Assembly: GCA_903884455.1 (NCBI GenBank)
Contig: CAISEW010000037.1
Span: 80,161-144,160 of the forward strand
Direction of reading: 5' to 3'
Origin: an uncultured Chloroflexota bacterium
GTDB taxonomy: Bacteria; Chloroflexota; Dehalococcoidia; GIF9; AB-539-J10
Length of the DNA stretch: 64,000 bases
Position 1 is the stretch's first letter; each line of letters opens with the position of its first letter. Below are positions 1 to 64,000 of the stretch, one piece after another. The translations under genes were made by a program, and so were the position numbers. The notes below the pieces were generated by a model, which was not told the origin of the DNA, did no database searches, and saw only the letters and a program-made list of their open reading frames with translations.

Positions 1-603
1 CACCTGGTCAGCCCAGTTTAAGAAATCAGGCAGAATATCCGTGGCCCTGCCTTTCTGACCCATGCTACCATCCTCAGTGACGGGAATAAATTGAACTCCT
101 TTTGGTAAAGGCGAGAGTTTGCTTCGCTTTTTGACGGCCAAAGAAAAAGGATAGAGCTGAGCAGCAGTGCTCGCCCCATGAATTAAAGTTATCTGGTGCT
201 GAGATGAAGCATACTGCATCAAGAAAACGAGCGGAGCAATGCCAATTCCTCCAGCCACCAGCAGCAAGTGTTTTGATTTTGGTTCGATAGTAAACCCCTC
301 ACCTAAGGGGCCAAGAATGTCTAGTCTCTCGCCTGTTTGTCGCTGTGACAGCCAGAGGGTGCCTTTGCCCGCTACCTTGAACAGAAAGGCAATGTGGGAT
401 TGCTTCGCTTCGCTCGCAATGACATTATTGCTCCCAACTTGATGAACGCTGAAAGGGCGACGTAATGTGAAACCTACGCACCGCAATGTGATGAATTGCC
501 CCGGCTGAGCTGAGCAGGCTATATCTGATGCCTCAATCCACATGAGGTGTATGCCGGGCATGACCTCCGCATTAGAAGTTATGGAGCACAAGATTTGTTT
601 CAT
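1..603 (-). CDS. pyrK: dihydroorotate dehydrogenase electron-transfer subunit PyrK (C-terminus beyond window edge)
   Basis: Minus-strand ORF starting ATG at 603 (MKQILCSITSNAEVMPGIHLMWIEASD...PGQFITLRCVG..RRPFSV...GPLGEGF...GGIGIAPL); FAD/NAD-binding PyrK motifs; lies directly downstream of carB in the pyr operon; not in the ORF track because it runs off the window edge. Confidence 0.7.
   Translation of the reverse strand, partial: MKQILCSITSNAEVMPGIHLMWIEASDIACSAQPGQFITLRCVGFTLRRPFSVHQVGSNNVIASEAKQSHIAFLFKVAGKGTLWLSQRQTGERLDILGPLGEGFTIEPKSKHLLLVAGGIGIAPLVFLMQYASSQHQITLIHGASTAAQLYPFSLAVKKRSKLSPLPKGVQFIPVTEDGSMGQKGRATDILPDFLNWADQV
396..423. repeat. in-frame copy of the palindromic repeat core (GTCATTGCGAGCGAAGCGAAGCAATCCC on the coding strand) inside pyrK
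   Basis: Same core as the intergenic repeats at 48250-48368 and 51778-51939; encodes ..VIASEAKQSHIA.. within PyrK. Confidence 0.6.
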
Positions 604-631
604 GCTGAGGATTTATCCTATACTCTGCCCA

Positions 632-3600
632 TCATTTTCTGCTCTTTAAATACTCTCTGAGTGGTTGAACGTTAAAGATTTGGCTACTACTTGCTAGCGC
701 CTCTATAGCTACCCGAGCAGTATCTAATGAGGTGAAGCATGGTATCCTCTTTTCTGCCGCGGCACGCCTGATATCTAACCCGTCTTTTAGCGGAATGCGC
801 CCTCCAGTGATAGTATTAATCACTCCGCTCACAGAATTATCTTGAATAACATCAATAACGTTAGGATGCCCCTCGCTTAGCTTCTTGGTCACCATTTTTA
901 CTGGGAGCCCCATAGATTCAATCATCTCTGCGGTCCCCTCCGTGGCGTAGAGCTCATGGTGAAGGGAATGCAATTGCTTAATCAGAGGCTCGGCTTCAGC
1001 TTTATCCTTGTCGGCGATGCTAAGTAGCAGACTACCTCCTTGAGGCAGCATCAATCCAGAGGCTAAAAGGGCCTTAACCAAGGCTGCCTCAAAGGTGTAG
1101 TCAATCCCCATAACCTCGCCTGTGGATTTCATCTCAGGACCAAGGTAACTATCTACTCCAGTTAATTTGGACATAGAGAAAACGGGAGCTTTTATACCTA
1201 CCAACTTTTGTCTCTTCCGTAACCCGCCTTCGTAGCCCTGCTCCTTGAGGCTAATCCCAGCCATGACCTTAGTGGCAATTCTTACCATGGGCACGCCGGT
1301 TACCTTGGAGATAAAAGGCACGGTTCGGCTGGCGCGGGGATTTACCTCAAAAACATATACCGTTGAGCGACCATTTTCCCGCATGATTACCATCTGGACG
1401 TTCATCAACCCTTTAATTCCCAGAGCCAGTCCAATTCTGATGGTGTAATCCACCATGGCATTTACTTCGTCTTGAGTGAGATTGATTCCCGGGTAGATAG
1501 CCAAGGCATCACCGCTATGTACACCAGCTCTTTCAATATGCTCCATCACGCCAGGAATAAGAACCTTTTCCCCGTCGCAAATGGCATCTACCTCGACTTC
1601 TTTACCCTGGAAATATTTATCAACAAGCACAGGATGCTGGCTGTCCATCTCCAGAGCTAGTGTCAGGTAGCGGATTAACTCAGGTTCGTTGTACACGATT
1701 TCCATAGCCCGGCCCCCTAGAACATAGCTAGGGCGCACTAACACGGGATAACCTAAGGACTTGGCTACATTTAATGCCTCTTCAACGGATGTTACTCCAG
1801 CCCCCGGCGGCTGGGGAATCCCCAATCTGTCCAGGAAATCTTCAAAGCGACGGCGGTCTTCAGCTATGTCTATAGCTTCGGCACTCGAGCCGAGTATTGG
1901 TAGATTGTTGCGCGCTAGGACCCCAACCAAATTAATGGGTGTTTGTCCACCAAGCTGGACGATGGATGGTGGAGCAGAACCGTTATTACTCTCATTCTCA
2001 AGTATATTTCGGATGCTTTCCTCGTCCAACGCTTCGAAATAGAGGCGAGTACTGGTGTCAAAATCAGTGGAAACTGTCTCAGGATTAGAATTGACCAAGA
2101 TGCTCTTTATTCCTATCTCTTGAAGCGCCCAGGCTGAATGGACGCAGCAATAGTCAAACTCAATTCCCTGCCCGATGCGTATAGGCCCGCTGCCGATGAC
2201 CACAGCTTTCTTCCCTTCCAAAGGCGCGGCTTCGTTCTCTTTTTCATAGGTGCTGTAGAAATAAGGGGTCTCAGCATCAAATTCGGCAGCACAGGTATCC
2301 ACCATCTTGTACACCGGGCGAATTCGCCATTCATGGCGAGCCTGTCTTACCTGCTCCGGCAACCTATCGGCCAAAGTGCCCACTTGCTCATCGGAAAAGC
2401 CGAGCCTCTTCGCCTCCCATAAAAGCTCCGGTGTCAACGGTTCGGAAAGAAGCCTCCTCTCCATGTCCACAATATTCTGGAACTTATAAATAAACCAGGG
2501 GTCTATGCCGGTGACTTGGGAGAGCTCTTCGGGCGTGGCTTCCCTTCGCAGCGCCGCCATAATCGCCCATAGTCTTAAGTCGTTGGGGTGAAGGGGATAG
2601 GACTTAAGCCCTTCCTCTTTACTCCAACTGGGGTCTTCCCAGAGCAGGGTGCGTTTGCCGAATTCCAGGGAGCGCACTGCCTTTTGCATAGCAGCCTCAA
2701 AACACCTGTCAATGGCCATTACCTCACCAGTGGCTTTCATCTGGCTGCCAATTTTTCGGTCACCCAAAGCAAATTTATCAAAGGGCCATCTGGGAATCTT
2801 GACTACACAGTAATCCAGGGCTGGCTCGAAAGACGCCAGCGTTTTGCCTGTGACCTTATTAGGGATCTCATCAAGCCTCTTGCCTATGGCTATTTTGGCA
2901 GCCACCCGAGCAATAGGATAGCCAGTGGCTTTACTTGCTAAAGCTGAGCTACGGCTGACACGTGGGTTGACTTCGATTACGTGGTATTCGCTTCTTGTGA
3001 CTCCCTTTTGGTCTGGAGCCCATTTTCCCGCCACTATGGGATGTGGAGTAAGGGCAAACTGTATATTACAGCCACCCTCGATTTTCAAGGCTCTTATGAT
3101 TCTCAGACTGGCCGACCTGAGCATCTGGTATTCCTTGTCGGTGAGAGCTTGGCTAGGGGCTACCACGATGCTATCCCCGGTATGCACCCCCATAGGATCA
3201 ATGTTTTCCATATTACACACGGTAATGCAGTTATCAGCAGCATCCCGCATAACTTCGTATTCAATTTCCTTCCAGCCTAAAACGCACTGTTCCACCAGAA
3301 CTTCGTGGCTCATGCTGGAATCCAAGCCATTGGCAACAATCTGCTCAAGCTCTTTCATAGTGTAGGCGATGCCGCCGCCAGTGCCCCCCAGGGTGTACGA
3401 AGGACGGACGATGAGAGGCAAACCTATGGACCTTGCCAATTCTTTCGCCTCATTCACCGACTTCACCGTGGCGCTCTTAGGCACAGGCTCGCCAATATCA
3501 AGAAGAAGCTGCTTAAACAAAGACCTTTCCTCGGCCTTCTTTATTGTTTCTATAGGTGTGCCCAGAGACCGCACATTATACTTATCGAGTATGCCGGCAT

Positions 3601-3901
3601 CAGCTAACTCCACCGCCAGATTGAGCCCTGTCTGCCCCCCCAGGGTAGGCAATAAGCCATCGGGACGCTCTCTTTCAATTATGCGAGCCAAGACTTCCAC
3701 CGTGAGCGGCTCGATATAGACAATGTCAGCTATCTCCTCATCAGTCATAATTGTGGCCGGGTTTGAGTTCACCAGGACTGTGGTCACGCCTTCCTCCCTC
3801 AGTGCCCGGCAGGCCTGAGTCCCGGAATAATCGAACTCCGCCGCCTGCCCAATGATTATCGGCCCCGAGCCAATGACTAAGACTTTAGATAGTTTGGACA
3901 T
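632..3901 (-). CDS. carB: carbamoyl-phosphate synthase large subunit
   Basis: 1089-aa ORF with duplicated ATP-grasp halves, an MGS-like C-terminal domain and a typical CarB N-terminus [27 protein letters not shown]. Confidence 0.95.
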
Positions 3902-3918
3902 ATATTCTCTTTTCTATT

Positions 3919-5058
3919 CTAGCCTCTCACCATCTCCAGAAATCTCTCAAATAGATACATGTTGTCCAGCGGGCCCGGGGAAGCTTCGGAGTGATATTGA
4001 ATGGACAGGATGGGCAAGTCCTGGTGGCGAAGGCCCTCCACCGTGCCATCGTTTAAGTTGATGTGGCTGACTTCGAGTCCTCCTTTTAGAGTATCGGCGT
4101 CTATAGCATAGCCATGGTTCTGAGCGGTAATATAGACCCTGCTGGTAGCTAAATCACGCACAGGATGGTTGCCGCCGCGGTGCCCAAATTTGAGCTTAAA
4201 GGTCTGGGCTCCCAAGGCTTTGCCTATAAGCTGATGCCCCAGGCATATGCCCATTATGGGCTTCTTACCTATAAGATTTCTTACCGTCTCCGCTATGTCA
4301 CCAAGGAGGGCAGGGTCGCCAGGGCCAGGTGATAAGACAATGCCATCGGGATTTAAGGCCAAGACATCTTTTGCTGAAGTAGTGCACGAGATAGCGGTTG
4401 CCTGGCAGCCCAGTTGACTCAAAATGCGCAGTATATTGTATTTCAAGCCATAGTCGATAACCGCGATATGAGATTGCTTCGCTTCGCCCTCACCTTTATC
4501 CTCTCCCTTCAAGGGAGAGGAAATCAAATTCGCAGTGGCAGGCGCATGGGATTGCCACTCATATGCCTTCTCGGTGCTAACCTGATGAACAAAATCAGTA
4601 ACATCATATCTGGGTAAGGTTTTTAGCTCTTCTGACGCCTCCTCAACTGTCATTTCCGAAGTGACCATTCCCATCATGGCTCCTTGCAAGCGTAAGTGAC
4701 GAGTCAAGGCACGGGTATCTATGCCGCTGATGCCAGGAATGCCGTAGGCCAGCAGAAATTCGTGCAAAGTCCGGGTGCTTTGCCAGTGGCTGGGGCGAGG
4801 GCAATATTCTCGAACAGCTAAACCTCTGACCTGAATTTGCTTGGATTCAAAATCGGATTCGTTGATGCCATAGTTGCCAATCAAAGGATAAGTAGGGACC
4901 AGGATTTGGCCAGCGAAGGACGGGTCGGTGAGCATTTCCTGATAACCGGTCATGCTCGTACTGAATACTACCTCACCATAGGTAGTAGCCTTGGCGCCAA
5001 AGGAATGGCCTTCATAAACCGACCCATCTTCGAGGACTAAAATCGCTTTCCTAGCCAT
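3919..5058 (-). CDS. carA: carbamoyl-phosphate synthase small subunit (glutamine amidotransferase)
   Basis: 379 aa; class-I GATase motif GICLGHQ; immediately upstream of carB; carries an extra ~18-aa segment (SSPLKGEDKGEGEAKQSH) coded by a repeat insertion. Confidence 0.93.
   Translation of the reverse strand: MARKAILVLEDGSVYEGHSFGAKATTYGEVVFSTSMTGYQEMLTDPSFAGQILVPTYPLIGNYGINESDFESKQIQVRGLAVREYCPRPSHWQSTRTLHEFLLAYGIPGISGIDTRALTRHLRLQGAMMGMVTSEMTVEEASEELKTLPRYDVTDFVHQVSTEKAYEWQSHAPATANLISSPLKGEDKGEGEAKQSHIAVIDYGLKYNILRILSQLGCQATAISCTTSAKDVLALNPDGIVLSPGPGDPALLGDIAETVRNLIGKKPIMGICLGHQLIGKALGAQTFKLKFGHRGGNHPVRDLATSRVYITAQNHGYAIDADTLKGGLEVSHINLNDGTVEGLRHQDLPILSIQYHSEASPGPLDNMYLFERFLEMVRG
4467..4530. 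repeat. in-frame palindromic repeat insertion in carA (GCGAAGCGAAGCAATC core plus CTCTCCCTTCAAGGGAGAG palindrome)
   Basis: Shares a ~22-bp core with the pyrK copy and the intergenic MITE-like clusters; encodes ..GEAKQSHIA.. just as the pyrK copy encodes ..SEAKQSHIA.. Confidence 0.55.
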
Positions 5059-5073
5059 GAGGTTCTTTTACCC

Positions 5074-6432
5074 TCACTTATGCCTCCTTCCTTCAGGGGA
5101 GAGGGCAAGGGATAACAAAGAATCATCTACATAAACTATCCTACCATTTGCTATGGTCGCCATTACCTTGCCCTTAAACTGATAGCCATCGTAAGGAGTA
5201 TTTTTGCCTTTGGAGGCGAAATTGCGGCTATTCACTATCCATTCCCGGTCAGGGTCAAGTATGGTGATATTAGCTGGGGCGCCTGTCTTTAAGGTGCCTA
5301 GTTCATCATTTCTACCAATGACTTTTGCTGGCTCACAGGTTAGCTTAGAAATCAGTTGAGTAAGGCTTATTTCTCCTTGGTGCACCAAGCTCATGAGGCA
5401 GCCCAAAGCAGTTTCAAAGCCACTGATGCCAAAAGCAGCTAGCTCTAGCCCACAATTTTTGTCCGCCAGGGTATGCGGTGCATGGTCGGTGGCGATAGCA
5501 GCGATTGTTCCGTCTTTAAGTCCCTTGATTAGGACTTGGACATCCTCTTTGGTGCGCAGGGGCGGGTTTACTTTGGCATTGGTATCAAAGGGTTTGTTGG
5601 GGGACTCGCCCGCAATTCTTTCTTCGGTTAACGTCAGGTGATGAGGTGTGACCTCGGCGGTTACCGGAATCCCTTCTTTCCTGGCACGGCGAATAAGCTC
5701 CACAGAGCCCTTGGTGCTTACATGGGCAATGTGAAGTCTGGCCTTGGTCAACTTTGCCAGAATCAAGTCACGGGCTACCATAACCTCCTCAGCGGCTGCG
5801 GGAATTCCTTTTAGTCCCAACTTAGCAGACATCTGACCTTCGTTTATGATTCCATTGTCACTCAGCGCCTTATCCTCACAATGGTCGATGATTGGCAAGC
5901 CCAGGTCTCGGCTATACTCCAGGGCACGACGCATAAGCTGTGAACTTGCCACGGGGTCGCCATCGTCGCTAAAAGCAACCACCCCGGCTTCAGCCAGCCC
6001 AGCCATATCGGTTAATTCCTCGCCTTTCCTACCTTTAGTGATACAGCCTATGGGAAGAACGGCAACCAAACTATCCTTGCTCGCTTTTCGCTTCACCCGG
6101 GCTACAGCAGATGGGCTATCTAGGGGCGGATTGGTATTTGCCATACAGCAGACAGTGGTAAAACCACCTATGGCGGCTGCTTTTGTCCCTGTGGCGATTG
6201 TTTCCTTATCCTCAAAACCTGGCTCCCGGAGATGACAGTGGAGGTCTATAAAGCTGGGACAGACAATTAGTCCCGTGGCATCTAAATTCTGCGCCTTGCT
6301 TGAAATGACAGTGCCCCCTACCTGCACAATCTTGCCCTCAGCAATAAGCAAGTCACCAACCTGGTCTATGCCCTGGCTGGGGTCAATTATATGGCCGCCG
6401 CGGATAAGCAGAGAGATAACTTCCTTATTCAT
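5074..6432 (-). CDS. pyrC: dihydroorotase
   Basis: 452 aa; metal-binding DLHCHLREPG motif; position inside the pyr operon. Confidence 0.9.
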   Translation of the reverse strand: MNKEVISLLIRGGHIIDPSQGIDQVGDLLIAEGKIVQVGGTVISSKAQNLDATGLIVCPSFIDLHCHLREPGFEDKETIATGTKAAAIGGFTTVCCMANTNPPLDSPSAVARVKRKASKDSLVAVLPIGCITKGRKGEELTDMAGLAEAGVVAFSDDGDPVASSQLMRRALEYSRDLGLPIIDHCEDKALSDNGIINEGQMSAKLGLKGIPAAAEEVMVARDLILAKLTKARLHIAHVSTKGSVELIRRARKEGIPVTAEVTPHHLTLTEERIAGESPNKPFDTNAKVNPPLRTKEDVQVLIKGLKDGTIAAIATDHAPHTLADKNCGLELAAFGISGFETALGCLMSLVHQGEISLTQLISKLTCEPAKVIGRNDELGTLKTGAPANITILDPDREWIVNSRNFASKGKNTPYDGYQFKGKVMATIANGRIVYVDDSLLSLALSPEGRRHK

Positions 6433-7832
6433 TGTCTGATAAAGCTGCTGGGTTTGAAATGCTGAGCCTGAGCTTCATTTTCCGAAGCAAAAATAATCAG
6501 ATTCTCGGGTTTAATCTTCCGGGCCAAGTGGCTATCAGCGCTGTGATATCTCTTGTTCTCCAACCTCCCTTCATGCCAATCTGAACTGGCGACATATTGA
6601 GGATGAAGCTCATGGTCACAATAGATACACCGCAACGTTAAAGGCTCGCGACTTACTATTTTGAACTCAGGCTTTATGTATCTTACTTCGGTTTGCTGGT
6701 TTGAGACACAGTTTATATTGGGGCACTTGCCCCCGGAATCTCGCTTATAAACGGGATAATCTACCTTCCTGATAAAGGAATCCTCCTCTTCAGGAATTGT
6801 GACTTCCTTGGCGCCCAATAAGAGAGCCAAGAGCGCCATTCTGACGGGCATCCCGTAAGCTGCCTGCTTGAAATACATGCTTCTGGGGTCGGCATCCACA
6901 TCATGGGCCAACTCATCAACACGGGGCAGCGGATGCATAACCAATGTTTTCTTAAACTCCTTTCCTTTAAGGAGTTTTTTATCTACCACCAGGTAGCCTT
7001 TTTTCAACTCTTGTTCCTCCACCGTGGGCGCTTGTCTTTCCTTTTGAAGCCTGGTGACATAAAGGGCATCAACCCCTGCCTTCAGTTCCACTCGGATACT
7101 TAGGTCAGGCAACATGGCAAGTTGATGTGGGCTACTGGGAGTCAAGTATATGGCATCGATAGGGAAGAGCCTCCTTTCAGGTTCTTGGTTCAGATTCCTA
7201 CATCTTTTCAGCTCGCCTTTATATTCTGTGTTTAGTCTCCTTAGGACATGCTCCGGCATCTCAAGCCCGGGGCCGGGGCAGAAAAGGATAGTGGCACCAA
7301 ACCTGGCTAAGGCATAGATCAGGGAATGGACTGTTCGCCCGTGTTTCAAGTCTCCCCACAGAGCAATTCTGAGCCCCTTAATAGTCTGCCTTTCTTTTCT
7401 AAGGGTGTAGAGGTCGCATAAGGTTTGGGTGGGGTGTTCATGGCTCCCGTCGCCAGCATTTATCACAGGGACGCCAGCGTAGTCGGCAACCACCCTGGCT
7501 GCTCCTTCCCAGGGATGTCTGATAACAATTATATCGGCATAGCTTCCGACCACTTTCGCCATATCAGCAATGCTTTCGCCTTTGGCCAGGGAGCTTGCTC
7601 CTATGTCGACGGCAGTTATGACACGACCTCCGAGTCTGAGCATCCCAGCTTCAAAAGACAGTCTTGTTCTGGTGCTTGGCTCAAAAAACAAGCTGGCCAT
7701 AATCTTCCCCTGGCATAGTCCGGCCTGCTCATTTGGAGAGTTCGCCATCTCGTCTGCTAAGGAAAACAATGCTTCGATTTCCCCGTTGGATAAATCATCT
7801 ATAGTCACCAGATTTCTACTTGACAGATTCAT
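6429..7832 (-). CDS. pyrB: aspartate carbamoyltransferase catalytic chain fused to a PyrI-type zinc domain
   Basis: 467 aa. The N-terminal ~310 aa carry ATCase motifs (STRTR, HPxQ-like, HPLPR). The C-terminus carries CPNINC...LRCIYCDHEL, matching the PyrI zinc domain (E. coli CPNSNC...LKCKYCEKEF). No PyrI allosteric domain is visible. Confidence 0.85.
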   Translation of the reverse strand: MNLSSRNLVTIDDLSNGEIEALFSLADEMANSPNEQAGLCQGKIMASLFFEPSTRTRLSFEAGMLRLGGRVITAVDIGASSLAKGESIADMAKVVGSYADIIVIRHPWEGAARVVADYAGVPVINAGDGSHEHPTQTLCDLYTLRKERQTIKGLRIALWGDLKHGRTVHSLIYALARFGATILFCPGPGLEMPEHVLRRLNTEYKGELKRCRNLNQEPERRLFPIDAIYLTPSSPHQLAMLPDLSIRVELKAGVDALYVTRLQKERQAPTVEEQELKKGYLVVDKKLLKGKEFKKTLVMHPLPRVDELAHDVDADPRSMYFKQAAYGMPVRMALLALLLGAKEVTIPEEEDSFIRKVDYPVYKRDSGGKCPNINCVSNQQTEVRYIKPEFKIVSREPLTLRCIYCDHELHPQYVASSDWHEGRLENKRYHSADSHLARKIKPENLIIFASENEAQAQHFKPSSFIRQ

Positions 7833-7861
7833 GATTGCTTCCCCTCTTCAATTTCCTCTAG

Positions 7862-8510
<649 letters not shown>

Positions 8511-8663
8511 AAGGTCTAATTAATTATTATGACACAATTATAAAAACAATGCAACTTTTACCTGGATACAATAACTGTCAGCTGTTGGGCGGTGAGAATC
8601 AGGGAATATTGTCCTTAAGACCTCCTTAGACCTTTGCAAAAAGGAATTTGCTGCAGTAACGTC

Positions 8664-8697
8664 GAGGAAAAGGGTAGCGGAAGCTACCCCTTTCCCC
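8664..8697 (-). terminator. candidate intrinsic terminator after ftsZ
   Basis: Imperfect hairpin GGGTAGC-ggaa-GCTACCC with flanking A/T runs about 20 bp downstream of the ftsZ stop; minus-strand reading gives a stem followed by CUUUUCC. Confidence 0.35.
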
Positions 8698-8714
8698 TAA
8701 TATGAGGCTTAGGT

Positions 8715-9845
8715 TTACTGTCGAGAAATTTTGGTCGGTTGTGGATTAACCGTTGTAGTAGTTTGGGACTTGCTCTCCAGATGGGCAACTGGAAAACGGG
8801 GAGTACGGCGCATGAAAGAGGGCATATCGAGAGCATTGCTGCCGCCTCTTATCAGGCGACGAAGCTCCTCGGAGCTGCGTACTCCTGTGCCAGCTAACTT
8901 AGCGAAGCCAGTAGCGATAACAGTGATTCGAACATCGCTATCCATCTTGGGGTCAAAGACCACGCCAAAGATTATGTTGGCTTCGGGGTCCACTGCTTGG
9001 CCAATTACTTGGGCAGCCTCATTACACTCAAACAGGGAGAGACTTGGGCCACCAGTAATATTGAATAGCACCCCTGTGGCTCCGGCTATGGATACGTCGA
9101 GCAACGGGCTAGCCATAGCAGCCTTAGCCGCTTCAGTAGCGCGATTTTGCCCGCTGGCTTTACCCACAGACATCCAGGCTGGGCCAGCATCTTTCATTAC
9201 CGATTTAATATCAGCGAAGTCCAGGTTGATCAGTCCCGGGACGGTAACTACTTCGGAGATAGCCTGAACCCCCAAACGAAGAGCATCGTCAGCCAGCTTG
9301 AATGCGTTGTCCACACTCGTCTTGGCATCACAGAGCTGAAGAAGGCGGTCATTAGGTATGATGATAAGTGTATCAACCTTGTTCGTGAGTTCAACCAGCC
9401 CTTCCTCGGCTACTAGGCTTCTATGCGTTCCCTCAAAAGTAAAGGGTTTGGTCACCACTGCGATGGTGAGGGCGCCACTCTTTTTAGCTATTTCAGCCAC
9501 TACAGGGATGCCACCTGTGCCTGTGCCACCGCCCATGCCGGCGGCAATAAACACCATATCAGCACCCTTAACAACGTCTTCAATTACGTCGATGCTTTCT
9601 TCCGCTGCCTTGGCTCCAACCTTATGGTCACCACCAGCGCCCAAACCCCTGGTCAATTTCTCGCCCAGTTGAATTCTGGTAGGGGCCTCGGCCAGAGCCA
9701 GTGCTTGACCATCGGTATTCATGGCTATGAAGTCAACGCCCTTTATGCCTTCACGGACCATACGAGTAATAGCATTGGAGCCGCCGCCACCAATGCCTAT
9801 AGCTTTGATTCTTGCTGGACTTGGAGTATAAATTTGTTTTGCCAT
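8715..9845 (-). CDS. ftsZ: cell division protein FtsZ
   Basis: 376 aa; tubulin signature GGGTGTGGIPV; N-terminus GIGGGGSNA. Confidence 0.95.
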   Translation of the reverse strand: MAKQIYTPSPARIKAIGIGGGGSNAITRMVREGIKGVDFIAMNTDGQALALAEAPTRIQLGEKLTRGLGAGGDHKVGAKAAEESIDVIEDVVKGADMVFIAAGMGGGTGTGGIPVVAEIAKKSGALTIAVVTKPFTFEGTHRSLVAEEGLVELTNKVDTLIIIPNDRLLQLCDAKTSVDNAFKLADDALRLGVQAISEVVTVPGLINLDFADIKSVMKDAGPAWMSVGKASGQNRATEAAKAAMASPLLDVSIAGATGVLFNITGGPSLSLFECNEAAQVIGQAVDPEANIIFGVVFDPKMDSDVRITVIATGFAKLAGTGVRSSEELRRLIRGGSNALDMPSFMRRTPRFPVAHLESKSQTTTTVNPQPTKISRQ

Positions 9846-9864
9846 TCTAACCTCCTTTCACAAA

Positions 9865-11085
9865 TCAGGCACGAAACAGCCTTCTAAATAGACTTACAAA
9901 GTTGCCCCAGACACCAGCGCTTTTTACTTGGAAAGCCCCCTCTTTGCCTCGTATCGGCCATAGGAGTAATCCCACGGTAGTAGCGTAAGCCGGGTCCTGA
10001 AGGATATCGGAAATGCCATAGATGCCTGTGTTCAAAGGTCGACCTTTGCGTACCGGGATTCGCAAAACTGACTGTCCTAACTCGTCAAGCCCGGGTAGGT
10101 TAGTTGTGCCACCTGTGAGCACTAAACCACAAGGCGCCAAAGCATTGTAATCGCTAGTGGGCATCTCCATTAATATGAGTTGGAGCAACTCCTCCATGCG
10201 AGCCCGGATGATATGGCATAGGTCTTTATAAGAGGCGCTATGACCATTTTCGAGACCCACTTGGGCCGCTTCGTCAAGCTCTAAAGTGGGGGTGACGTTG
10301 CCATATCTCTTCTTCATCTTTTCCGCAATACCAAAAGGCAGGCCCAAGCCTATAGAGATATCGCTGGTTACCTGATAACCGGCTACTGGAATGATAGCGG
10401 TGTGATAGATGCTGCCATTCTTAAATACCGCTATATCCGTGGTCCCGCCCCCTATGTCAGCCATAATAACACCCGTGTCTCTTTCCTCCGGAGTCAATAC
10501 TGCCTCTCCGCTAGCCAGGGGCTCAAGGATGAGGTCTTCAACGTCAATACCGATACTGCGGATGCATTTAGCCAGGTTTTGTATCGAACTCACTGAAGCA
10601 GTGATGATATGGGTTTCTACATCTAACCTGCGCCCATGCATGCCTACCGGCTGTGTCACTCCTTCCTGTCCATCCAGTGAGTAAGAGCGAGGAATAGCAT
10701 GGAGCACCTTCTTTCCTTCGGCGACGGTGACATTACGAGCCGCAGATAGCGCCCGCTTAAGGTCCTGAGTGCGCACCAATCGATCATCTCGCGGGATAGA
10801 TATTACCCCCCGATTATTCAGACTAGTTATATGTCTGCCGGTAACCCCAACATAGGCAGAATCTATATGTATGCCACTAACTCTTTGAGCTTCCTTTACC
10901 GATGTGGCAATGGATTGTTTGGCTTCATCCATATTAACTAAGATGCCTTTATGTAGGCCGTGAGAGGGAACGACTCCCACTCCTAAAATTTCAATGTCAT
11001 CTTCTGCTTTGACATTAGCCACGAGAGTGGCTATTTTAGTTGTGCCCACATCAATAGCTGAAATGATTTTCTTTGCCATTTTCAC
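9865..11085 (-). CDS. ftsA: cell division protein FtsA
   Basis: 406 aa actin-like ATPase (AIDVGTTKI, DIGGGTTD); immediately upstream of ftsZ. Confidence 0.9.
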   Translation of the reverse strand: MKMAKKIISAIDVGTTKIATLVANVKAEDDIEILGVGVVPSHGLHKGILVNMDEAKQSIATSVKEAQRVSGIHIDSAYVGVTGRHITSLNNRGVISIPRDDRLVRTQDLKRALSAARNVTVAEGKKVLHAIPRSYSLDGQEGVTQPVGMHGRRLDVETHIITASVSSIQNLAKCIRSIGIDVEDLILEPLASGEAVLTPEERDTGVIMADIGGGTTDIAVFKNGSIYHTAIIPVAGYQVTSDISIGLGLPFGIAEKMKKRYGNVTPTLELDEAAQVGLENGHSASYKDLCHIIRARMEELLQLILMEMPTSDYNALAPCGLVLTGGTTNLPGLDELGQSVLRIPVRKGRPLNTGIYGISDILQDPAYATTVGLLLWPIRGKEGAFQVKSAGVWGNFVSLFRRLFRA

Positions 11086-11108
11086 CTCCTTTTTGGTGAG
11101 AATACTGC

Positions 11109-12047
11109 CTAGTTGAGTCGCTCAGCTATCCTTAATTTAGCGCTGCGGCTGCGTGGGTTGGATTCTATCTCCAACGAGGTAGGTTTAATAACCTTCCGTG
11201 AAATGAGCTTCAAGGCGGGCACATGCCCACAGCGACATATTACTGTTCCCGGGGGACATAGGCAGCTGCTGGCTGCGTAGCGCATGAATTGCTTAACTAT
11301 ACGGTCTTCCAGAGAATGATAACTAATGACTGTTAATCTCCCCCCGGGGCGAAGGAGGTTAAGGGTTTGATTGAGAGCCAGCTCCAGATTTTGTAGTTCA
11401 CTGTTGACCGCGATGCGAAGCGCCATGAAGGTTCTTGTGGCAGGGTGAATTTTGGCACGCTTGCCGCCTAAAACTTGCTCTACCAAGCGGGCAAGCTCCA
11501 CGGTGGTAGCGATAGGACGATTTTGAACGATGTGCTGCGCTATTCGCCGGCTGTGACGCTCTTCACCGTATCGTTCTATGAGCTTAGCCAACTCTTGCTC
11601 AGAGAAGCTGTTAACGATATCCGATGCGGTTAACCCTTGCCCAGGATCGAACCTCATATTTAGGGGAGCATCGAGGTGGAAGCTGAAGCCACGTTCGGCT
11701 GTATCCAGTTGTAGAGAAGAAACACCAAGGTCGAAAAGGATACCATCAACTGGATGAAAATGGTATCTTCTGCAGATGACCTCAAGGTTAACGAAGTTGT
11801 CATTAACCAAAGTAACTGCTTCGCCATAGTCGTTAAGTTTATCTTGACTTATTTTGATGGCTTCAGGATCCGCGTCAATGCCTAAAAGCCTTCCTGAGGG
11901 TGAAATTTTTTCTAATATGGCTGCTGCGTGTCCCCCCAGACCGACAGTGCAGTCAATGAAGTAACCTCCTCGCTGAGCCTGCAGCCCTGCTATAACTTCA
12001 TCAAGCAGAGCAGGCACGTGGACGGGCAAGGAAGTGGTGACGCTCAT
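11109..12047 (-). CDS. rsmH: 16S rRNA (cytosine1402-N4)-methyltransferase RsmH (MraW)
   Basis: 312 aa; SAM-binding motifs (DCTVGLGGH, FDLGVSS); follows mraZ. Confidence 0.9.
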   Translation of the reverse strand: MSVTTSLPVHVPALLDEVIAGLQAQRGGYFIDCTVGLGGHAAAILEKISPSGRLLGIDADPEAIKISQDKLNDYGEAVTLVNDNFVNLEVICRRYHFHPVDGILFDLGVSSLQLDTAERGFSFHLDAPLNMRFDPGQGLTASDIVNSFSEQELAKLIERYGEERHSRRIAQHIVQNRPIATTVELARLVEQVLGGKRAKIHPATRTFMALRIAVNSELQNLELALNQTLNLLRPGGRLTVISYHSLEDRIVKQFMRYAASSCLCPPGTVICRCGHVPALKLISRKVIKPTSLEIESNPRSRSAKLRIAERLN

Positions 12048-12050
12048 GTA

Positions 12051-12473
12051 CTATACTCCACTCTCAATTATCTGTGATGCCTGCTCTTCGGACGATGGTT
12101 TCTCAGCCTGCCATCCCTCTTCGCTCCAGAGTTCAACACGGGTATTGGCGCCGACAACAATCGCTGTGTCAGCAATCTTAGCGTAGTCACGCAAAGGATC
12201 TGGCAATTTTATCCTGCCTTGCCCATCAAATGAGGCACTGAAGGCGGAGCCAAAGATGGCGCGATTCAACTTCCTTAAGTTAGCTGGAGTTACTGCCTTC
12301 TCAGCAAGCTTGTCGGACAGCCTTTTCCATTCTACTATTGTATAAACGGTGATGCATTTCTCTCCCATTCCCTTGGCTAATATCACGCCCTCCTTCATCT
12401 CTCGCCTGAATTTTGGCGGCAGAGGGACTCTTCCCTTTTCATCAACCTTATATGGATACTCACCGAAAAACAT
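12051..12473 (-). CDS. mraZ: transcriptional regulator MraZ
   Basis: 140 aa with duplicated MraZ half-domains (MFFGEYPYKVDEKGRVPLP... / GQGRIKLP). Confidence 0.9.
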   Translation of the reverse strand: MFFGEYPYKVDEKGRVPLPPKFRREMKEGVILAKGMGEKCITVYTIVEWKRLSDKLAEKAVTPANLRKLNRAIFGSAFSASFDGQGRIKLPDPLRDYAKIADTAIVVGANTRVELWSEEGWQAEKPSSEEQASQIIESGV

Positions 12474-12543
12474 TTTATTTACCTCAGTTCCCCCTAAGAC
12501 CCCCCACTGTTGCCGCGCTTATCTTGTCTATCATACCCCTGTC

Positions 12544-12570
12544 TACCCTTTTTCCCCACTTTTCCCCACA
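12544..12570 (-). promoter_or_regulatory. candidate MraZ operator: GTGGG direct repeats at 10-bp spacing upstream of mraZ
   Basis: Minus strand reads GTGGGGAAAAGTGGGGAAAAAGGGTAG about 70-100 bp upstream of the mraZ start; MraZ binds GTGGG-type direct repeats in dcw leaders. Confidence 0.4.
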
Positions 12571-12793
12571 AACCTAATTATAAACCATATCCTTATTTTG
12601 TCAATACTTTTTGGCGCTTTTTTGAATTTTTGAACAAATTTCGTCTTGGAGATTGAAAATAGAGTGGTGCTAAATATAGCCCACGGGATACACTGCTCTC
12701 TGAGAGCCAAGGTCACCGGGAAGCACGAGACTTTCTTTTGTCACCGCCTGCATGGTAAGATATGCATTTTGAAGGTTTTTATTGAGGGAATCC

Positions 12794-13534
12794 ATGCGTA
12801 TTGATATTTTATGTCTCTTCCCTGAAATGTTTGCCTCTCCACTCGACCAGAGCATCATCAAGCGTGCTCGGGAGCAGGGATTGGTGGACATCATGATTCA
12901 TGATATTCGCGACTACACCCATGACAAACATCATACTGCGGATGATTGTCCTTACAGCGGTGGACCTGGTATGGTGCTCAAGCCTGAACCTATCTTTGAG
13001 GCAGCAGAGGCGATAAAACAGCAACTTGGTGTAAGTGAGATGCCTATCATATTACTCACCCCCCAGGGCAGGCTTTTTTCTCAATCTGTGGCTCAGGAAC
13101 TGGCCATCCATCCTCATCTGATGTTAATTTGTGGCCATTACGAAGGTTTAGACGAGAGAGTGTGTGAGCACTTAGCTACTGATGAAATCAGTATCGGGGA
13201 TTATGTACTTAGTGGGGGGGAATTAGCTGCCCTGGTTGTGGTGGATGCTATCGTTAGGCTTATACCGGGAGCGCTTGGCTCACAGGATTCCGCCAGCAGT
13301 GATTCTCATAGCAACGGGCTTTTAGAATATCCCCAATATACCAGACCTCCGGTATATCGAGGTTGGTCAGTACCCTCGGTTTTGCTTTCAGGGAATCACG
13401 GCGAAATTGCTCAATGGCGACGCCGTCAGGCTATCCTGCGAACGGCGAAACGACGCCCTGACCTTTTGGAGAAGGGCAATATCTGCGATGAGGAAAGAAA
13501 ATGGATGTTAGAGAATTTGTTAAACCCAAAATGA
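12794..13534 (+). CDS. trmD: tRNA (guanine37-N1)-methyltransferase TrmD
   Basis: [13 protein letters not shown]... SPOUT/TrmD motifs; ATG at 12794 with GAGGGA RBS preferred over the TTG at 12782 used by the ORF track. Confidence 0.9.
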
Positions 13535-13905
13535 ACCCCAACATTCCTCAAATTTCCCCTGGCGATACGGTCAAGGTTAGTTTGAAGGCTATGGAAGGGG
13601 ATAAAGAGCGACTGCAACACTTCCAAGGAGTGGTGATTAAAATGAGGAAGGGCGTGGATGGTGGAAGCTTTATGGTGAGGAGGGTATCTTACGGCATTGG
13701 CGTGGAGCGCACTTTCCCTTTTCAATCCCCTTCTGTGCAAAATGTGGTGGTGCTCAGGCATGGACAGGTGCGCCGGGCCAAACTCTATTATATGCGCAGG
13801 CTCAGCGTGAAACAGGCCCGACTTAAGGAAAGGCGAGAGAAGGCACTGGAGCAAGCCATGCCTCAAGAGGAAGAACCTCGCAAAGAAGAACAGTCCTCTG
13901 AATGA
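13501..13905 (+). CDS. rplS: 50S ribosomal protein L19 (with acidic/basic C-terminal extension)
   Basis: PGDTVKV...[20 protein letters not shown] matches the L19 core; overlaps the trmD end as in the conserved trmD-rplS operon. Confidence 0.85.
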
Positions 13906-16334
13906 ACTACGCCGAGGTGGCGGTCAATTCACCGGGGAGCCGGTCAACTTTTTGCTATGCCATACCGCCAGGACTCCATATTAGTGCCGGGCAAGCAGTA
14001 TGGGTGCCCTTTGGCACGCGGGTTATTCAGGGGATTGCGCTCCGATTATCAGACGAGCCATCGGTTGAAGAAACTAAGGAAATAGCTGGCATTGTTGCTG
14101 ATTTTCCTTTGCTTTCCCCGATACAAATACAGCTTGCCCAGTGGATAAGTGAACACTATTTTGCCCCCCCTTTCGATGCCCTGGCTTTAATGCTGTCTCC
14201 GGGATTTGAGAGGCGGGCTATTACTTGCTTTCAGCTAACGGATTCCCAAGTAGATTTGCCCTTAACAGCGGAACAAAGGCAAGTCCTTCATATTATAAAA
14301 GGGAAAAAGGAGATAAGCTTGCCTGAGCTGGAGAAAGCAATTGGCAAAAAAAAAGCCAGGCAAATCACCGACCAGTTGCTGGCCCATCAGCTAATTACAC
14401 AAACTCTGGAATTGGAAAAGGCAAGGGTAAAGCCCAAAACGCTTCCTTATATTAAGTTAATAGCTGACAGAGAAGAAATCGAAGTGGCGAAGGCTCGCCT
14501 GGATAAGTCTCGAGCTTATAAACAAGCAGAACTCTTAGAATTTCTGACCGGGCAGACTCAACCTATTCCAATTAGCGAACTGAGGGAACGGCTCAATTGC
14601 TCTCTTGCCGCTATCAAAGTCTTGGAGAGCCGCCATTTAGTCTCAGTGGAAAGGCTCAGAGTAAGGCGTGACCCCTTATCTCACCTCAGCCTCACAACTT
14701 CTCCGGCTCCGGTTCTCACTTCATCTCAACAAGCTGCCTGGGGATCGATCCAAGATGTCATTGTGAAGGAGACGAGGCAACCTGGCAAGCCACCGGTTTT
14801 CCTCCTTTTCGGCGTTACTGGCAGTGGCAAGACTGAGATTTACCTGCGAGCCTTGGCTCAGGTTATTACTGCCGGTAAGAGAGGCATTTGCCTTATCCCG
14901 GAAATCGCCTTGACCCAACAAACAGTAGAGAGATTTGCTAATCGCTTCCCCGGGCGTGTGGCAGTACTGCATAGCGGCCTTTCCCCGGGAGAGCAGTTCG
15001 ACGAATGGCAATGGATAATGGAGGGAAATTGCGATGTCGTCATTGGGCCGAGGAGTGCCTTATTTGCGCCCCTGTCCAACCTCGGTCTTATCATTATTGA
15101 TGAAGAGCATGAGTGGACATACAAGCAAGAAGATAAATCGCCTCGCTATCATGCCCGCGACGTGGCTATTAAACTGGCTCAACTCAGTGATGCGGTTGTT
15201 GTCCTGGGCAGTGCTACCCCTGATATTGGCAGTTTCCATAAGGCACAGCAAGGCGAATATCAGCTTGTAGAGCTAAGGGAAAGAATTACTCCTCGTGGGT
15301 ATTCCCCTCTCCCCGAGGTAAGCATAGTGGATTTAAGGGAAGAACTTAAAGCCGGAAACACAAGCTTGTTTAGTCGTTCCTTATTGGCTGCCATGAAAGA
15401 AACTCTGGCGCAGGGCGAGCAGATAGTTCTTTTTCTTAACCGTCGAGGCACAGCTACCTTTGTTCGCTGTCGTAACTGTGGCTTTGTCTTGCGTTGCCCC
15501 CGCTGCTCTATCGCCCTTACTTATCATTCGGTGGAGAAAAGGCTAATTTGCCATCGCTGCCGCTATTCTGTTCCAGTGTCTCAGAACTGTCCCCGGTGTT
15601 TTCAGCGCCATCTCAGGTTTCTGGGCATTGGCACACAGAGGGTAGAAGAGGAGGTAAAGCATTTCTTTCCTGAAGCAAGAATGCTTCGCTGGGATAAAGA
15701 TGTGATTACCAGGAGATATGCGCATGAGGAGTTGCTGAAGAATTTTCGTGACCATAAGGCGGATGTGCTTATTGGCACTCAGATGATAGCCAAAGGATTA
15801 GACCTGCCTCAAGTGACACTGGCTGGGGTAATCAGTGCCGATATTGGTCTTAATTTTCCCGATTTCCGAAGCAGCGAGCGTACTTTTCAACTCCTGTGTC
15901 AGGTAGCTGGCAGGGCAGGGCGTGGGATTAAATCCGGAAAAGTTATCATCCAGACTTACTCCCCCGACAACTACATTATTGAAGCTGCGGCCAAGCACGA
16001 TTATCTTGGTTTTTATTATAAGGAAATAGATTATCGCCGCCAATACAATTATCCTCCTTTTAGCCAATTAGTCCGCTTGGTTTATAGCCACACCGATGAA
16101 GAATTATGTCGCCGTGAGGTAGAGAGGGTATATCGTCTAATTCTTGATGAAAAGGCGAGAAAGGACATAATTGATTTCAATGTAATTGGTCCTGTGCCCG
16201 CTTTTGCCTTCAGAGCCAGGGGCCGGTATCGCTGGCAACTCTTCCTCCGCGGTCCTGACTCAACTCGGATGTTATCCCGGCTCACTTTGCCGCGGGGCTG
16301 GACTATAGATGTCGACCCGGTAGGGGTAGTTTGA
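13902..16334 (+). CDS. priA: primosomal protein N' (replication restart helicase PriA)
   Basis: 810 aa; Walker A GVTGSGKTE; DEEH box; Cys-rich zinc-binding insert (CRNCGF..CPRC..CHRCRY..CPRC). Confidence 0.9.
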   Translation: MNYAEVAVNSPGSRSTFCYAIPPGLHISAGQAVWVPFGTRVIQGIALRLSDEPSVEETKEIAGIVADFPLLSPIQIQLAQWISEHYFAPPFDALALMLSPGFERRAITCFQLTDSQVDLPLTAEQRQVLHIIKGKKEISLPELEKAIGKKKARQITDQLLAHQLITQTLELEKARVKPKTLPYIKLIADREEIEVAKARLDKSRAYKQAELLEFLTGQTQPIPISELRERLNCSLAAIKVLESRHLVSVERLRVRRDPLSHLSLTTSPAPVLTSSQQAAWGSIQDVIVKETRQPGKPPVFLLFGVTGSGKTEIYLRALAQVITAGKRGICLIPEIALTQQTVERFANRFPGRVAVLHSGLSPGEQFDEWQWIMEGNCDVVIGPRSALFAPLSNLGLIIIDEEHEWTYKQEDKSPRYHARDVAIKLAQLSDAVVVLGSATPDIGSFHKAQQGEYQLVELRERITPRGYSPLPEVSIVDLREELKAGNTSLFSRSLLAAMKETLAQGEQIVLFLNRRGTATFVRCRNCGFVLRCPRCSIALTYHSVEKRLICHRCRYSVPVSQNCPRCFQRHLRFLGIGTQRVEEEVKHFFPEARMLRWDKDVITRRYAHEELLKNFRDHKADVLIGTQMIAKGLDLPQVTLAGVISADIGLNFPDFRSSERTFQLLCQVAGRAGRGIKSGKVIIQTYSPDNYIIEAAAKHDYLGFYYKEIDYRRQYNYPPFSQLVRLVYSHTDEELCRREVERVYRLILDEKARKDIIDFNVIGPVPAFAFRARGRYRWQLFLRGPDSTRMLSRLTLPRGWTIDVDPVGVV

Positions 16335-16526
16335 TTTTGCGAAACCATCGGCAGAGCCCAACCACGGGGGATTTGCAGTTCTGGTCTACTTGACATAATT
16401 TACTTGACTAGAACAACATACTAACGTCCAGCTTAAGCAGATTTATATCGCCAGCCGTTTTGCAAATTGCCTACAGCAGGCTGATGAGCCAGAAAATCCT
16501 TCAGGTTTCTGGGAAAGACTTACCTG

Positions 16527-18059
16527 TTACCGCTTGGCTGCCTTGGCGAGTGTCTTGCCTGGCGAAGTCATCTTTTTGCTCAGGGCATCACGGTCGCCAC
16601 CGCTCATGCCGGCGATGTGCCTAACCAGCTTTTTCCTGGACTCGATATCGTACTGGGTAGTGATGGCGATTTGCTCCATGATAGGTGAGCCGCCGCCATG
16701 GTAACTGCCGATATTGTGTATGCCTCCAGTCGCTGAGCAGAGCACGTCACCCAGGTAACGCCATAGCTGTGCCTGGTCCTCCACCGGCATGTCTGGATTG
16801 CGCTTTGTGTATTTAAGGAGAAAGTCACGGGTCTCGGGGTTCAGGAAATCTTTCTCGTGTGGGAAGGTGGCTACCACGCCGCCGCTGATATCGCAGAGCA
16901 TCTCCGTTTCATGATAGACGGCCTCACCTGTCAGGCAGCGACCGACGTTACAGTAAATCGAATTGGGTATATAGGAGCCGGGGCCATAGGGCACAAATCC
17001 TATCCCGGGTATGTACACCTCTGGCTTGCCCAGGGCAGAGGCTGTGTATCCCGCCGCATAACCCAACTCGGTGACCATGATAATTTCAGCCAGCTTCTTC
17101 CGGACGTTGGGTGTTTTGTAGATGTTGTTCACCTCGGCAGCCAGTGCTGCGGTTCCCAAAAGCACGTCACCAAGAGCGGGTTTGCAGCCAGAGTAGGAAT
17201 GGCGATGGAACAATGCGAAGAGGAGAGCCACCACGCCGCCATGCTGCCATTCGCCGGCGAGGAAGACTCTTTCCCAGGGCACGAAGCAGTTGTCAAATAT
17301 CATGTAAGAGTCTGTAGCTCCGGGCAGGAAGCCACGCTTGAAGTGTTCCCTGGGTCTGAGGTTATGGACAGTAGTAATCTGTTTCAGTCCTTCCCAGTCG
17401 CCCGGGATGGCGAAGGCGACGGCGTAGTCCTTGTCCTCTGGACGCAACGCTCGTGTCGGCACTACCAGTACCTCATCGGCAACTGATGCCTCGGAGATGT
17501 GCAGCTTGCAGCCGCTGACGATGATGCCATCACTGCGCCTCTCTTTAATCCGTACGTAGGCATCCGGGTTTGGCTGCTCAGCAGGCCTCAGCAGCCTATC
17601 GCCCTTGACGTCAGTCTGGGCGCAGCAGCCCACCAGGTCTTCGGTTTGGAAGCGAATAAGCCACTTCTTAAAGTTCTCGTGGTACTGAGTGGCGCCTTTG
17701 TTCATCTTGTCCGCTTCGTAAGAAACGTTGTAGACGGCATTGGTGGCGTCGATGCCCATGCATCGCTGGATGCAGCCGGCCACCTTCTGGCAGAGCATGC
17801 GGGTCATGTCCTGCTTCTTGTGCAGATCATCGGTGCTCTGGTGGATGTTGGTGAAGCGGCTGATGCGCTCGCCGGTAAGATGAGAGATAGCGGTGCACAG
17901 GTCCTGGTTCTCTGGCTTGGCAGCCTCGTCAAATGTAGTGCCGATGGTATTTATACAGTCCATCTGTAGCTCGTCAGTGCGGTCGATTAGCGCGCCATCG
18001 AAGTAAACGTTTCGCTTCATTTTTGCCAGCCCCTGTATATACTGCTTCTTTGTTCTCAT
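16527..18059 (-). CDS. 4-hydroxybutyryl-CoA dehydratase / vinylacetyl-CoA isomerase family protein (AbfD/HpaB-like flavoprotein)
   Basis: 510 aa; Cys-x3-Cys (C96/C100) and H-x6-C (FHRHSYSGC) spaced like the AbfD [4Fe-4S] ligands; HpaB/ACAD-like fold; GC visibly higher than neighbours. Confidence 0.55.
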   Translation of the reverse strand: MRTKKQYIQGLAKMKRNVYFDGALIDRTDELQMDCINTIGTTFDEAAKPENQDLCTAISHLTGERISRFTNIHQSTDDLHKKQDMTRMLCQKVAGCIQRCMGIDATNAVYNVSYEADKMNKGATQYHENFKKWLIRFQTEDLVGCCAQTDVKGDRLLRPAEQPNPDAYVRIKERRSDGIIVSGCKLHISEASVADEVLVVPTRALRPEDKDYAVAFAIPGDWEGLKQITTVHNLRPREHFKRGFLPGATDSYMIFDNCFVPWERVFLAGEWQHGGVVALLFALFHRHSYSGCKPALGDVLLGTAALAAEVNNIYKTPNVRKKLAEIIMVTELGYAAGYTASALGKPEVYIPGIGFVPYGPGSYIPNSIYCNVGRCLTGEAVYHETEMLCDISGGVVATFPHEKDFLNPETRDFLLKYTKRNPDMPVEDQAQLWRYLGDVLCSATGGIHNIGSYHGGGSPIMEQIAITTQYDIESRKKLVRHIAGMSGGDRDALSKKMTSPGKTLAKAAKR

Positions 18060-18225
18060 TTTTTTCCTCCTTGCTTAATGATCACTAAAGCTTTAATAGT
18101 TTGGTTATTCGCGAACTGATGTGGTCTATAGTATAGCTCGCGCCGCACTGGCAGGCAAATTTCCAGGCTCTCTCGGATTGGCAAAAAGCCAGTAAATCGG
18201 GGGATAAGGGCTGAGCCCCGCCTCA

Positions 18226-19017
18226 CTAACATTCTTTTTCCAGCAAATGACTCAGCATTTTGTCATACCCAGGTGGATGCGGTGAGTTGTATCTCAAAAA
18301 CGTAGGAATCGGATACCTGAAAACACCAATTTTATGACCTATTTCCAGACCTTGAACCGTTTTCTCAATCTTGCTCATCGGTATCGAAAAGGCGCACTCG
18401 TAATCTTCAGTGTGAGGAATCAGCCGTTCCCCCAGGCTTAACAAGGTGAACTGGCACTCGTCTTTTTCGATAGTCCGAGTGATATAGGTTGTACATCCGG
18501 CCCCTATAGCCAAAGTAGCGTCTAGACTTGTCTTACCTGTTCCAGTGAGGTAGCCTGTAAGAAGTATCCATATTTGAGCTGGGTTGCCATAAACCAGGAT
18601 AAGATGTGGTTCAAAGGTAGCTCTGTTTAGAGGAGCCATGAGTACATTCTTGTACTTACCATATTCAAATTTGGGAATGTTTTGAATAGCCGCCGCTGCC
18701 TGTTTTTTGCTCATCCCCCATAACCCAAGGGACTCTTGGAAGCTCCCATCAGCGACATCTGGCAACAAAGGTAAGAATCCCATACTTATGCCAGCAACGT
18801 AACAGCTCTGAAACTTGTCAACAGCTATAGTCCAGCCATAGCGCCGCGCCATATTAATTGCGTGACACAACGAAACAGTTATTCCCACGTCTTTTTGGGG
18901 TATCCTAGTCTTGTCAGGAAGTTCTTTTTCGGATTCGCACATCCGGATGGCGAGTGGAAAAGTTTGTGGACGCACATAGTAAGTCAACGCCTCATCGATT
19001 TGTTTTAGATTTGCCAT
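18226..19017 (-). CDS. conserved hypothetical protein (resembles DUF169 family)
   Basis: 263-aa ORF with no recognisable catalytic motifs; possibly co-transcribed with the AbfD-like gene. Confidence 0.4.
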   Translation of the reverse strand: MANLKQIDEALTYYVRPQTFPLAIRMCESEKELPDKTRIPQKDVGITVSLCHAINMARRYGWTIAVDKFQSCYVAGISMGFLPLLPDVADGSFQESLGLWGMSKKQAAAAIQNIPKFEYGKYKNVLMAPLNRATFEPHLILVYGNPAQIWILLTGYLTGTGKTSLDATLAIGAGCTTYITRTIEKDECQFTLLSLGERLIPHTEDYECAFSIPMSKIEKTVQGLEIGHKIGVFRYPIPTFLRYNSPHPPGYDKMLSHLLEKEC

Positions 19018-19139
19018 GTTCTGTTCCTCCTTTGTTAATCATACTGACCTGATAAACGAGAAACTCCATCAGGTTTTGGGAAGCCTTACCTCTTACAGGA
19101 TTTCTGTTTTATCTTCGAGGTGCCGCTATGTATACCTTA

Positions 19140-19739
19140 TCAGAATTCTCGCCTGTTTTCCAGTGCTTGCCCCAGGGTTAGGTCGTCAGCATATTCCAGC
19201 TCAGCACCAAAGGGCAAGCCACGAGCCAGGCGAGTGACGCGAACGCCCAGAGGGGTGATAATCCGTTGCAGATACATAGCCATAGTCTCGCTCTCTACAT
19301 TGGGATTGGTTGCCACAATCACTTCGGTTACTGAGCCATCTTTAAGACGGGTCAGAAGCTCCTTTATCTTGAGCTCTTCAGGCCCTATACCCTGTGTCGG
19401 GTTTATAGTTCCGTGAAGCACATGATAAACACCGTTATATTTCCCCGTCTGCTCCAAAGGAAGGATATCTGAAGGTTTCTCCACAACACAAATTTTAGAA
19501 TGGTCACGCTCTTTATCTTGACAAATGCGGCAAGGGTCACAATCAGTGTTGTTAAAACAAAGCGAACAAAGCTTTATCTTTTCCTTCAGTGTTAAAATTG
19601 CCTCGGCTAAAGCCTTGGCTTCTTCATCAGAGCTGCGTAAGAGATGATAAGCCAGCCTTTTAGCACTTTTGGGCCCAATTCCAGGCAGCTTATTTAATTC
19701 CTCAATTAATCTAGCTATAGGCTCAGCAACAAGTCTCAT
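19140..19739 (-). CDS. recR: recombination protein RecR
   Basis: 199 aa; HhH (LPGIGPKSAKRLA), C4 zinc finger (CSLCFNNTDCDPCRIC), Toprim domain. Confidence 0.9.
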   Translation of the reverse strand: MRLVAEPIARLIEELNKLPGIGPKSAKRLAYHLLRSSDEEAKALAEAILTLKEKIKLCSLCFNNTDCDPCRICQDKERDHSKICVVEKPSDILPLEQTGKYNGVYHVLHGTINPTQGIGPEELKIKELLTRLKDGSVTEVIVATNPNVESETMAMYLQRIITPLGVRVTRLARGLPFGAELEYADDLTLGQALENRREF

Positions 19740-19800
19740 TTTCCCTGACTTTTTATCGTATTGTCATTCTGAGAGCAGCAAAGAATCTCCAGACTTTTGC

Positions 19801-20106
19801 CTAAAGTAACCCCGGTATATTGAGACCACCGGTCAAACTGCTGAGGCGCTTACTAACAAGCTCCTGCGACTTGGTAATAGCCTCGTTAACAACAGTCATG
19901 ACCAAATCTTGCAGTAACTCAATATCTCCTGCTGCCACCACTTCGGGAGATATCTCCACGGAATGCACCCTCTGGTGTCCATCCATCACCACTTTGATGG
20001 CACCACCTCCACTGGTAGCTTCCACGGTAATGCTGCCCAATTCCTCTTGGGCTTTAGCCAGCTTTGCCTGAAGTTGCTGGGCTTGACGCAATATTGATTT
20101 ATCCAT
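19801..20106 (-). CDS. ybaB: nucleoid-associated protein YbaB/EbfC
   Basis: MDKSILRQAQQLQAKLAKAQEEL... typical YbaB; ATG at 20106 has an AAGGAAAGGA RBS, whereas the ORF-track start at 20130 is a GTG. Confidence 0.85.
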   Translation of the reverse strand: MDKSILRQAQQLQAKLAKAQEELGSITVEATSGGGAIKVVMDGHQRVHSVEISPEVVAAGDIELLQDLVMTVVNEAITKSQELVSKRLSSLTGGLNIPGLL

Positions 20107-20136
20107 TTCGTTCCTTTCCTTCAGCTTCACTCAGGA

Positions 20137-21750
20137 CTACAACTCCTCCTCACTAATCCTGGCTCCCATTTCCAGAGCAGCTTTAATTACCGGGTTTTGT
20201 GTCCTTGTCTGGGACGGGATTTCCCTTTTAGAATCAACTAAAATACACCGTATCTTATAGGGCCGACCAAAGACCTCCTGAAGCTTTTTCTCCACCAGAT
20301 GTCGATATTTAGCGTCTTCGATTTTCTCCTTATGGAAGGAATAATAGAAACCTAACACTAGTGTATCATCTTCAAGAGCTACGGGGTCGCAGGCGCTACG
20401 CAAAAAAGCATCCAAATTGCCACTGGAACCTTCCCCTCGCAAAGATTTAATGAACTCCCTCCAGCGGTCACGGAGGTAATCAATGTCCTGAGAAATCTCT
20501 TTGCCGGGAACCTCAGTCCCGACTCTGTCGGGGTTCAGTGCTGCAGGAACCTCGCTGGGAGCCTCAATGCTATCCAATGCCACAGGAACCTTAGCTTCCT
20601 CTAAGGACTCGGTTATCTCAGTAGCATCCGCTACCTCCGAAGGTTTAGTTGTAATTGGCTGCTCTTGTCCCGCGGATGGAGACAAAGCACAACCCAGTAA
20701 AGCCAATTCTAAGGACAAAGCGGAGTAATTATCACTGCGAAAATCTATGCTAGAGAAAGACTTAACTGCCTTAAGCAGATAATCCAGGGTAGCATTGGTC
20801 GCCAGGCTTCTCATTTCAACTAAGTCTTCACTGGTGACATCCAGGGCCTCTTCGCATTGAGATTTAGCCAGCAGTAATCCTCGAAGGTATTCTATCAAGC
20901 CCACATTAAACTGATGAAGGTCAATACCATCGCTATTGAGGCTATTTATGACTTTTAGCCCAGCAGCCACATCCTTGCTGACCACACATCGTGCTAGTTG
21001 TCTAACCCGTGAATCCCAGCCAATGCCCAGCTCCGCTTGAATCTGGTCAAGCTCAATTTGGTTGCCATAGTAAGCAATCATCTGTTGTAAAATATTTTCA
21101 GCATCTCGAAGGCTCCCGGTAGCAGCACGAGCAATAAGCTCTAAAGCACCAGGCTCGATGTGAATCCCTTCCTTCTTGCATATTAGCTTGAGTTTATTCA
21201 TTATCTCGGTTTGCTGCAGGCGATGGAAATTAAACCGCTGACATCTCGATATTATGGTGGCTATCACCTTGTGCGCTTCTGTGGTAGCTAAAACAAAGAT
21301 TACATGTGGCGGTGGCTCCTCCAATGTCTTCAACAAGGCATTGCAAGCCGCCTCGGTAAGCATGTGGACTTCGTCTATGATGTATACCTTGTAGCGAGCA
21401 AGGCTAGGGGCGTAATTCGCCTTTTCCCTCAGGCTGCGGATTTCATCAATGCCACGATTGCTGGCGGCATCTATCTCTATTACATCCAGAGCCCTGCCTT
21501 CAGTGATTGAACGGCACATATCGCAGGCATTGCATGGCTCACCATTTGCTTGATTAGGACAGTTGACTGCTTTGGCTAAGATGCGTGCCATGCTGGTTTT
21601 GCCTGTACCTCGTGGACCGCAAAAAAGATAAGCATGAGCTATTTTCCCACCCTCCACAGCATGACGCAGAGTCTGAGTCACAGGCTCTTGTCCCAGCACC
21701 TCACTTAAGGTTTGTGGCCGCCACTTGCGGTAGAAAACCTCAGAACCCAT
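20137..21750 (-). CDS. dnaX: DNA polymerase III subunits gamma/tau
   Basis: 537 aa; Walker A CGPRGTGKTS; clamp-loader zinc module (CNACDMC); conserved dnaX-ybaB-recR order. Confidence 0.9.
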   Translation of the reverse strand: MGSEVFYRKWRPQTLSEVLGQEPVTQTLRHAVEGGKIAHAYLFCGPRGTGKTSMARILAKAVNCPNQANGEPCNACDMCRSITEGRALDVIEIDAASNRGIDEIRSLREKANYAPSLARYKVYIIDEVHMLTEAACNALLKTLEEPPPHVIFVLATTEAHKVIATIISRCQRFNFHRLQQTEIMNKLKLICKKEGIHIEPGALELIARAATGSLRDAENILQQMIAYYGNQIELDQIQAELGIGWDSRVRQLARCVVSKDVAAGLKVINSLNSDGIDLHQFNVGLIEYLRGLLLAKSQCEEALDVTSEDLVEMRSLATNATLDYLLKAVKSFSSIDFRSDNYSALSLELALLGCALSPSAGQEQPITTKPSEVADATEITESLEEAKVPVALDSIEAPSEVPAALNPDRVGTEVPGKEISQDIDYLRDRWREFIKSLRGEGSSGNLDAFLRSACDPVALEDDTLVLGFYYSFHKEKIEDAKYRHLVEKKLQEVFGRPYKIRCILVDSKREIPSQTRTQNPVIKAALEMGARISEEEL

Positions 21751-21967
21751 ATGCTCTTATTATACACCCCTCCACCCAATCCCCAAAGGAGATTTTTGTG
21801 CCAAATCACGGGTAAAATATCAATTTTTACAGCACACACAGCGGCTTATAGTACAAGGGCGTAAAAGTAGCAGAATTTCCCGCGACAGAACTCGATAGCG
21901 GCGACACTCAAGGGCTAGCTGCAGTTGCCTGATTTATCAGGCTTGGGGCACCGTGTCCTTAAAAACT

Positions 21968-22450
21968 CTATTTGTTGGCTTGCTTCTCAGCCCAATTACC
22001 TGCCAGGGGAACCTTCCACATCTTGCCCTGGTACGCCAGAAGTATGAGGGCAATCCACAAGCCGACAGTTATCACCCAGACAATAATGCCCAGGACATGT
22101 GCAAAATTCCATAGCCCGAACGAAAAGAGAGACACTGCGATGGCACCAAGGATCGACAGAATAATCTGAACCACAGTCAGCGCACCAAAGGTTATAATGG
22201 ATTGCCAGGCATGGAATTTAACAAATTTACTCTTCTTCTCCAGCACTACGAATATTATTCCCGTTATCCACCCCGCCACGTAGCAAAGAAGCCCGGCTAC
22301 ATTGGCTGTCATACCTGTGCTACTCTCCGCTTCTGGTTTAGCTGCACCTTCAGTCGGCTTCACCGCCGCACCAAGTCCAGCGCCGCACTTGGAGCAAAAC
22401 TTAGCCCCCTCAGGATTTTCCGTACCACATTTAGAGCAGAACATATTCAC
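21968..22450 (-). CDS. zinc-ribbon domain membrane protein
   Basis: N-terminal CSKCGTEN..CSKCG zinc ribbon followed by 3-4 predicted TM helices. Confidence 0.5.
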   Translation of the reverse strand: MNMFCSKCGTENPEGAKFCSKCGAGLGAAVKPTEGAAKPEAESSTGMTANVAGLLCYVAGWITGIIFVVLEKKSKFVKFHAWQSIITFGALTVVQIILSILGAIAVSLFSFGLWNFAHVLGIIVWVITVGLWIALILLAYQGKMWKVPLAGNWAEKQANK

Positions 22451-22511
22451 CTCCTTGCATTAAATCTATATTACATATTACGAATATGTCAATAGCCTGA
22501 GACTCCGAAAC

Positions 22512-23108
22512 TCAGCCTAAAATTGTCAAAACACCCTCGCGAATCATCTTCACCGCAATAGCAGCTAAAAGTAACATAACTATTTTGGATACAGCGTTCG
22601 CGCCGGTACGTCCTAAGAAATTTACAATTCGGTCAGCTTGTTTGAAAAGTACCCATTGTATCGCTAGATTAAGAATAAAGGAAGACAGCACAATGGGGAT
22701 ACGATACTGGCCAATAAGCAATAGCAAGGTAGCAAGTACCGCTGGCCCGACAACCAGAGGAGTGCCCAAAGGTACAACGCCTACCGTCTCAGAGGCTGAT
22801 AAATCCTGGTTTTCTACAATCTTACCGGTGATTAAATACCTGATGGCCAAAATCAGCAAAATGATGCCACCAGCCATTAAGAAATCAGCCACCTCAATAC
22901 CCAAAAGCGAAAAGATAGCTTTGCCAACAGCAACAAATCCCAGACCTACACCAAGGGCAGTAAGTGTAGCCAAATTTACTGTCTGTCTACGACGCGTAGC
23001 CCCTACTTCTTGCGTCAAAGCAAGAAAGATAGGCAAATTCCCCACGGCATCCATGGCGAAGAAAAGAGGGACGAAGGTCAAAGCTAATTCTCGAATAATC
23101 TCCATCAT
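22512..23108 (-). CDS. MarC family (UPF0056) integral membrane protein
   Basis: 198 aa polytopic membrane protein; N-terminus LTFVPLFFAMDAVGNLPIF typical of the MarC family. Confidence 0.65.
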   Translation of the reverse strand: MMEIIRELALTFVPLFFAMDAVGNLPIFLALTQEVGATRRRQTVNLATLTALGVGLGFVAVGKAIFSLLGIEVADFLMAGGIILLILAIRYLITGKIVENQDLSASETVGVVPLGTPLVVGPAVLATLLLLIGQYRIPIVLSSFILNLAIQWVLFKQADRIVNFLGRTGANAVSKIVMLLLAAIAVKMIREGVLTILG

Positions 23109-23212
23109 CCCACCTGAAATCCTACTTTCTCAATTCTCAACTCAAATCCGTTTATAATTTAGAGTTTAGGTTTTGTATTTCCCCAAAGGGGCTAAAGCTG
23201 ATTTCGCAAGAT

Positions 23213-25639
23213 TTAATTCTGCCGGAACACCCAGGTGGCCGAAGCTACACTATCATCTTCGTCTAAGCCCATTAGCCTGGCTCCCCGTCCGTTCCTGCTT
23301 TGGATTGAGACCTGCTCCATAGGAATGTTCACCACGTTGCCCTTGACTGATAACATCACTAGGGAGCCTTGTGAGGAAACAAGCTTGGATACAGCTAGAT
23401 TACCCGTTTTCGGGCCAACCCTATAAGCCCTCACTCCCTTGCCTCCCCTATTGTGAACAGGATAATTTTTTATCGGGGTCAGCTTGCCAAACCCTTTTTC
23501 GGTCACTGTGAGCACATAAGCGTCGGGAAGGACAATGCCCATACCAACAACATAATCATCAACAAGACGAATGCCACGAACACCGCCACTAGTTCGAGAC
23601 GCAGTCCTCAAGCCTTTGACCTTAAATCTAATGGCCTTCCCATTTCGACTCACCAAGATGGCCTCATCTTCATCAGCAACTACACCGGATGAGATCAGCT
23701 TATCTTTATTTCTGAGCCCCATGGCAATAATGCCATTCCTCCTTATCGAAGCAAATGCGCCCAGGGTAGTCTTTTTTATCCCGCCACCCTTAGTAGCCAT
23801 TAATAAGAACTTGTCCGAAGGAAAGCTTGCGATGGCTAATAACACAGTTACTTCGTCTTCTAGGTTAACAGGTAATAAATTAACTAGGGCTATCCCCTTG
23901 GCAATGCGGGAGGAATCCTCGGGAACCTCGTAGCACTTAAGACAGTAAACCTTACCAGCGCTGGTAAAGAAAAAGAGATTATCATGCGTGTCGGCGACCA
24001 AGATATGGTTCACTGTATCGCCACCACGGGTTACCATTCCCATGACGCCTTTTCCGCCACGGTGTTGCAGCCGATAAGTGCTGGCAGGAATTCTTTTAAT
24101 GAACCCCTTGTTAGTCAAGGTAACTATCATTGCTTCATGAGGAACCAGGTCTTCCGTACGAAATTCTTCGATTTCCTCTGCTTTCACTACGGTTCGCCGA
24201 GGATCACCATAATTGGATTTAAGTTCCTCAGCATCCTGGGCAACAAGTGATAATACTTTCCGAGGATTAGCTAACAAATCCTCAAGATAGGAAATATTTT
24301 TTATCACAGTGGCATATTCCTCAGTTATTTTGTCTTGCTCTAACTTAGCCAATCTCCGAAGCGGCATATCAAGGATAGCTTGCGCTTGAATCTGTGACAT
24401 AGTAAAAGCTGCCATTAAATTGGCACGAGCGGACTCTACGGTTTGAGACTGTCGAATAATCTTTATTATTTGCTCCAGATTGTTTAGGGCGATTCTGAAG
24501 CCCTCGAGGATATGAGCCCTATCCTTGGCCTTATCAAGTTCAAACTGAGACCTCCTGGTAATGACCTGAAAACGAAAGTCAATGTAAGAAGTTAGCGCCT
24601 CTTTAAGATTAATTACTTTAGGTTGTCCATTAACCAAAGCAACCATATTGATGTGAAAGGCAGATTGCATCGTGGTATACTTGTAGAGGTTATTAAGTAC
24701 CTGTTGAGGTTGTGCTTCCTTTTTGAGTTCGATAACAATGCGCATGCCTTCCCTGTCCGACTCATCACGCACCTCGGCTATCCCCGAAATTTTCTTCACT
24801 TTAACCAGCTCGGCTATCTTCTCTACTAAAGCTGCCTTATTTACCTGATAGGGAAGTTCAGTAATAACTATTTGTCTCTTGCCCGACTTGGTAGTCAGTT
24901 CTTTGGCTTTAGCTCGAAGTATAATTTTTCCTTGCCCAGTAGTATAAGCGTTGTCTATGCCCCCTTTCCCCCAAATTATCCCGCCAGTGGGAAAATCGGG
25001 GCCTTTGACCCACTCCAGTAGTTCCTCTACAGTAGCTTGGGGATTGTCAATTAGGTAGGCAATAGCATCACATAGCTCGCCTAAGTTATGAGGAGGGATG
25101 TTAGTCGTCATTCCCACAGCTATGCCTGAAGAACCACTAGCTAGTAAGTTAGGCAACCTGGCGGGCAGGACAGAGGGTTCCTGGAGAGAGCTATCGAAGT
25201 TGGGAACAAAGCCGACGGTATCTTTTTCGATGTCAACTAGCATTTCTTCGGCAATTTTGGAAAGGCGAGCTTCGGTATACCTCATTGCCGCTGGTGGGTC
25301 ATTGTCAACGCTGCCAAAATTACCCTGCCCATCAACCAAGGGATATCTCAGAGAAAAATCCTGAGCCATGCGTACCATGGCTTCATATATGGGGGCATCT
25401 CCGTGGGGGTGATACTTCCCCATGACTTCACCAACAATGCGGGCACTCTTTTTGTATGGACTGTTGTATCGTAACCCCAAGCCGTCCATAGCGTACAATA
25501 CACGTCGCTGCACTGGCTTTAAGCCATCACGCACATCAGGCAAGGCTCGGGAGACGATGACGCTCATAGCATAGTCCAGATAGGAGCTTTTCATCTCCTC
25601 TTCGATATCGACAGGCTTTACTATTGCGGCTTCCATCAA
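23213..25639 (-). CDS. gyrA: DNA gyrase subunit A
   Basis: 808 aa; [28 protein letters not shown]; active-site region [10 protein letters not shown]; C-terminal beta-pinwheel repeats. Confidence 0.95.
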
Positions 25640-26520
25640 ATCTCAATTCCTCTTTCGCCATCTTCACCAACGACGGTGAAACCTTCAGGCAAAGATTCCT
25701 CTTCGGGGCCAAGTTCTTCTTCTTCCTCAAAATATTCGGGCTCAGACGAGGTCTCACTTTCGTCGGTGATGATTCCTCGCCTGAGAAGGCTTTCTTTAAT
25801 ACGCGTGCGCAGGTGCTCTGTAGCTTTGACAAGAAAGGAGGGACGTCCCACTTGGCTGGGATGTTGATATACCTCTTTAATAAGCACCTGCACTTTATCT
25901 TCTCCTACATTGAGAATTGCCGCATCGTATCTATTTCCACCTCGCATTAATTTAATGAGACGCAATCCTTGTCTCGGCTCCACTTCGCCCAAATATTCTC
26001 CACCCTCATTTGTCACAATCAAGTGTTGTCCTCTTGCTTCCAAGTGCACTTGGTCACCAAATCCCATCTTAGCTAAGACGTCGACCGAAGCCGCATTATG
26101 AAGATTCACCACCCCAGCCTTCCCCACCTCAGTTATGAAAAGGTCAAGAGCAACTCTTGGAGCTTGAGCTTTCGAGGTTGAAGTTTTATGAGGGTTGCTA
26201 CTCAAGGTTGCCATAGACTCTGACAAACTAGTTAAACGGGCAAGATTTTTCTTAGCAATAGCATTCTCAGGGGCAAGCTCCAGAGCCTTAAGATAGGCTT
26301 CCTTAGCTCCGTCAAAATCCCCTAACTCTGTCAAAGCTCGGCCAAGGCGATTATAAGCCTCGACATCAGAGGGAAATTTCTCAATTATGTCCCTGTTTAT
26401 TGCTTCGGCCTCCTCCCATCTGCCTTGAAGGGCTAAATCTATAGCTTCCTTGCTCAGGCGCTGTCTTAATCGAGCTTTCTCTTCTTCTTCCTGTTGGTAA
26501 GAGGCTATATACATTTCCAT
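25636..26520 (-). CDS. TPR-repeat protein with acidic C-terminal tail
   Basis: N-terminal TPR repeats ([30 protein letters not shown]); overlaps the gyrA start by 4 bp, so likely co-transcribed. Confidence 0.5.
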
Positions 26521-26555
26521 AAAACTTATTAGTTAACGATGTCAGGCCAAAATTG

Positions 26556-27776
26556 TCAAGTTTCCTTCTCCAGCTCGAAAGCTTGATGCAGCGCCCGAAC
26601 AGCGTCCGTAACTCTATCTTCAGAAATAATACAGGTTATCCTTATCTCGGCAGTGGTAATTAACTGGATGTTAATACCATGCTCATAAAGAGCGCGAAAC
26701 ATTCTGGCAGCATAGCCCGGTGTATTTTGCATGCCAGTACCTACGATGCTGACTTTGGCCAATGTAGAATCGGTGACACATTGCTTGCCTCCCACGGATT
26801 TAACCACTGGCTCCACGATGGACATCGCCTTAAGCAAATCACTCCGAGCCACCGTAAACGTGAGATCGGTAATATTATTAATGCTGGCATTCTGAACAAT
26901 GGTATCTATACTTATATTGGCTCTCGCCAGGGGCTCGAAGATTGCCGCAGCAATGCCAGGATGGTCGGAAACGCCGACGACGGTGACTTTAGCCACATTG
27001 GTATCATGGGCAATGCCCCTTACCTTGTTTTTTACTTCCATGGAAGCCTCCTTACAAATAGTAGTACCAGGGCTGTCGCTAAAGCTAGAAGCCACTAATA
27101 TGGGCACGTTATATAACCAGCCCAGTTCTACTGCGCGATTGTGCATTACTCTGGCTCCGTAGGTAGCCAGTTCTAACATCTCCTCATAGCCAATTTCTTT
27201 CAACTTTTTTGCTTGGGGAACAAGACGAGGGTCAGCGGTATAAACGCCTTCAACGTCGGTGTATATTTGGCAGATCTCAGCACCCAGGCTAACAGCCAGA
27301 GCAACCGCCGTAGTATCAGAACCGCCGCGACCTAGAGTAGTAATATCCCTTTTCCCGGTCACTCCTTGAAATCCAGCTACAATGACAATATTTCCCTTTC
27401 TCAACTCGCTGACCACTCGTTTAGTGTCAACCCGGAGAATCCGAGCTCGACTGTAACTGGAATCAGTATGTATGCCCGCCTGAGCGCCACTAAGGCTAAT
27501 TGCCTTGTACCCTAAGCTCCCTAGTGCCATGGCTAGAAGGGTGCTGGAAACTATCTCCCCGGTGGACAGAAGGATATCGAACTCCCTGTCACTTGGCTGC
27601 TCGCTGATCTGATAAGCCAACTTAAGTAGGTCATCAGTGGTGTCTCCCATGGCCGAAACAACAACCACCACTTGACTTCCTTCGTCTTTCGCTTTAGCAA
27701 CACGGCGAGCTACATTTTTGATCTTTTCGGAATCAGCCACCGAGCTGCCACCATACTTCTGAACTATCAGTGCCAT
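26556..27776 (-). CDS. lysC: aspartate kinase
   Basis: 406 aa; N-terminus MALIVQKYGGSSV; kinase domain plus two ACT domains. Confidence 0.9.
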   Translation of the reverse strand: MALIVQKYGGSSVADSEKIKNVARRVAKAKDEGSQVVVVVSAMGDTTDDLLKLAYQISEQPSDREFDILLSTGEIVSSTLLAMALGSLGYKAISLSGAQAGIHTDSSYSRARILRVDTKRVVSELRKGNIVIVAGFQGVTGKRDITTLGRGGSDTTAVALAVSLGAEICQIYTDVEGVYTADPRLVPQAKKLKEIGYEEMLELATYGARVMHNRAVELGWLYNVPILVASSFSDSPGTTICKEASMEVKNKVRGIAHDTNVAKVTVVGVSDHPGIAAAIFEPLARANISIDTIVQNASINNITDLTFTVARSDLLKAMSIVEPVVKSVGGKQCVTDSTLAKVSIVGTGMQNTPGYAARMFRALYEHGINIQLITTAEIRITCIISEDRVTDAVRALHQAFELEKET

Positions 27777-27790
27777 CTCTTCCCCTCTAT

Positions 27791-29017
27791 TTACTCTATT
27801 AGCTTGCCCATAATATTATATCCTTCCTTGATAAAAACGCCTGTGCCTTTAGCCTCTGTTTCGGTAAATCTCTTTGCCCCACTAGCTGTGAATCCTGGCC
27901 CCCAGAGGATAAATGGAACGGGGTCAGCAACATGGGTTTGAATCTCGATCGGCGTGGAGTGGTCAGGCAAAATTAGCACCCGAATGGCATTCCTGTCCCA
28001 GGAACGAAGTCGACTCACAATCTCTTTATCTACCTTCTGAATAGCCTCTATTTTGTCCTTAACCAGGCCGGCATGGGCCGCCTCATCGGTTGCTTCCACA
28101 TGGATAACCACCATATCATATCTCACCAGTGCTTCCATGGCACCATTTGCCTGGGCAGCGTAATCATTGTTGAGATCACCGGTCACACCAGGAATATCTA
28201 ATACCTCAACCCCCGTCATTCGGGCTAAGCCTCGCATAATATCGACTCCGGATGTCACGGCAGCACCAAGCCCATAGGCCTCTTTGAAAGCTGGCATATC
28301 AGGTATTTTACCACTACCCCAAAAAAGCCAGACCATGGTAGCGGGAATATCGCCGCGTGCTTTTCGCTCTATATTCACAGGGTGGTCACGAAGCACAATC
28401 TCAGAGTGCGCCATAAGCCCTCTTAACAGGTCACTCCCTGGCCCTTTGGGAAGAAATTCAACAATAGGCTTGTCTGGGATATCATGTGGAGGGGTACAGC
28501 TAGCCAGCAGTGTATCTTCCCTCCCTTTTATTTTGCATAAATGCCTATAGCTCACGCCGGGATAAAAATGCACTTCATTGCTGCCAAGCTCTTCATTCAA
28601 AGTAGCGATAAGAGCTTGGCCTTCGCCAGTATTGATATGCCCGCAACTATAGCTCCACATCCTCCCGTTGCGCACGGCTACCAAATTGCAACGAAAAACG
28701 GCCTCATCTTCGTTAATAGGAACGCCCATACCATGAGCCTCGATGGCGCTCCGGCCCCGATAATATACCTGAGGGTCATAACCTAACACGGACATACAGG
28801 CACAAGCGCTGCTAGGTTCCATCCCCGGCGGCACGGTGCGGAGCAGCCCGACAGCACCCTCTTTTGCCAGGGCATCCATGTTTGGAGTATGCGCCAACTC
28901 CAGGCAAGTCCTTCCACCATGAGCAGCCAACGGCCAGCCTGACGCCCCATCAATTATTAAAACGCAATACTTCATCCTTGCCCCAATAATTAAAGCATCA
29001 TATAATAGCATAGACAA
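27791..29017 (-). CDS. apgM: 2,3-bisphosphoglycerate-independent phosphoglycerate mutase, archaeal type
   Basis: 408 aa; MKYCVLIIDGASGWPL N-terminus and metal-binding motifs of the ApgM family. Confidence 0.85.
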   Translation of the reverse strand: MSMLLYDALIIGARMKYCVLIIDGASGWPLAAHGGRTCLELAHTPNMDALAKEGAVGLLRTVPPGMEPSSACACMSVLGYDPQVYYRGRSAIEAHGMGVPINEDEAVFRCNLVAVRNGRMWSYSCGHINTGEGQALIATLNEELGSNEVHFYPGVSYRHLCKIKGREDTLLASCTPPHDIPDKPIVEFLPKGPGSDLLRGLMAHSEIVLRDHPVNIERKARGDIPATMVWLFWGSGKIPDMPAFKEAYGLGAAVTSGVDIMRGLARMTGVEVLDIPGVTGDLNNDYAAQANGAMEALVRYDMVVIHVEATDEAAHAGLVKDKIEAIQKVDKEIVSRLRSWDRNAIRVLILPDHSTPIEIQTHVADPVPFILWGPGFTASGAKRFTETEAKGTGVFIKEGYNIMGKLIE

Positions 29018-29018
29018 A

Positions 29019-29091
29019 CGGGGCGTAGCGCAGTTGGTAGCGCGCAGCGTTCGGGACGCTGAGGTCGGAGGTTCGAGTCCTCTCGCCCCGA
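29019..29091 (+). tRNA. tRNA-Pro (anticodon CGG)
   Basis: 73-nt cloverleaf: acceptor CGGGGCG/CGCCCCG, D-arm GCGC..GCGC, anticodon stem CAGCG/CGCTG with loop TTCGGGA, T-arm GGAGG TTCGAGT CCTCT; discriminator A; CCA not encoded. Confidence 0.9.
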
Positions 29092-29154
29092 TTAGCTCGG
29101 TAAAGAGGAGCTACCAAGGCGACACCTGGTAAGGTGTCAGCAGGTGCACGAAAT

Positions 29155-29184
29155 TTGACAGGAAATAAGTATGTAGTTTATAGT
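29155..29184 (+). promoter_or_regulatory. candidate sigma70-type promoter for asd (TTGACA-N18-TATAGT)
   Basis: TTGACA at 29155-29160 and TATAGT at 29179-29184, ~40 bp upstream of the asd ATG. Confidence 0.4.
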
Positions 29185-29225
29185 GCCCGCTTGTCCTTAA
29201 ATTAAAAACAGAGTAAAGGGAAACC

Positions 29226-30305
29226 ATGATAAAAGCTGGAATCGTAGGAGCCACTGGCATAGTTGGTCAGCAATTTCTCGTTGCCCTGAAGGGTCACCTC
29301 TGGATTCAAATTGCTGCCCTTGCTGCCTCCGAGAGGTCAGCAGGGCGCAGCTATAAGGAAGCCATAACCGATGCCCAGTCTGGAGCCTTGCGTTGGTTCT
29401 GCCAGGAGCCTCCGGTAGAGGAGGTTATGGCCATGCCCGTCCAGAATGCCGCCGAGATGGATGTCTCCGCCCTGGATATCGTCTTTTCTGCCATAGAGTC
29501 CGACCAGGCGAAGATTCTGGAACCGAAATTTGCCAGAGATAAAGCGGTTATAAGCACGGCCTCAGCTTTCCGCTATGATGAGGATGTGCCCATCTTAATT
29601 CCGGGCATCAACTCCGAGCACGCCAAATTAATTGATGTGCAAAGAAAAGCCCGGGGATGGAAGGGCTTCATCACACCCATTCCCAACTGCACCACCACCG
29701 GCCTGGTGATAACCCTAAAACCAATTTACGAATCGTTCGGTGTTAACGCCGTTATAATGACCTCCATGCAAGCCCTGTCAGGCGCAGGCAGGAGCCCGGG
29801 AGTAATAGGCCTCGACATCCTGGACAACGTTATTCCCTTTATTGCCGGAGAGGAAGAAAAGGTGCAGTGTGAAACACAGAAAATCTTGGGCAGTTTCGCA
29901 GGTAATTCAGTCAATCCAGCTAAGTTCAATGTAAGCGGCACCTGCACCCGTGTTAATGTTCGGGAAGGGCATACGGAATCAGTCTTCGTCTCCACCCAGA
30001 AAGCCTGTGAGGTGAGTGACGTTGCCAGGGCCATGAGGGAATATAGCGGCTCAGCCAACGAAGTTGAGCTGCCTTCAGCCCCCAAGCACATGATAATAGT
30101 CCATGAAGACCCGTTCCGACCTCAACCACGGCTCGACCGTGATGCTGAGGATGGCATGGCTACCGTGGTTGGGAGAATCAGGAAGGACAACGTCCTGAAA
30201 AACGGCATCAAGTACCTTCTGGTATCCCACAACACCAAGATGGGAGCAGCCAAAGGCGCAGTTCTTGTCGCCGAACTCCTTATCAGGGATGGCTATATTT
30301 CCTAA
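29226..30305 (+). CDS. asd: aspartate-semialdehyde dehydrogenase
   Basis: 359 aa; NAD-binding GIVGATGIVGQ; active-site Cys region (PNCTTTG). Confidence 0.9.
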   Translation: MIKAGIVGATGIVGQQFLVALKGHLWIQIAALAASERSAGRSYKEAITDAQSGALRWFCQEPPVEEVMAMPVQNAAEMDVSALDIVFSAIESDQAKILEPKFARDKAVISTASAFRYDEDVPILIPGINSEHAKLIDVQRKARGWKGFITPIPNCTTTGLVITLKPIYESFGVNAVIMTSMQALSGAGRSPGVIGLDILDNVIPFIAGEEEKVQCETQKILGSFAGNSVNPAKFNVSGTCTRVNVREGHTESVFVSTQKACEVSDVARAMREYSGSANEVELPSAPKHMIIVHEDPFRPQPRLDRDAEDGMATVVGRIRKDNVLKNGIKYLLVSHNTKMGAAKGAVLVAELLIRDGYIS

Positions 30306-30361
30306 GTACTCCGTCTGCTAGCCTTGGCAAGCCTGCGTTCAGGTTACCTTCTGCACTATTC

Positions 30362-31834
30362 TCATAATAATGGAGGTTTTCTCTTATGCCAGTTGGTGGC
30401 TTGCTCATAGGCGAAGGCGATGCGCAGCAGTATTTCCTCGCTGAAAGGCTTGCCCATGATTTGCATACCTATAGGTAGGTTGTCAGCGAAGCCGGCAGGT
30501 ATGGAAATAGCCGGGATTCCAGCTATGTTTATGGGTAAGGTGCATATATCGCTTAGATACATCTGCATCGGGTCTTCTAACTTTTCACCCAGCTTAAAAG
30601 GCACTATTGGCGAAGTTGGGGTGACCAGGGCATCATATTTTTCAAAGGCTTGGTCAAATTCCTGTTTTATCAGTGTGCGCACCTTCTGTGCTTTAAGATA
30701 GTAAGCGTTGTAATAACCTGCGGATAAAGCGTAAGTGCCGAGCATTATGCGCCTTTTAACCTCAAGACCGAAGCCAAATTGTCGCGTCCTCTCCGTTGTC
30801 TCGATCACATTACTGGCATCTCGCTCGGAAAAGCCGTATTTTACTCCATCGTAGCGAGCCAGATTTGCTGAGGCTTCGGACGGAGCAAGTACATAGTAAA
30901 CAGCCAGAGCGTATTTAGTGTGAGGTAGCGAGACTTCCCAATCTATTTCCGCACCGAGTTCACGTAGCTTATCTATGGCTGCTTCTAAAGCTGCTCTTAC
31001 CTGGTTCTGCATGCCCTCGACAAAGTATTCCCTGGGAATGCCAATTCTTAGTCCTTTGATGTCTGGAATTAGTTGCCGGGTGTAATCTGGGACAGGGTAA
31101 GGCACTGAGGTTGAGTCGCTGGAGTCATAACCGGCAATGGCATTCATTACTAGGGCGCAATCGGTAACATCCTTGGTTATTGGTCCAATTTGGTCGAGAG
31201 AGCTGGCAAAAGCCACCAGGCCGAAGCGACTGACCCGACCATAGGTTGGTTTAAGTCCCACCACGCTGCAAAGTGCGGCTGGTTGGCGGACGCTGCCTCC
31301 AGTGTCAGAGCCCAGAGCATAAATAGTTTCATCAGCAGCTACAGCAGCTGCTGAGCCACCGCTGCTACCTCCAGGGACACGACTTAAATCCCAGGGATTG
31401 TGGGTGGGGAAGAAGGCGGAGTGCTCTGTAGAAGAGCCCATGGCGAACTCATCCATATTCGTTTTCCCGACTATTACCGCCTTTTGTGCCTTCAGTTTCT
31501 CTATTACAGTAGCATCATAGAGAGGGACGAAGTTTTCCAGAATCTTTGAACTACAAGTAGTCCTTATCCCCTTGGTACATATGACATCTTTGATTAAGGT
31601 AGGTATGCCGGTTAAAGGGGTAATTTCATGGGCAGTTTTAATGTAATTATCGACTTTCTTTGCCTCTTTCAGAGCGATGTCTTCAACAATAGTGACACAG
31701 GCGTGAACTTTCCCTTCTATCTCAGCGACACGCTTCAGTACAGATTTTGTCAGTTCCGTCGAGGAAATTTTCCTTTGTTTAAGAAGCTTGTGTGCTTCAT
31801 GAATGGTTAGCTGGTGTAGTTCATTCGCCGGCAT
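30362..31834 (-). CDS. gatA: Glu-tRNA(Gln)/Asp-tRNA(Asn) amidotransferase subunit A
   Basis: 490 aa amidase-signature protein ([12 protein letters not shown]). Confidence 0.9.
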
Positions 31835-31836
31835 AT

Positions 31837-32484
31837 TTAGTACCTTTCTTTGAGGCTGCGACGCCTGATAACTTTGAGCCAGTCGCCACCAGTTTTGCTG
31901 TGCATCTCTTTAATCCTGGGGATGTATTGTATGCCTAGAAATACTCCCAAGCCTATGGAGTAGAAGACTAAAGCCAAGGGCTCGTGGTAGCGGTCGTGGT
32001 AAATAAACCCCGCAACAAACGGGAAAACAATAAGGAGTAGGCTATAACTAAAGGTGGGATTACGAGTAATAAGTACAGCTATAAAAAAAACAATGGCGAG
32101 AAACGGAACTGCCCAGGGCATCAAGAAGATGAGAATCCCGATGGCGGTGGCTGCTCCTTTACCGCCATGGAATTTGAGGAAGATGGGAAAGATATGACCC
32201 ATCACGGCGGCCGCACCGGTAAGAAAATCAAACGGCCAAGTTGGAGTGGTGTCTAATAACCACCTCACCAAGAGAATTGCCGCTACGCCCTTGCCCAGGT
32301 CAGCTAAGGTTACTAGTGCAGCCTCCATTGGTCCGACCTCGTAGAAGACATTCATAGCGCCCATGTTTTTGCTTCCGACCTCTCGGATGTCTATCCCTTT
32401 TCTCAGACGACCGGCAAGATATGCTGAAGGAAAAGAGCCAAGGAGGTAGCCAATTATGATGGCGATAACTATGTTGTTAATCAT
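31837..32484 (-). CDS. plsY: glycerol-3-phosphate acyltransferase PlsY
   Basis: 215 aa polytopic membrane protein; GSxNxGATN-like motif ([10 protein letters not shown]) and HxGGKGxAT-like motif ([12 protein letters not shown]). Confidence 0.85.
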
Positions 32485-32497
32485 TTGCCTGATGGGC

Positions 32498-32785
32498 TCA
32501 CTCTAGTATTGCCTGAACTTTAAAACAGTTTCCCTCTTGTTTTGGTGCGTTTGATAAAATCTCAGCTTGGGAATATGACTCAGCTACATCGTCTTTCCTG
32601 AAGACATTTTGTAGTGGGATGGTATGGGTCGCTGGTGGCACATTGGCTGTATCTACTTGCTTGAGTATTTCGAAGTTCTCCAGAATATTGGATAGCTGGA
32701 GGCTAAATTTCCCCACCTCCTCCTCGCTTAAGCCCAAGCGAGCAAGCCAAGCAATATGCCTCACCTGTTCATAACTCAGTTTCAT
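32498..32785 (-). CDS. gatC: Glu-tRNA(Gln)/Asp-tRNA(Asn) amidotransferase subunit C
   Basis: 95 aa; VRHIAWLARLGLSEEEV...NVFRED pattern typical of GatC. Confidence 0.8.
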   Translation of the reverse strand: MKLSYEQVRHIAWLARLGLSEEEVGKFSLQLSNILENFEILKQVDTANVPPATHTIPLQNVFRKDDVAESYSQAEILSNAPKQEGNCFKVQAILE

Positions 32786-32872
32786 CTGAGCGTAACTATT
32801 ACATTATAGCATTACGCTTCGTAATGTCACAGCGGTTGCTTATCTTCGGGGGCAAGATTATAATGGAGGGCC

Positions 32873-34918
32873 ATGCCAATCCGAAACGTTGTCTTGCTAT
32901 CTCATCAAGGGGCAGGGAAAACATCGCTTGCCGAGTTTATTCTCTTTACCTCAGGTGCTATTCAGCGTTTAGGTAACGTTAAAGATGGCACTACTACCTC
33001 AGATTATGACCCGCTTGAGGTAGAACGTCATATGGGCATCAACCTGTCCTTGCTGCCAATTCAGTGGCAGGGGATGAAGCTGAATCTCATTGATACCCCG
33101 GGATATGCTGATTTTATTGGTGAGGTAAGGTCGGGATTGAGGGTAACCGAGGGAGCAATAATTGTAATATGCGCTGCTTCGGGTGTGGAGGTAGGCACAG
33201 AGCAGATGTGGAACGATGCTGAAAAAGCAAATTTGCCTCGGTTAATATTTGTTAATAAGATGGATCGTGATAATGCTGATTTCTTCTCTACTTTGAAAGG
33301 AATCCAGGCTAAGTTGTCACCGAAATGCTTGCCTCTTCAATTACCCATAGGTTCACAAAGTGATTTTCAAGGCATTATAGATTTGGTGGCTATGAAAGCT
33401 TATATTGGCGCTGCCTCGCAGGAAGCCGAAATACCTTCAACACTCCGGGAACAAGCAGAGGCTAGCCGTGAGAAATTAGTAGAGGCTGCCGTGGAAGTTG
33501 ATGATGAACTCATTAACAAGTATCTGGGGGGTGAGCCCATAAACAACGAGGAAATTTTTGCTGCCATAAAAAAATCTACCATTGCTGGCAAGCTGGTGCC
33601 TGTCTTTGTTGGCTCTGCTTTGCAGGGCATCGGCACCCAGCAAGTTCTCAATGGTATTTGCTCCTACCTGCCTTCGCCCGAAGAAAAGGATGCCATTGTC
33701 GCTAAGAATGTTTCCACTGGTAATCAAGAGGAGATCAAACCTAATTCTGAATCCCCCGTATCCGGTCTTGTTTTTAAAACCACTGCCGACCCCTATGTGG
33801 GCAAGCTCAGCTATTTTCGGATTTATTCAGGTGTTATTTCCAGTAATTCCCAGGTTTGGAACGCCAACAAGAATAGCATGGAACGGATTGGTCAACTTTT
33901 TACCATGCTGGGCAAAAATCAACAGACAGTGCCACAGGTCACTGCCGGAGATATTGGGGCAGTGGCTAGGTTGAGTTTAACCACTACCGGGGATACTCTC
34001 TGTGCCCGCGAACATCCTGTGATACTCCCTGGTATCGAATTTCCCAAGGCGAATTTCAGCATGGCAATCCAGCCTCAGGAGAAAACCGATTTAGATAAGA
34101 TGAGCACCGTTTTGCCCAGGATTTGTGAGGAGGACCCTTCTCTCCAAACACGTCGCGAAGCTGATACTAACGAGTTTATTATTTCCGGAGTTGGTGATAA
34201 CCATCTGGAGATAGTCAGGGAGAAAATACGTCGCAAATTTGGAGTAGAGGTGAGATTAGATCTGCCAATGATTCCTTACAAAGAGACTATTACTATGTCA
34301 ACCAAGGCAGAGTATAAACATAGGAAGCAGAGCGGAGGACACGGTCAATATGGGCATGTCTTACTAGAGTTGGAGCCTTTGCCTCGGGGTGGGGGATTTG
34401 AGTTTGCTAAGAAGATTGTCGGAGGAGCAATACCCCACAACTATATTCCCTCTGTGGAAAAGGGAGTCAATGAGGCCAAGCAGGAAGGAGTTCTAGCCGG
34501 ATATCCTGTAGTTGATGTAAAAGTGAGCCTTTATGATGGTAGCTTCCATGCGGTAGATTCTTCAGACATTGCTTTTAAGATTGCGGGAGCACAGGCCTTA
34601 AAAAAGGGATTATCTCAGGGACAGCCGGTATTGGTTGAGCCTATAATGAACCTTACTATAACCGTGCCTGAGATGTATACCGGGGATATTACTAGCGATC
34701 TTAATACTAAGAGGGGACGCGTGCTTGGAATGAATCCCGCTAATGGCATCAATGTCATTGAAGCCCAGGCACCTTATGCAGAGCTGCTTCGTTATGCCCT
34801 AAATTTAAGGTCACTGACGCAAGGGCGCGGCAGCTTTGTTATGGGATTTGACCACTACGAAGAAGTGCCCGCTCATCTCAGTCAGAAAATCATCGCTGAC
34901 AAGAAGAAGGCGGAGTAG
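32873..34918 (+). CDS. elongation factor G family GTPase (EF-G paralog, EF-G2-like)
   Basis: 681 aa; G-domain (SHQGAGKTS, DTPGYADF, NKMD) plus EF-G domains II-V; divergent G1 motif relative to canonical AHIDAGKTT. Confidence 0.8.
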   Translation: MPIRNVVLLSHQGAGKTSLAEFILFTSGAIQRLGNVKDGTTTSDYDPLEVERHMGINLSLLPIQWQGMKLNLIDTPGYADFIGEVRSGLRVTEGAIIVICAASGVEVGTEQMWNDAEKANLPRLIFVNKMDRDNADFFSTLKGIQAKLSPKCLPLQLPIGSQSDFQGIIDLVAMKAYIGAASQEAEIPSTLREQAEASREKLVEAAVEVDDELINKYLGGEPINNEEIFAAIKKSTIAGKLVPVFVGSALQGIGTQQVLNGICSYLPSPEEKDAIVAKNVSTGNQEEIKPNSESPVSGLVFKTTADPYVGKLSYFRIYSGVISSNSQVWNANKNSMERIGQLFTMLGKNQQTVPQVTAGDIGAVARLSLTTTGDTLCAREHPVILPGIEFPKANFSMAIQPQEKTDLDKMSTVLPRICEEDPSLQTRREADTNEFIISGVGDNHLEIVREKIRRKFGVEVRLDLPMIPYKETITMSTKAEYKHRKQSGGHGQYGHVLLELEPLPRGGGFEFAKKIVGGAIPHNYIPSVEKGVNEAKQEGVLAGYPVVDVKVSLYDGSFHAVDSSDIAFKIAGAQALKKGLSQGQPVLVEPIMNLTITVPEMYTGDITSDLNTKRGRVLGMNPANGINVIEAQAPYAELLRYALNLRSLTQGRGSFVMGFDHYEEVPAHLSQKIIADKKKAE

Positions 34919-34987
34919 CTAACAGTTATCAACTGAAAGCTCGTGCGCTATCTTGGTCAGCTAATAAGTCTGCTATCTCAGATTATC

Positions 34988-35989
34988 CTAGCCGGCTAAT
35001 AATTCCTTTAGCTTGTTAGTAAGGGCTGGCACCACTTCTTCATATTTGCCCACCACTCCAAATTCCGCCTCCCTGAATATATTTGCCTCAGGGTCCTTAT
35101 TGATGGCTATGATGTGCTTGGAGCCTGAACATCCAGCTGTGTGTTGGCTAGCACCTGAAATAGCTATAGCAATGTAGATATCGGGGGCAACAATTTTTCC
35201 AGTAAGGCCGATATGCAGCCCCTCTGGCACCCAGCCATTATCAGCAGGAGGGCGTGAGGCGCCTACCGCACCATGCAGCAAATCAGCTAGTGCTTTCAAT
35301 ATAGTCTGGAAGGGCTGGGGACCACCCATTCCCCTGCCTCCAGAGACAATCACAGGGGCATCCTCAAGCTTAATGCCGACCGCCTCTTCCTTAACAGTTT
35401 CTAATATCTTTGTCCTTACTTTCGACGTATCTATGTCAATTTTAGTGGGTATGACCTCTCCTTTCCTTGAGGCGTCACGCTCCAACGGTGACATTGCCTT
35501 GGTCCTAACAGTAACCATCTGAGGCATAGACTCGCTGGTGAATACAGCTTGAGCGTTGCCGCCGTAAACAGGACGCGTTTGCACCAACAGCTTTGTCCCG
35601 GGGTCTATGCGTAAGTCGAGACAATCTGTTGTCACGCTGGCACCTAATCTGAAGGCTAGGCGAGGAGCCAGGTCTCTGCCCATGGATGTTTGTCCTATAA
35701 GTATCACGCGAGGGGAAATATCCTTGACCAATTTTCCCACGACTTGCATATAGGAATCAGCTTGGTATTCTTTGAGAGCGGGGTGTTCTACAGCATAAAC
35801 CTTGTCTGCTCCGAAGGCAATTGCTTCTTTCGGAGCTCCGCCAACTGCATCGCTGGCCAGCAGGCAAGATAAGTTTTCCTTTAACTCATTAGCAAGCTTC
35901 CTACCACATCCTAGTAACTCAGTGGTAATGGAGGCTAACTTCCCGTCTGCTAGCTCACCACAAACTAATATACCTTTGTATTCAGCCAT
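34988..35989 (-). CDS. etfA: electron transfer flavoprotein alpha subunit
   Basis: FAD-binding C-terminal domain; start moved to MAEYKGILV (35989) because it has a perfect AAGGAGGAAACA RBS and avoids a 44-bp overlap with etfB. Confidence 0.85.
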
Positions 35990-36005
35990 TGTTTCCTCCT
36001 TAACT

Positions 36006-36806
36006 TTAAAGTAATTTGGCTTCCCTGAGCCTTGCGGCCAGTTTAGCACCAGCTTCCGCAGCAGTGTCTCCTCCGATTATTTCACATTTGGATTCCTTGA
36101 CTGGCTGGAAGAGTTTATCTAGCTTGCTGCGCCTTCCTGCAGCGCCAAGTTTTGAAGGCTCGAGCCCAATATCGGCTGGTTTCCAAACAGCGGGTTGTTT
36201 TTTAGCTGCTGCCATGATTCCTTTCAAGGTGGCATAACGCAGTGCTCCTATCCCGCTGGTTACTATAATTAGGACGGGAAGCGTCACTTCGACAACTTGA
36301 TAGCCGTCGGGGATAACTCGCTCAACCTTTGCCTTCCCATCGCTGACCTCTACCTTGCGAGCTAACGTTACAGCTGGGATTCCCAAAATCTCAGCAATGC
36401 CTAGACCCACTTGCCCTGCATCCCAGTCAGATGATTGCCTGCCGCAGAAGATAATGTTGTATGCCCCTATTTTCTTTATTGCCGCGGCCAAGGCATTGGC
36501 AGTTGACCAACTATCGCCATCTTCAAAAGCTTTGTCCTCGAGGAGGACGAGTTCATCAGCCCCTACGGCTAGCGCTTTCTTAATCACATCTCGAACAAAG
36601 TTATTACCTAAGCTTAGCGCAGTAATTTTGCCCCCCGCGGTATCCTTGATTTTGAGGGCAGCTTCGAGCGCAAATTCCTCATATTGACCGATTACAGGTT
36701 TTACCTCTGGTGGCAAGGTCATTTTGTTGTTTACCACCTTAAACACAGCCGGTGGTGCCTCAGGATCAGGCACTTGCTTGCAGCAAACAATCATATTAAC
36801 TGGCAT
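36006..36806 (-). CDS. etfB: electron transfer flavoprotein beta subunit
   Basis: 266 aa; MPVNMIVCCKQVPD N-terminus typical of EtfB. Confidence 0.85.
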   Translation of the reverse strand: MPVNMIVCCKQVPDPEAPPAVFKVVNNKMTLPPEVKPVIGQYEEFALEAALKIKDTAGGKITALSLGNNFVRDVIKKALAVGADELVLLEDKAFEDGDSWSTANALAAAIKKIGAYNIIFCGRQSSDWDAGQVGLGIAEILGIPAVTLARKVEVSDGKAKVERVIPDGYQVVEVTLPVLIIVTSGIGALRYATLKGIMAAAKKQPAVWKPADIGLEPSKLGAAGRRSKLDKLFQPVKESKCEIIGGDTAAEAGAKLAARLREAKLL

Positions 36807-36983
36807 TCTCTAACCTCCTTAAAAGATTTTGCAACCAAAGGATGATATGGAAAAATTCGTCTTTTGTCAACAAACTACATCAGGTAAATTTAATATTATT
36901 GATTTCTGAGATGAAGGGTAATAGCTACTTGAACCACGGAATTAATGCTAAAATAGATAAAAATTGTTATTCAGAAGGGTAAT

Positions 36984-37931
36984 ATGTCATCTGTGGGACG
37001 AAAAGAAGAGAATATCCACTCAATTACGGAACGCAAGCTGACTTGGTTCTATATTGAAAAGCCTACTTCTAAAGAAGTTGAATTCTTAGCTCAGCGTTTC
37101 CATTTCCATCCTCTTGATCTGGATGATGTCCTCAGCCGCATACAGCGTCCCAAAATTGATGAGTATGAAGATTACTTGTTTATGGTGCTGCATTTCCCGG
37201 TATTTGATAAACAAAATCGTATAACCAGGCCCAGTGAAATGGATATCTTTATTGGTGAGAATTATGTCGTCACCGTTCATTGTTCCGGTGACCTCAAGCC
37301 ACTGGCTAAATTTTTCCAGGAATGCGAGACTGACAAGGAAAGCCGCGAACGTTACTTGGGGCGAAGCTCAGGATTTCTTCTCTATCACATCCTTGATAGA
37401 ATGGTTAGCTCTTGCTTCCCTATACTTGATAAACTTACCCAAAACATTGATGATGTTGAGGAAATTATCCTCACCAAGCCCGTTCCGGCGACTGTCCGCG
37501 AGATTTCCCTGATTCGACGTGACCTTATTTCCTTTCGCCGTGTCATTCATCCCCAGATTGCGGTAATTGAGACTCTTGAGAGGGAAGAATATCCTTTCTT
37601 CAAGGAGGAGCAGGAAGTCTATTTTGGTGATGTTGCTGACCACATTCGCAAAATCTGGGATGGGCTGGAGGATTGCAAAGAGGTCATAGATGGGCTTGCT
37701 GACACCAGCAATTGGTTAACGTCGCACCGGATTCAGGAGGTAATGCGAATTTTGACTATTTTCATGGCCATCATAATGCCCGTCGAGGTAGTAGCCAGCA
37801 TAGAAGGTTCGAACCTGCTTCCACAGTCTTGGTTGCATAATCCGTTATTGTTTGTGCTCAGCTTTGTTGCCCAGGTGGGTATTGTTGTTGCTATGATTCT
37901 CTTCCTGCGCCGTCGGCGGTTGTGGTTTTGA
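36984..37931 (+). CDS. corA: CorA-family divalent cation transporter (divergent: GSN instead of GMN signature)
   Basis: 315 aa; CorA N-terminal fold (HPLDLDDV..QRPKIDEYEDYLFMVL) and two C-terminal TM helices. The TM1-TM2 loop reads IEGSNLLPQS where canonical CorA has YGMNFxxMPEL. Confidence 0.75.
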   Translation: MSSVGRKEENIHSITERKLTWFYIEKPTSKEVEFLAQRFHFHPLDLDDVLSRIQRPKIDEYEDYLFMVLHFPVFDKQNRITRPSEMDIFIGENYVVTVHCSGDLKPLAKFFQECETDKESRERYLGRSSGFLLYHILDRMVSSCFPILDKLTQNIDDVEEIILTKPVPATVREISLIRRDLISFRRVIHPQIAVIETLEREEYPFFKEEQEVYFGDVADHIRKIWDGLEDCKEVIDGLADTSNWLTSHRIQEVMRILTIFMAIIMPVEVVASIEGSNLLPQSWLHNPLLFVLSFVAQVGIVVAMILFLRRRRLWF

Positions 37932-37979
37932 AGTGGCTAGTAAGCTAATCCACCTCCCGTATATCATCCTAAGTAAGCT

Positions 37980-38477
37980 ATGGAAATTAAATTCATTGCG
38001 GATAACAACGTGGGCAAACTGGCTCGATGGTTAAGGCTGATTGGCTATGATACTCTGCTGTTTAAGCAAAAAGACGATGGTCAAATGATTAAAATAGCTC
38101 TTAGCGAGAACAGGGTGATTTTGACTAAAGATGCCCAATTTATGAAAAGACGCTTGGTCACAAACGGCAAACTCAAAACTATACACATTAAACAGGATGA
38201 CTCTAAACTCCAGGTGCAGGAAGTAGTGGAAACTTTGAATTTAAATTATCATTTCAAACCTTTCTCGCTTTGCCTGGAATGCAATCGGGCATTAATAGCT
38301 CGGGATAAAGAAGAGGTGAAAAATCTGGTCCCCGCTCGCGTGTTTGAAACTCAAACTCAATATTCGCAGTGCCCCGCCTGCCATCGCATCTACTGGCCGG
38401 GCACACACTGGCAGGCCCTGGGCAAGAAGTTACAAGACTTGCAAGGGAAGTGTGGCGAAAATCGGGCTTCTACCTAA
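37980..38477 (+). CDS. Mut7-C RNase domain (DUF82-like) protein with C-terminal zinc ribbon
   Basis: 165 aa; PIN-like N-terminal region (FIADNNVGKLARWLRLIGYDT) and C-terminal CLECN...CPACHRIYW. Confidence 0.5.
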   Translation: MEIKFIADNNVGKLARWLRLIGYDTLLFKQKDDGQMIKIALSENRVILTKDAQFMKRRLVTNGKLKTIHIKQDDSKLQVQEVVETLNLNYHFKPFSLCLECNRALIARDKEEVKNLVPARVFETQTQYSQCPACHRIYWPGTHWQALGKKLQDLQGKCGENRAST

Positions 38478-38574
38478 TGCCCGTCTTTCCAGAGCTTCAA
38501 TAGTGGCACGGATGAGATAGTAGTGCTATACTCAGCCCGTAAAGCTAGGAGGCTAAAGATAAAGCTAAACACCT

Positions 38575-39345
38575 ATGTTATTAGCAATTGATATTGGGAA
38601 CACCAACGTTAAGATTGGTATATTTGATGGTGATGAGCTAAAAGCCACCTGGAATTTAGCTACCGGCATTCACCGCACTTCAGACGAGTATGGTGGGGTA
38701 TTGCTTAACCTTATGGAGCGAAAAAAGGTCTTGCCTTCAAAGGTGACCGGAGTAGCATTGTGCAGTGTCGTGCCACCGCTGTTGCCTACATTCGTGGAAT
38801 TGTGTGGGAAATATTTAAATACTAAACCCTTGGTGGTCGAAGCTGGCGTCAAGACAGGCATGCGCATCCGTCTGGATAATCCTAGGGAGGTTGGTCCTGA
38901 CCGCGTGGTCGACGCCGTGGCTGCCCAAAATCTCTACGGAAAGCCGGTGATAATTATTGACCTTGGCACCGCCCTCACCTTCGACGTTGTTTCCCAAGAA
39001 GGGGATTACCTTGGTGGTGCTATTGCCCCGGGGATTTTCATAGCCACCGAAGCTTTATACACTCGTACTGCTGCGCTCCCGCGAATCAGACTAAGCCGCC
39101 CGGAGCAGGTCATCGGCAAAAATACTATCTCGGCTATGCAATCAGGTATAATATTTGGTTACGTTGGGCTTATTGAGGGCATGATCCAACGGATAGAACA
39201 GGAATTGGGAACTAAGGCGAAGGTGGTAGCTACCGGCGGCCAGGCTTACTTTTTAGCCCAGGAAATACCGGCAATAGAGGTAGTAAATCCTGATTTAACT
39301 TTAATTGGATTGCGTCTTATTTATGAAATGAATAAGGAGCAGTAA
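38575..39345 (+). CDS. coaX: type III pantothenate kinase
   Basis: 256 aa; MLLAIDIGNTNVKIGIF; ASKHA fold motifs. Confidence 0.9.
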   Translation: MLLAIDIGNTNVKIGIFDGDELKATWNLATGIHRTSDEYGGVLLNLMERKKVLPSKVTGVALCSVVPPLLPTFVELCGKYLNTKPLVVEAGVKTGMRIRLDNPREVGPDRVVDAVAAQNLYGKPVIIIDLGTALTFDVVSQEGDYLGGAIAPGIFIATEALYTRTAALPRIRLSRPEQVIGKNTISAMQSGIIFGYVGLIEGMIQRIEQELGTKAKVVATGGQAYFLAQEIPAIEVVNPDLTLIGLRLIYEMNKEQ

Positions 39346-40559
39346 TGCTTAGAAACAAAACCATAGTTCTGGGAATAACAGGGAGCATTGCTGCCTACAA
39401 AGCAGCAGAGATTGCCAGTCAGTTGACTCAAGCGGGGGCCAAGGTGAATGTAATTATGACTGAAGAGGCCATCCAGTTCATCTCACCTGTTACCTTCCGG
39501 GCTATTACAGGTAGACCCGTAGTTACCGAAATGTTTGATTTAGCCTCTGAATTCAGTATTGAGCATGTCTCCCTGGCGGAAGCCGCTGATATAGTAGTTG
39601 TTGCCCCCGCTACCGCTAATATTATTGCCAAGCTGGCGGCTGGCATTGCTGACGACATGCTATGCTGCACGGTGCTGGCTACCAAGGCGCCGGTGGTCAT
39701 AGCCCCAGCTATGGAAACCAATATGTATAATAATCCAATCACCCAGGATAATTTGGCTAAGCTTGAAGCTCACGATTTTGTGATTATCGGTCCAGCCATG
39801 GGCTGGTTAGCCTCGGGCAAAGAAGGTCTGGGGCGACTCGCCGATATTAGGGATATTATAGGCAACATTTGCCAGGTGTTGGGTAGGGGTGGCGAACTGG
39901 CGGGCAGGCATATCGTGGTTACCGCTGGCGGTACTCAAGAGCCTATCGATCCGGTTCGCTACATCAGCAACCGCTCATCGGGGAAGATGGGATATGCCCT
40001 GGCTGAGGGAGCCCGTGACCGGGGAGCTAAAGTAACATTGGTTACAGCACCTACTTCGTTACCCGAGCCTGTAGGTGTTGATGTCATCCAAGTCGGCACA
40101 GCTCAGGAAATGCGTCAAGCAGTAGAGAATGTAACTCTCCGGGCTGACGCTCTAATTATGGCCGCCGCCGTAGCTGATTATCGCCCGATAAAGGCAGCTA
40201 AAGATAAGATTAAAAAAGGAAAAGTGGGGTTAACCTTAGAGCTGGAAGGCACGCCGGACATTTTAGGCACTGTTAAGGGAAATTTCATTAAAGTAGGCTT
40301 CGCTGCTGAAAGCAGCAACCTGGTGGAAAATGCCAAAGGGAAGCTAAAGCAAAAGGGGCTTGCCCTTATCGTGGCCAATGATATTACCGCTAGCGACAGT
40401 GGATTTGGCACTGACACCAATCGGGTGACCATAATTGACCGCGAAGGCAAGATTGACAGCTTGCCTCTCTTGCGCAAAAGAGAGGTGGCGGATAAGGTTT
40501 TGGATAGGGTGGCGAAGCTCCTTCCAAAGCCAAAATCCCGACGACCAAACAAGATTTGA
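39345..40559 (+). CDS. coaBC: bifunctional phosphopantothenoylcysteine decarboxylase / phosphopantothenate-cysteine ligase
   Basis: 404 aa; N-terminal flavoprotein domain (GITGSIAAYKA) and C-terminal CoaB domain. Confidence 0.9.
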   Translation: MLRNKTIVLGITGSIAAYKAAEIASQLTQAGAKVNVIMTEEAIQFISPVTFRAITGRPVVTEMFDLASEFSIEHVSLAEAADIVVVAPATANIIAKLAAGIADDMLCCTVLATKAPVVIAPAMETNMYNNPITQDNLAKLEAHDFVIIGPAMGWLASGKEGLGRLADIRDIIGNICQVLGRGGELAGRHIVVTAGGTQEPIDPVRYISNRSSGKMGYALAEGARDRGAKVTLVTAPTSLPEPVGVDVIQVGTAQEMRQAVENVTLRADALIMAAAVADYRPIKAAKDKIKKGKVGLTLELEGTPDILGTVKGNFIKVGFAAESSNLVENAKGKLKQKGLALIVANDITASDSGFGTDTNRVTIIDREGKIDSLPLLRKREVADKVLDRVAKLLPKPKSRRPNKI

Positions 40560-40622
40560 ATTTGTTCAGATATCAAGATTTCTTTCAGCTGACAGCCAAT
40601 AGCGAAGTTAGGTTTAGAGTTA

Positions 40623-43325
40623 ATGTCCGAAATACCTAGTGCCTATGAGCCAGGCAAGATAGAAAAGAAATGGTATGATTTCTGGCTCAAGCAAGGCTAC
40701 TTTACTCCAAAAATAGACCCCAAAAAGAAGCCCTTCGTCATCATCATGCCACCTACCAATGTTACCGGCGAACTACACCTGGGACATGCTCTGACTGCGA
40801 CGCTGGAGGATATCATGGTCAGGTGGCACAGGATGAAAGGGGAGCCTGCCTTGTGGTTACCGGGGACCGACCACGCCGGCATCGCCACACAAGTGGTTGT
40901 GGAGCGGCAACTGGCTGGACAGGGGCAAACTAAGGATGAAATTGGCAGAGAAAAATTCACTAAATTAACCTGGGAATGGGCTAATAAGAGTCGGGAGAAT
41001 ATCAGGCGTCAACATCAACTCCTGGGAGCTTCTTGCGATTGGACTAGAGAGAAATTCACGTTGGACGAGGGTCCGAACAAAGCAGTGCGTACTGCCTTCG
41101 TACGTCTGTACGATAAGGGGTTAATCTATCGTGGGGAGCGAATGATAAACTGGTGTCCCCGCTGCCGGACTGCCCTCTCCGACCTCGAGGTAGAGCATAA
41201 AGATATTGTCGGACACCTTTATTATATTCGCTATCCTCTGACTCGAGGTAAGGGCTTCGTCACCGTAGCTACTACCCGACCGGAAACTTTCCTCGGCGAC
41301 ACGGCTGTGGCGGTAAATCCCCAAGATAAGCGCTACAAGAATCTCATAGGCAAGAGTGTCACACTTCCTATTATAGATAAGGAAATCCCCATAATCGCTG
41401 ATGATGCTGTTGATACTTCTTTCGGCACCGGAGCATTGAAGATAACTCCCGCCCATGACCCCACCGACTTCGAAGTAGCCCAGAGACATAATTTGCCCCT
41501 GGTAGATATCATGAATCCCGATGCCACTATGAACGAGAACGCCGGTCCGTATCACGGACTGGAAAGGTTTGCCTGTCGAGATAAGGTATTGGCTGACCTG
41601 CAAAACAAAAAACTTCTGGAGAAAATCGAGCCCTACTCTCATTCGGTAGGACATTGTGGTCGTTGCCAGACAATGATTGAACCCAAAGTCAGCCTGCAAT
41701 GGTTTGTCCAAACACAGCCCTTAGCTAGAGCCGCTATCGAGGTTGTTAAAGAGGGCCGGGTCACGATAATTCCGGAACACTTCACCAAGATATATTTTGA
41801 CTGGATGGAAAATATCAAAGATTGGTGCATCAGCCGACAATTGTGGTGGGGGCACCGCATCCCGGTATGGTATTGTCAGGACTGTGCTAAGGTAACTGCC
41901 GCGGTGGATGAACCGACAGCATGTATTCATTGTGGTTCAAAACAAATCATCCAGGACTCTGATGTCCTTGACACCTGGTTTAGCTCGGCGCTATGGCCAC
42001 ATTCTACGCTGGGCTGGCCAGAGAACACTGATGACCTCCGCTATTTCTATCCAGGCTCGGTAATGGAAACAGGCTATGACATCCTTTTCTTCTGGGTCGC
42101 CAGGATGATTATGATGGGGCTAGAGGATACCGGCGAAATACCTTTCCACACCGTTTACCTCCATGGCCTGATTCGGGATGAGAGCGGAGAGAAGATGAGC
42201 AAATTGCGAGGGAATGTCATAAACCCCTCTGAAGCAATAAGCAAGTATGGTGTTGACGCCCTCCGTTTTGCTCTAACTACCGGGAGTTCACCGGGGAATG
42301 ATATAAATCTGGGCAAGGGCAGATTGGAATCCAGCCGCAACTTTGTTAATAAATTGTGGAATGCCACCAGATTTATCCTTCAAAGCCTGGACGCTGAAGG
42401 GCTAAAAGCTCAGGCAATAGAACTCCAACCGCACATAATAGAAGACCAATGGATCGATAGCCAGTTAAACCGCCTTATCAAAAATGTTACCAGACTGCTG
42501 GAAGAGTTCCAATTTGGTGAGGCCGAGCAGCAGATTTACGATTTTGTCTGGTCGAAGTTCTGTGATTGGTATATTGAAATTGCTAAAATACGACTTCGTC
42601 CTCACCCTGCCCTCTCCACGGCTGGAGAGGGTTTTGGTGATGTTTCACCTTTGCCCTTCCTGGCCAATACATTGGAGAAATCACTGCGCCTTTTGCATCC
42701 TTTCATGCCTTTCGTTACCGAGGAGCTCTGGCAAAGTTTAAAACAACGTCTACCTGACAAAGGCCAAATGCCGGCTTCCATAATGATAGCTCTTTATCCT
42801 ATCGCTAATGATAAGGCTTTTGCTCCGGAAGCGGAGCGGGTGATGGATTCCGTAATAGAGATTGTCCGCTCTATCCGTAACGTTCGGGCTCAATATAAGG
42901 TGAAGCCAAGCAAATGGATTGAAGCCCGAGTTTATACTGGTGATCTCCTTTCGAGTCTTAGCGCTGAAGCAAGTATGATAGAAACACTGGCTAAAGTCCG
43001 GCCCTTAACAATACTCGGTCGCCAGAAAAGGGAATCCACTAAAGATAAAGATATGGTTTTAGTGTTGAAGGAAGCTGAGGTAGTTGTGCCTTTGGCGGGC
43101 ATGGTGGACCGACTTGCCGAAGAACAACGGCTGGTAAAGGAAAGCGAGGAAATCAAAGGAAGAATCGCTCAAATTGATTCCAGACTAAGAGATAAGGCCT
43201 TTTTAAGCAAAGCGCCGGCTCAGGTTGTTGAAAAAGAGAAACAAAAGCTTGCTATGTTTGAAGATAAATTGAAGAGGTTACACCAGGAATTATCTCAACT
43301 GAACTCATCATCGGCTGATAGCTGA
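40623..43325 (+). CDS. valS: valine--tRNA ligase
   Basis: 900 aa; PPTNVTGELHLGHA (HIGH), KMSKLRGN (KMSKS), C-terminal coiled coil. Confidence 0.95.
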   Translation: MSEIPSAYEPGKIEKKWYDFWLKQGYFTPKIDPKKKPFVIIMPPTNVTGELHLGHALTATLEDIMVRWHRMKGEPALWLPGTDHAGIATQVVVERQLAGQGQTKDEIGREKFTKLTWEWANKSRENIRRQHQLLGASCDWTREKFTLDEGPNKAVRTAFVRLYDKGLIYRGERMINWCPRCRTALSDLEVEHKDIVGHLYYIRYPLTRGKGFVTVATTRPETFLGDTAVAVNPQDKRYKNLIGKSVTLPIIDKEIPIIADDAVDTSFGTGALKITPAHDPTDFEVAQRHNLPLVDIMNPDATMNENAGPYHGLERFACRDKVLADLQNKKLLEKIEPYSHSVGHCGRCQTMIEPKVSLQWFVQTQPLARAAIEVVKEGRVTIIPEHFTKIYFDWMENIKDWCISRQLWWGHRIPVWYCQDCAKVTAAVDEPTACIHCGSKQIIQDSDVLDTWFSSALWPHSTLGWPENTDDLRYFYPGSVMETGYDILFFWVARMIMMGLEDTGEIPFHTVYLHGLIRDESGEKMSKLRGNVINPSEAISKYGVDALRFALTTGSSPGNDINLGKGRLESSRNFVNKLWNATRFILQSLDAEGLKAQAIELQPHIIEDQWIDSQLNRLIKNVTRLLEEFQFGEAEQQIYDFVWSKFCDWYIEIAKIRLRPHPALSTAGEGFGDVSPLPFLANTLEKSLRLLHPFMPFVTEELWQSLKQRLPDKGQMPASIMIALYPIANDKAFAPEAERVMDSVIEIVRSIRNVRAQYKVKPSKWIEARVYTGDLLSSLSAEASMIETLAKVRPLTILGRQKRESTKDKDMVLVLKEAEVVVPLAGMVDRLAEEQRLVKESEEIKGRIAQIDSRLRDKAFLSKAPAQVVEKEKQKLAMFEDKLKRLHQELSQLNSSSADS

Positions 43326-43331
43326 CAGCTC

Positions 43332-44033
43332 TCAGCCTTCAAGGGCGGAAGGGTAAACTGGCCTGGCTTTGAGGTCTAGTATCTCATGCAACTTGGTCAG
43401 GGCTTTTTTGGTATCGCTAGCCACGCGGGATTTATCGAGAGTCTTTATCCGATATTTAAATAGCCAATAGGTAAATTCATTAAGCTCGCTCAGGTTTATA
43501 GACCTGAGCTGAGGATAATGTCTCTCTTTTCTGAACTGCTTTAAAAGAGCAGATTGAGGAGCACCATAAATGCGCTGGTAGGCCTCGTCAATTACTCCGT
43601 TATCGTTGTTCAAACCTAAAACTCTCTTTTTCTTTCGTATCTCTTCAGTTACAGACAAAAGGAGAAACTTTTCCACAAGAATGCCATAAAGATAATTTAG
43701 GTAAGCCTTGTATTTCGGGGCGCCGATGAAATTTTTGAGCTCTTCCTTAGATAATTCTATCGGTGGTCTGTCGAAGAAGAGAAGGTTAATCAGCTCCTCC
43801 TCAGGAATAAGTCCATCGAGCTCTTCACATAACCTCTCTGCCAAAACTAGCCAATCGAAAGCTTCGTTGTCAACAAGATACTGATAATGTCGCCCGTTGT
43901 AGTCCTCTTCAGTACTACTCCAAAGACGAACGGCTTCAAGCAGGGCCACATACCAATTCCTGCCTTCAGCAATAGCATTTTTCAGCCCTTGGATTGTCTG
44001 AGTATCTCGAGTAGACACTCCAGCCACCTCCAC
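43332..44033 (-). CDS. hypothetical protein
   Basis: 233-aa ORF convergent with valS; no recognisable motifs. Confidence 0.4.
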   Translation of the reverse strand: MEVAGVSTRDTQTIQGLKNAIAEGRNWYVALLEAVRLWSSTEEDYNGRHYQYLVDNEAFDWLVLAERLCEELDGLIPEEELINLLFFDRPPIELSKEELKNFIGAPKYKAYLNYLYGILVEKFLLLSVTEEIRKKKRVLGLNNDNGVIDEAYQRIYGAPQSALLKQFRKERHYPQLRSINLSELNEFTYWLFKYRIKTLDKSRVASDTKKALTKLHEILDLKARPVYPSALEG

Positions 44034-44152
44034 GATTATTCCGGAAAATTATATTATATCTCCATCAGCTCACGGACTCAAGGCAGCATCCTCTTGTATG
44101 ATTAATAAAACGGTAGCCCTTGCCGTTATGAGTCTATCTATAATTGACAGGT

Positions 44153-45160
44153 TTACTGCTTTGCGACATCAGTCGGTTTGCGCAGCGGCTTGAAAACGCC
44201 GTGGGCAGCTATCTTGGAGACAACCTCCTCAGCTTCCTTGATTATCCTGTCTAACAACTCCTTGACCGTGGGAATGTCATGGACAAGGCCTATTACCTGC
44301 CCACAACCCACTAATCCTCGGTCAAGGGCACCTGTTTCGTAAACCTCCAGCCCCTTCTTACCACTGAGGAGCGATGCTAATTCCTCCAAAGTAGCACTCC
44401 TTTTTTCCATCTCAACCACCTTTTCAGCAGTAGCATTTCTCAATACTCTCTCGGTGTTACGTAAAGAACGCATTACCAGCATAGTATCGCGTTCTGATGA
44501 TTTTACCAACCATTCTTTCACCTTGGGATGGATAGCACACTCTTGCGTCGCCATAAATCGAGTGCCCATATTAATCCCGCTTGCTCCCAGTGCCAGGGCG
44601 GCAACAAGACCACGCCCATCGCCAAAGCCTCCAGAAGCGATAACGGGAATATCCACAGCATCAACAGTCAACGGAATCAAGACGAGGGAGGTAACGTCCT
44701 CCTCGCCGGGGGCTCCGGCGCACTCAAAACCATCAATGCTGACGGCATCGCAGCCTATTCGCTGAGCGGTGCGAGCGAAGCGAACTGCGGTGCACTTGTG
44801 TATTACCTTTACTCCAGCCGCCTTAAGTCGCTCCATATATTGTTCCGGGCTTCTGCCGGCTGTTTCCACAATCCCTACTCCGGAATCGATAACCGCACTT
44901 ACATAGCCGTCAATATCCACAGGGCGAAGAGTGGGCAACAGTGTTATATTTACTCCGAAGGGTTTATCGGTAAGCGCTCTGGTCTTTTTGATTTCAGCGG
45001 CCAGTTCCGCGGGGGTTGGAAATGTAAATGCCGTGAGGATACCGAGCGCTCCGGCGTTGGACACTGCGGCTACCAGCTCTGCCCGAGAAATCCACATCAT
45101 TCCGCCCTGGGTGATAGGATACTTGATACCTAAAAGCTCAGTTATGCGTGTCTTAAACAT
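44153..45160 (-). CDS. NAD(P)H-dependent flavin oxidoreductase, nitronate monooxygenase / FabK-like enoyl-ACP reductase family
   Basis: TIM-barrel FMN protein with N-terminus MFKTRITELLGIKYPITQGGM typical of the NPD/FabK family; start taken at the internal Met. Confidence 0.75.
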   Translation of the reverse strand: MFKTRITELLGIKYPITQGGMMWISRAELVAAVSNAGALGILTAFTFPTPAELAAEIKKTRALTDKPFGVNITLLPTLRPVDIDGYVSAVIDSGVGIVETAGRSPEQYMERLKAAGVKVIHKCTAVRFARTAQRIGCDAVSIDGFECAGAPGEEDVTSLVLIPLTVDAVDIPVIASGGFGDGRGLVAALALGASGINMGTRFMATQECAIHPKVKEWLVKSSERDTMLVMRSLRNTERVLRNATAEKVVEMEKRSATLEELASLLSGKKGLEVYETGALDRGLVGCGQVIGLVHDIPTVKELLDRIIKEAEEVVSKIAAHGVFKPLRKPTDVAKQ

Positions 45161-45331
45161 CGTCTTTCCTCCTTCTGACATTTGTTCTGATTATAACATT
45201 TAAGCGATTAATCCCGCACATTCACGCAGGCATAAGTGTTCCTATTTCCCCTTAAAAACAGGTTCTCTTTTTCCCACGAAAGCCCGCGAGCCTTCAAGAT
45301 GGTCCTCTGTTTCGGTGCAGAAGGTGACAGG

Positions 45332-46129
45332 CTATTTGCCCTTCCAGCGAGGCTCCCTCTTTTCAAAGAAAGATACGATGCCTTCCCGGGAGTCCTCTGT
45401 CTTGGTACTCAACTGGAAGCAGTAGCGCGCAGCCTCCTGGTGAGCTTCCATGGTTTGCTCAAGGCCTCTATACATCAGTTGCTTAGCCATCTGTACTGCT
45501 AAAGGGGCACCTCTGGTTAGCTTCTTGGCCATTTCTCTAGCTGTGGGCAGCAATTCTGCGTCAGGCACAACTTTGCTCACCAGTCCTATTCGCAGCATCT
45601 CTTGAGCGTCGATGATATCTCCTGAGAATACCAGTTCACAGGCTTTGGATAAGCCCACGATGCGAGGTAGAAGATAAGTCCCTGCGCCGGTGTCCGGGGT
45701 CATGCCTCTCAAGACGAACACCTGTCCCCACCGGGCGCTTTCCGCAGCGATTCTGATATCGCAGTGTAGTGAAAATTCGGCTGCGATTCCTACGGCGGCC
45801 CCGTTGATGGCGCAAATCACCGGCTTGGGAATACTGTTGAAGAACCAAAGTGACTGGCGGTACTCTGTGGAGGTCTTCTCTTTCATAAAGTTTATCTCTA
45901 CCTCCGCTGTCTGTGGCACTTCGCCTGAGATATCGGTTCCGGCAGAGAAGGCACGACCATTTCCCGTCAGTATGACGGCTCTCACCTTGTCATCCTTCTT
46001 AATGTCTTCGATAATTGAATTAATTCTGTGGAGCATTTCGTGTGTTAGAGCATTCAGTTTTTCGGCACGATTGAGCGTTATTATGCCAATGCTATCCTCC
46101 TTGGTGTAGAGTACGTCCTGTTTTGCCAT
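45332..46129 (-). CDS. enoyl-CoA hydratase/isomerase (crotonase) family protein
   Basis: Crotonase fold (ITLNRAEKLNAL, AAVGIAAE); ATG at 46129 with an AGGAGG RBS. Confidence 0.8.
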   Translation of the reverse strand: MAKQDVLYTKEDSIGIITLNRAEKLNALTHEMLHRINSIIEDIKKDDKVRAVILTGNGRAFSAGTDISGEVPQTAEVEINFMKEKTSTEYRQSLWFFNSIPKPVICAINGAAVGIAAEFSLHCDIRIAAESARWGQVFVLRGMTPDTGAGTYLLPRIVGLSKACELVFSGDIIDAQEMLRIGLVSKVVPDAELLPTAREMAKKLTRGAPLAVQMAKQLMYRGLEQTMEAHQEAARYCFQLSTKTEDSREGIVSFFEKREPRWKGK

Positions 46130-46250
46130 TATTGAACCTCCTTTTTTCGTAATTATTTGGTAGCCTGTCAAGGACCTGACAGTTCTCCGGGATTTCCCTG
46201 TGCCTCCAGGGACAAAGCACCATCTAAGTCAAGAAGGGCCACAGTGCCAA

Positions 46251-47975
46251 TCATCGCTTCCTATTTAAAAAGGCCAGCAATTTTGCTAGGGGCAAAGTAT
46301 TTAATATATGCTGCGGCTCACACCAGGCCCGCCGTGCCACGCCAACCCCAAATCGCATAAAGCCCAGATGGGCAATGCTATGAGTATCGGTCCCGATGGC
46401 GAGCTTTACCCCCAAGTCTCGGGCACGGAAAGCGTGGATATCCTTTAAATCGAGGCGGTCAGGCATGGCGTTAATTTCCATAATCTTATTATACTTAGCT
46501 GCCGCCTGGAAGACGGCTTCTAAGTCTATAGCCACGGGCTCACGCTCTCCTATGAGGCGGCAAGTAAGGTGGGCAATCATGTCCACATCGGGATTTTCTA
46601 TGGCGTTTATTACCCTCCGGGTCATCCTTTCCTCGCTTTGGTTCATAGCGGAGTGCACAGCAGCAATCACCATATCCAGTTCAGATAGAATTTCGTGTGG
46701 CAGGTCTAAGCTACCATCCGCCCGAATATCCACCTCGATGCCCGTGAGCACATGAATTCCGGTTAAACACTCGTTAAGAGCTTTGATTTCAGCAAGTTGC
46801 TGCCTCAGTCTATCTACATCGAGACCATGAGCAATACCGCGTCCACCGGAATGTTCCGTGACTGCGATATATTGATAGCCCATCTCTTGGGCCGCCAGAG
46901 CCAGTTCCTCGATGGAATCATGCCCATCGCTCCATTCAGTATGCGTATGAAGGTCTCCCTTTATGTCGGGTAACTCCACGAGCTTGGGTATAGCTCCCTG
47001 CTCGGCCTTTTCTATTTCACCCTGAGCCTCTCTGAGTTCTGGCGGAATACACTGAAGCCCCAGCCGGTGGTAGAATTCTTCCTCCGTAGCAAATTTTTCC
47101 AGCTTGTCGGTAGCTACAACAGTTATCCCGTATTCACTCAGCTTTAACCCTTGCTTATGCTCTCTTTCTCTCAGGGAAATGTTATGCTGTTTGCTGCCGG
47201 TAAAATATTGAAGCAGAGAACCGAAGGAGTCATGCTCCACCATTCTCAAGTCAACCTGCAACCCGCCGCTGACAATAACGCTGGCTTTGGTTGACCCCTG
47301 GGCCAGCACCTCTCTTACGTGAGGCAGGGTCACAAAAGCATCTATAACCTCCTTGGGATTATCGGCAGTGCCCATCAGGTCAATATCACCCACCGTTTCC
47401 CGAAAGCGCCGTAAGCTGCCGGCGGCGGTGAGATTTTTCACGCCGGGGATAGAGCGGAGGGCAACTATAATTTCCTCGACGACGGGCAAAGCTTCGCCGA
47501 TGGGGATGCGCTGGTCTTTGCGGCGCAATGCCTGGATTTGGTGGAGGATATTATCAGCGGTCTTTTCGCCAAGGCGGAAGAGCTGAGCCACTCGCCCATC
47601 ATTGATTGCTCGCTCTAATTCATCCGCCGAGCTTATCCCCAATTCGCTGGAAAGCTTGTTAGCTGTCTTGGGACCAATCCCTGGTATGGCCAGGAGATTG
47701 GTTATCCCCTGGGGAAACTCCGCCTTCAGGTTCTCATAATAACCCAGCTTGCCGGTTGTTAGCAGCTCGGTGGTCTTCTTGGCTATGGCCTCACCCACGC
47801 CGGGAATACTCTGCAAGTCCTCCCCTTCCTCAATCATAACCTTTAATTCCCTGGGGTAGTGCTCGATAGCCCGGGCTGCCTTCTGATAGGCACGAATCTT
47901 AAAGACATTTTCCCCTTTAAGCTCCAGAAGGTCGGCAATGTCCTGAAATACCTTAGCCACCTCGCTGTTTTTCAT
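46251..47975 (-). CDS. polX: DNA polymerase/3'-5' exonuclease PolX (Pol-beta-like domain plus PHP domain)
   Basis: 574 aa; N-terminal HhH/Pol-beta domains, C-terminal PHP histidinol-phosphatase motifs (DLHTHTEWSDG). Confidence 0.85.
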   Translation of the reverse strand: MKNSEVAKVFQDIADLLELKGENVFKIRAYQKAARAIEHYPRELKVMIEEGEDLQSIPGVGEAIAKKTTELLTTGKLGYYENLKAEFPQGITNLLAIPGIGPKTANKLSSELGISSADELERAINDGRVAQLFRLGEKTADNILHQIQALRRKDQRIPIGEALPVVEEIIVALRSIPGVKNLTAAGSLRRFRETVGDIDLMGTADNPKEVIDAFVTLPHVREVLAQGSTKASVIVSGGLQVDLRMVEHDSFGSLLQYFTGSKQHNISLREREHKQGLKLSEYGITVVATDKLEKFATEEEFYHRLGLQCIPPELREAQGEIEKAEQGAIPKLVELPDIKGDLHTHTEWSDGHDSIEELALAAQEMGYQYIAVTEHSGGRGIAHGLDVDRLRQQLAEIKALNECLTGIHVLTGIEVDIRADGSLDLPHEILSELDMVIAAVHSAMNQSEERMTRRVINAIENPDVDMIAHLTCRLIGEREPVAIDLEAVFQAAAKYNKIMEINAMPDRLDLKDIHAFRARDLGVKLAIGTDTHSIAHLGFMRFGVGVARRAWCEPQHILNTLPLAKLLAFLNRKR

Positions 47976-48131
47976 GCTTTGCTCGCCTCCTCCCCTCCTT
48001 TATTATACCCCTGTTTCCCAAGCCTGTGATACAAGCTGCTCCAGGTCATTGCCCTGAGTAGTAGGAACCATCGGATACTTCTCCGTTTTGGTCAATGCCG
48101 TTTAAATAATGTAGTTGCCCAATTTCTTTTG

Positions 48132-48159
48132 CCCCACAAAATCTATGGATTTTGTGGGG
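48132..48159. repeat. perfect 12-bp stem palindrome CCCCACAAAATC-tatg-GATTTTGTGGGG
   Basis: Seen directly; lies between the polX start and the repeat cluster. Confidence 0.6.
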
Positions 48160-48249
48160 ACCCTGGGTTTCCAACTAAATCAGAGATTTGGTTGGATGAG
48201 AATTTATTGGGCTCCCTCCTTCTGTTATTGCGCGGTGGGCTCTCCCTTT

Positions 48250-48368
48250 GTCATTGTGAGAAGTCCTCTCCTTTTTGTCATTGCGAGGAGCGAAGCGACG
48301 AAGCAATCCCGGCGGGGCTGTTGTGGGCTGAGATTGCCACGCCCCGACAAGTCGGGGCTCGCAATGAC
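48250..48368. repeat. cluster of MITE-like palindromic repeat units (terminal inverted repeats GTCATTGCGAGG / CCTCGCAATGAC)
   Basis: GTCATTGTGAG at 48250, GTCATTGCGAGGAGCGAAGCGACGAAGCAATCCC at 48276, and inverted CTCGCAATGAC at 48358 with an internal GCCCCGAC-aagt-GTCGGGGC hairpin. It is near-identical in inverted orientation to 51778-51861. Confidence 0.65.
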
Positions 48369-48498
48369 AAAAAATGGAAGGCTTGTGATGACCAGGTGTG
48401 CCTGATAAATCAGGCAACTAGAAGAATGTGGAAGCAGGAAGCTTTTAGAATGTCGAAAGCGAAAGGAAAATCAAAAATGAACAGCCTGCTGATGAAGA

Positions 48499-48532
48499 CG
48501 AGGTCGTTGCCGGCTAGCCGGCAACGACCTCG
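48499..48532. repeat. perfect 16-bp stem / 2-nt loop hairpin CGAGGTCGTTGCCGGC-ta-GCCGGCAACGACCTCG
   Basis: Seen directly; ~160 bp downstream of the minus-strand secreted-protein gene. Confidence 0.6.
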
Positions 48533-48693
48533 GGATTATCCAAGAGCTTGCACTCGCTATGTTCAGGTTCAGCTGCCTGGACCGTAAAACTGGTTACCCC
48601 CAGCATTCACCACTCTGCCAGGGAGGCCATGATTATTGGCAAAATTCTCATCGGCCTCGCTGGGCCCCTGCTCCTACTTCCTGCCATTTTCGT

Positions 48694-49242
48694 CTAATAA
48701 GACGTTGTACCAGACCTGTCCTTAACTATACCAGTGGTACCTGGAGTCTTGGCATTCTTATCTTTGTCGCTGGGTCCCTGCTTCCACTCTGTGCCTGCTT
48801 CGTCTTTGCCATCTGGTGGGTGCCAATTGGGGTGAGTATGGAACTCGCCAACCACTTGCCCACCCACTGGCGGCATAGGGGGAGTAGCGTTGATCCCGCT
48901 ACGATTGCCGGCAGGCCAGCGCCCAACTGTTAGATTGCCATCCGCATCTTCATAGATCCACCCCCCTTCCTCATGCCGGGTAGTAGCATTGTCTGCATTT
49001 GAATCATTCCAGGCCGCACCAATCGCTGCCTTGACAGTGGGGTCATTGGCTATCTGCTCCGCAGTTTTGTTGGTTCCCAGAGGGCCAATCTCGGCAGCGA
49101 CAATGGGACCAATGGCCGTCTGCGCGACAGCAGGTACGGCCAGCACGGCTGGACTCCAGGCAATGCAGGCTATTAGCACGCACAATAAGGCTATGCATGA
49201 TTTCCAACTAGCTTTCACATTTCCTCCTTTTCCCATTGACAT
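48694..49242 (-). CDS. secreted hypothetical protein with HTHP motif
   Basis: 182 aa; N-terminal signal peptide/TM (CIALLCVLIACIAWSPAVLA); C-terminal GEFHTHPNWHPPDG motif, possibly a metal-binding or JAB-like site. Confidence 0.45.
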   Translation of the reverse strand: MSMGKGGNVKASWKSCIALLCVLIACIAWSPAVLAVPAVAQTAIGPIVAAEIGPLGTNKTAEQIANDPTVKAAIGAAWNDSNADNATTRHEEGGWIYEDADGNLTVGRWPAGNRSGINATPPMPPVGGQVVGEFHTHPNWHPPDGKDEAGTEWKQGPSDKDKNAKTPGTTGIVKDRSGTTSY

Positions 49243-49274
49243 TTCAAGCTGTTCTGTATCTGGTTGGGGTTCAC

Positions 49275-49577
49275 TTACTCGGTGTAGTAGATGTTGGTGA
49301 CATTACCGGTCGTCTTGTCCACCCAGACATGAGGCTCACCACCGCGCAGTAGAGGCGAGGAATATGGGAAAGAAATGTGCCAATAAGTTGCTTCCTCCAC
49401 GACCACGGTATCACGGCCATCCAGAGACATTACCCCGTCATCTACCACCTCTTGGGTGGCGATTGTGATTGCTTGCTCACGGCTAATACCAGTTGAGCCA
49501 CAGCCAGCAAAGGTGAGCATCAGGGTTATTACTGCTGTCCCCACCAGCAGCCACACTTTGTATCTCCTTTTTTGCAT
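49275..49577 (-). CDS. small lipoprotein with PepSY-like domain
   Basis: 100 aa; lipobox LTFAGC; PepSY-like pattern (EQAITIATQEV..G..V..V..EE..YWHISF). Confidence 0.45.
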   Translation of the reverse strand: MQKRRYKVWLLVGTAVITLMLTFAGCGSTGISREQAITIATQEVVDDGVMSLDGRDTVVVEEATYWHISFPYSSPLLRGGEPHVWVDKTTGNVTNIYYTE

Positions 49578-49780
49578 TTCCTACCTCCTTCCCTCGTCTT
49601 GGGACCACGAGGGTAATAATTTAGTTTCCTCAATACCTTACTCTAATAAAAGAGCCGACCGTGTCTGGCACGGTCGGCTCTTGGCATAACAAGTGCGACA
49701 CCCCTCTGGGGGTGGTGTATCACCCTTATACCAGTGGGTAAACTTTTCCCTATGACCCAGCACTCTACATTACCCTAATT

Positions 49781-51448
49781 TCACCATATAGCTCTCGTAG
49801 CTTCAAGTACCCCAACAATGGGGTCAACCAGGAGCTCTCTGACCAGGGTCCTCACAAAGTTGTGTTCTGATATGAAGTTTGCGATAGGTGGGCTGGTTCG
49901 GTAATAGAGGTCGACAAGTCGAGAGCCCACGGTGCTTTTCAGCAACACGTCATCTCGGAACGCTCGCAACACATCGAGCTGTTTAGCGGTGGGAGTTCCG
50001 TAGGCTGCGGTGGCGATGAAGCACCCGCCGGATGGGGGTGTTTCTGACTTAATCTGGAATTTGGCTTTGATAACATAGTCTGTGTTCGCGGTGATATTGA
50101 TAGTGGTTGTGGCGGCAGTGGCAGCAGCGATAGTGCTCACGTCGCCAGTCCAGTTGACAAACTCGTAGCCGCTAGCTGGCGTGGCTGTGAGGTTGACCAC
50201 GGTGGGACCAGTGCCGGCAGAAAAGAACAAAGTAGTCGTGGAAATTTGGACGCCGGTTGCAGGGTCCGAGGCAGTGGTGAATGCATTGTGGCCGGGAGTA
50301 GTTACCGAGCCCATGGTAGAGCTGCTGTGTATCGTCAGACAATATTTAAGCGGCGGTAAATACTTCCATATTTGTGCACTGCCGTCGATTTGATAGGAGA
50401 CGCTACCAATATAATACGCGACTGTATACTGAGGTCCGCCGGGCCATGTATGCCCAATGTCATATCCCCCAACGCTGCCCGTCTCCCAAAAAAGTACCAC
50501 CCGGGTCCCGTTCGTTCCTTCGCTGTAAACAGAGCGGGTAATTGTGCTTCCGTCTATGTCATCATCAGTCCATACGGTTGTCACTGGGCCGGTGGTTGTA
50601 TTGTTGACCTCACGCCAGTAAGTGATAGTGTCAGGGGTAGAATAACCAAAGTTATTGCACATGTGAACAGGGCGGCCCTCGGGGGTGCATTCCCCTGCCT
50701 CTGGAATGATTGGGTCTGTTGGGCTCCGTATCGCAATCACGGTTGTTGGAGCCGGAGTCGTAGTGGCGTTCCCCAGATTTAAGTCCATTGGTCCAGTAAC
50801 TGGTCCGATGCCTGCAAACACGCCCGCCAGGTTAAAGGCCAGGTAATATGAAAACATGGCGCCGTTGGACATTCCCGTGGCATAGATTCGGCTTGTATTA
50901 ATCGCATAGTTAGCTTCAAACCAGTCAACTATATCCGCAGTAAATCCCACATCATCAACACCTGCGCAATATTGCAAGGGAGCAATTGGTGTTCCATTGA
51001 TGGCACCACAATTCCACATGATGTTAGAACCAGTCAAGCCTGGTAAAGTCCAATTGTTGGCAGTCATGCAGTCACTCCACCTCGAATCATGTTCATCTAA
51101 TGCTGTGGCATCAGGATACACGGCAATAAACCCTTCTGCATCGGCGAGTGCATCAAACTTGGTTAGATCGATTTGTCCCGGTCCGCTGCTGCCCAGGCCG
51201 TGAAACGAAAACAACAGGGGAACCGGCGTGGCGTTGTTTGTGACGTTGCAACTGGACGGGATATAGTATTCAAATGTGCGGTTAAAAACCCAACTGCTAT
51301 TTACAGTAGAGGTCTCCGTCATCCAACCCGTGTGAAGCCCGTGTGTGTACTCAGGTGGGGGCGCGGCGACAACAATAGAACTCCCCACAGGTAACACCAT
51401 CGCCATGATTACCAAAAGAGCAATAATGCAATATTTCTTTAAAGCCAT
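49781..51448 (-). CDS. secreted alpha/beta-hydrolase esterase (PHB-depolymerase/LpqC-like) with conserved Cys-containing C-terminal domain
   Basis: 555 aa; signal peptide; FSFHGLGSSG and nucleophile motif GMSNGAM; Thr/Ala-rich linker; C-terminal GGCFIATAAYGTP...LRAFRDDVL module. Confidence 0.6.
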   Translation of the reverse strand: MALKKYCIIALLVIMAMVLPVGSSIVVAAPPPEYTHGLHTGWMTETSTVNSSWVFNRTFEYYIPSSCNVTNNATPVPLLFSFHGLGSSGPGQIDLTKFDALADAEGFIAVYPDATALDEHDSRWSDCMTANNWTLPGLTGSNIMWNCGAINGTPIAPLQYCAGVDDVGFTADIVDWFEANYAINTSRIYATGMSNGAMFSYYLAFNLAGVFAGIGPVTGPMDLNLGNATTTPAPTTVIAIRSPTDPIIPEAGECTPEGRPVHMCNNFGYSTPDTITYWREVNNTTTGPVTTVWTDDDIDGSTITRSVYSEGTNGTRVVLFWETGSVGGYDIGHTWPGGPQYTVAYYIGSVSYQIDGSAQIWKYLPPLKYCLTIHSSSTMGSVTTPGHNAFTTASDPATGVQISTTTLFFSAGTGPTVVNLTATPASGYEFVNWTGDVSTIAAATAATTTINITANTDYVIKAKFQIKSETPPSGGCFIATAAYGTPTAKQLDVLRAFRDDVLLKSTVGSRLVDLYYRTSPPIANFISEHNFVRTLVRELLVDPIVGVLEATRAIW

Positions 51449-51777
51449 TTTTTCCTCCTCCCTTTTTAGATGCTTTTTACATAAAAAGGCATAATAAAAC
51501 TCATAGAACTATATTTACTCTATAACCTTCACCTCCTTTATGGTACGTATCTACTAAATGCCAACAACTATTGCTTACAAACTTATACGCACAGGTTTTT
51601 AAAAGCCTGGCTGTTACGGTACCCTGGAAATTGCTGCAGATGGTATTTTGTCATTAGAAGAAAGACGTCAGGAAACTTTTCCCCGGATTACAAACCTTTA
51701 AAAGTTAATTATAGCAGATTTCTGCTTCGAATGTCAACTGCTTGTACTCGTTCATATGATTAGTGACACCCTTTTTT

Positions 51778-51939
51778 GTCGTTGCGAGCCCCGACCTGTC
51801 GGGGCGTGGCAATCTCATGCCCCACCGAGATTGCTTTGTCGCCTTCGGCTCCTCGCAATGACAGAAGGGGGATTGCGGAGCCTGTTCCGAAGCGTAAGCG
51901 AGGAATCTCGTTCCTCGCAATGACAGGGAGGTCATTGTC
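51778..51939. repeat. second cluster of the MITE-like repeat family (inverted relative to 48250-48368) plus partial units
   Basis: The reverse complement of 51778-51861 aligns with 48276-48368 with a few mismatches; further CCTCGCAATGAC and GTCATTGTC units run to 51939. Confidence 0.65.
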
Positions 51940-52113
51940 CAACGTTGCAAATTTATGAAGTGTCACCCATCTATCTGAACTAGATCACTGCTAACGCTGC
52001 ATGGTTGCTGCTTGAACGGATTGTCTAAATAGTCGTTTATGGTACACTAATGCCATTAGAAGGCAGTTTGGGAACCATGGATTAATAAAAAGGCGTAATC
52101 CGTCGCAACTGGA

Positions 52114-52737
52114 ATGCCAAAGTACATCAAAAACAGGATATTATGGGGCTATGACCTTAACCTTGTGGCGGTGGTCAGCATATCCACGCTGGTATTAGTC
52201 CTGGAACGTTATCATCATTTAAACATCGATTTTCCCCGGGCAACGGAGCTCATTTATTACCTGCTGGTCCCGCTGGCGGCAAGTTTTTTGCTTTTTCGGG
52301 ATAAGCCCTGGGATTATGGCATCCGCATCGGCCGCTGGAAATCGGCGATAATTCTAGCCGTAGTCTGCCTTGCTGCCATGGCGCTGATTCTCTACAGGGT
52401 CGGTAAAATGCCTGAGTTTCGCTCTTACTACCACGAGTCTCACATAGACTGGTCCGAGCTGCTGCTCGACGCCGCACTATACATGTTTGCCTGGGAATTT
52501 CTGTTCCGCGGATATATGCTGTTCGGTCTGGAAAAATCGATAGGCAAAAGCGCCATCTTTGTGCAGGCCATTCCCTTCGTGCTGCTTCATCTGGGCAAGC
52601 CCTTTTTGGAGACGCTGGCCTGCATCCCCGGCGGCTTTATTTTTGGTTACGTGGCATACCGAACGAGGTCGTTTTTGCCCTGTTTTGTTATACACTTCGG
52701 CATCTACGTAATGATGTTCTTTTTTACCAATTCCTAG
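52114..52737 (+). CDS. CPBP-family (CAAX protease / Abi) intramembrane metalloprotease
   Basis: 207 aa polytopic membrane protein; motifs WEFLFRGYM and FVLLHLGK (EExxxR / FxxxH). Confidence 0.7.
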   Translation: MPKYIKNRILWGYDLNLVAVVSISTLVLVLERYHHLNIDFPRATELIYYLLVPLAASFLLFRDKPWDYGIRIGRWKSAIILAVVCLAAMALILYRVGKMPEFRSYYHESHIDWSELLLDAALYMFAWEFLFRGYMLFGLEKSIGKSAIFVQAIPFVLLHLGKPFLETLACIPGGFIFGYVAYRTRSFLPCFVIHFGIYVMMFFFTNS

Positions 52738-52763
52738 GGACTCGGTGCAGTTCTGCGTTCTGC

Positions 52764-53528
52764 TTAGAATGGGAAGGGGGGGAAGTAGGGGAGCACATTG
52801 GCAGGGAACAGGATGAGCAGGAGCCCGATAATTGTCGGCCACTGGGCAAGGTATATCACCAGCGGATGTTTTCCCGGCAAAGTCAGCGCTGAGGTAACAG
52901 GGTCGTTGAATTCAGGTATATTGAATCGTCTATTTCCTTGCGGGTATAGCATTTTGCCGCAAAACATCCCCACAAGAAAAAGGCCGAACCACGGCAGCAG
53001 CGGGAAGTAATCCCACGTCGCAAAGCTGTATGGCATCAGCCAGAGCAGCCAGGGAAAGTTGAAAGGAGTGCCCCACAGGTAAATACCTGCTGCCAGCAGA
53101 GCGATGCCCAGTATCAGGTTGATGAAGCGGAATCTTAAAAAGAAAGGCGCGAGTATGAACGTAATCCCGAAGAAGTGAAGTATGCCGAATCGGACGTACT
53201 CTGTTCTGGAGATTAGCAATGTAATCAGAGTAATCGCCATGCCCCACCCGAATATTTTCAGGCCTCTGAGCAGAAATCCCGACATTCTCTTTGACCTGGA
53301 ATAAGTGATTGTGAGCGATACTCCGGCGAGGAAGATAAAAGTCCCAGCGGTTACTCTGGCAAACCACCACCAGAACCCATGATATACGTTAGTGGGGTGG
53401 ATATCAAAGAAGTTAAGTAGATAGAGCACGTGGAAAGTTATCATCATTGCTATGGCGACGGTGCGCAACAGGTCTATCTCCCAGAAACGGTTATGCCCGG
53501 TTGTATTAATCTGAGTGTTGCCCGCCAT
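52764..53528 (-). CDS. DUF1624-like (heparan-alpha-glucosaminide N-acetyltransferase-like) membrane protein
   Basis: 254 aa polytopic membrane protein; N-terminal RFWEIDLLRTVAIAMMITFHV signature. Confidence 0.55.
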   Translation of the reverse strand: MAGNTQINTTGHNRFWEIDLLRTVAIAMMITFHVLYLLNFFDIHPTNVYHGFWWWFARVTAGTFIFLAGVSLTITYSRSKRMSGFLLRGLKIFGWGMAITLITLLISRTEYVRFGILHFFGITFILAPFFLRFRFINLILGIALLAAGIYLWGTPFNFPWLLWLMPYSFATWDYFPLLPWFGLFLVGMFCGKMLYPQGNRRFNIPEFNDPVTSALTLPGKHPLVIYLAQWPTIIGLLLILFPANVLPYFPPFPF

Positions 53529-53646
53529 TTGTTAAGCTTTCTGGCCTGATTTTATCATGTTTTGGTCATTGAGATTTCGATGAGAGGAATTAAATTTCTC
53601 CTTTCTTTTGTTTAGGGTCTTGGTGGCGCCATAGTATAATAAGGCT

Positions 53647-56376
53647 ATGGCAAGGGAAGAGAAGCCACTGTTGCTGCTTTTTGACGGCAATGCCCTGGTG
53701 CACCGCGCCTTTCACGCCCTGCCCCCGCTAACCCAACCCAAGACCGGGGAGCTGGTAAATGCCGTCTATGGCTTTGCCAGTACCTTGCTCAAAGTATTTG
53801 CTGATTTTAAGCCCACTCATTGGGCTGTGGCCTTTGACCGTCCCACCCCGACCTTCAGGCACGAAATGTTCGAGGAATACAAAGCGCAGCGCCCGGCCAC
53901 GCCCGAGGAATTGAAAGGCCAGATAAAAAAGGTTCACCGGTTAGTGGAGGCTTTCCATATCCCCGTTTTTGAAATCGATGGCTTCGAAGCCGACGATGTC
54001 CTGGGCACCTTAAGCAAGCAGGCCGATGAGCAGGGCATTGAGACCATCATTGTTACCGGAGACAATGACATGCTGCAGGCTGTCTTGCCCCGGGTGAAAA
54101 CTCTTGCCCCCCGGCGGAGCTTCACTGATACCATCCTGTACGATGAAGAAGCGGTGGAGCAAAAATATGGCATCAAACCAGAACAACTCGCTGACCTTAA
54201 AGCACTGGCTGGTGATGTCTCGGACAATATACCTGGCCTGCCAGGCATTGGTGAAAAAACAGCCACTAAATTACTTCAGCAGTATGGCAGCCTCCAGGGA
54301 ATCTACGACCATATTGAAGATATAACGCCGAGCAAGTTGCAGAACACGCTACGCGAATATCGCACTCAGGCTTTCCGGAACAAAGAATTGTCCACAATAG
54401 TCAAAGATGTTCCTATCAAGCTGGATTTGAAAACCTGCCAGGTAAGCCACTACGACCGGAATGAGGTGGCCAGGCTTTTCCAGGAGCTTGAGTTCATCAA
54501 TTTGCTTCCCAGGCTGCCCCACCTGCCCGCCGTACAACTTTGGCAGGCGGGAACGAAGGCCGAGAGCTATCAGCCCTCGGCAGTCAGCTGTCACATGGTG
54601 AACACCGAAACATCCTTGGAGCAACTTACAGGCGAATTGGAAAAAGCACAGGGCCTCGCCATCGAGGTTGAAACTACAGGCGAAAAGGCTATGATGGCCG
54701 ATTTGGTAGGCATAGCAATATCACCAGCCCGGGGAAGGGCGTTTTATATACCTTTGGGGCACCAGGGATTAAATCAGCCGCCGCAGTTGCCGCTAACCCG
54801 GGTCGCAACCAGGCTCAAGCCAATTTTAGAAAATGTCATTGTAGGCAAGATTGCCTACAACGGCAAGCATGTTATGGCGGTATTGGCTGGTTGTGGAGTG
54901 AAGCTTGTGAATCTGAATTTCGACCCCATGCTCGCTGCTTATCTCCTTGGTGATAAAAGCCTGGGGCTTAAAGCGCTGGCCTTTAACAAGCTGGGCATTG
55001 AAATAGTAACCCCCGCTGAATTAACCGGCACAGGGAAGAAACAAAGCTCCCTGTCCCTGCTCGAGGTAAGCCGAGTTGCCGACCATGCCTGCGCCAGCGT
55101 GGATATCGTCTGGAGTTTAAGGGAGAGTTTGGAAACCGAGCTACGCAAGCAGGGGCTGTGGCAACTTTTCACTGAAGTAGAGATGGCTTTGATTCCAGTT
55201 CTGGTGGCTATGGAGAAGGATGGCATTCTTTTGGATACCGGCCTGCTCCGTGAGATGTCTCGGGAACTGGGTCAGCAACTGCTGAAACTGGAGAAGGAAA
55301 TCTACGGCAGCGTCGGGCATCAATTTAATATCAATTCGCCCCAGCAATTAGGCAGGGTGCTTTTTGAGGACCTCAGGCTGCCCCAGTCTCGCAAAACGAA
55401 AACCGGCTATTCCACTGAAGCCTCGGTCATGGAGGCGTTGAGAGGAGTTCATCCCGTAATTGAATTTATACTGCAATATCGCCAGCTTAGTAAGCTCAAG
55501 TCAACATATGTTGATGCCCTGCCCGCGCTTATTAACCATAAGACGGGGAGGGTGCATACCAATTTTAACCAGACCGGCACAGCTACCGGCCGGCTCTCCT
55601 CTAGCGACCCCAACCTCCAGAATATACCTATAAGGAGTGAGATGGGGAATAAGATAAGGAAAGCCATTATAGCTCCGCCCGGGGCATACCTTTTAAGCGG
55701 CGATTATTCCCAGATTGACCTGAGAGTTTTGGCTCACCTTTCTCAGGACCCCGGCCTCATTGCCGCCTTTGCCGAGGACGAGGATATCCATGCCACGACT
55801 GCCTCTACACTCTTCGGCATTCCCAGGGATGAAGTGACTCTCGAGATGCGCCGAAATGCCAAAACGGTCAATTTCGGGGTTATTTATGGCATGAGCGATT
55901 ATGGATTAGAGCAAGCCACCAATCTCAGCCGGGAAGAAGCCGCTCAATTCATCGCCCTGTATTTTGAGAAATATCCCAAAGTGAAGGAATATCTCGAGGC
56001 CACCAGGGAGCAAGCCCGCAAGCTGGGCTATGTTCAAACGGTGTTGGGGAGGCGGCGGTTCCTGCCCGAAATTAATTCTGCCAATCGGATGGTCAGGGAG
56101 GCTGCGGAGCGCATGGCTATAAATGCTCCGGTGCAGGGCAGTTCTGCCGACATCATTAAAATTGCCATGATAAATCTACATCGGGAAATGGAGAGGCGGA
56201 ATCTTAAGAGCAAGATGTTGTTACAAATACACGACGAATTGCTCTTCGAGGTGCCCGAAGGGGAAGTGGCGGAAATGAAATCCCTGGTTAGTGAACTTAT
56301 GCCTCGGGCTTTCCAGCTTTGTGTCCCTGTTAAGATAGATATCAAGCTGGGCAAAAACTGGGCCGAGATGGGATAG
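53647..56376 (+). CDS. polA: DNA polymerase I
   Basis: 909 aa; 5'-3' exonuclease, 3'-5' exonuclease and polymerase domains (motif A DYSQIDLRVLAH, motif B RRNAKTVNFGVIYG, motif C QIHDEL). Confidence 0.95.
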   Translation: MAREEKPLLLLFDGNALVHRAFHALPPLTQPKTGELVNAVYGFASTLLKVFADFKPTHWAVAFDRPTPTFRHEMFEEYKAQRPATPEELKGQIKKVHRLVEAFHIPVFEIDGFEADDVLGTLSKQADEQGIETIIVTGDNDMLQAVLPRVKTLAPRRSFTDTILYDEEAVEQKYGIKPEQLADLKALAGDVSDNIPGLPGIGEKTATKLLQQYGSLQGIYDHIEDITPSKLQNTLREYRTQAFRNKELSTIVKDVPIKLDLKTCQVSHYDRNEVARLFQELEFINLLPRLPHLPAVQLWQAGTKAESYQPSAVSCHMVNTETSLEQLTGELEKAQGLAIEVETTGEKAMMADLVGIAISPARGRAFYIPLGHQGLNQPPQLPLTRVATRLKPILENVIVGKIAYNGKHVMAVLAGCGVKLVNLNFDPMLAAYLLGDKSLGLKALAFNKLGIEIVTPAELTGTGKKQSSLSLLEVSRVADHACASVDIVWSLRESLETELRKQGLWQLFTEVEMALIPVLVAMEKDGILLDTGLLREMSRELGQQLLKLEKEIYGSVGHQFNINSPQQLGRVLFEDLRLPQSRKTKTGYSTEASVMEALRGVHPVIEFILQYRQLSKLKSTYVDALPALINHKTGRVHTNFNQTGTATGRLSSSDPNLQNIPIRSEMGNKIRKAIIAPPGAYLLSGDYSQIDLRVLAHLSQDPGLIAAFAEDEDIHATTASTLFGIPRDEVTLEMRRNAKTVNFGVIYGMSDYGLEQATNLSREEAAQFIALYFEKYPKVKEYLEATREQARKLGYVQTVLGRRRFLPEINSANRMVREAAERMAINAPVQGSSADIIKIAMINLHREMERRNLKSKMLLQIHDELLFEVPEGEVAEMKSLVSELMPRAFQLCVPVKIDIKLGKNWAEMG

Positions 56377-56514
56377 ATTAATAAATCCCAAATCCTAATA
56401 TCTAAATCCTAAGCAAATTCAAAACTCAAAGGCCAAAACTGGGTGTACATCAACAAAAGTTCGGATAAAGGAATTGTCGGTATTTTTTATGTTATGATGT
56501 AAGGGAGGCAGGTA

Positions 56515-56730
56515 ATGAAGGCAGTTGAATCGAGAACTGAAATTTACTTGATGGCGCTACAATCGCTTTCCAAGGCAGAGAAGGAGGCGGTCATTGTCCG
56601 TTTGTTGGAAGATCCTCAGCTCAGAGAAGATATTCTCGATTTAGCTCTTATCCAGCAGCGGCAAGGAGAGCCATCCAGGCCTTTTACAGAATACCTAGCT
56701 GACAGAAAAGAGCGGGCTCGTAAGGCGTGA
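56515..56730 (+). CDS. putative type II antitoxin (partner of the RelE/ParE toxin)
   Basis: 71 aa; 4-bp overlap (GTGA) with the downstream toxin gene; AAGGGAGG RBS. Confidence 0.55.
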   Translation: MKAVESRTEIYLMALQSLSKAEKEAVIVRLLEDPQLREDILDLALIQQRQGEPSRPFTEYLADRKERARKA

Positions 56731-56981
56731 AGTACCAGGTCCGAATCATCCCTTCCGCTGAGAAGGAGATGGATAAGCTTCCAGCACTAATTCATAGACA
56801 CATCAGTAGAAAAATCCTCTTGTTGGAAGACAATCCCAGGCCCAGAGGCGCAAAGAAGCTTAGCGGTCGTGAAGAATATCGTCTCAGAGCGGGCGATTAT
56901 AGGGTCTTATATACTATCGATGACAAGGGACATGTGGTTACAGTCTTTGCTGTAGGCCATCGACGGGAAGTATATCGATAA
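56727..56981 (+). CDS. RelE/ParE family type II toxin
   Basis: 84 aa; YRLRAGDYRVLYTIDDKGHVVTVFAVGHRREVYR is the classic RelE/ParE C-terminal signature. Confidence 0.8.
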   Translation: MKYQVRIIPSAEKEMDKLPALIHRHISRKILLLEDNPRPRGAKKLSGREEYRLRAGDYRVLYTIDDKGHVVTVFAVGHRREVYR

Positions 56982-57009
56982 ACCGGTCTCAGTAGAGACG
57001 CCTAAGAAA

Positions 57010-57837
57010 ATGCCCGAACTCCCTGAAGTAGAGACAATTAAGAACGAGCTTTCGCCCTGGGTTGTGGGGCAAAGCTTCACTCAAGTTACTATCTTTGATG
57101 CCGAGCTGGTGTGTGGTAGTTCTGCTGAAGAAGTCCGTCGCGGGTTAATCGAGCAGAAGGTAGAAAGCCTGGGACGCCGGGGAAAGTATCTCATCTTCCA
57201 CCTGTCAAATGGCAGGTCACTGGTTATACATCTCAGGATGACCGGCAGCTTGCTGTTGAATCCCAAGGAAGTTGAGCGCTATGCCCGGGCGGTTTTTCAC
57301 TTCTCCAGTGGGCACCGCCTTGTTTTCAGCGACCGGCGCCGGCTGGGGGTAATGTGGCTGGTAGACGATGCCAGTACTGTGGTCGGCAAGCTGGGCCCCG
57401 AGCCGCTGGAGGAAAGCTTTACCCCGGGTATTCTGGGGCAAAGATTAAGCCGGCATCACATCCCCGTAAAAGCCGCGCTTCTCGACCAATGTATCGTCGC
57501 GGGAATCGGCAATATGTATGCCGATGAAGCCCTCTTTGCCGCTCGGATTCACCCTCTGAGAAAAACAGACGCCCTGTCGCCTGCAGAAGTGCAGACCCTA
57601 CATCACTGCGTTCGTAGGGTTCTTCAGGCAGCCATCGGCAGCAAAGGCGCCAGCGTGGATACCTACGTCCGCCCCGAGGGCGAGCTGGGCACAGCTCATT
57701 TCGATTTTAAGGTTGCTCATAAGGGAGGCGAGCCCTGCCCCATTTGCGGCAGCACCATCGAGCGGCTCCCCGTGCAGAACCGCGGCACCTACTTCTGCCC
57801 TAGATGTCAACCTTTTGATTCCGGGCCTCTGATATAA
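57010..57837 (+). CDS. fpg: formamidopyrimidine-DNA glycosylase
   Basis: 275 aa; N-terminal MPELPEVE catalytic motif, H2TH region, C-terminal zinc finger CPICG..CPRCQ. Confidence 0.9.
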   Translation: MPELPEVETIKNELSPWVVGQSFTQVTIFDAELVCGSSAEEVRRGLIEQKVESLGRRGKYLIFHLSNGRSLVIHLRMTGSLLLNPKEVERYARAVFHFSSGHRLVFSDRRRLGVMWLVDDASTVVGKLGPEPLEESFTPGILGQRLSRHHIPVKAALLDQCIVAGIGNMYADEALFAARIHPLRKTDALSPAEVQTLHHCVRRVLQAAIGSKGASVDTYVRPEGELGTAHFDFKVAHKGGEPCPICGSTIERLPVQNRGTYFCPRCQPFDSGPLI

Positions 57838-57877
57838 AAGCTGGCAGCGACTGGATTTGCACCAGCGACTAAAGGCT
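57780..57877. repeat. copy A of a ~98-bp imperfect direct repeat (last 58 bp of fpg plus 40 bp downstream)
   Basis: Aligns with 59876-59973 at ~90% identity; contains a T-arm-like GCTGG-ATTTGCA-CCAGC motif. Confidence 0.7.
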
Positions 57878-58072
57878 TATGACAGCCAGGCTCGAAAGCT
57901 GAATTACATAGCGTCTTCGAATTCACGCTGTGATAACAAGCATCGAGAGCGTTGTGCCTTCAAAAATTGCAGGGAATAGCGGCTTCTTCAGCCGTTATTC
58001 CTTCGTCTTGAACAACATCTCAAGAGGAGGTCCGACAGATTATGTTTCCACATTTTCACGCTCATCGCCAGC

Positions 58073-59791
58073 CTACTCATTCATGGCGTACTCGCCGTTC
58101 AAAACGGAAACATACTGCTCCCATACACTGTTATATTGCTCGGAATTTGGCACTGCCTTAATAAGCATAATCTTGACACAATAATCTCGTTGTGCATCCT
58201 TGGAACTATGGTTGCCGTAGATTTGCATGGCAAATTGAGCAAAGTCACGCACCATGAAATCAAACATCTGGTTCAGAATGGCTGAATCGATTCCGCTGAT
58301 ACTGGCCTGCTCGAGGATGAGCTGGCCGTACACAACAATGGAGAACATCTCGCCCACAGGTAGAGACCACGAGGGGTCCCTATCCTGGGCCTCGTCCGGG
58401 CCCGCCTTTTCCAGCATCTCCTTGAAAATATCTATTTGCTTCATGAAGGCAGCCACATTGGGCAGGCCCTTATTGGCCTCGAAGACAGGCTTATAATCGT
58501 GGAACTGTATTTTCCCCAGTCCCCTGGTGGGGCCCTGATTGAAGAGGAACAGGTCGTCTTTTTCCGAAAGGTCCGGAGCTACTGGTGGATACTCGGCGGG
58601 GTTGAAGAAGTAGTTTCGCATGAACTTGCGGATGAGCTGGATGTTCACGTGGACCGTTCCCTCGAGCTTGGACGGGCCCATGATATCGGCGGTTGCCATG
58701 TGAAAGTAGGTGTCCTTTTCAAATCCCTTGGCTGCGATCACTTCCCAGAGCAGGCTGACCACCTCTTCGGCCTGCAGGGTCACCTTCATCTTGCTCGTGG
58801 GGTTGTAGAGCAGGTAGCGGCGGTCGTTCTGGCTGGAATTCCTAAAATAGTCAGTGGCGCGGCGCTGGTAGAGCTTCATGACCACCAGGCGCAGCCAGGC
58901 ATCCATGAAGTTCTTCCGCACGTGGGGCATGTCCGTGACCCGTATGCCGTAGAGGATGCGGTTGGATGCATGGGTGATGGCCTCGTAGAAGCAGTGTTCA
59001 GCAATCCCGATGGATCCGGGACCGATGTTGAATTTGCCGATGTTCACGGTGTTGAGCGCACAGTCCCAGGCATAGGAGCCCCGGGAGAGGATGTCATCCT
59101 CTGTGATGGGATAGTCGTGCAGAGCGAAGTTGGACACGTATTCCTGGTGGGAGACGACGTTCTTCTTGAGCTCGTAGGCCTTGTGGCGGAAGTTGGTGAC
59201 GAAGAAAGTGTAGTCGTCAGTGCCGTCCTTGATTTTCCCCAGAGTGGACACCATTTCCGCTTCATTGCCGTTGCCGATGTAATATTTTTCCCCGTTCGCC
59301 ACCCATGTACCGTCAGGCATTGGCGTGAGTGAGGTTTCCGTCGAATAAATGTCTGCGCCGTGGGCCCTCTCAGAAAGGCCGTACGCAAAAATCGCCCCCT
59401 TCTTGAGGAGCCTGGCTGCTTTCCTTTTCGCCTTTTCATTCTGACTCATCCAGATGGGGCCCAGGCCCAGGATGCTCACCTGGAAGCAGTACCAGTAGCC
59501 CAGGCCGTAGAAAGCCAGGAGTTCGGCATATTCACTGTTGCGGGCCGTGTCCCAGCGATAGTCGGGATCTCCGCCGGCATATTTCTTGGGCGTCAGCAGC
59601 TTGGCAAAGATCTGCTCCTTGCCGATGAATTCGACAAACTCACTGTACCAGACCTTCTTGTCGTAATCATCGAGAACCCTGGCCTTGCCCATCTTTTCGA
59701 AGAAGGCAATAGTCTTGTTCATGATGGCTCTTGATCCCTTGTCGGCCACAAGGCTTTTATATTTTTTGGGCTGTAGTAGATAATTCATCAT
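58073..59791 (-). CDS. acyl-CoA dehydrogenase family protein (long, ~570-aa type)
   Basis: 572 aa; ACAD-like catalytic segment YGLSERAHGADIYS...NGEKYYIGNG; GC visibly higher than surrounding DNA; bracketed by the fpg-end direct repeats. Confidence 0.65.
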   Translation of the reverse strand: MMNYLLQPKKYKSLVADKGSRAIMNKTIAFFEKMGKARVLDDYDKKVWYSEFVEFIGKEQIFAKLLTPKKYAGGDPDYRWDTARNSEYAELLAFYGLGYWYCFQVSILGLGPIWMSQNEKAKRKAARLLKKGAIFAYGLSERAHGADIYSTETSLTPMPDGTWVANGEKYYIGNGNEAEMVSTLGKIKDGTDDYTFFVTNFRHKAYELKKNVVSHQEYVSNFALHDYPITEDDILSRGSYAWDCALNTVNIGKFNIGPGSIGIAEHCFYEAITHASNRILYGIRVTDMPHVRKNFMDAWLRLVVMKLYQRRATDYFRNSSQNDRRYLLYNPTSKMKVTLQAEEVVSLLWEVIAAKGFEKDTYFHMATADIMGPSKLEGTVHVNIQLIRKFMRNYFFNPAEYPPVAPDLSEKDDLFLFNQGPTRGLGKIQFHDYKPVFEANKGLPNVAAFMKQIDIFKEMLEKAGPDEAQDRDPSWSLPVGEMFSIVVYGQLILEQASISGIDSAILNQMFDFMVRDFAQFAMQIYGNHSSKDAQRDYCVKIMLIKAVPNSEQYNSVWEQYVSVLNGEYAMNE

Positions 59792-59875
59792 TACTCCCCT
59801 CCTGCTCGGTGGTTCAAGAACTTTACTAAAATTAATCTATGCCAGTCAAGAATATTCTGCTACATAGACACAGGG

Positions 59876-59973
59876 CCGTGGCACCTGCTTCTGCCCCAGA
59901 TGCCAACCCTCTGGTTCCGGGCCTCTGATATAAAAGCTGGCAGCGGCTGGATTCGAACCAGCGACTAAGGGCT
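59876..59973. repeat. copy B of the fpg 3'-end direct repeat (includes a degenerate duplicate of the Fpg C-terminal codons ..GTCFCPRCQPSGSGPLI*)
   Basis: Aligns with 57780-57877; here the internal motif is GCTGG-ATTCGAA-CCAGC (tRNA T-arm-like on the reverse strand). Confidence 0.7.
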
Positions 59974-59974
59974 A

Positions 59975-59997
59975 GGGAAAAACATTGGGATGTGTGT
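59975..59997. repeat. 23-bp direct repeat GGAAAAACATTGGGATGTGTGT (second copy at 63277-63299, 21/23 identical)
   Basis: Seen directly; the two copies bracket the low-GC HEPN/PLD islet. Confidence 0.55.
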
Positions 59998-60135
59998 CAT
60001 TTCATGCGTATGTTACGGTATAATGATTTTGAATAGATTTAACGGCTGAATCAAAGTCTTGTTCATGGTTGTTCTGCGAAAAAGACGTTGAGTATTCTGC
60101 TTTTGCTCTATGAGCACCTTTCAGACACAGATTCT

Positions 60136-61284
60136 CTAATTCTCAAAAGGTATGTCTGTCGGCTCCGGGGTTGGCTCGACTTCTTGAAACTTGTCAATCG
60201 ACTCTTTTAGAGAATCCTTCCAGAATCCTTCATAAATTTGCACGGCATAATCTGCAAGCTCATAGAAGCGTTTGTCGCCCGCCTTCAAATACTTGTCAAT
60301 TGTACTTACAGCTAGATTCGCCAAAGCTGTGCCTTGCATTTCGCTCAGGGTGGACAATAATGGGTCGCTGAAGTACTCAAATACATAGTCTTGCTCATTC
60401 CTATTCGAAGACTTAAGTTTTTTCAGAAGTGCCCAAATGAAATCGTTTTTCATGAGGAATACGTGCAGATGTTCGTTGCACCACGTTCCGAATGCTCCCT
60501 TGATACACTTACCAGAGGACTTGATATACTCTCCTTCAGCAACTGACTGGAGGAACCTATTCTCACTTCTCAATTTCGCTGATTCATCTAAACGCGTCCA
60601 GAATTCAATCGGAAAAATTCTCGTTGAGAATCGCACCGAATCGTTGGAGTCGGTGCGATTCAATTCCTCCGACACGACTTCTGCTAGTTTTGACATCTCA
60701 TCTTCTTCTAGCTTTGCTACAAGAACCTCACCAAATAGTATTAGTTTTCTGATTTCTCCCTTTTCTTTTCTTCTATAAACCTCTATCATCACATCCAGCC
60801 TCTGCTTGGGAGGGATTATCTGCACGAGTAACTCTGCGTATCTTTTTCTTTCGACAAAAGAGGGGTCGAAAACTCTGTCCAAGAACTCAGTTTTGGAGAA
60901 TGCACCCTTGGCGCCTCCTATTATTCTCAGAAGATAATCGATGAAAAAAATTATCGCATCAGCATCTTCCTTTGTGTCAACATGCTTTCCATGACTTCTC
61001 GGATTGCGGATACTTTGATACAACCCTAACAATAAGTTCTCCGTTCCTTTTTGAATGCTGCGCTCGGATTCTGTCTGCAATTTGTTGACTTTCAATTTCG
61101 GTGATTTGCCGCCGAGAGCTTGCCCAACCAATGCAACACCGTCACTTTGGAGGCCTGCCTTTTCTCTGATACAGTCCCCCAAATAGTACATGGCATCTAG
61201 TATTGCGCCGGTATAGTTACCGGATTCATACGCAGCCTCAATTGCAGCCCATAGGGGTTCAGCTAAGCCCGTCTTTAAACTCAT
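60136..61284 (-). CDS. HEPN-motif protein (N-terminal TIGR02391/Abi-like domain with R-x4-H motif RNPRSH) plus ~250-aa uncharacterised C-terminal domain
   Basis: 382 aa; N-terminal ~130 aa with a conserved ...LLGLYQSIRNPRSHG... HEPN Rx4-6H signature; low GC. Confidence 0.55.
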   Translation of the reverse strand: MSLKTGLAEPLWAAIEAAYESGNYTGAILDAMYYLGDCIREKAGLQSDGVALVGQALGGKSPKLKVNKLQTESERSIQKGTENLLLGLYQSIRNPRSHGKHVDTKEDADAIIFFIDYLLRIIGGAKGAFSKTEFLDRVFDPSFVERKRYAELLVQIIPPKQRLDVMIEVYRRKEKGEIRKLILFGEVLVAKLEEDEMSKLAEVVSEELNRTDSNDSVRFSTRIFPIEFWTRLDESAKLRSENRFLQSVAEGEYIKSSGKCIKGAFGTWCNEHLHVFLMKNDFIWALLKKLKSSNRNEQDYVFEYFSDPLLSTLSEMQGTALANLAVSTIDKYLKAGDKRFYELADYAVQIYEGFWKDSLKESIDKFQEVEPTPEPTDIPFEN

Positions 61285-61446
61285 TTCGATTCCTTTAAAT
61301 CAATTCACTCAATCTCAGAAGTCGCTTCATAAGTGCTGCAATTCTTTCTGTGTAAGAGAGGATAAATTCCGCGTTTGTTTGTCCACGAAAGTATTATAAC
61401 ATAACATTGAGACTAATTCATGTCTTGAATGCTACAATAGGTAAAC

Positions 61447-61560
61447 ATGGAGAAAAAAGACGAATTAACAGAAGCTTTAAAAGCTATCAAGAATATAGCG
61501 GATAATACATCTTGGTTTAGAGATACTCCTCACTACTGGGCATTTGTCTTATTTGAATAA
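61447..61560 (+). CDS. possible small ORF (37 aa, MEKKDELTEALKAIKNIADNTSWFRDTPHYWAFVLFE)
   Basis: Below the ORF-track cutoff; preceded by an extended -10-like TGCTACAAT (61431-61439) and followed 26 bp later by the next gene; could be a leader peptide or a spurious ORF. Confidence 0.2.
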   Translation: MEKKDELTEALKAIKNIADNTSWFRDTPHYWAFVLFE

Positions 61561-61586
61561 GCCAAAATCTAAGGGGGTAAAGAATA

Positions 61587-61952
61587 ATGATTCAAGAAGG
61601 ATACCGTAGTAAGGCAACAAAATGGGGTAATTATACAGTTAGAAAAGTGGTACGACTTAATAAACCTGTAGAATGCTTCAGCAAAGACAAAGGGAGGGCC
61701 CTTTTCAACCCTACAATGGTTAAACTTGAGTGGGATGTTCCACCTTCAGGCGATAAGAATGAATTCTGGTTCCCATACTGGATTACCTGGGTTGATGTTG
61801 ATGGCAAGGAGAGATATGGGCAATATTCTCCCATGATTGGTGAGAAAGCCTTACTTGAACTTTTGAAGGGTGCAATAGTGCAGGACTTCTTTAGTAGAGA
61901 TTTTTTGCACGACTTGAATGCTACTATTTCACAAAAGTTAGGTAATAAATGA
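61587..61952 (+). CDS. hypothetical protein (121 aa)
   Basis: ORF with AAGGGGGT RBS 8 nt upstream of the ATG; no recognisable motifs; upstream of the PLD nuclease gene. Confidence 0.4.
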   Translation: MIQEGYRSKATKWGNYTVRKVVRLNKPVECFSKDKGRALFNPTMVKLEWDVPPSGDKNEFWFPYWITWVDVDGKERYGQYSPMIGEKALLELLKGAIVQDFFSRDFLHDLNATISQKLGNK

Positions 61953-62108
61953 GTGTAATAGATGTCTTCTATGCTTAGATTTGGTTTATTAATCCATGCA
62001 AGAGACTAAACCCCTTATGTGACCTCACCAAATCATCAATAGTTCTTTTATGCCATAAATTCCTTACTAAGCTTGCACTATTGGGATTGACTCTCTAAAC
62101 TATTAAGC

Positions 62109-62852
62109 GTGGCAACGTTCTTGACAACTCGAGGCACCATATCTGAATTAGAGAAGATTATCAACAATGCGGTAGATGGTGTTGCATTGATATCTCCATT
62201 TATAAAGATACCTGATAGCTTATTCCAAAATCTAAAAGCGGCTGACCAACGAGGTGTAAGAATATCGATAGTATACGGCAAGAGTCAACTTGAGCCGGAA
62301 ACATCAAAACGGCTTACGGAGTTGAGAAATGCAAGGCTATATTTCCTTGAGAATCTACATGCCAAGTGCTATTTCAACGAAAGGTCGATGGTGATAACCT
62401 CCCTGAATCTATACGACTCTTCCGAGGTAAACAACCGGGAAATGGGTGTACTGGTAACTAAACAGGAGGACGAAGCCGTCTACAATGGAGCAATCCGAGA
62501 ATCGGGGATGATAATTGCTCTGGCTGACCGGTGTGATTTAAGTGCACAAGTTGCTAAGCAGAAAAAGGCCCGCCTGCGAAAACAGAGAGGAATAAATGAG
62601 CCTGAGGGTACTTGGCGCAGGGGCCCATCCAATGTTTTTTCAGCATTTTTCGGTAGAAATAACGCCTTCTGTATAGGTTGCAGAACAAAGATTGATTTCG
62701 ACGAGTATAGGCCATATTGCGTCGCATGTTACGCTAAGTGGGCACACGATAACTGGCAAGAAGCAAAGTACTGTCATGAATGTGGTCGAGAGTCAATAAC
62801 CACTATTAATAAGCCTCGATGCCGTTCTTGTTATGGAGAAGCTTCGAAATAA
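62109..62852 (+). CDS. PLD-family (single HKD motif) nuclease with C-terminal double zinc ribbon
   Basis: 247 aa; HKD-like motif LHAKCYFNERSMVITSLNL (HxK-x4-E-x6-TSxN); C-terminal CIGC...CVAC and CHEC...CRSC Cys pairs; start codon (GTG at 62109) uncertain. Confidence 0.6.
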   Translation: MATFLTTRGTISELEKIINNAVDGVALISPFIKIPDSLFQNLKAADQRGVRISIVYGKSQLEPETSKRLTELRNARLYFLENLHAKCYFNERSMVITSLNLYDSSEVNNREMGVLVTKQEDEAVYNGAIRESGMIIALADRCDLSAQVAKQKKARLRKQRGINEPEGTWRRGPSNVFSAFFGRNNAFCIGCRTKIDFDEYRPYCVACYAKWAHDNWQEAKYCHECGRESITTINKPRCRSCYGEASK

Positions 62853-62971
62853 TTTCAGATATTGTCCACTGGACTATACCTCTTATGTGCCTCTATCGCA
62901 TCATAGCATCCCACAGCCTGGCAATATTGATTAGTCACCATCAACGTTAACAGAAAGCCTACCTCAAATTA

Positions 62972-63199
62972 CTATCTTCTGTTTCTAATAGCTTCAATTA
63001 CTGAAAGAAGAACTCCGACACCTATGAGAGGGTAACCTATCCGACGAGAATCACCGAAAATAATCCCCAGAACCACTAAGCACATACCAAGTATAGCGAG
63101 GTTTGAGGGTTGTTGATATTGCCTTCCCCTGGCTATAAGCAAAAGCACCACAATAACGACCAGGGCAACGATTGAAATGGCAATCCACACTGGTTCCAT
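62972..63199 (-). CDS. small membrane protein (2 TM)
   Basis: 75 aa, two hydrophobic helices separated by RGRQYQQ; GGAGG-containing RBS upstream of the ATG. Confidence 0.3.
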   Translation of the reverse strand: MEPVWIAISIVALVVIVVLLLIARGRQYQQPSNLAILGMCLVVLGIIFGDSRRIGYPLIGVGVLLSVIEAIRNRR

Positions 63200-63276
63200 G
63201 AATACCTCCTTTTAGAAGTACTGGCTACTTTCAAAAATTATAGCACTGAGGGCAAAGCGAAGATAGATTATTACCA

Positions 63277-63299
63277 GGAAAAAACATCGGGATGTATGT
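63277..63299. repeat. second copy of the 23-bp direct repeat (GGAAAAAACATCGGGATGTATGT)
   Basis: Matches 59975-59997. Confidence 0.55.
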
Positions 63300-63505
63300 T
63301 AACCCATGATAAAAACTATTTGCAGTCATGTCAACTGGCCTCACCTGTCCCTCCGGGGTTTGACCTTAAACATCGCAACGAACTCGTAGGTATTGGAAAT
63401 GGCTAAAGTGACCAACACAATCAACTTCATCTAACCTGGGGTTTTGTGGCTTCGATTGCGGGTGCCTAAGGTGAGCTATCTTACTTTCGAAATGACGCTC
63501 TGTGT

Positions 63506-63552
63506 CACAAGTAAGTATACTGACACTATATAAATGTCAGCTCTTACTTGTG
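63506..63552. repeat. nested palindrome CACAAGTAAG..CTGACA-n9-TGTCAG..CTTACTTGTG
   Basis: Seen directly; 10-bp outer and 6-bp inner inverted repeats with an AT-rich centre (TATATAAA); candidate operator or structured RNA. Confidence 0.5.
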
Positions 63553-63646
63553 TGATAGCCATCACACTGCAACGGCTCCATGACACTCAATACCCTCAAA
63601 GAGCATAGATTAGCATGGAAGCCACCAAAAAGATCGCCTACTAATC

Positions 63647-63796
63647 TTTGACTAGGTGGCTCTTGCCGATGCGGAAGATCTTGGTGCCACAAGCCGGGCA
63701 GATATCCCGAGTTGCCGGTCTGCCATTCTTCATGATTATGGCCTTGGGATTTTTCATCTCCCTCTTGGTCCTGCACTTAACACAATAAGCTTGCAT
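63647..63796 (-). CDS. small zinc-ribbon protein (DUF5679-like)
   Basis: 49-aa ORF MQAYCVKCRTKREMKNPKAIIMKNGRPATRDICPACGTKIFRIGKSHLV with a GGAGGTG RBS 6 nt upstream; CxxC...CxxC ribbon; preferred over the overlapping 79-aa ORF-track ORF in another frame. Confidence 0.55.
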
Positions 63797-64000
63797 TGGC
63801 CCACCTCCTTTTGATTACAAACGATATAGCATTCCCACCCACGATGTCAACTGTTTATCACAGGTTGCAGGTAAAACTCGTTCTCGTATCCAATATAAAG
63901 GTCACGTGGCTATAACTCGCCCCAGCAATCATCGCGATGGGGCTTCCCAGTCACACTCGTTTTCCGTTAGATAGAAGACAAAGAGATTTCTTATCATGCG

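Follow-up and report, generated by a model that had tools for sequence, protein, structure and literature searches.

A low-G+C islet beside fpg in an uncultured Chloroflexota bacterium: a probable mosaic of separately mobile single genes

Closest described systems

The closest described parallel to the main protein of this paper is DARNA (PD-T7-3), a solved single-protein, ssDNA-activated HEPN tRNase in which an N-terminal HEPN domain precedes a helical, Pds5-like C-domain; the latter binds ssDNA offered by phage SSB, and the enzyme cuts tRNA (bioRxiv 10.64898/2026.02.22.705581). HEPN382, encoded in a low-G+C islet beside fpg in an uncultured Chloroflexota bacterium, is likewise one polypeptide with an N-terminal Rx4H HEPN domain and an all-helical HEAT/Pds5-like C-domain, and both proteins touch SSB biology: DARNA through ssDNA on phage SSB, HEPN382 putatively through a tail resembling the SSB tip. 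DARNA is a stand-alone abortive-infection gene and, by analogy, HEPN382 may be one as well. We found no sequence-family relation between the two (PADLOC gave four matches at E <= 0.1, and a PD-T7-3 model was not among them); DARNA has 456 aa against 382, the HEPN domain of HEPN382 is of the Ymh family, and we found no SSB-tip-like tail reported for DARNA.

HEPN382 is a member of the Ymh (Hypoth_Ymh, TIGR02391) family by profile score, with the Rx4H conserved. Proteins of that family occur solo or as fusions, often near restriction-modification genes, and the fusions listed (paraMORC, AbiJ-NTD1/2 and AbiTii) all lie N-terminal to HEPN (Anantharaman et al. 2013, PMC3710099); the C-terminal HEAT-like solenoid and SSB-tip tail of HEPN382 are absent from that list. 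Its top PADLOC match is protein B of PD-lambda-3 (PDLC03987; E 4e-16, over the HEPN domain), a system that works by abortive infection, but the match spans model positions 157-249 of 270, HEPN being C-terminal there and N-terminal in HEPN382, and PADLOC found no PD-lambda-3 A homologue among the islet proteins.

A second islet protein, PLD247, shares a single HKD of PLDc_2 type with DISARM DrmC, Mokosh MkoB/MkoC and Nuc-type enzymes, and its top PADLOC matches are the PLD domains of DrmC (6.4e-11) and MkoB (6.8e-11). It scores, however, 38.8 bits against the DrmC equivalog cut-off of 133, its neighbourhood holds no DrmA/B/E or MkoA gene, and its C-terminal double zinc ribbon sets its family apart. 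PADLOC matched the islet proteins to no known system as a whole, so a defence role is argued from the types of domain and their context.

The setting recalls tRNA-gene-targeted islands and defence hotspots in its tandem tRNA 3'-end direct repeats, its adjacent integrase remnant, its hypervariable content between conserved flanks and its defence and toxin-antitoxin genes. It differs from them in that the tRNA-Met is decayed in this genome, no intact integrase is seen, 63 nt from the end of fpg are duplicated along with the tRNA fragment, and an extra palindromic element of ~45 nt coincides with several breakpoints.

A foreign islet and its PLD and p121 genes

Do these genes form one system, or have they merely come to rest side by side? 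Their foreignness is plain. Within the window (the whole 64,000-nucleotide stretch analysed), positions 59975-63299 have a lower G+C (0.414) than any other 3.3-kb segment of the 64 kb, the remainder being at 0.490, and their tetranucleotide distance (z = 4.0) ranks first of 203; GC3 of the islet genes lies between 0.37 and 0.47, and that of polA, fpg and an acyl-CoA-dehydrogenase-like gene between 0.60 and 0.72. The initial annotation had described an AT-richer islet with a HEPN protein and a PLD nuclease; composition and k-mer content do set the islet apart as foreign, both domain calls exceed curated thresholds in profile searches, and the open reading frames listed (382, 37, 121 and 247 aa, and a 75-aa two-TM protein) are all where it placed them (Table 1). 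The 37-aa frame, which matched no family in profile searches and whose region loses its homology to L003 at 61542, is probably not a gene in its own right.

Table 1. Positions of features in and around the islet, numbered from the first letter of the window
Feature	Position	Strand	Remarks
103-nt repeat, copy 1	57775..57877	+	Last 63 nt of fpg + decayed tRNA-Met 3' fragment
Acyl-CoA-dehydrogenase-like gene, 572 aa	58073..59791	-	Pfam Acyl-CoA_dh_1 + Acyl-CoA_dh_M
103-nt repeat, copy 2	59871..59973	+	fpg 3' end / tRNA-Met 3' fragment; T arm GCTGGTTCGAATCCAGC intact on minus strand
Left 23-bp repeat	59975..59997	+	Outermost part of HEPN module
HEPN module	59976..61542	-	Recurs elsewhere as one block
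HEPN382, 382 aa	60136..61284	-	Ymh-family HEPN + HEAT/ARM-like solenoid + acidic tail
37-aa ORF	61447..61560	+	First 32 codons match start of 85-aa divergent ORF in L003
p121, 121 aa	61587..61952	+	Rare, well conserved family; beta-sheet + two C-terminal helices
PLD module	62026..62947	+	Gene + 83 nt of own upstream sequence + 3' tail
PLD247, 247 aa	62109..62852	+	Single-HKD, Nuc-like PLD-family nuclease + C-terminal double zinc ribbon
Probable tyrosine recombinase remnant, last 29 codons	62862..62948	-	Translation LMVTNQYCQAVGCYDAIEAHKRYSPVDNI*
Conserved core block: TM75, spacer, DUF5679	62951..63856	-	Right flank, outside islet
TM75, 75-aa 2-TM protein	62972..63199	-	Core gene
Right 23-bp repeat	63277..63299	+	Core-genome copy of element, just downstream of TM75 promoter-like site

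PLD247 scores 45.5 bits against PLDc_2 (E 8.6e-12; cut-off 27). Among 30 homologues, H84, K86, E91 and the T97-S98-x-N100 residues are invariant, as are six of the eight cysteines of the two CxxC...CxxC ribbons (the other two are kept in at least 90%), and the single-HKD, two-ribbon architecture first proposed is therefore upheld. The protein reads as a Nuc-like homodimeric HKD nuclease whose two ribbons would supply nucleic-acid binding; no relative of solved structure was found by sequence. Its zinc-ribbon family has at least 610 proteins, mostly from Bacteroidota, and the same PLD core, joined to another C-terminal domain, is found on 73 small viral-type contigs. The PLD module has 83.6% nucleotide identity to positions 5918-6842 of L005, where the upstream genes are Nmad3 and that for a 317-aa protein; it recurs behind differing neighbours, and 356 of 423 ORFs neighbouring the family are singletons. 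With its own upstream region, PLD247 probably acts alone or with changing neighbours.

The same can be said of p121 as a mobile unit, if not of what it does: it is a separate module, with nucleotide homology beginning at ~61573 in many loci, and 153 of its 225 neighbouring ORFs are singletons. It is a small stand-alone protein that often adjoins nucleases of varying kind, and one might imagine a modular sensor, regulator or inhibitor of nucleases, paired elsewhere with SRA-HNH, OLD-family, Mrr, NucS-like or PD-(D/E)XK enzymes and forming a two-gene unit here with PLD247. The two genes stand side by side and co-oriented both here and in L091, which counts against full independence and makes a local functional pairing possible. 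No p121 homologue lies within 10 kb of the PLD-zinc-ribbon family at any of 80 genome loci, and a PLD gene was near p121 at one of 78 metagenome loci. We consider the two-gene reading unlikely.

HEPN382, its contexts and its tail

HEPN382 is the most interpretable of the three islet modules. It matches PF09509 Hypoth_Ymh (E 1.8e-29; 102.5 bits, cut-off 25) and TIGR02391 (69.1 bits, cut-off 39.45), the HEPN domain covers residues 9-122, and RNPRSH (R93-x4-H98) is invariant in 38 homologues, so the HEPN motif and its TIGR02391 context were rightly recognized at the outset. The C-terminal half, which had been left as a domain of unknown function, is a HEAT/ARM-like alpha-solenoid (residues ~130-365) followed by a disordered acidic/Pro linker.

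E. coli SSB has the C-terminus MDFDDDIPF, whose last Phe partner proteins take up in a hydrophobic pocket (PMC3045619), and 104 of 113 full-length HEPN382 homologues terminate in [DE][DE][ILV]PF, behind a linker that varies in length and sequence. To judge by the motif, the family tail copies the SSB C-terminal tip, of which we found no report in the literature. The protein in the window ends ...TDIPFEN, that is, in an SSB-tip-like motif plus two residues, and its closest relatives end ...DLPFD(S/T), the sub-clade running one to two residues past the Phe. Since a single Gly added to E. coli SSB strongly weakens chi binding (PMC3045619), the tail of this sub-clade may bind differently or not at all.

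The eight or so independent places sampled beyond the window show no conserved partner gene. One homologue follows the lysis genes where a Mu-like prophage ends, another shares a defence island with a methyltransferase, an SNase and a reverse transcriptase, and several stand alone amid housekeeping genes; the family is patchy across phyla (Lokiarchaeota, Ignavibacteriae and Zixibacteria among them).

An SSB-tip tail is also found on the DnaB helicase of L057 (DDVPF at its end), which is a genuine replication protein. Might HEPN382 then serve the cell as a housekeeping or stress RNase, held at the replisome or SSB interactome, and might the PLD protein be a repair or competence nuclease, both of them simply lodged in a variable region and without a part in defence? 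The helicase tail, the homologues among housekeeping genes and the absence of a whole known defence system in the PADLOC search lean that way. The patchy distribution, the foreign composition, the lack of the genes at this locus in the closest relatives, the prophage-end and defence-island homologues and the Shedu and paraMORC genes that a relative carries at this same hotspot all lean against it, and we regard a non-defence role as quite unlikely.

We infer instead, by analogy with DARNA, that HEPN382, with its HEAT-like C-domain, works on its own as an abortive-infection RNase. Until the C-terminal half sensed a replication-linked cue (ssDNA, an SSB-bound state or a protein gripping SSB tails are the candidates), the enzyme would lie dormant; once activated, it would cleave host RNA, probably tRNA.

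A hypervariable interval between fpg and TM75

The islet occupies the right-hand part of a region that runs from the 3' end of fpg to ~62950 (57.8-62.95 kb in the window), has different content in every relative examined and abuts the TM75-DUF5679 pair. Its left edge is copy 1 of a 103-nt direct repeat; the two copies (87% identical) flank the acyl-CoA-dehydrogenase-like gene as a separate cassette, which confirms the second inserted segment suspected at the fpg 3' end. That gene is present at the same site in L271 and L275 and missing from L272 and L005. The fragment in copy 1 is the T arm and acceptor of tRNA-Met, read on the minus strand; ARAGORN calls no tRNA there, and the corresponding position in L091 and L096 holds an intact tRNA-Met(CAT). 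Fragments of the tRNA-Met 3' end are present at both edges of the variable region. Near the right edge, the stump translation recurs in L005/L011, L091, L096/97, L115, L139, L163, L271 and L273/4; a longer copy in L091 aligns with positions 144-167 of 172 of Phage_integrase at E 0.078, under threshold, and the stump is a probable tyrosine recombinase remnant. The site yielded no full-length integrase.

Beyond it the genome is conserved. In nine relatives (L269-L277) the core block has 96-97% nucleotide identity and begins at window positions 62946-62951, with the DUF5679 protein identical and TM75 91-95% identical, so the two-TM gene, correctly located by the initial annotation, belongs to the core and not to the islet. 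TM75 has a strong promoter-like site (TTGACA-17-TATCAT, 63334-63306, minus strand). Between TM75 and fpg the nine relatives differ in gene sets: one has Shedu SduA_C, AAA_15, a paraMORC-like ATPase and a D12 methyltransferase, and others include MJECL32/33 and radical-SAM/DUF5131; at the same site L005/L011 have Nmad3, the 317-aa protein, PLD and others. Nucleotide homology places the islet's module boundaries at 59976-61542, ~61573-61896, 62026-62947 and 62951 onwards.

Were the HEPN protein, p121 and the PLD nuclease nonetheless gained together, as an undescribed three-gene defence system? That had been the original proposal, and the genes are indeed adjacent, uniformly low in G+C (0.40-0.43) and all of conflict type or of unknown function. 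The HEPN gene, however, is divergent from the other two, and its module is a discrete 1.57-kb block that recurs at L003 5730-7306 (80.7% nucleotide identity over 1593 nt), between HicAB and ParDE pairs. Besides the p121-PLD counts given above, a Ymh-HEPN protein was near the PLD-zinc-ribbon family at 2 of 80 genome loci and adjacent at neither (in one, of different architecture and 4 kb off amid housekeeping genes; in the other, a full-length homologue 3 kb off with some seven unrelated ORFs between), no HEPN382 homologue was near p121 at any of 78 metagenome loci, and neither p121 nor PLD was near HEPN382 homologues in the eight further independent contexts. At this very locus relatives hold every partial combination: p121 without PLD (L093, L099, L094), p121 and PLD without the HEPN gene (L091), and PLD without either (L005/L011). 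With each gene found elsewhere without the others, the genes show no mutual linkage and a three-gene system is unsupported; these counts, the partial combinations and the discrete HEPN module largely refute it, and we give it very little credence.

What, then, of the 23-bp repeats? The pair clearly exceeds chance: even with up to 3 mismatches allowed, the exact 23-mer pattern occurs nowhere else in the window and never in shuffles, and direct pairs of this sort at 0.5-5 kb spacing number 3 in the whole window against ~0.17 in Markov simulations. Their identity is 20/23 (or 21/24 with one extra base) rather than 21/23. The left copy is the core of the ~45-nt intergenic element, with the palindrome CAAACAT-NGGG-ATGTTTG, and it travels with the HEPN gene; the element also lies ~140 nt 3' of that gene in L003, in unrelated genomic context. 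The right copy was recovered by motif search, at a single mismatch, from L269-L274, L276 and L277 (at least eight of the nine relatives), in a core block that they share beside other variable genes; it therefore predates the islet and is independent of it, and the two copies do not mark the ends of a single insertion. That they are attachment-site duplications of a single integrated 3.3-kb element is accordingly most improbable: the repeat is real and rare, the element's left flank is missing from the left copy and its right flank from the right copy, and these half-forms resemble attL/attR of the complete element in L011 and L003, but this is contradicted by the same right half-form in eight relatives with other interval genes, by a left copy accompanying the HEPN gene in another genome, by a core TM75 inside the supposed element and by an interior that is a mosaic of separately mobile blocks.

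The reading that we favor, and hold to be probable, is that the islet is a mosaic of three separately mobile single genes in a hypervariable recombination hotspot of a Dehalococcoidia lineage, and not one system. The earlier suggestion of horizontal acquisition beside fpg survives in a broader form, with foreign content and a site of repeated horizontal gains. The interval would have been built by serial integration at the tRNA-Met 3' end and later reshuffled, a history that the tRNA leftovers, the duplicated fpg ends and the probable tyrosine-integrase stump would record; in this genome it would now hold an acyl-CoA-dehydrogenase-like cassette and three independently moving, low-G+C single-gene modules.

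Genes and composition of the islet

The low-G+C islet at 59975-63299 had been read in the initial annotation as one candidate defence system, probably acquired horizontally, built from a 382-aa HEPN-motif protein (HEPN382), a 121-aa protein (p121) and a 247-aa phospholipase-D-family protein (PLD247), with 23-bp direct repeats on either side. Much of that observation stands, namely the open reading frames at their reported positions, the domains and the composition, and so does the idea of horizontally acquired, defence-type cargo sitting in a hotspot; what falls away is the identity of the repeats, the meaning attached to them and the notion of a single new system. G+C is 0.414 in the islet vs 0.490 in the rest, the lowest of any 3.3-kb window in the 64 kb, tetranucleotide usage is the most deviant (z = 4.0, rank 1 of 203), and third-position G+C of the islet genes is 0.37-0.47, compared with 0.60-0.72 in polA, fpg and the acyl-CoA-dehydrogenase-like gene. 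Elsewhere in the window, away from the fpg region, tetranucleotide usage deviates next most strongly where G+C dips, in what may be another acquired segment, and a 71-aa ORF and a ParE-family toxin form a pair between polA and fpg that is kept in one relative (L005).

Profile searches put the HEPN domain above the curated cut-offs of both PF09509 Hypoth_Ymh (E 1.8e-29, 102.5 bits; cut-off 25) and TIGR02391 (69.1 bits; cut-off 39.45), over residues 9-122 in each case, and put PLD247 above that of PLDc_2 (45.5 bits; cut-off 27), with weak matches for its double zinc ribbon. The 37-aa and 121-aa ORFs have no family match in Pfam, NCBIfam or PADLOC. Because the 37-aa ORF resembles no more than the opening 32 codons of a longer ORF (85 aa) beside the HEPN gene of another locus (L003), and ends just beyond the boundary of the HEPN homology block, it is probably a truncated remnant or no gene.

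Are HEPN382, p121 and PLD247, then, one system? Each of them is a member of a conserved family, with database matches to 218 proteins for HEPN382, 610 for PLD247 and 96 for p121. Two sets of loci were searched for the window's proteins: 80 genome loci of the PLD family, most of them from Bacteroidota and with a median flank of 10 kb per side, and 78 metagenome loci of p121. Around the PLD genes, p121 appears at none of the 80 loci and a Ymh-HEPN protein at two, the first of a different architecture, 4 kb off among housekeeping genes, and the second a full-length homologue 3 kb off, with about seven unrelated ORFs in between. Around p121, a PLD gene appears at one of the 78 loci (L091, of the same lineage) and HEPN382 at none. 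In eight further contexts a HEPN382 homologue occurs on its own, in some of them between housekeeping genes; one homologue shares a defence island with a methyltransferase, an SNase and a reverse transcriptase, and another follows the lysis genes at a Mu-like prophage end. Neighbour clustering leaves most ORFs as singletons, both around p121 (153 of 225) and around PLD (356 of 423). At this very locus, relatives carry p121 directly beside a GyrI-like gene or TM75 (a 75-aa protein with two transmembrane segments) without PLD (L093, L099, L094), p121 and PLD without HEPN382 (L091), or PLD without either of the others (L005, L011). The genes are unlinked elsewhere and fall into separate blocks of nucleotide homology in the islet itself; the three-gene system is not supported, and effort is thereby saved on a false lead.

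The p121 family is rare (99 representatives among 1.84 billion proteins), well conserved, nearly always 115-130 aa long and absent from viral contigs. Its direct neighbours include SRA-HNH proteins (eight loci, all of this lineage), OLD-family nucleases (three), Mrr, NucS-like and PD-(D/E)XK proteins, and integrases; the majority of its neighbours are unrelated, and a role as accessory to varying nucleases is a possibility at which these loci faintly point. A search for domain fusions found three longer proteins without Pfam or PADLOC match. In P0392, a 437-aa protein from the p121 profile search, the N-terminus is a partial p121-like region and is fused to a longer C-terminal stretch with an Rx4H-like RNCLVH; the protein matches nothing in Pfam or PADLOC, and its comparison with the HEPN382 family by hhalign was negative.

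PLD247 falls with the Nuc-like single-HKD nucleases of the PLD superfamily and carries the motif HxK(x)4D/E(x)5-6(G/T)SxN, in which H84, K86, E91, T97, S98 and N100 are invariant across 30 homologues; six of its eight ribbon cysteines are likewise invariant, and the other two are kept in at least 90% of the same set. Its best PADLOC matches are the PLD domains of DrmC and MkoB. It differs from the DrmC of DISARM in scoring 38.8 bits on NF038319 against a cut-off of 133, with no drmA, drmB or methylase gene beside it, and from Mokosh in matching the PLD domain of MkoB alone (positions 307-434 of 610), in an islet without the helicase gene that the RNA helicase/ATPase pairing of that system entails. 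A sequence search of the PDB gave no solved relative, and a literature search no paper on PLD plus zinc-ribbon defence genes. The same PLD core occurs, at about 44% identity over residues 1-147, in 73 small (~10 kb) viral-type IMG/VR contigs from isolate genomes, where a different C-terminal domain of about 80 aa takes the place of the double zinc ribbon; this fits a nuclease core with exchangeable nucleic-acid-binding modules.

The 23-bp repeats and the probable tRNA-Met hotspot

The two 23-bp repeats had been reported as identical at 21 of 23 positions and as the brackets of one insertion. They agree at 20, and they do not bracket one insertion, the right copy being core sequence and the left copy moving with the HEPN gene. 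The pair is nonetheless more than chance: at up to three mismatches the 23-mer has no other match in the window and none in shuffles, and there are three such direct pairs in the window vs about 0.17 expected. A second pair, GCAATGTGGGATTGCTTCGCTTC and GCGATATGAGATTGCTTCGCTTC, also agrees at 20 of 23 positions, with its members about 4 kb apart.

How do we know that the right copy is core? The window belongs to a Dehalococcoidia metagenome scaffold (L001/L268), and look-up of DUF5679, the 51-aa protein to the right of the islet, yielded nine further related contigs. All nine have DUF5679 and TM75 at the same spacing, in a block that is 96-97% identical to the window at the nucleotide level and that starts, in every one of them, just 3' of TM75. 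A motif search places the right repeat, with a single mismatch, between TM75 and DUF5679 in eight of these contigs (L269-L274, L276, L277), whatever the content of the variable interval, so both TM75 and this repeat belong to the core. The left repeat, for its part, is the outermost portion of the 1.57-kb block that bears the HEPN gene; a copy of the block, 80.7% identical, stands between HicAB and ParDE pairs in another genome (L003), and there the repeat motif lies about 140 nt 3' of the HEPN gene. A reading of the repeats as attL and attR of a single element, to which flanks resembling complementary halves lent some appeal, was dropped because the right copy is core sequence.

Both repeats are copies of an intergenic element of about 45 nt, ATTATTACCA-GGRAAAAACATYGGGATGTNTGC-CATTCCATGCGTA, with an 18-bp palindrome (CAAACAT-NGGG-ATGTTTG). 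The element adjoins different genes in this lineage, a third copy being found 2 kb past the end of the window, on the 3' side of a GyrI-like gene. Since several synteny breakpoints fall at or near its copies, it may promote recombination; a recombination junction, an operator and a weak terminator are all candidate roles. In viral contigs the repeat motif gives 17 scattered single matches, which by a rough estimate is about chance level. Immediately upstream of the right repeat is a near-consensus sigma-70-type promoter (TTGACA-17-TATCAT, 11/12), and the palindrome would therefore fall at about the transcription start of TM75.

The true variable interval runs from the 3' end of fpg to about 62950. 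A 103-nt direct repeat, 87% identical, stands on either side of the acyl-CoA-dehydrogenase-like gene and consists of the last 63 nt of fpg plus part of a tRNA, its T arm and acceptor strand (minus strand). Scans of the region with ARAGORN and Rfam gave neither an intact tRNA within the window nor any credible RNA family; in two related contigs (L091 and L096) ARAGORN does find tRNA-Met(CAT) intact at the corresponding place, and it is through relatives only that the tRNA-Met origin of the fpg-end repeat is established. In three relatives (L269, L271, L276) a fragment comprising the 3' two-thirds of tRNA-Met abuts TM75, and direct repeats of the tRNA 3' end lie at the borders, as in tRNA-gene islands. 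The window also keeps the last 29 codons of a tyrosine-recombinase-like gene, a stump that recurs in many relatives; C-terminal stumps of 29-48 codons are the only integrase-like form found at this site, and the match of a longer copy to the catalytic C-terminal part of Phage_integrase, at E 0.078, falls short of the threshold. Gene content of the interval is different in every relative seen, and every relative examined has some insert, none showing a true empty site with fpg followed directly by TM75. The region is a hypervariable hotspot that probably arose from integration at the tRNA-Met 3' end and was later reshuffled.

Past the window end, beside DUF5679, is a cluster of four tiny genes (47-58 aa), with DUF3096, DUF5670 and DUF1508 in relatives; it is kept in most of them and deleted in L269 and L270.

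Flanked by conserved fpg on one side and TM75-DUF5679 on the other, the locus offers a tidy natural case of a hotspot for defence and accessory genes. Since those flanks are well defined and close relatives show at least eight different contents between them, the hotspot is useful for mining further candidate systems in Dehalococcoidia, for which genetic tools are few.

Coordinates of features in the window and in related or homologous loci (L-numbers)
Feature	Location	Strand	Remarks
G+C dip to 0.398	window 51250-51749, ~48000-52000
71-aa ORF + ParE-family toxin	window 56515-56981	+
103-nt direct repeat	window 57775-57877, 59871-59973
tRNA 3'-end direct repeats	window 57836-57882, 59933-59973		at borders
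HEPN homology block	window 59976-61542
HEPN382	window 60136-61284	-
p121 homology block	window ~61573-61896
p121	window 61587-61952	+
PLD homology block	window 62026-62947		with 83 nt of its own upstream sequence
PLD247	window 62109-62852	+
Tyrosine-recombinase-like stump	window 62862-62948	-	last 29 codons
Start of conserved TM75-DUF5679 block	window 62946-62951
TM75	window 62972-63199	-
Promoter-like site	window 63306-63334	-
Second 20/23 direct pair	window 389-411, 4463-4485
Copies of ~45-nt element	window 59975-59997, 63277-63299; L268 4407-4429; L269 5666-5688; L003 7285-7307; L011 18766-18788
Four-tiny-gene cluster	L268 4594-5527		~window 64270-65200
PLD core, viral-type contigs	L195-L267, mostly 6001-6441
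OLD-family nuclease	L096 1781-3508, L097 1370-3097	+
DnaB helicase ending DDVPF	L057 7909-9426	-
Interval content: Shedu SduA_C + AAA_15 + paraMORC-like ATPase (HATPase_c_3) + D12 methyltransferase	L275 4033-8844
Interval content: MJECL32/MJECL33 pair	L273 9724-11908
Interval content: radical-SAM/DUF5131 + 433-aa protein
Interval content: alpha/beta hydrolase + 2'-5' RNA ligase
Interval content: four unknown genes
Interval content: Nmad3 + 317-aa protein + PLD

HEPN382 and its SSB-like tail

HEPN382 belongs to a family of more than 200 members that ranges over bacterial phyla and some archaea. Its R-x4-6-H motif, R93-N-P-R-S-H98, is invariant in 38 of 38 aligned homologues (43-83% identity), the HEPN domain has the four-helix up-down fold, and the AlphaFold2 model is all-helical, at pLDDT 90. 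No solved homologue came from a sequence search of the PDB, and a Foldseek search of the PDB gave weak ARM-repeat matches only. A PADLOC scan at E <= 0.1 returned PD-Lambda-3_B (two models), Aga_HEPN and a weak Csm2 only, the best matches being the Argonaute-associated HEPN and, at 4e-16, PD-lambda-3 protein B over its HEPN part. PD-lambda-3 is an abortive-infection system of two genes, A and B; HEPN382 differs in matching the HEPN part of B alone, and no islet protein matches a PADLOC model of A.

By architecture, the closest known system is DARNA (PD-T7-3), a single-protein HEPN defence system with which HEPN382 shares an N-terminal HEPN and a helical, HEAT-like C-domain in a stand-alone gene, although the two are not of one sequence family: the same PADLOC scan gave no PD-T7-3 match. 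From a preprint's experiments, DARNA is known as a dodecameric abortive-infection protein whose C-domain, helical and Pds5-like, binds ssDNA when phage SSB, not host SSB, presents it; once activated, the protein cuts tRNA anticodon loops (bioRxiv 10.64898/2026.02.22.705581). A 2013 survey of HEPN proteins gives Ymh as solo proteins or as fusions to paraMORC, AbiJ-NTD and AbiTii (PMC3710099), and the HEPN382-type architecture is not among the Ymh forms given there.

The last ~20 residues of HEPN382 are predicted to be disordered (low pLDDT in AlphaFold2), and across the family this tail is an acidic, proline-rich linker, variable in length and sequence, that ends in [DE][DE][ILV]PF in 104 of 113 full-length homologues, mostly as exactly DDIPF, DDVPF or DDLPF. 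Judged by sequence, this is the tip of bacterial SSB. The E. coli SSB C-terminus reads MDFDDDIPF; the pocket that takes up its last Phe on ExoI, RecQ and chi is hydrophobic and has a basic rim, and one extra Gly on the end strongly weakens chi binding (PMC3045619). The window's own HEPN382 ends TDIPFEN, the motif and then E-N, and its nearest relatives end DLPFD(S/T), so this sub-clade departs from the canonical free-carboxylate form.

A screen of about 2000 ORFs found the SSB-tip motif only in the HEPN382 family, in a DnaB helicase on a Hyphomicrobiales contig and in a 575-aa OLD-family (GajA/AriA-like) nuclease directly downstream of p121 (L096, L097). The nuclease ends EDLPFD, and because it bears the same SSB-tip-like tail there is a hint that the tail is used by more than one effector. 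A full-text literature search found no paper tying a C-terminal motif of SSB to defence effectors, HEPN proteins included.

What might such a tail do? We infer that HEPN382 would be a single-protein, DARNA-like abortive-infection RNase, the C-terminal half and tail of which would sense, or tether it to, replication-linked components. The tail might dock the RNase on host proteins that read SSB tails, and so place it at replication forks, or it might be a decoy, grasped by phage proteins that block SSB tails or hijack them; with either option the HEAT-like domain would free the active site of the HEPN domain, and cellular RNA would then be cut. The full proposition, that the family is a widespread single-protein immune RNase with its DDIPF tip as a functional bait or tether, is one that we would sooner bet against than for. 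If true, infection would here be sensed in a new manner, through a molecular mimic of a peptide from a replication hub.

What is new here is a Ymh-HEPN family, predicted to be RNases, with a HEAT-like C-domain and what appears to be a conserved mimic of the SSB tip. Several defence systems (DARNA, Hna, retron-Eco8 and AbpAB) respond to phage SSB, and a putative defence RNase that itself bears what looks like the interaction peptide of the host's SSB therefore yields a directly testable hypothesis. That hypothesis concerns how immunity could use mimicry of the replication hub, and the HEPN382 family merits a direct experimental test.
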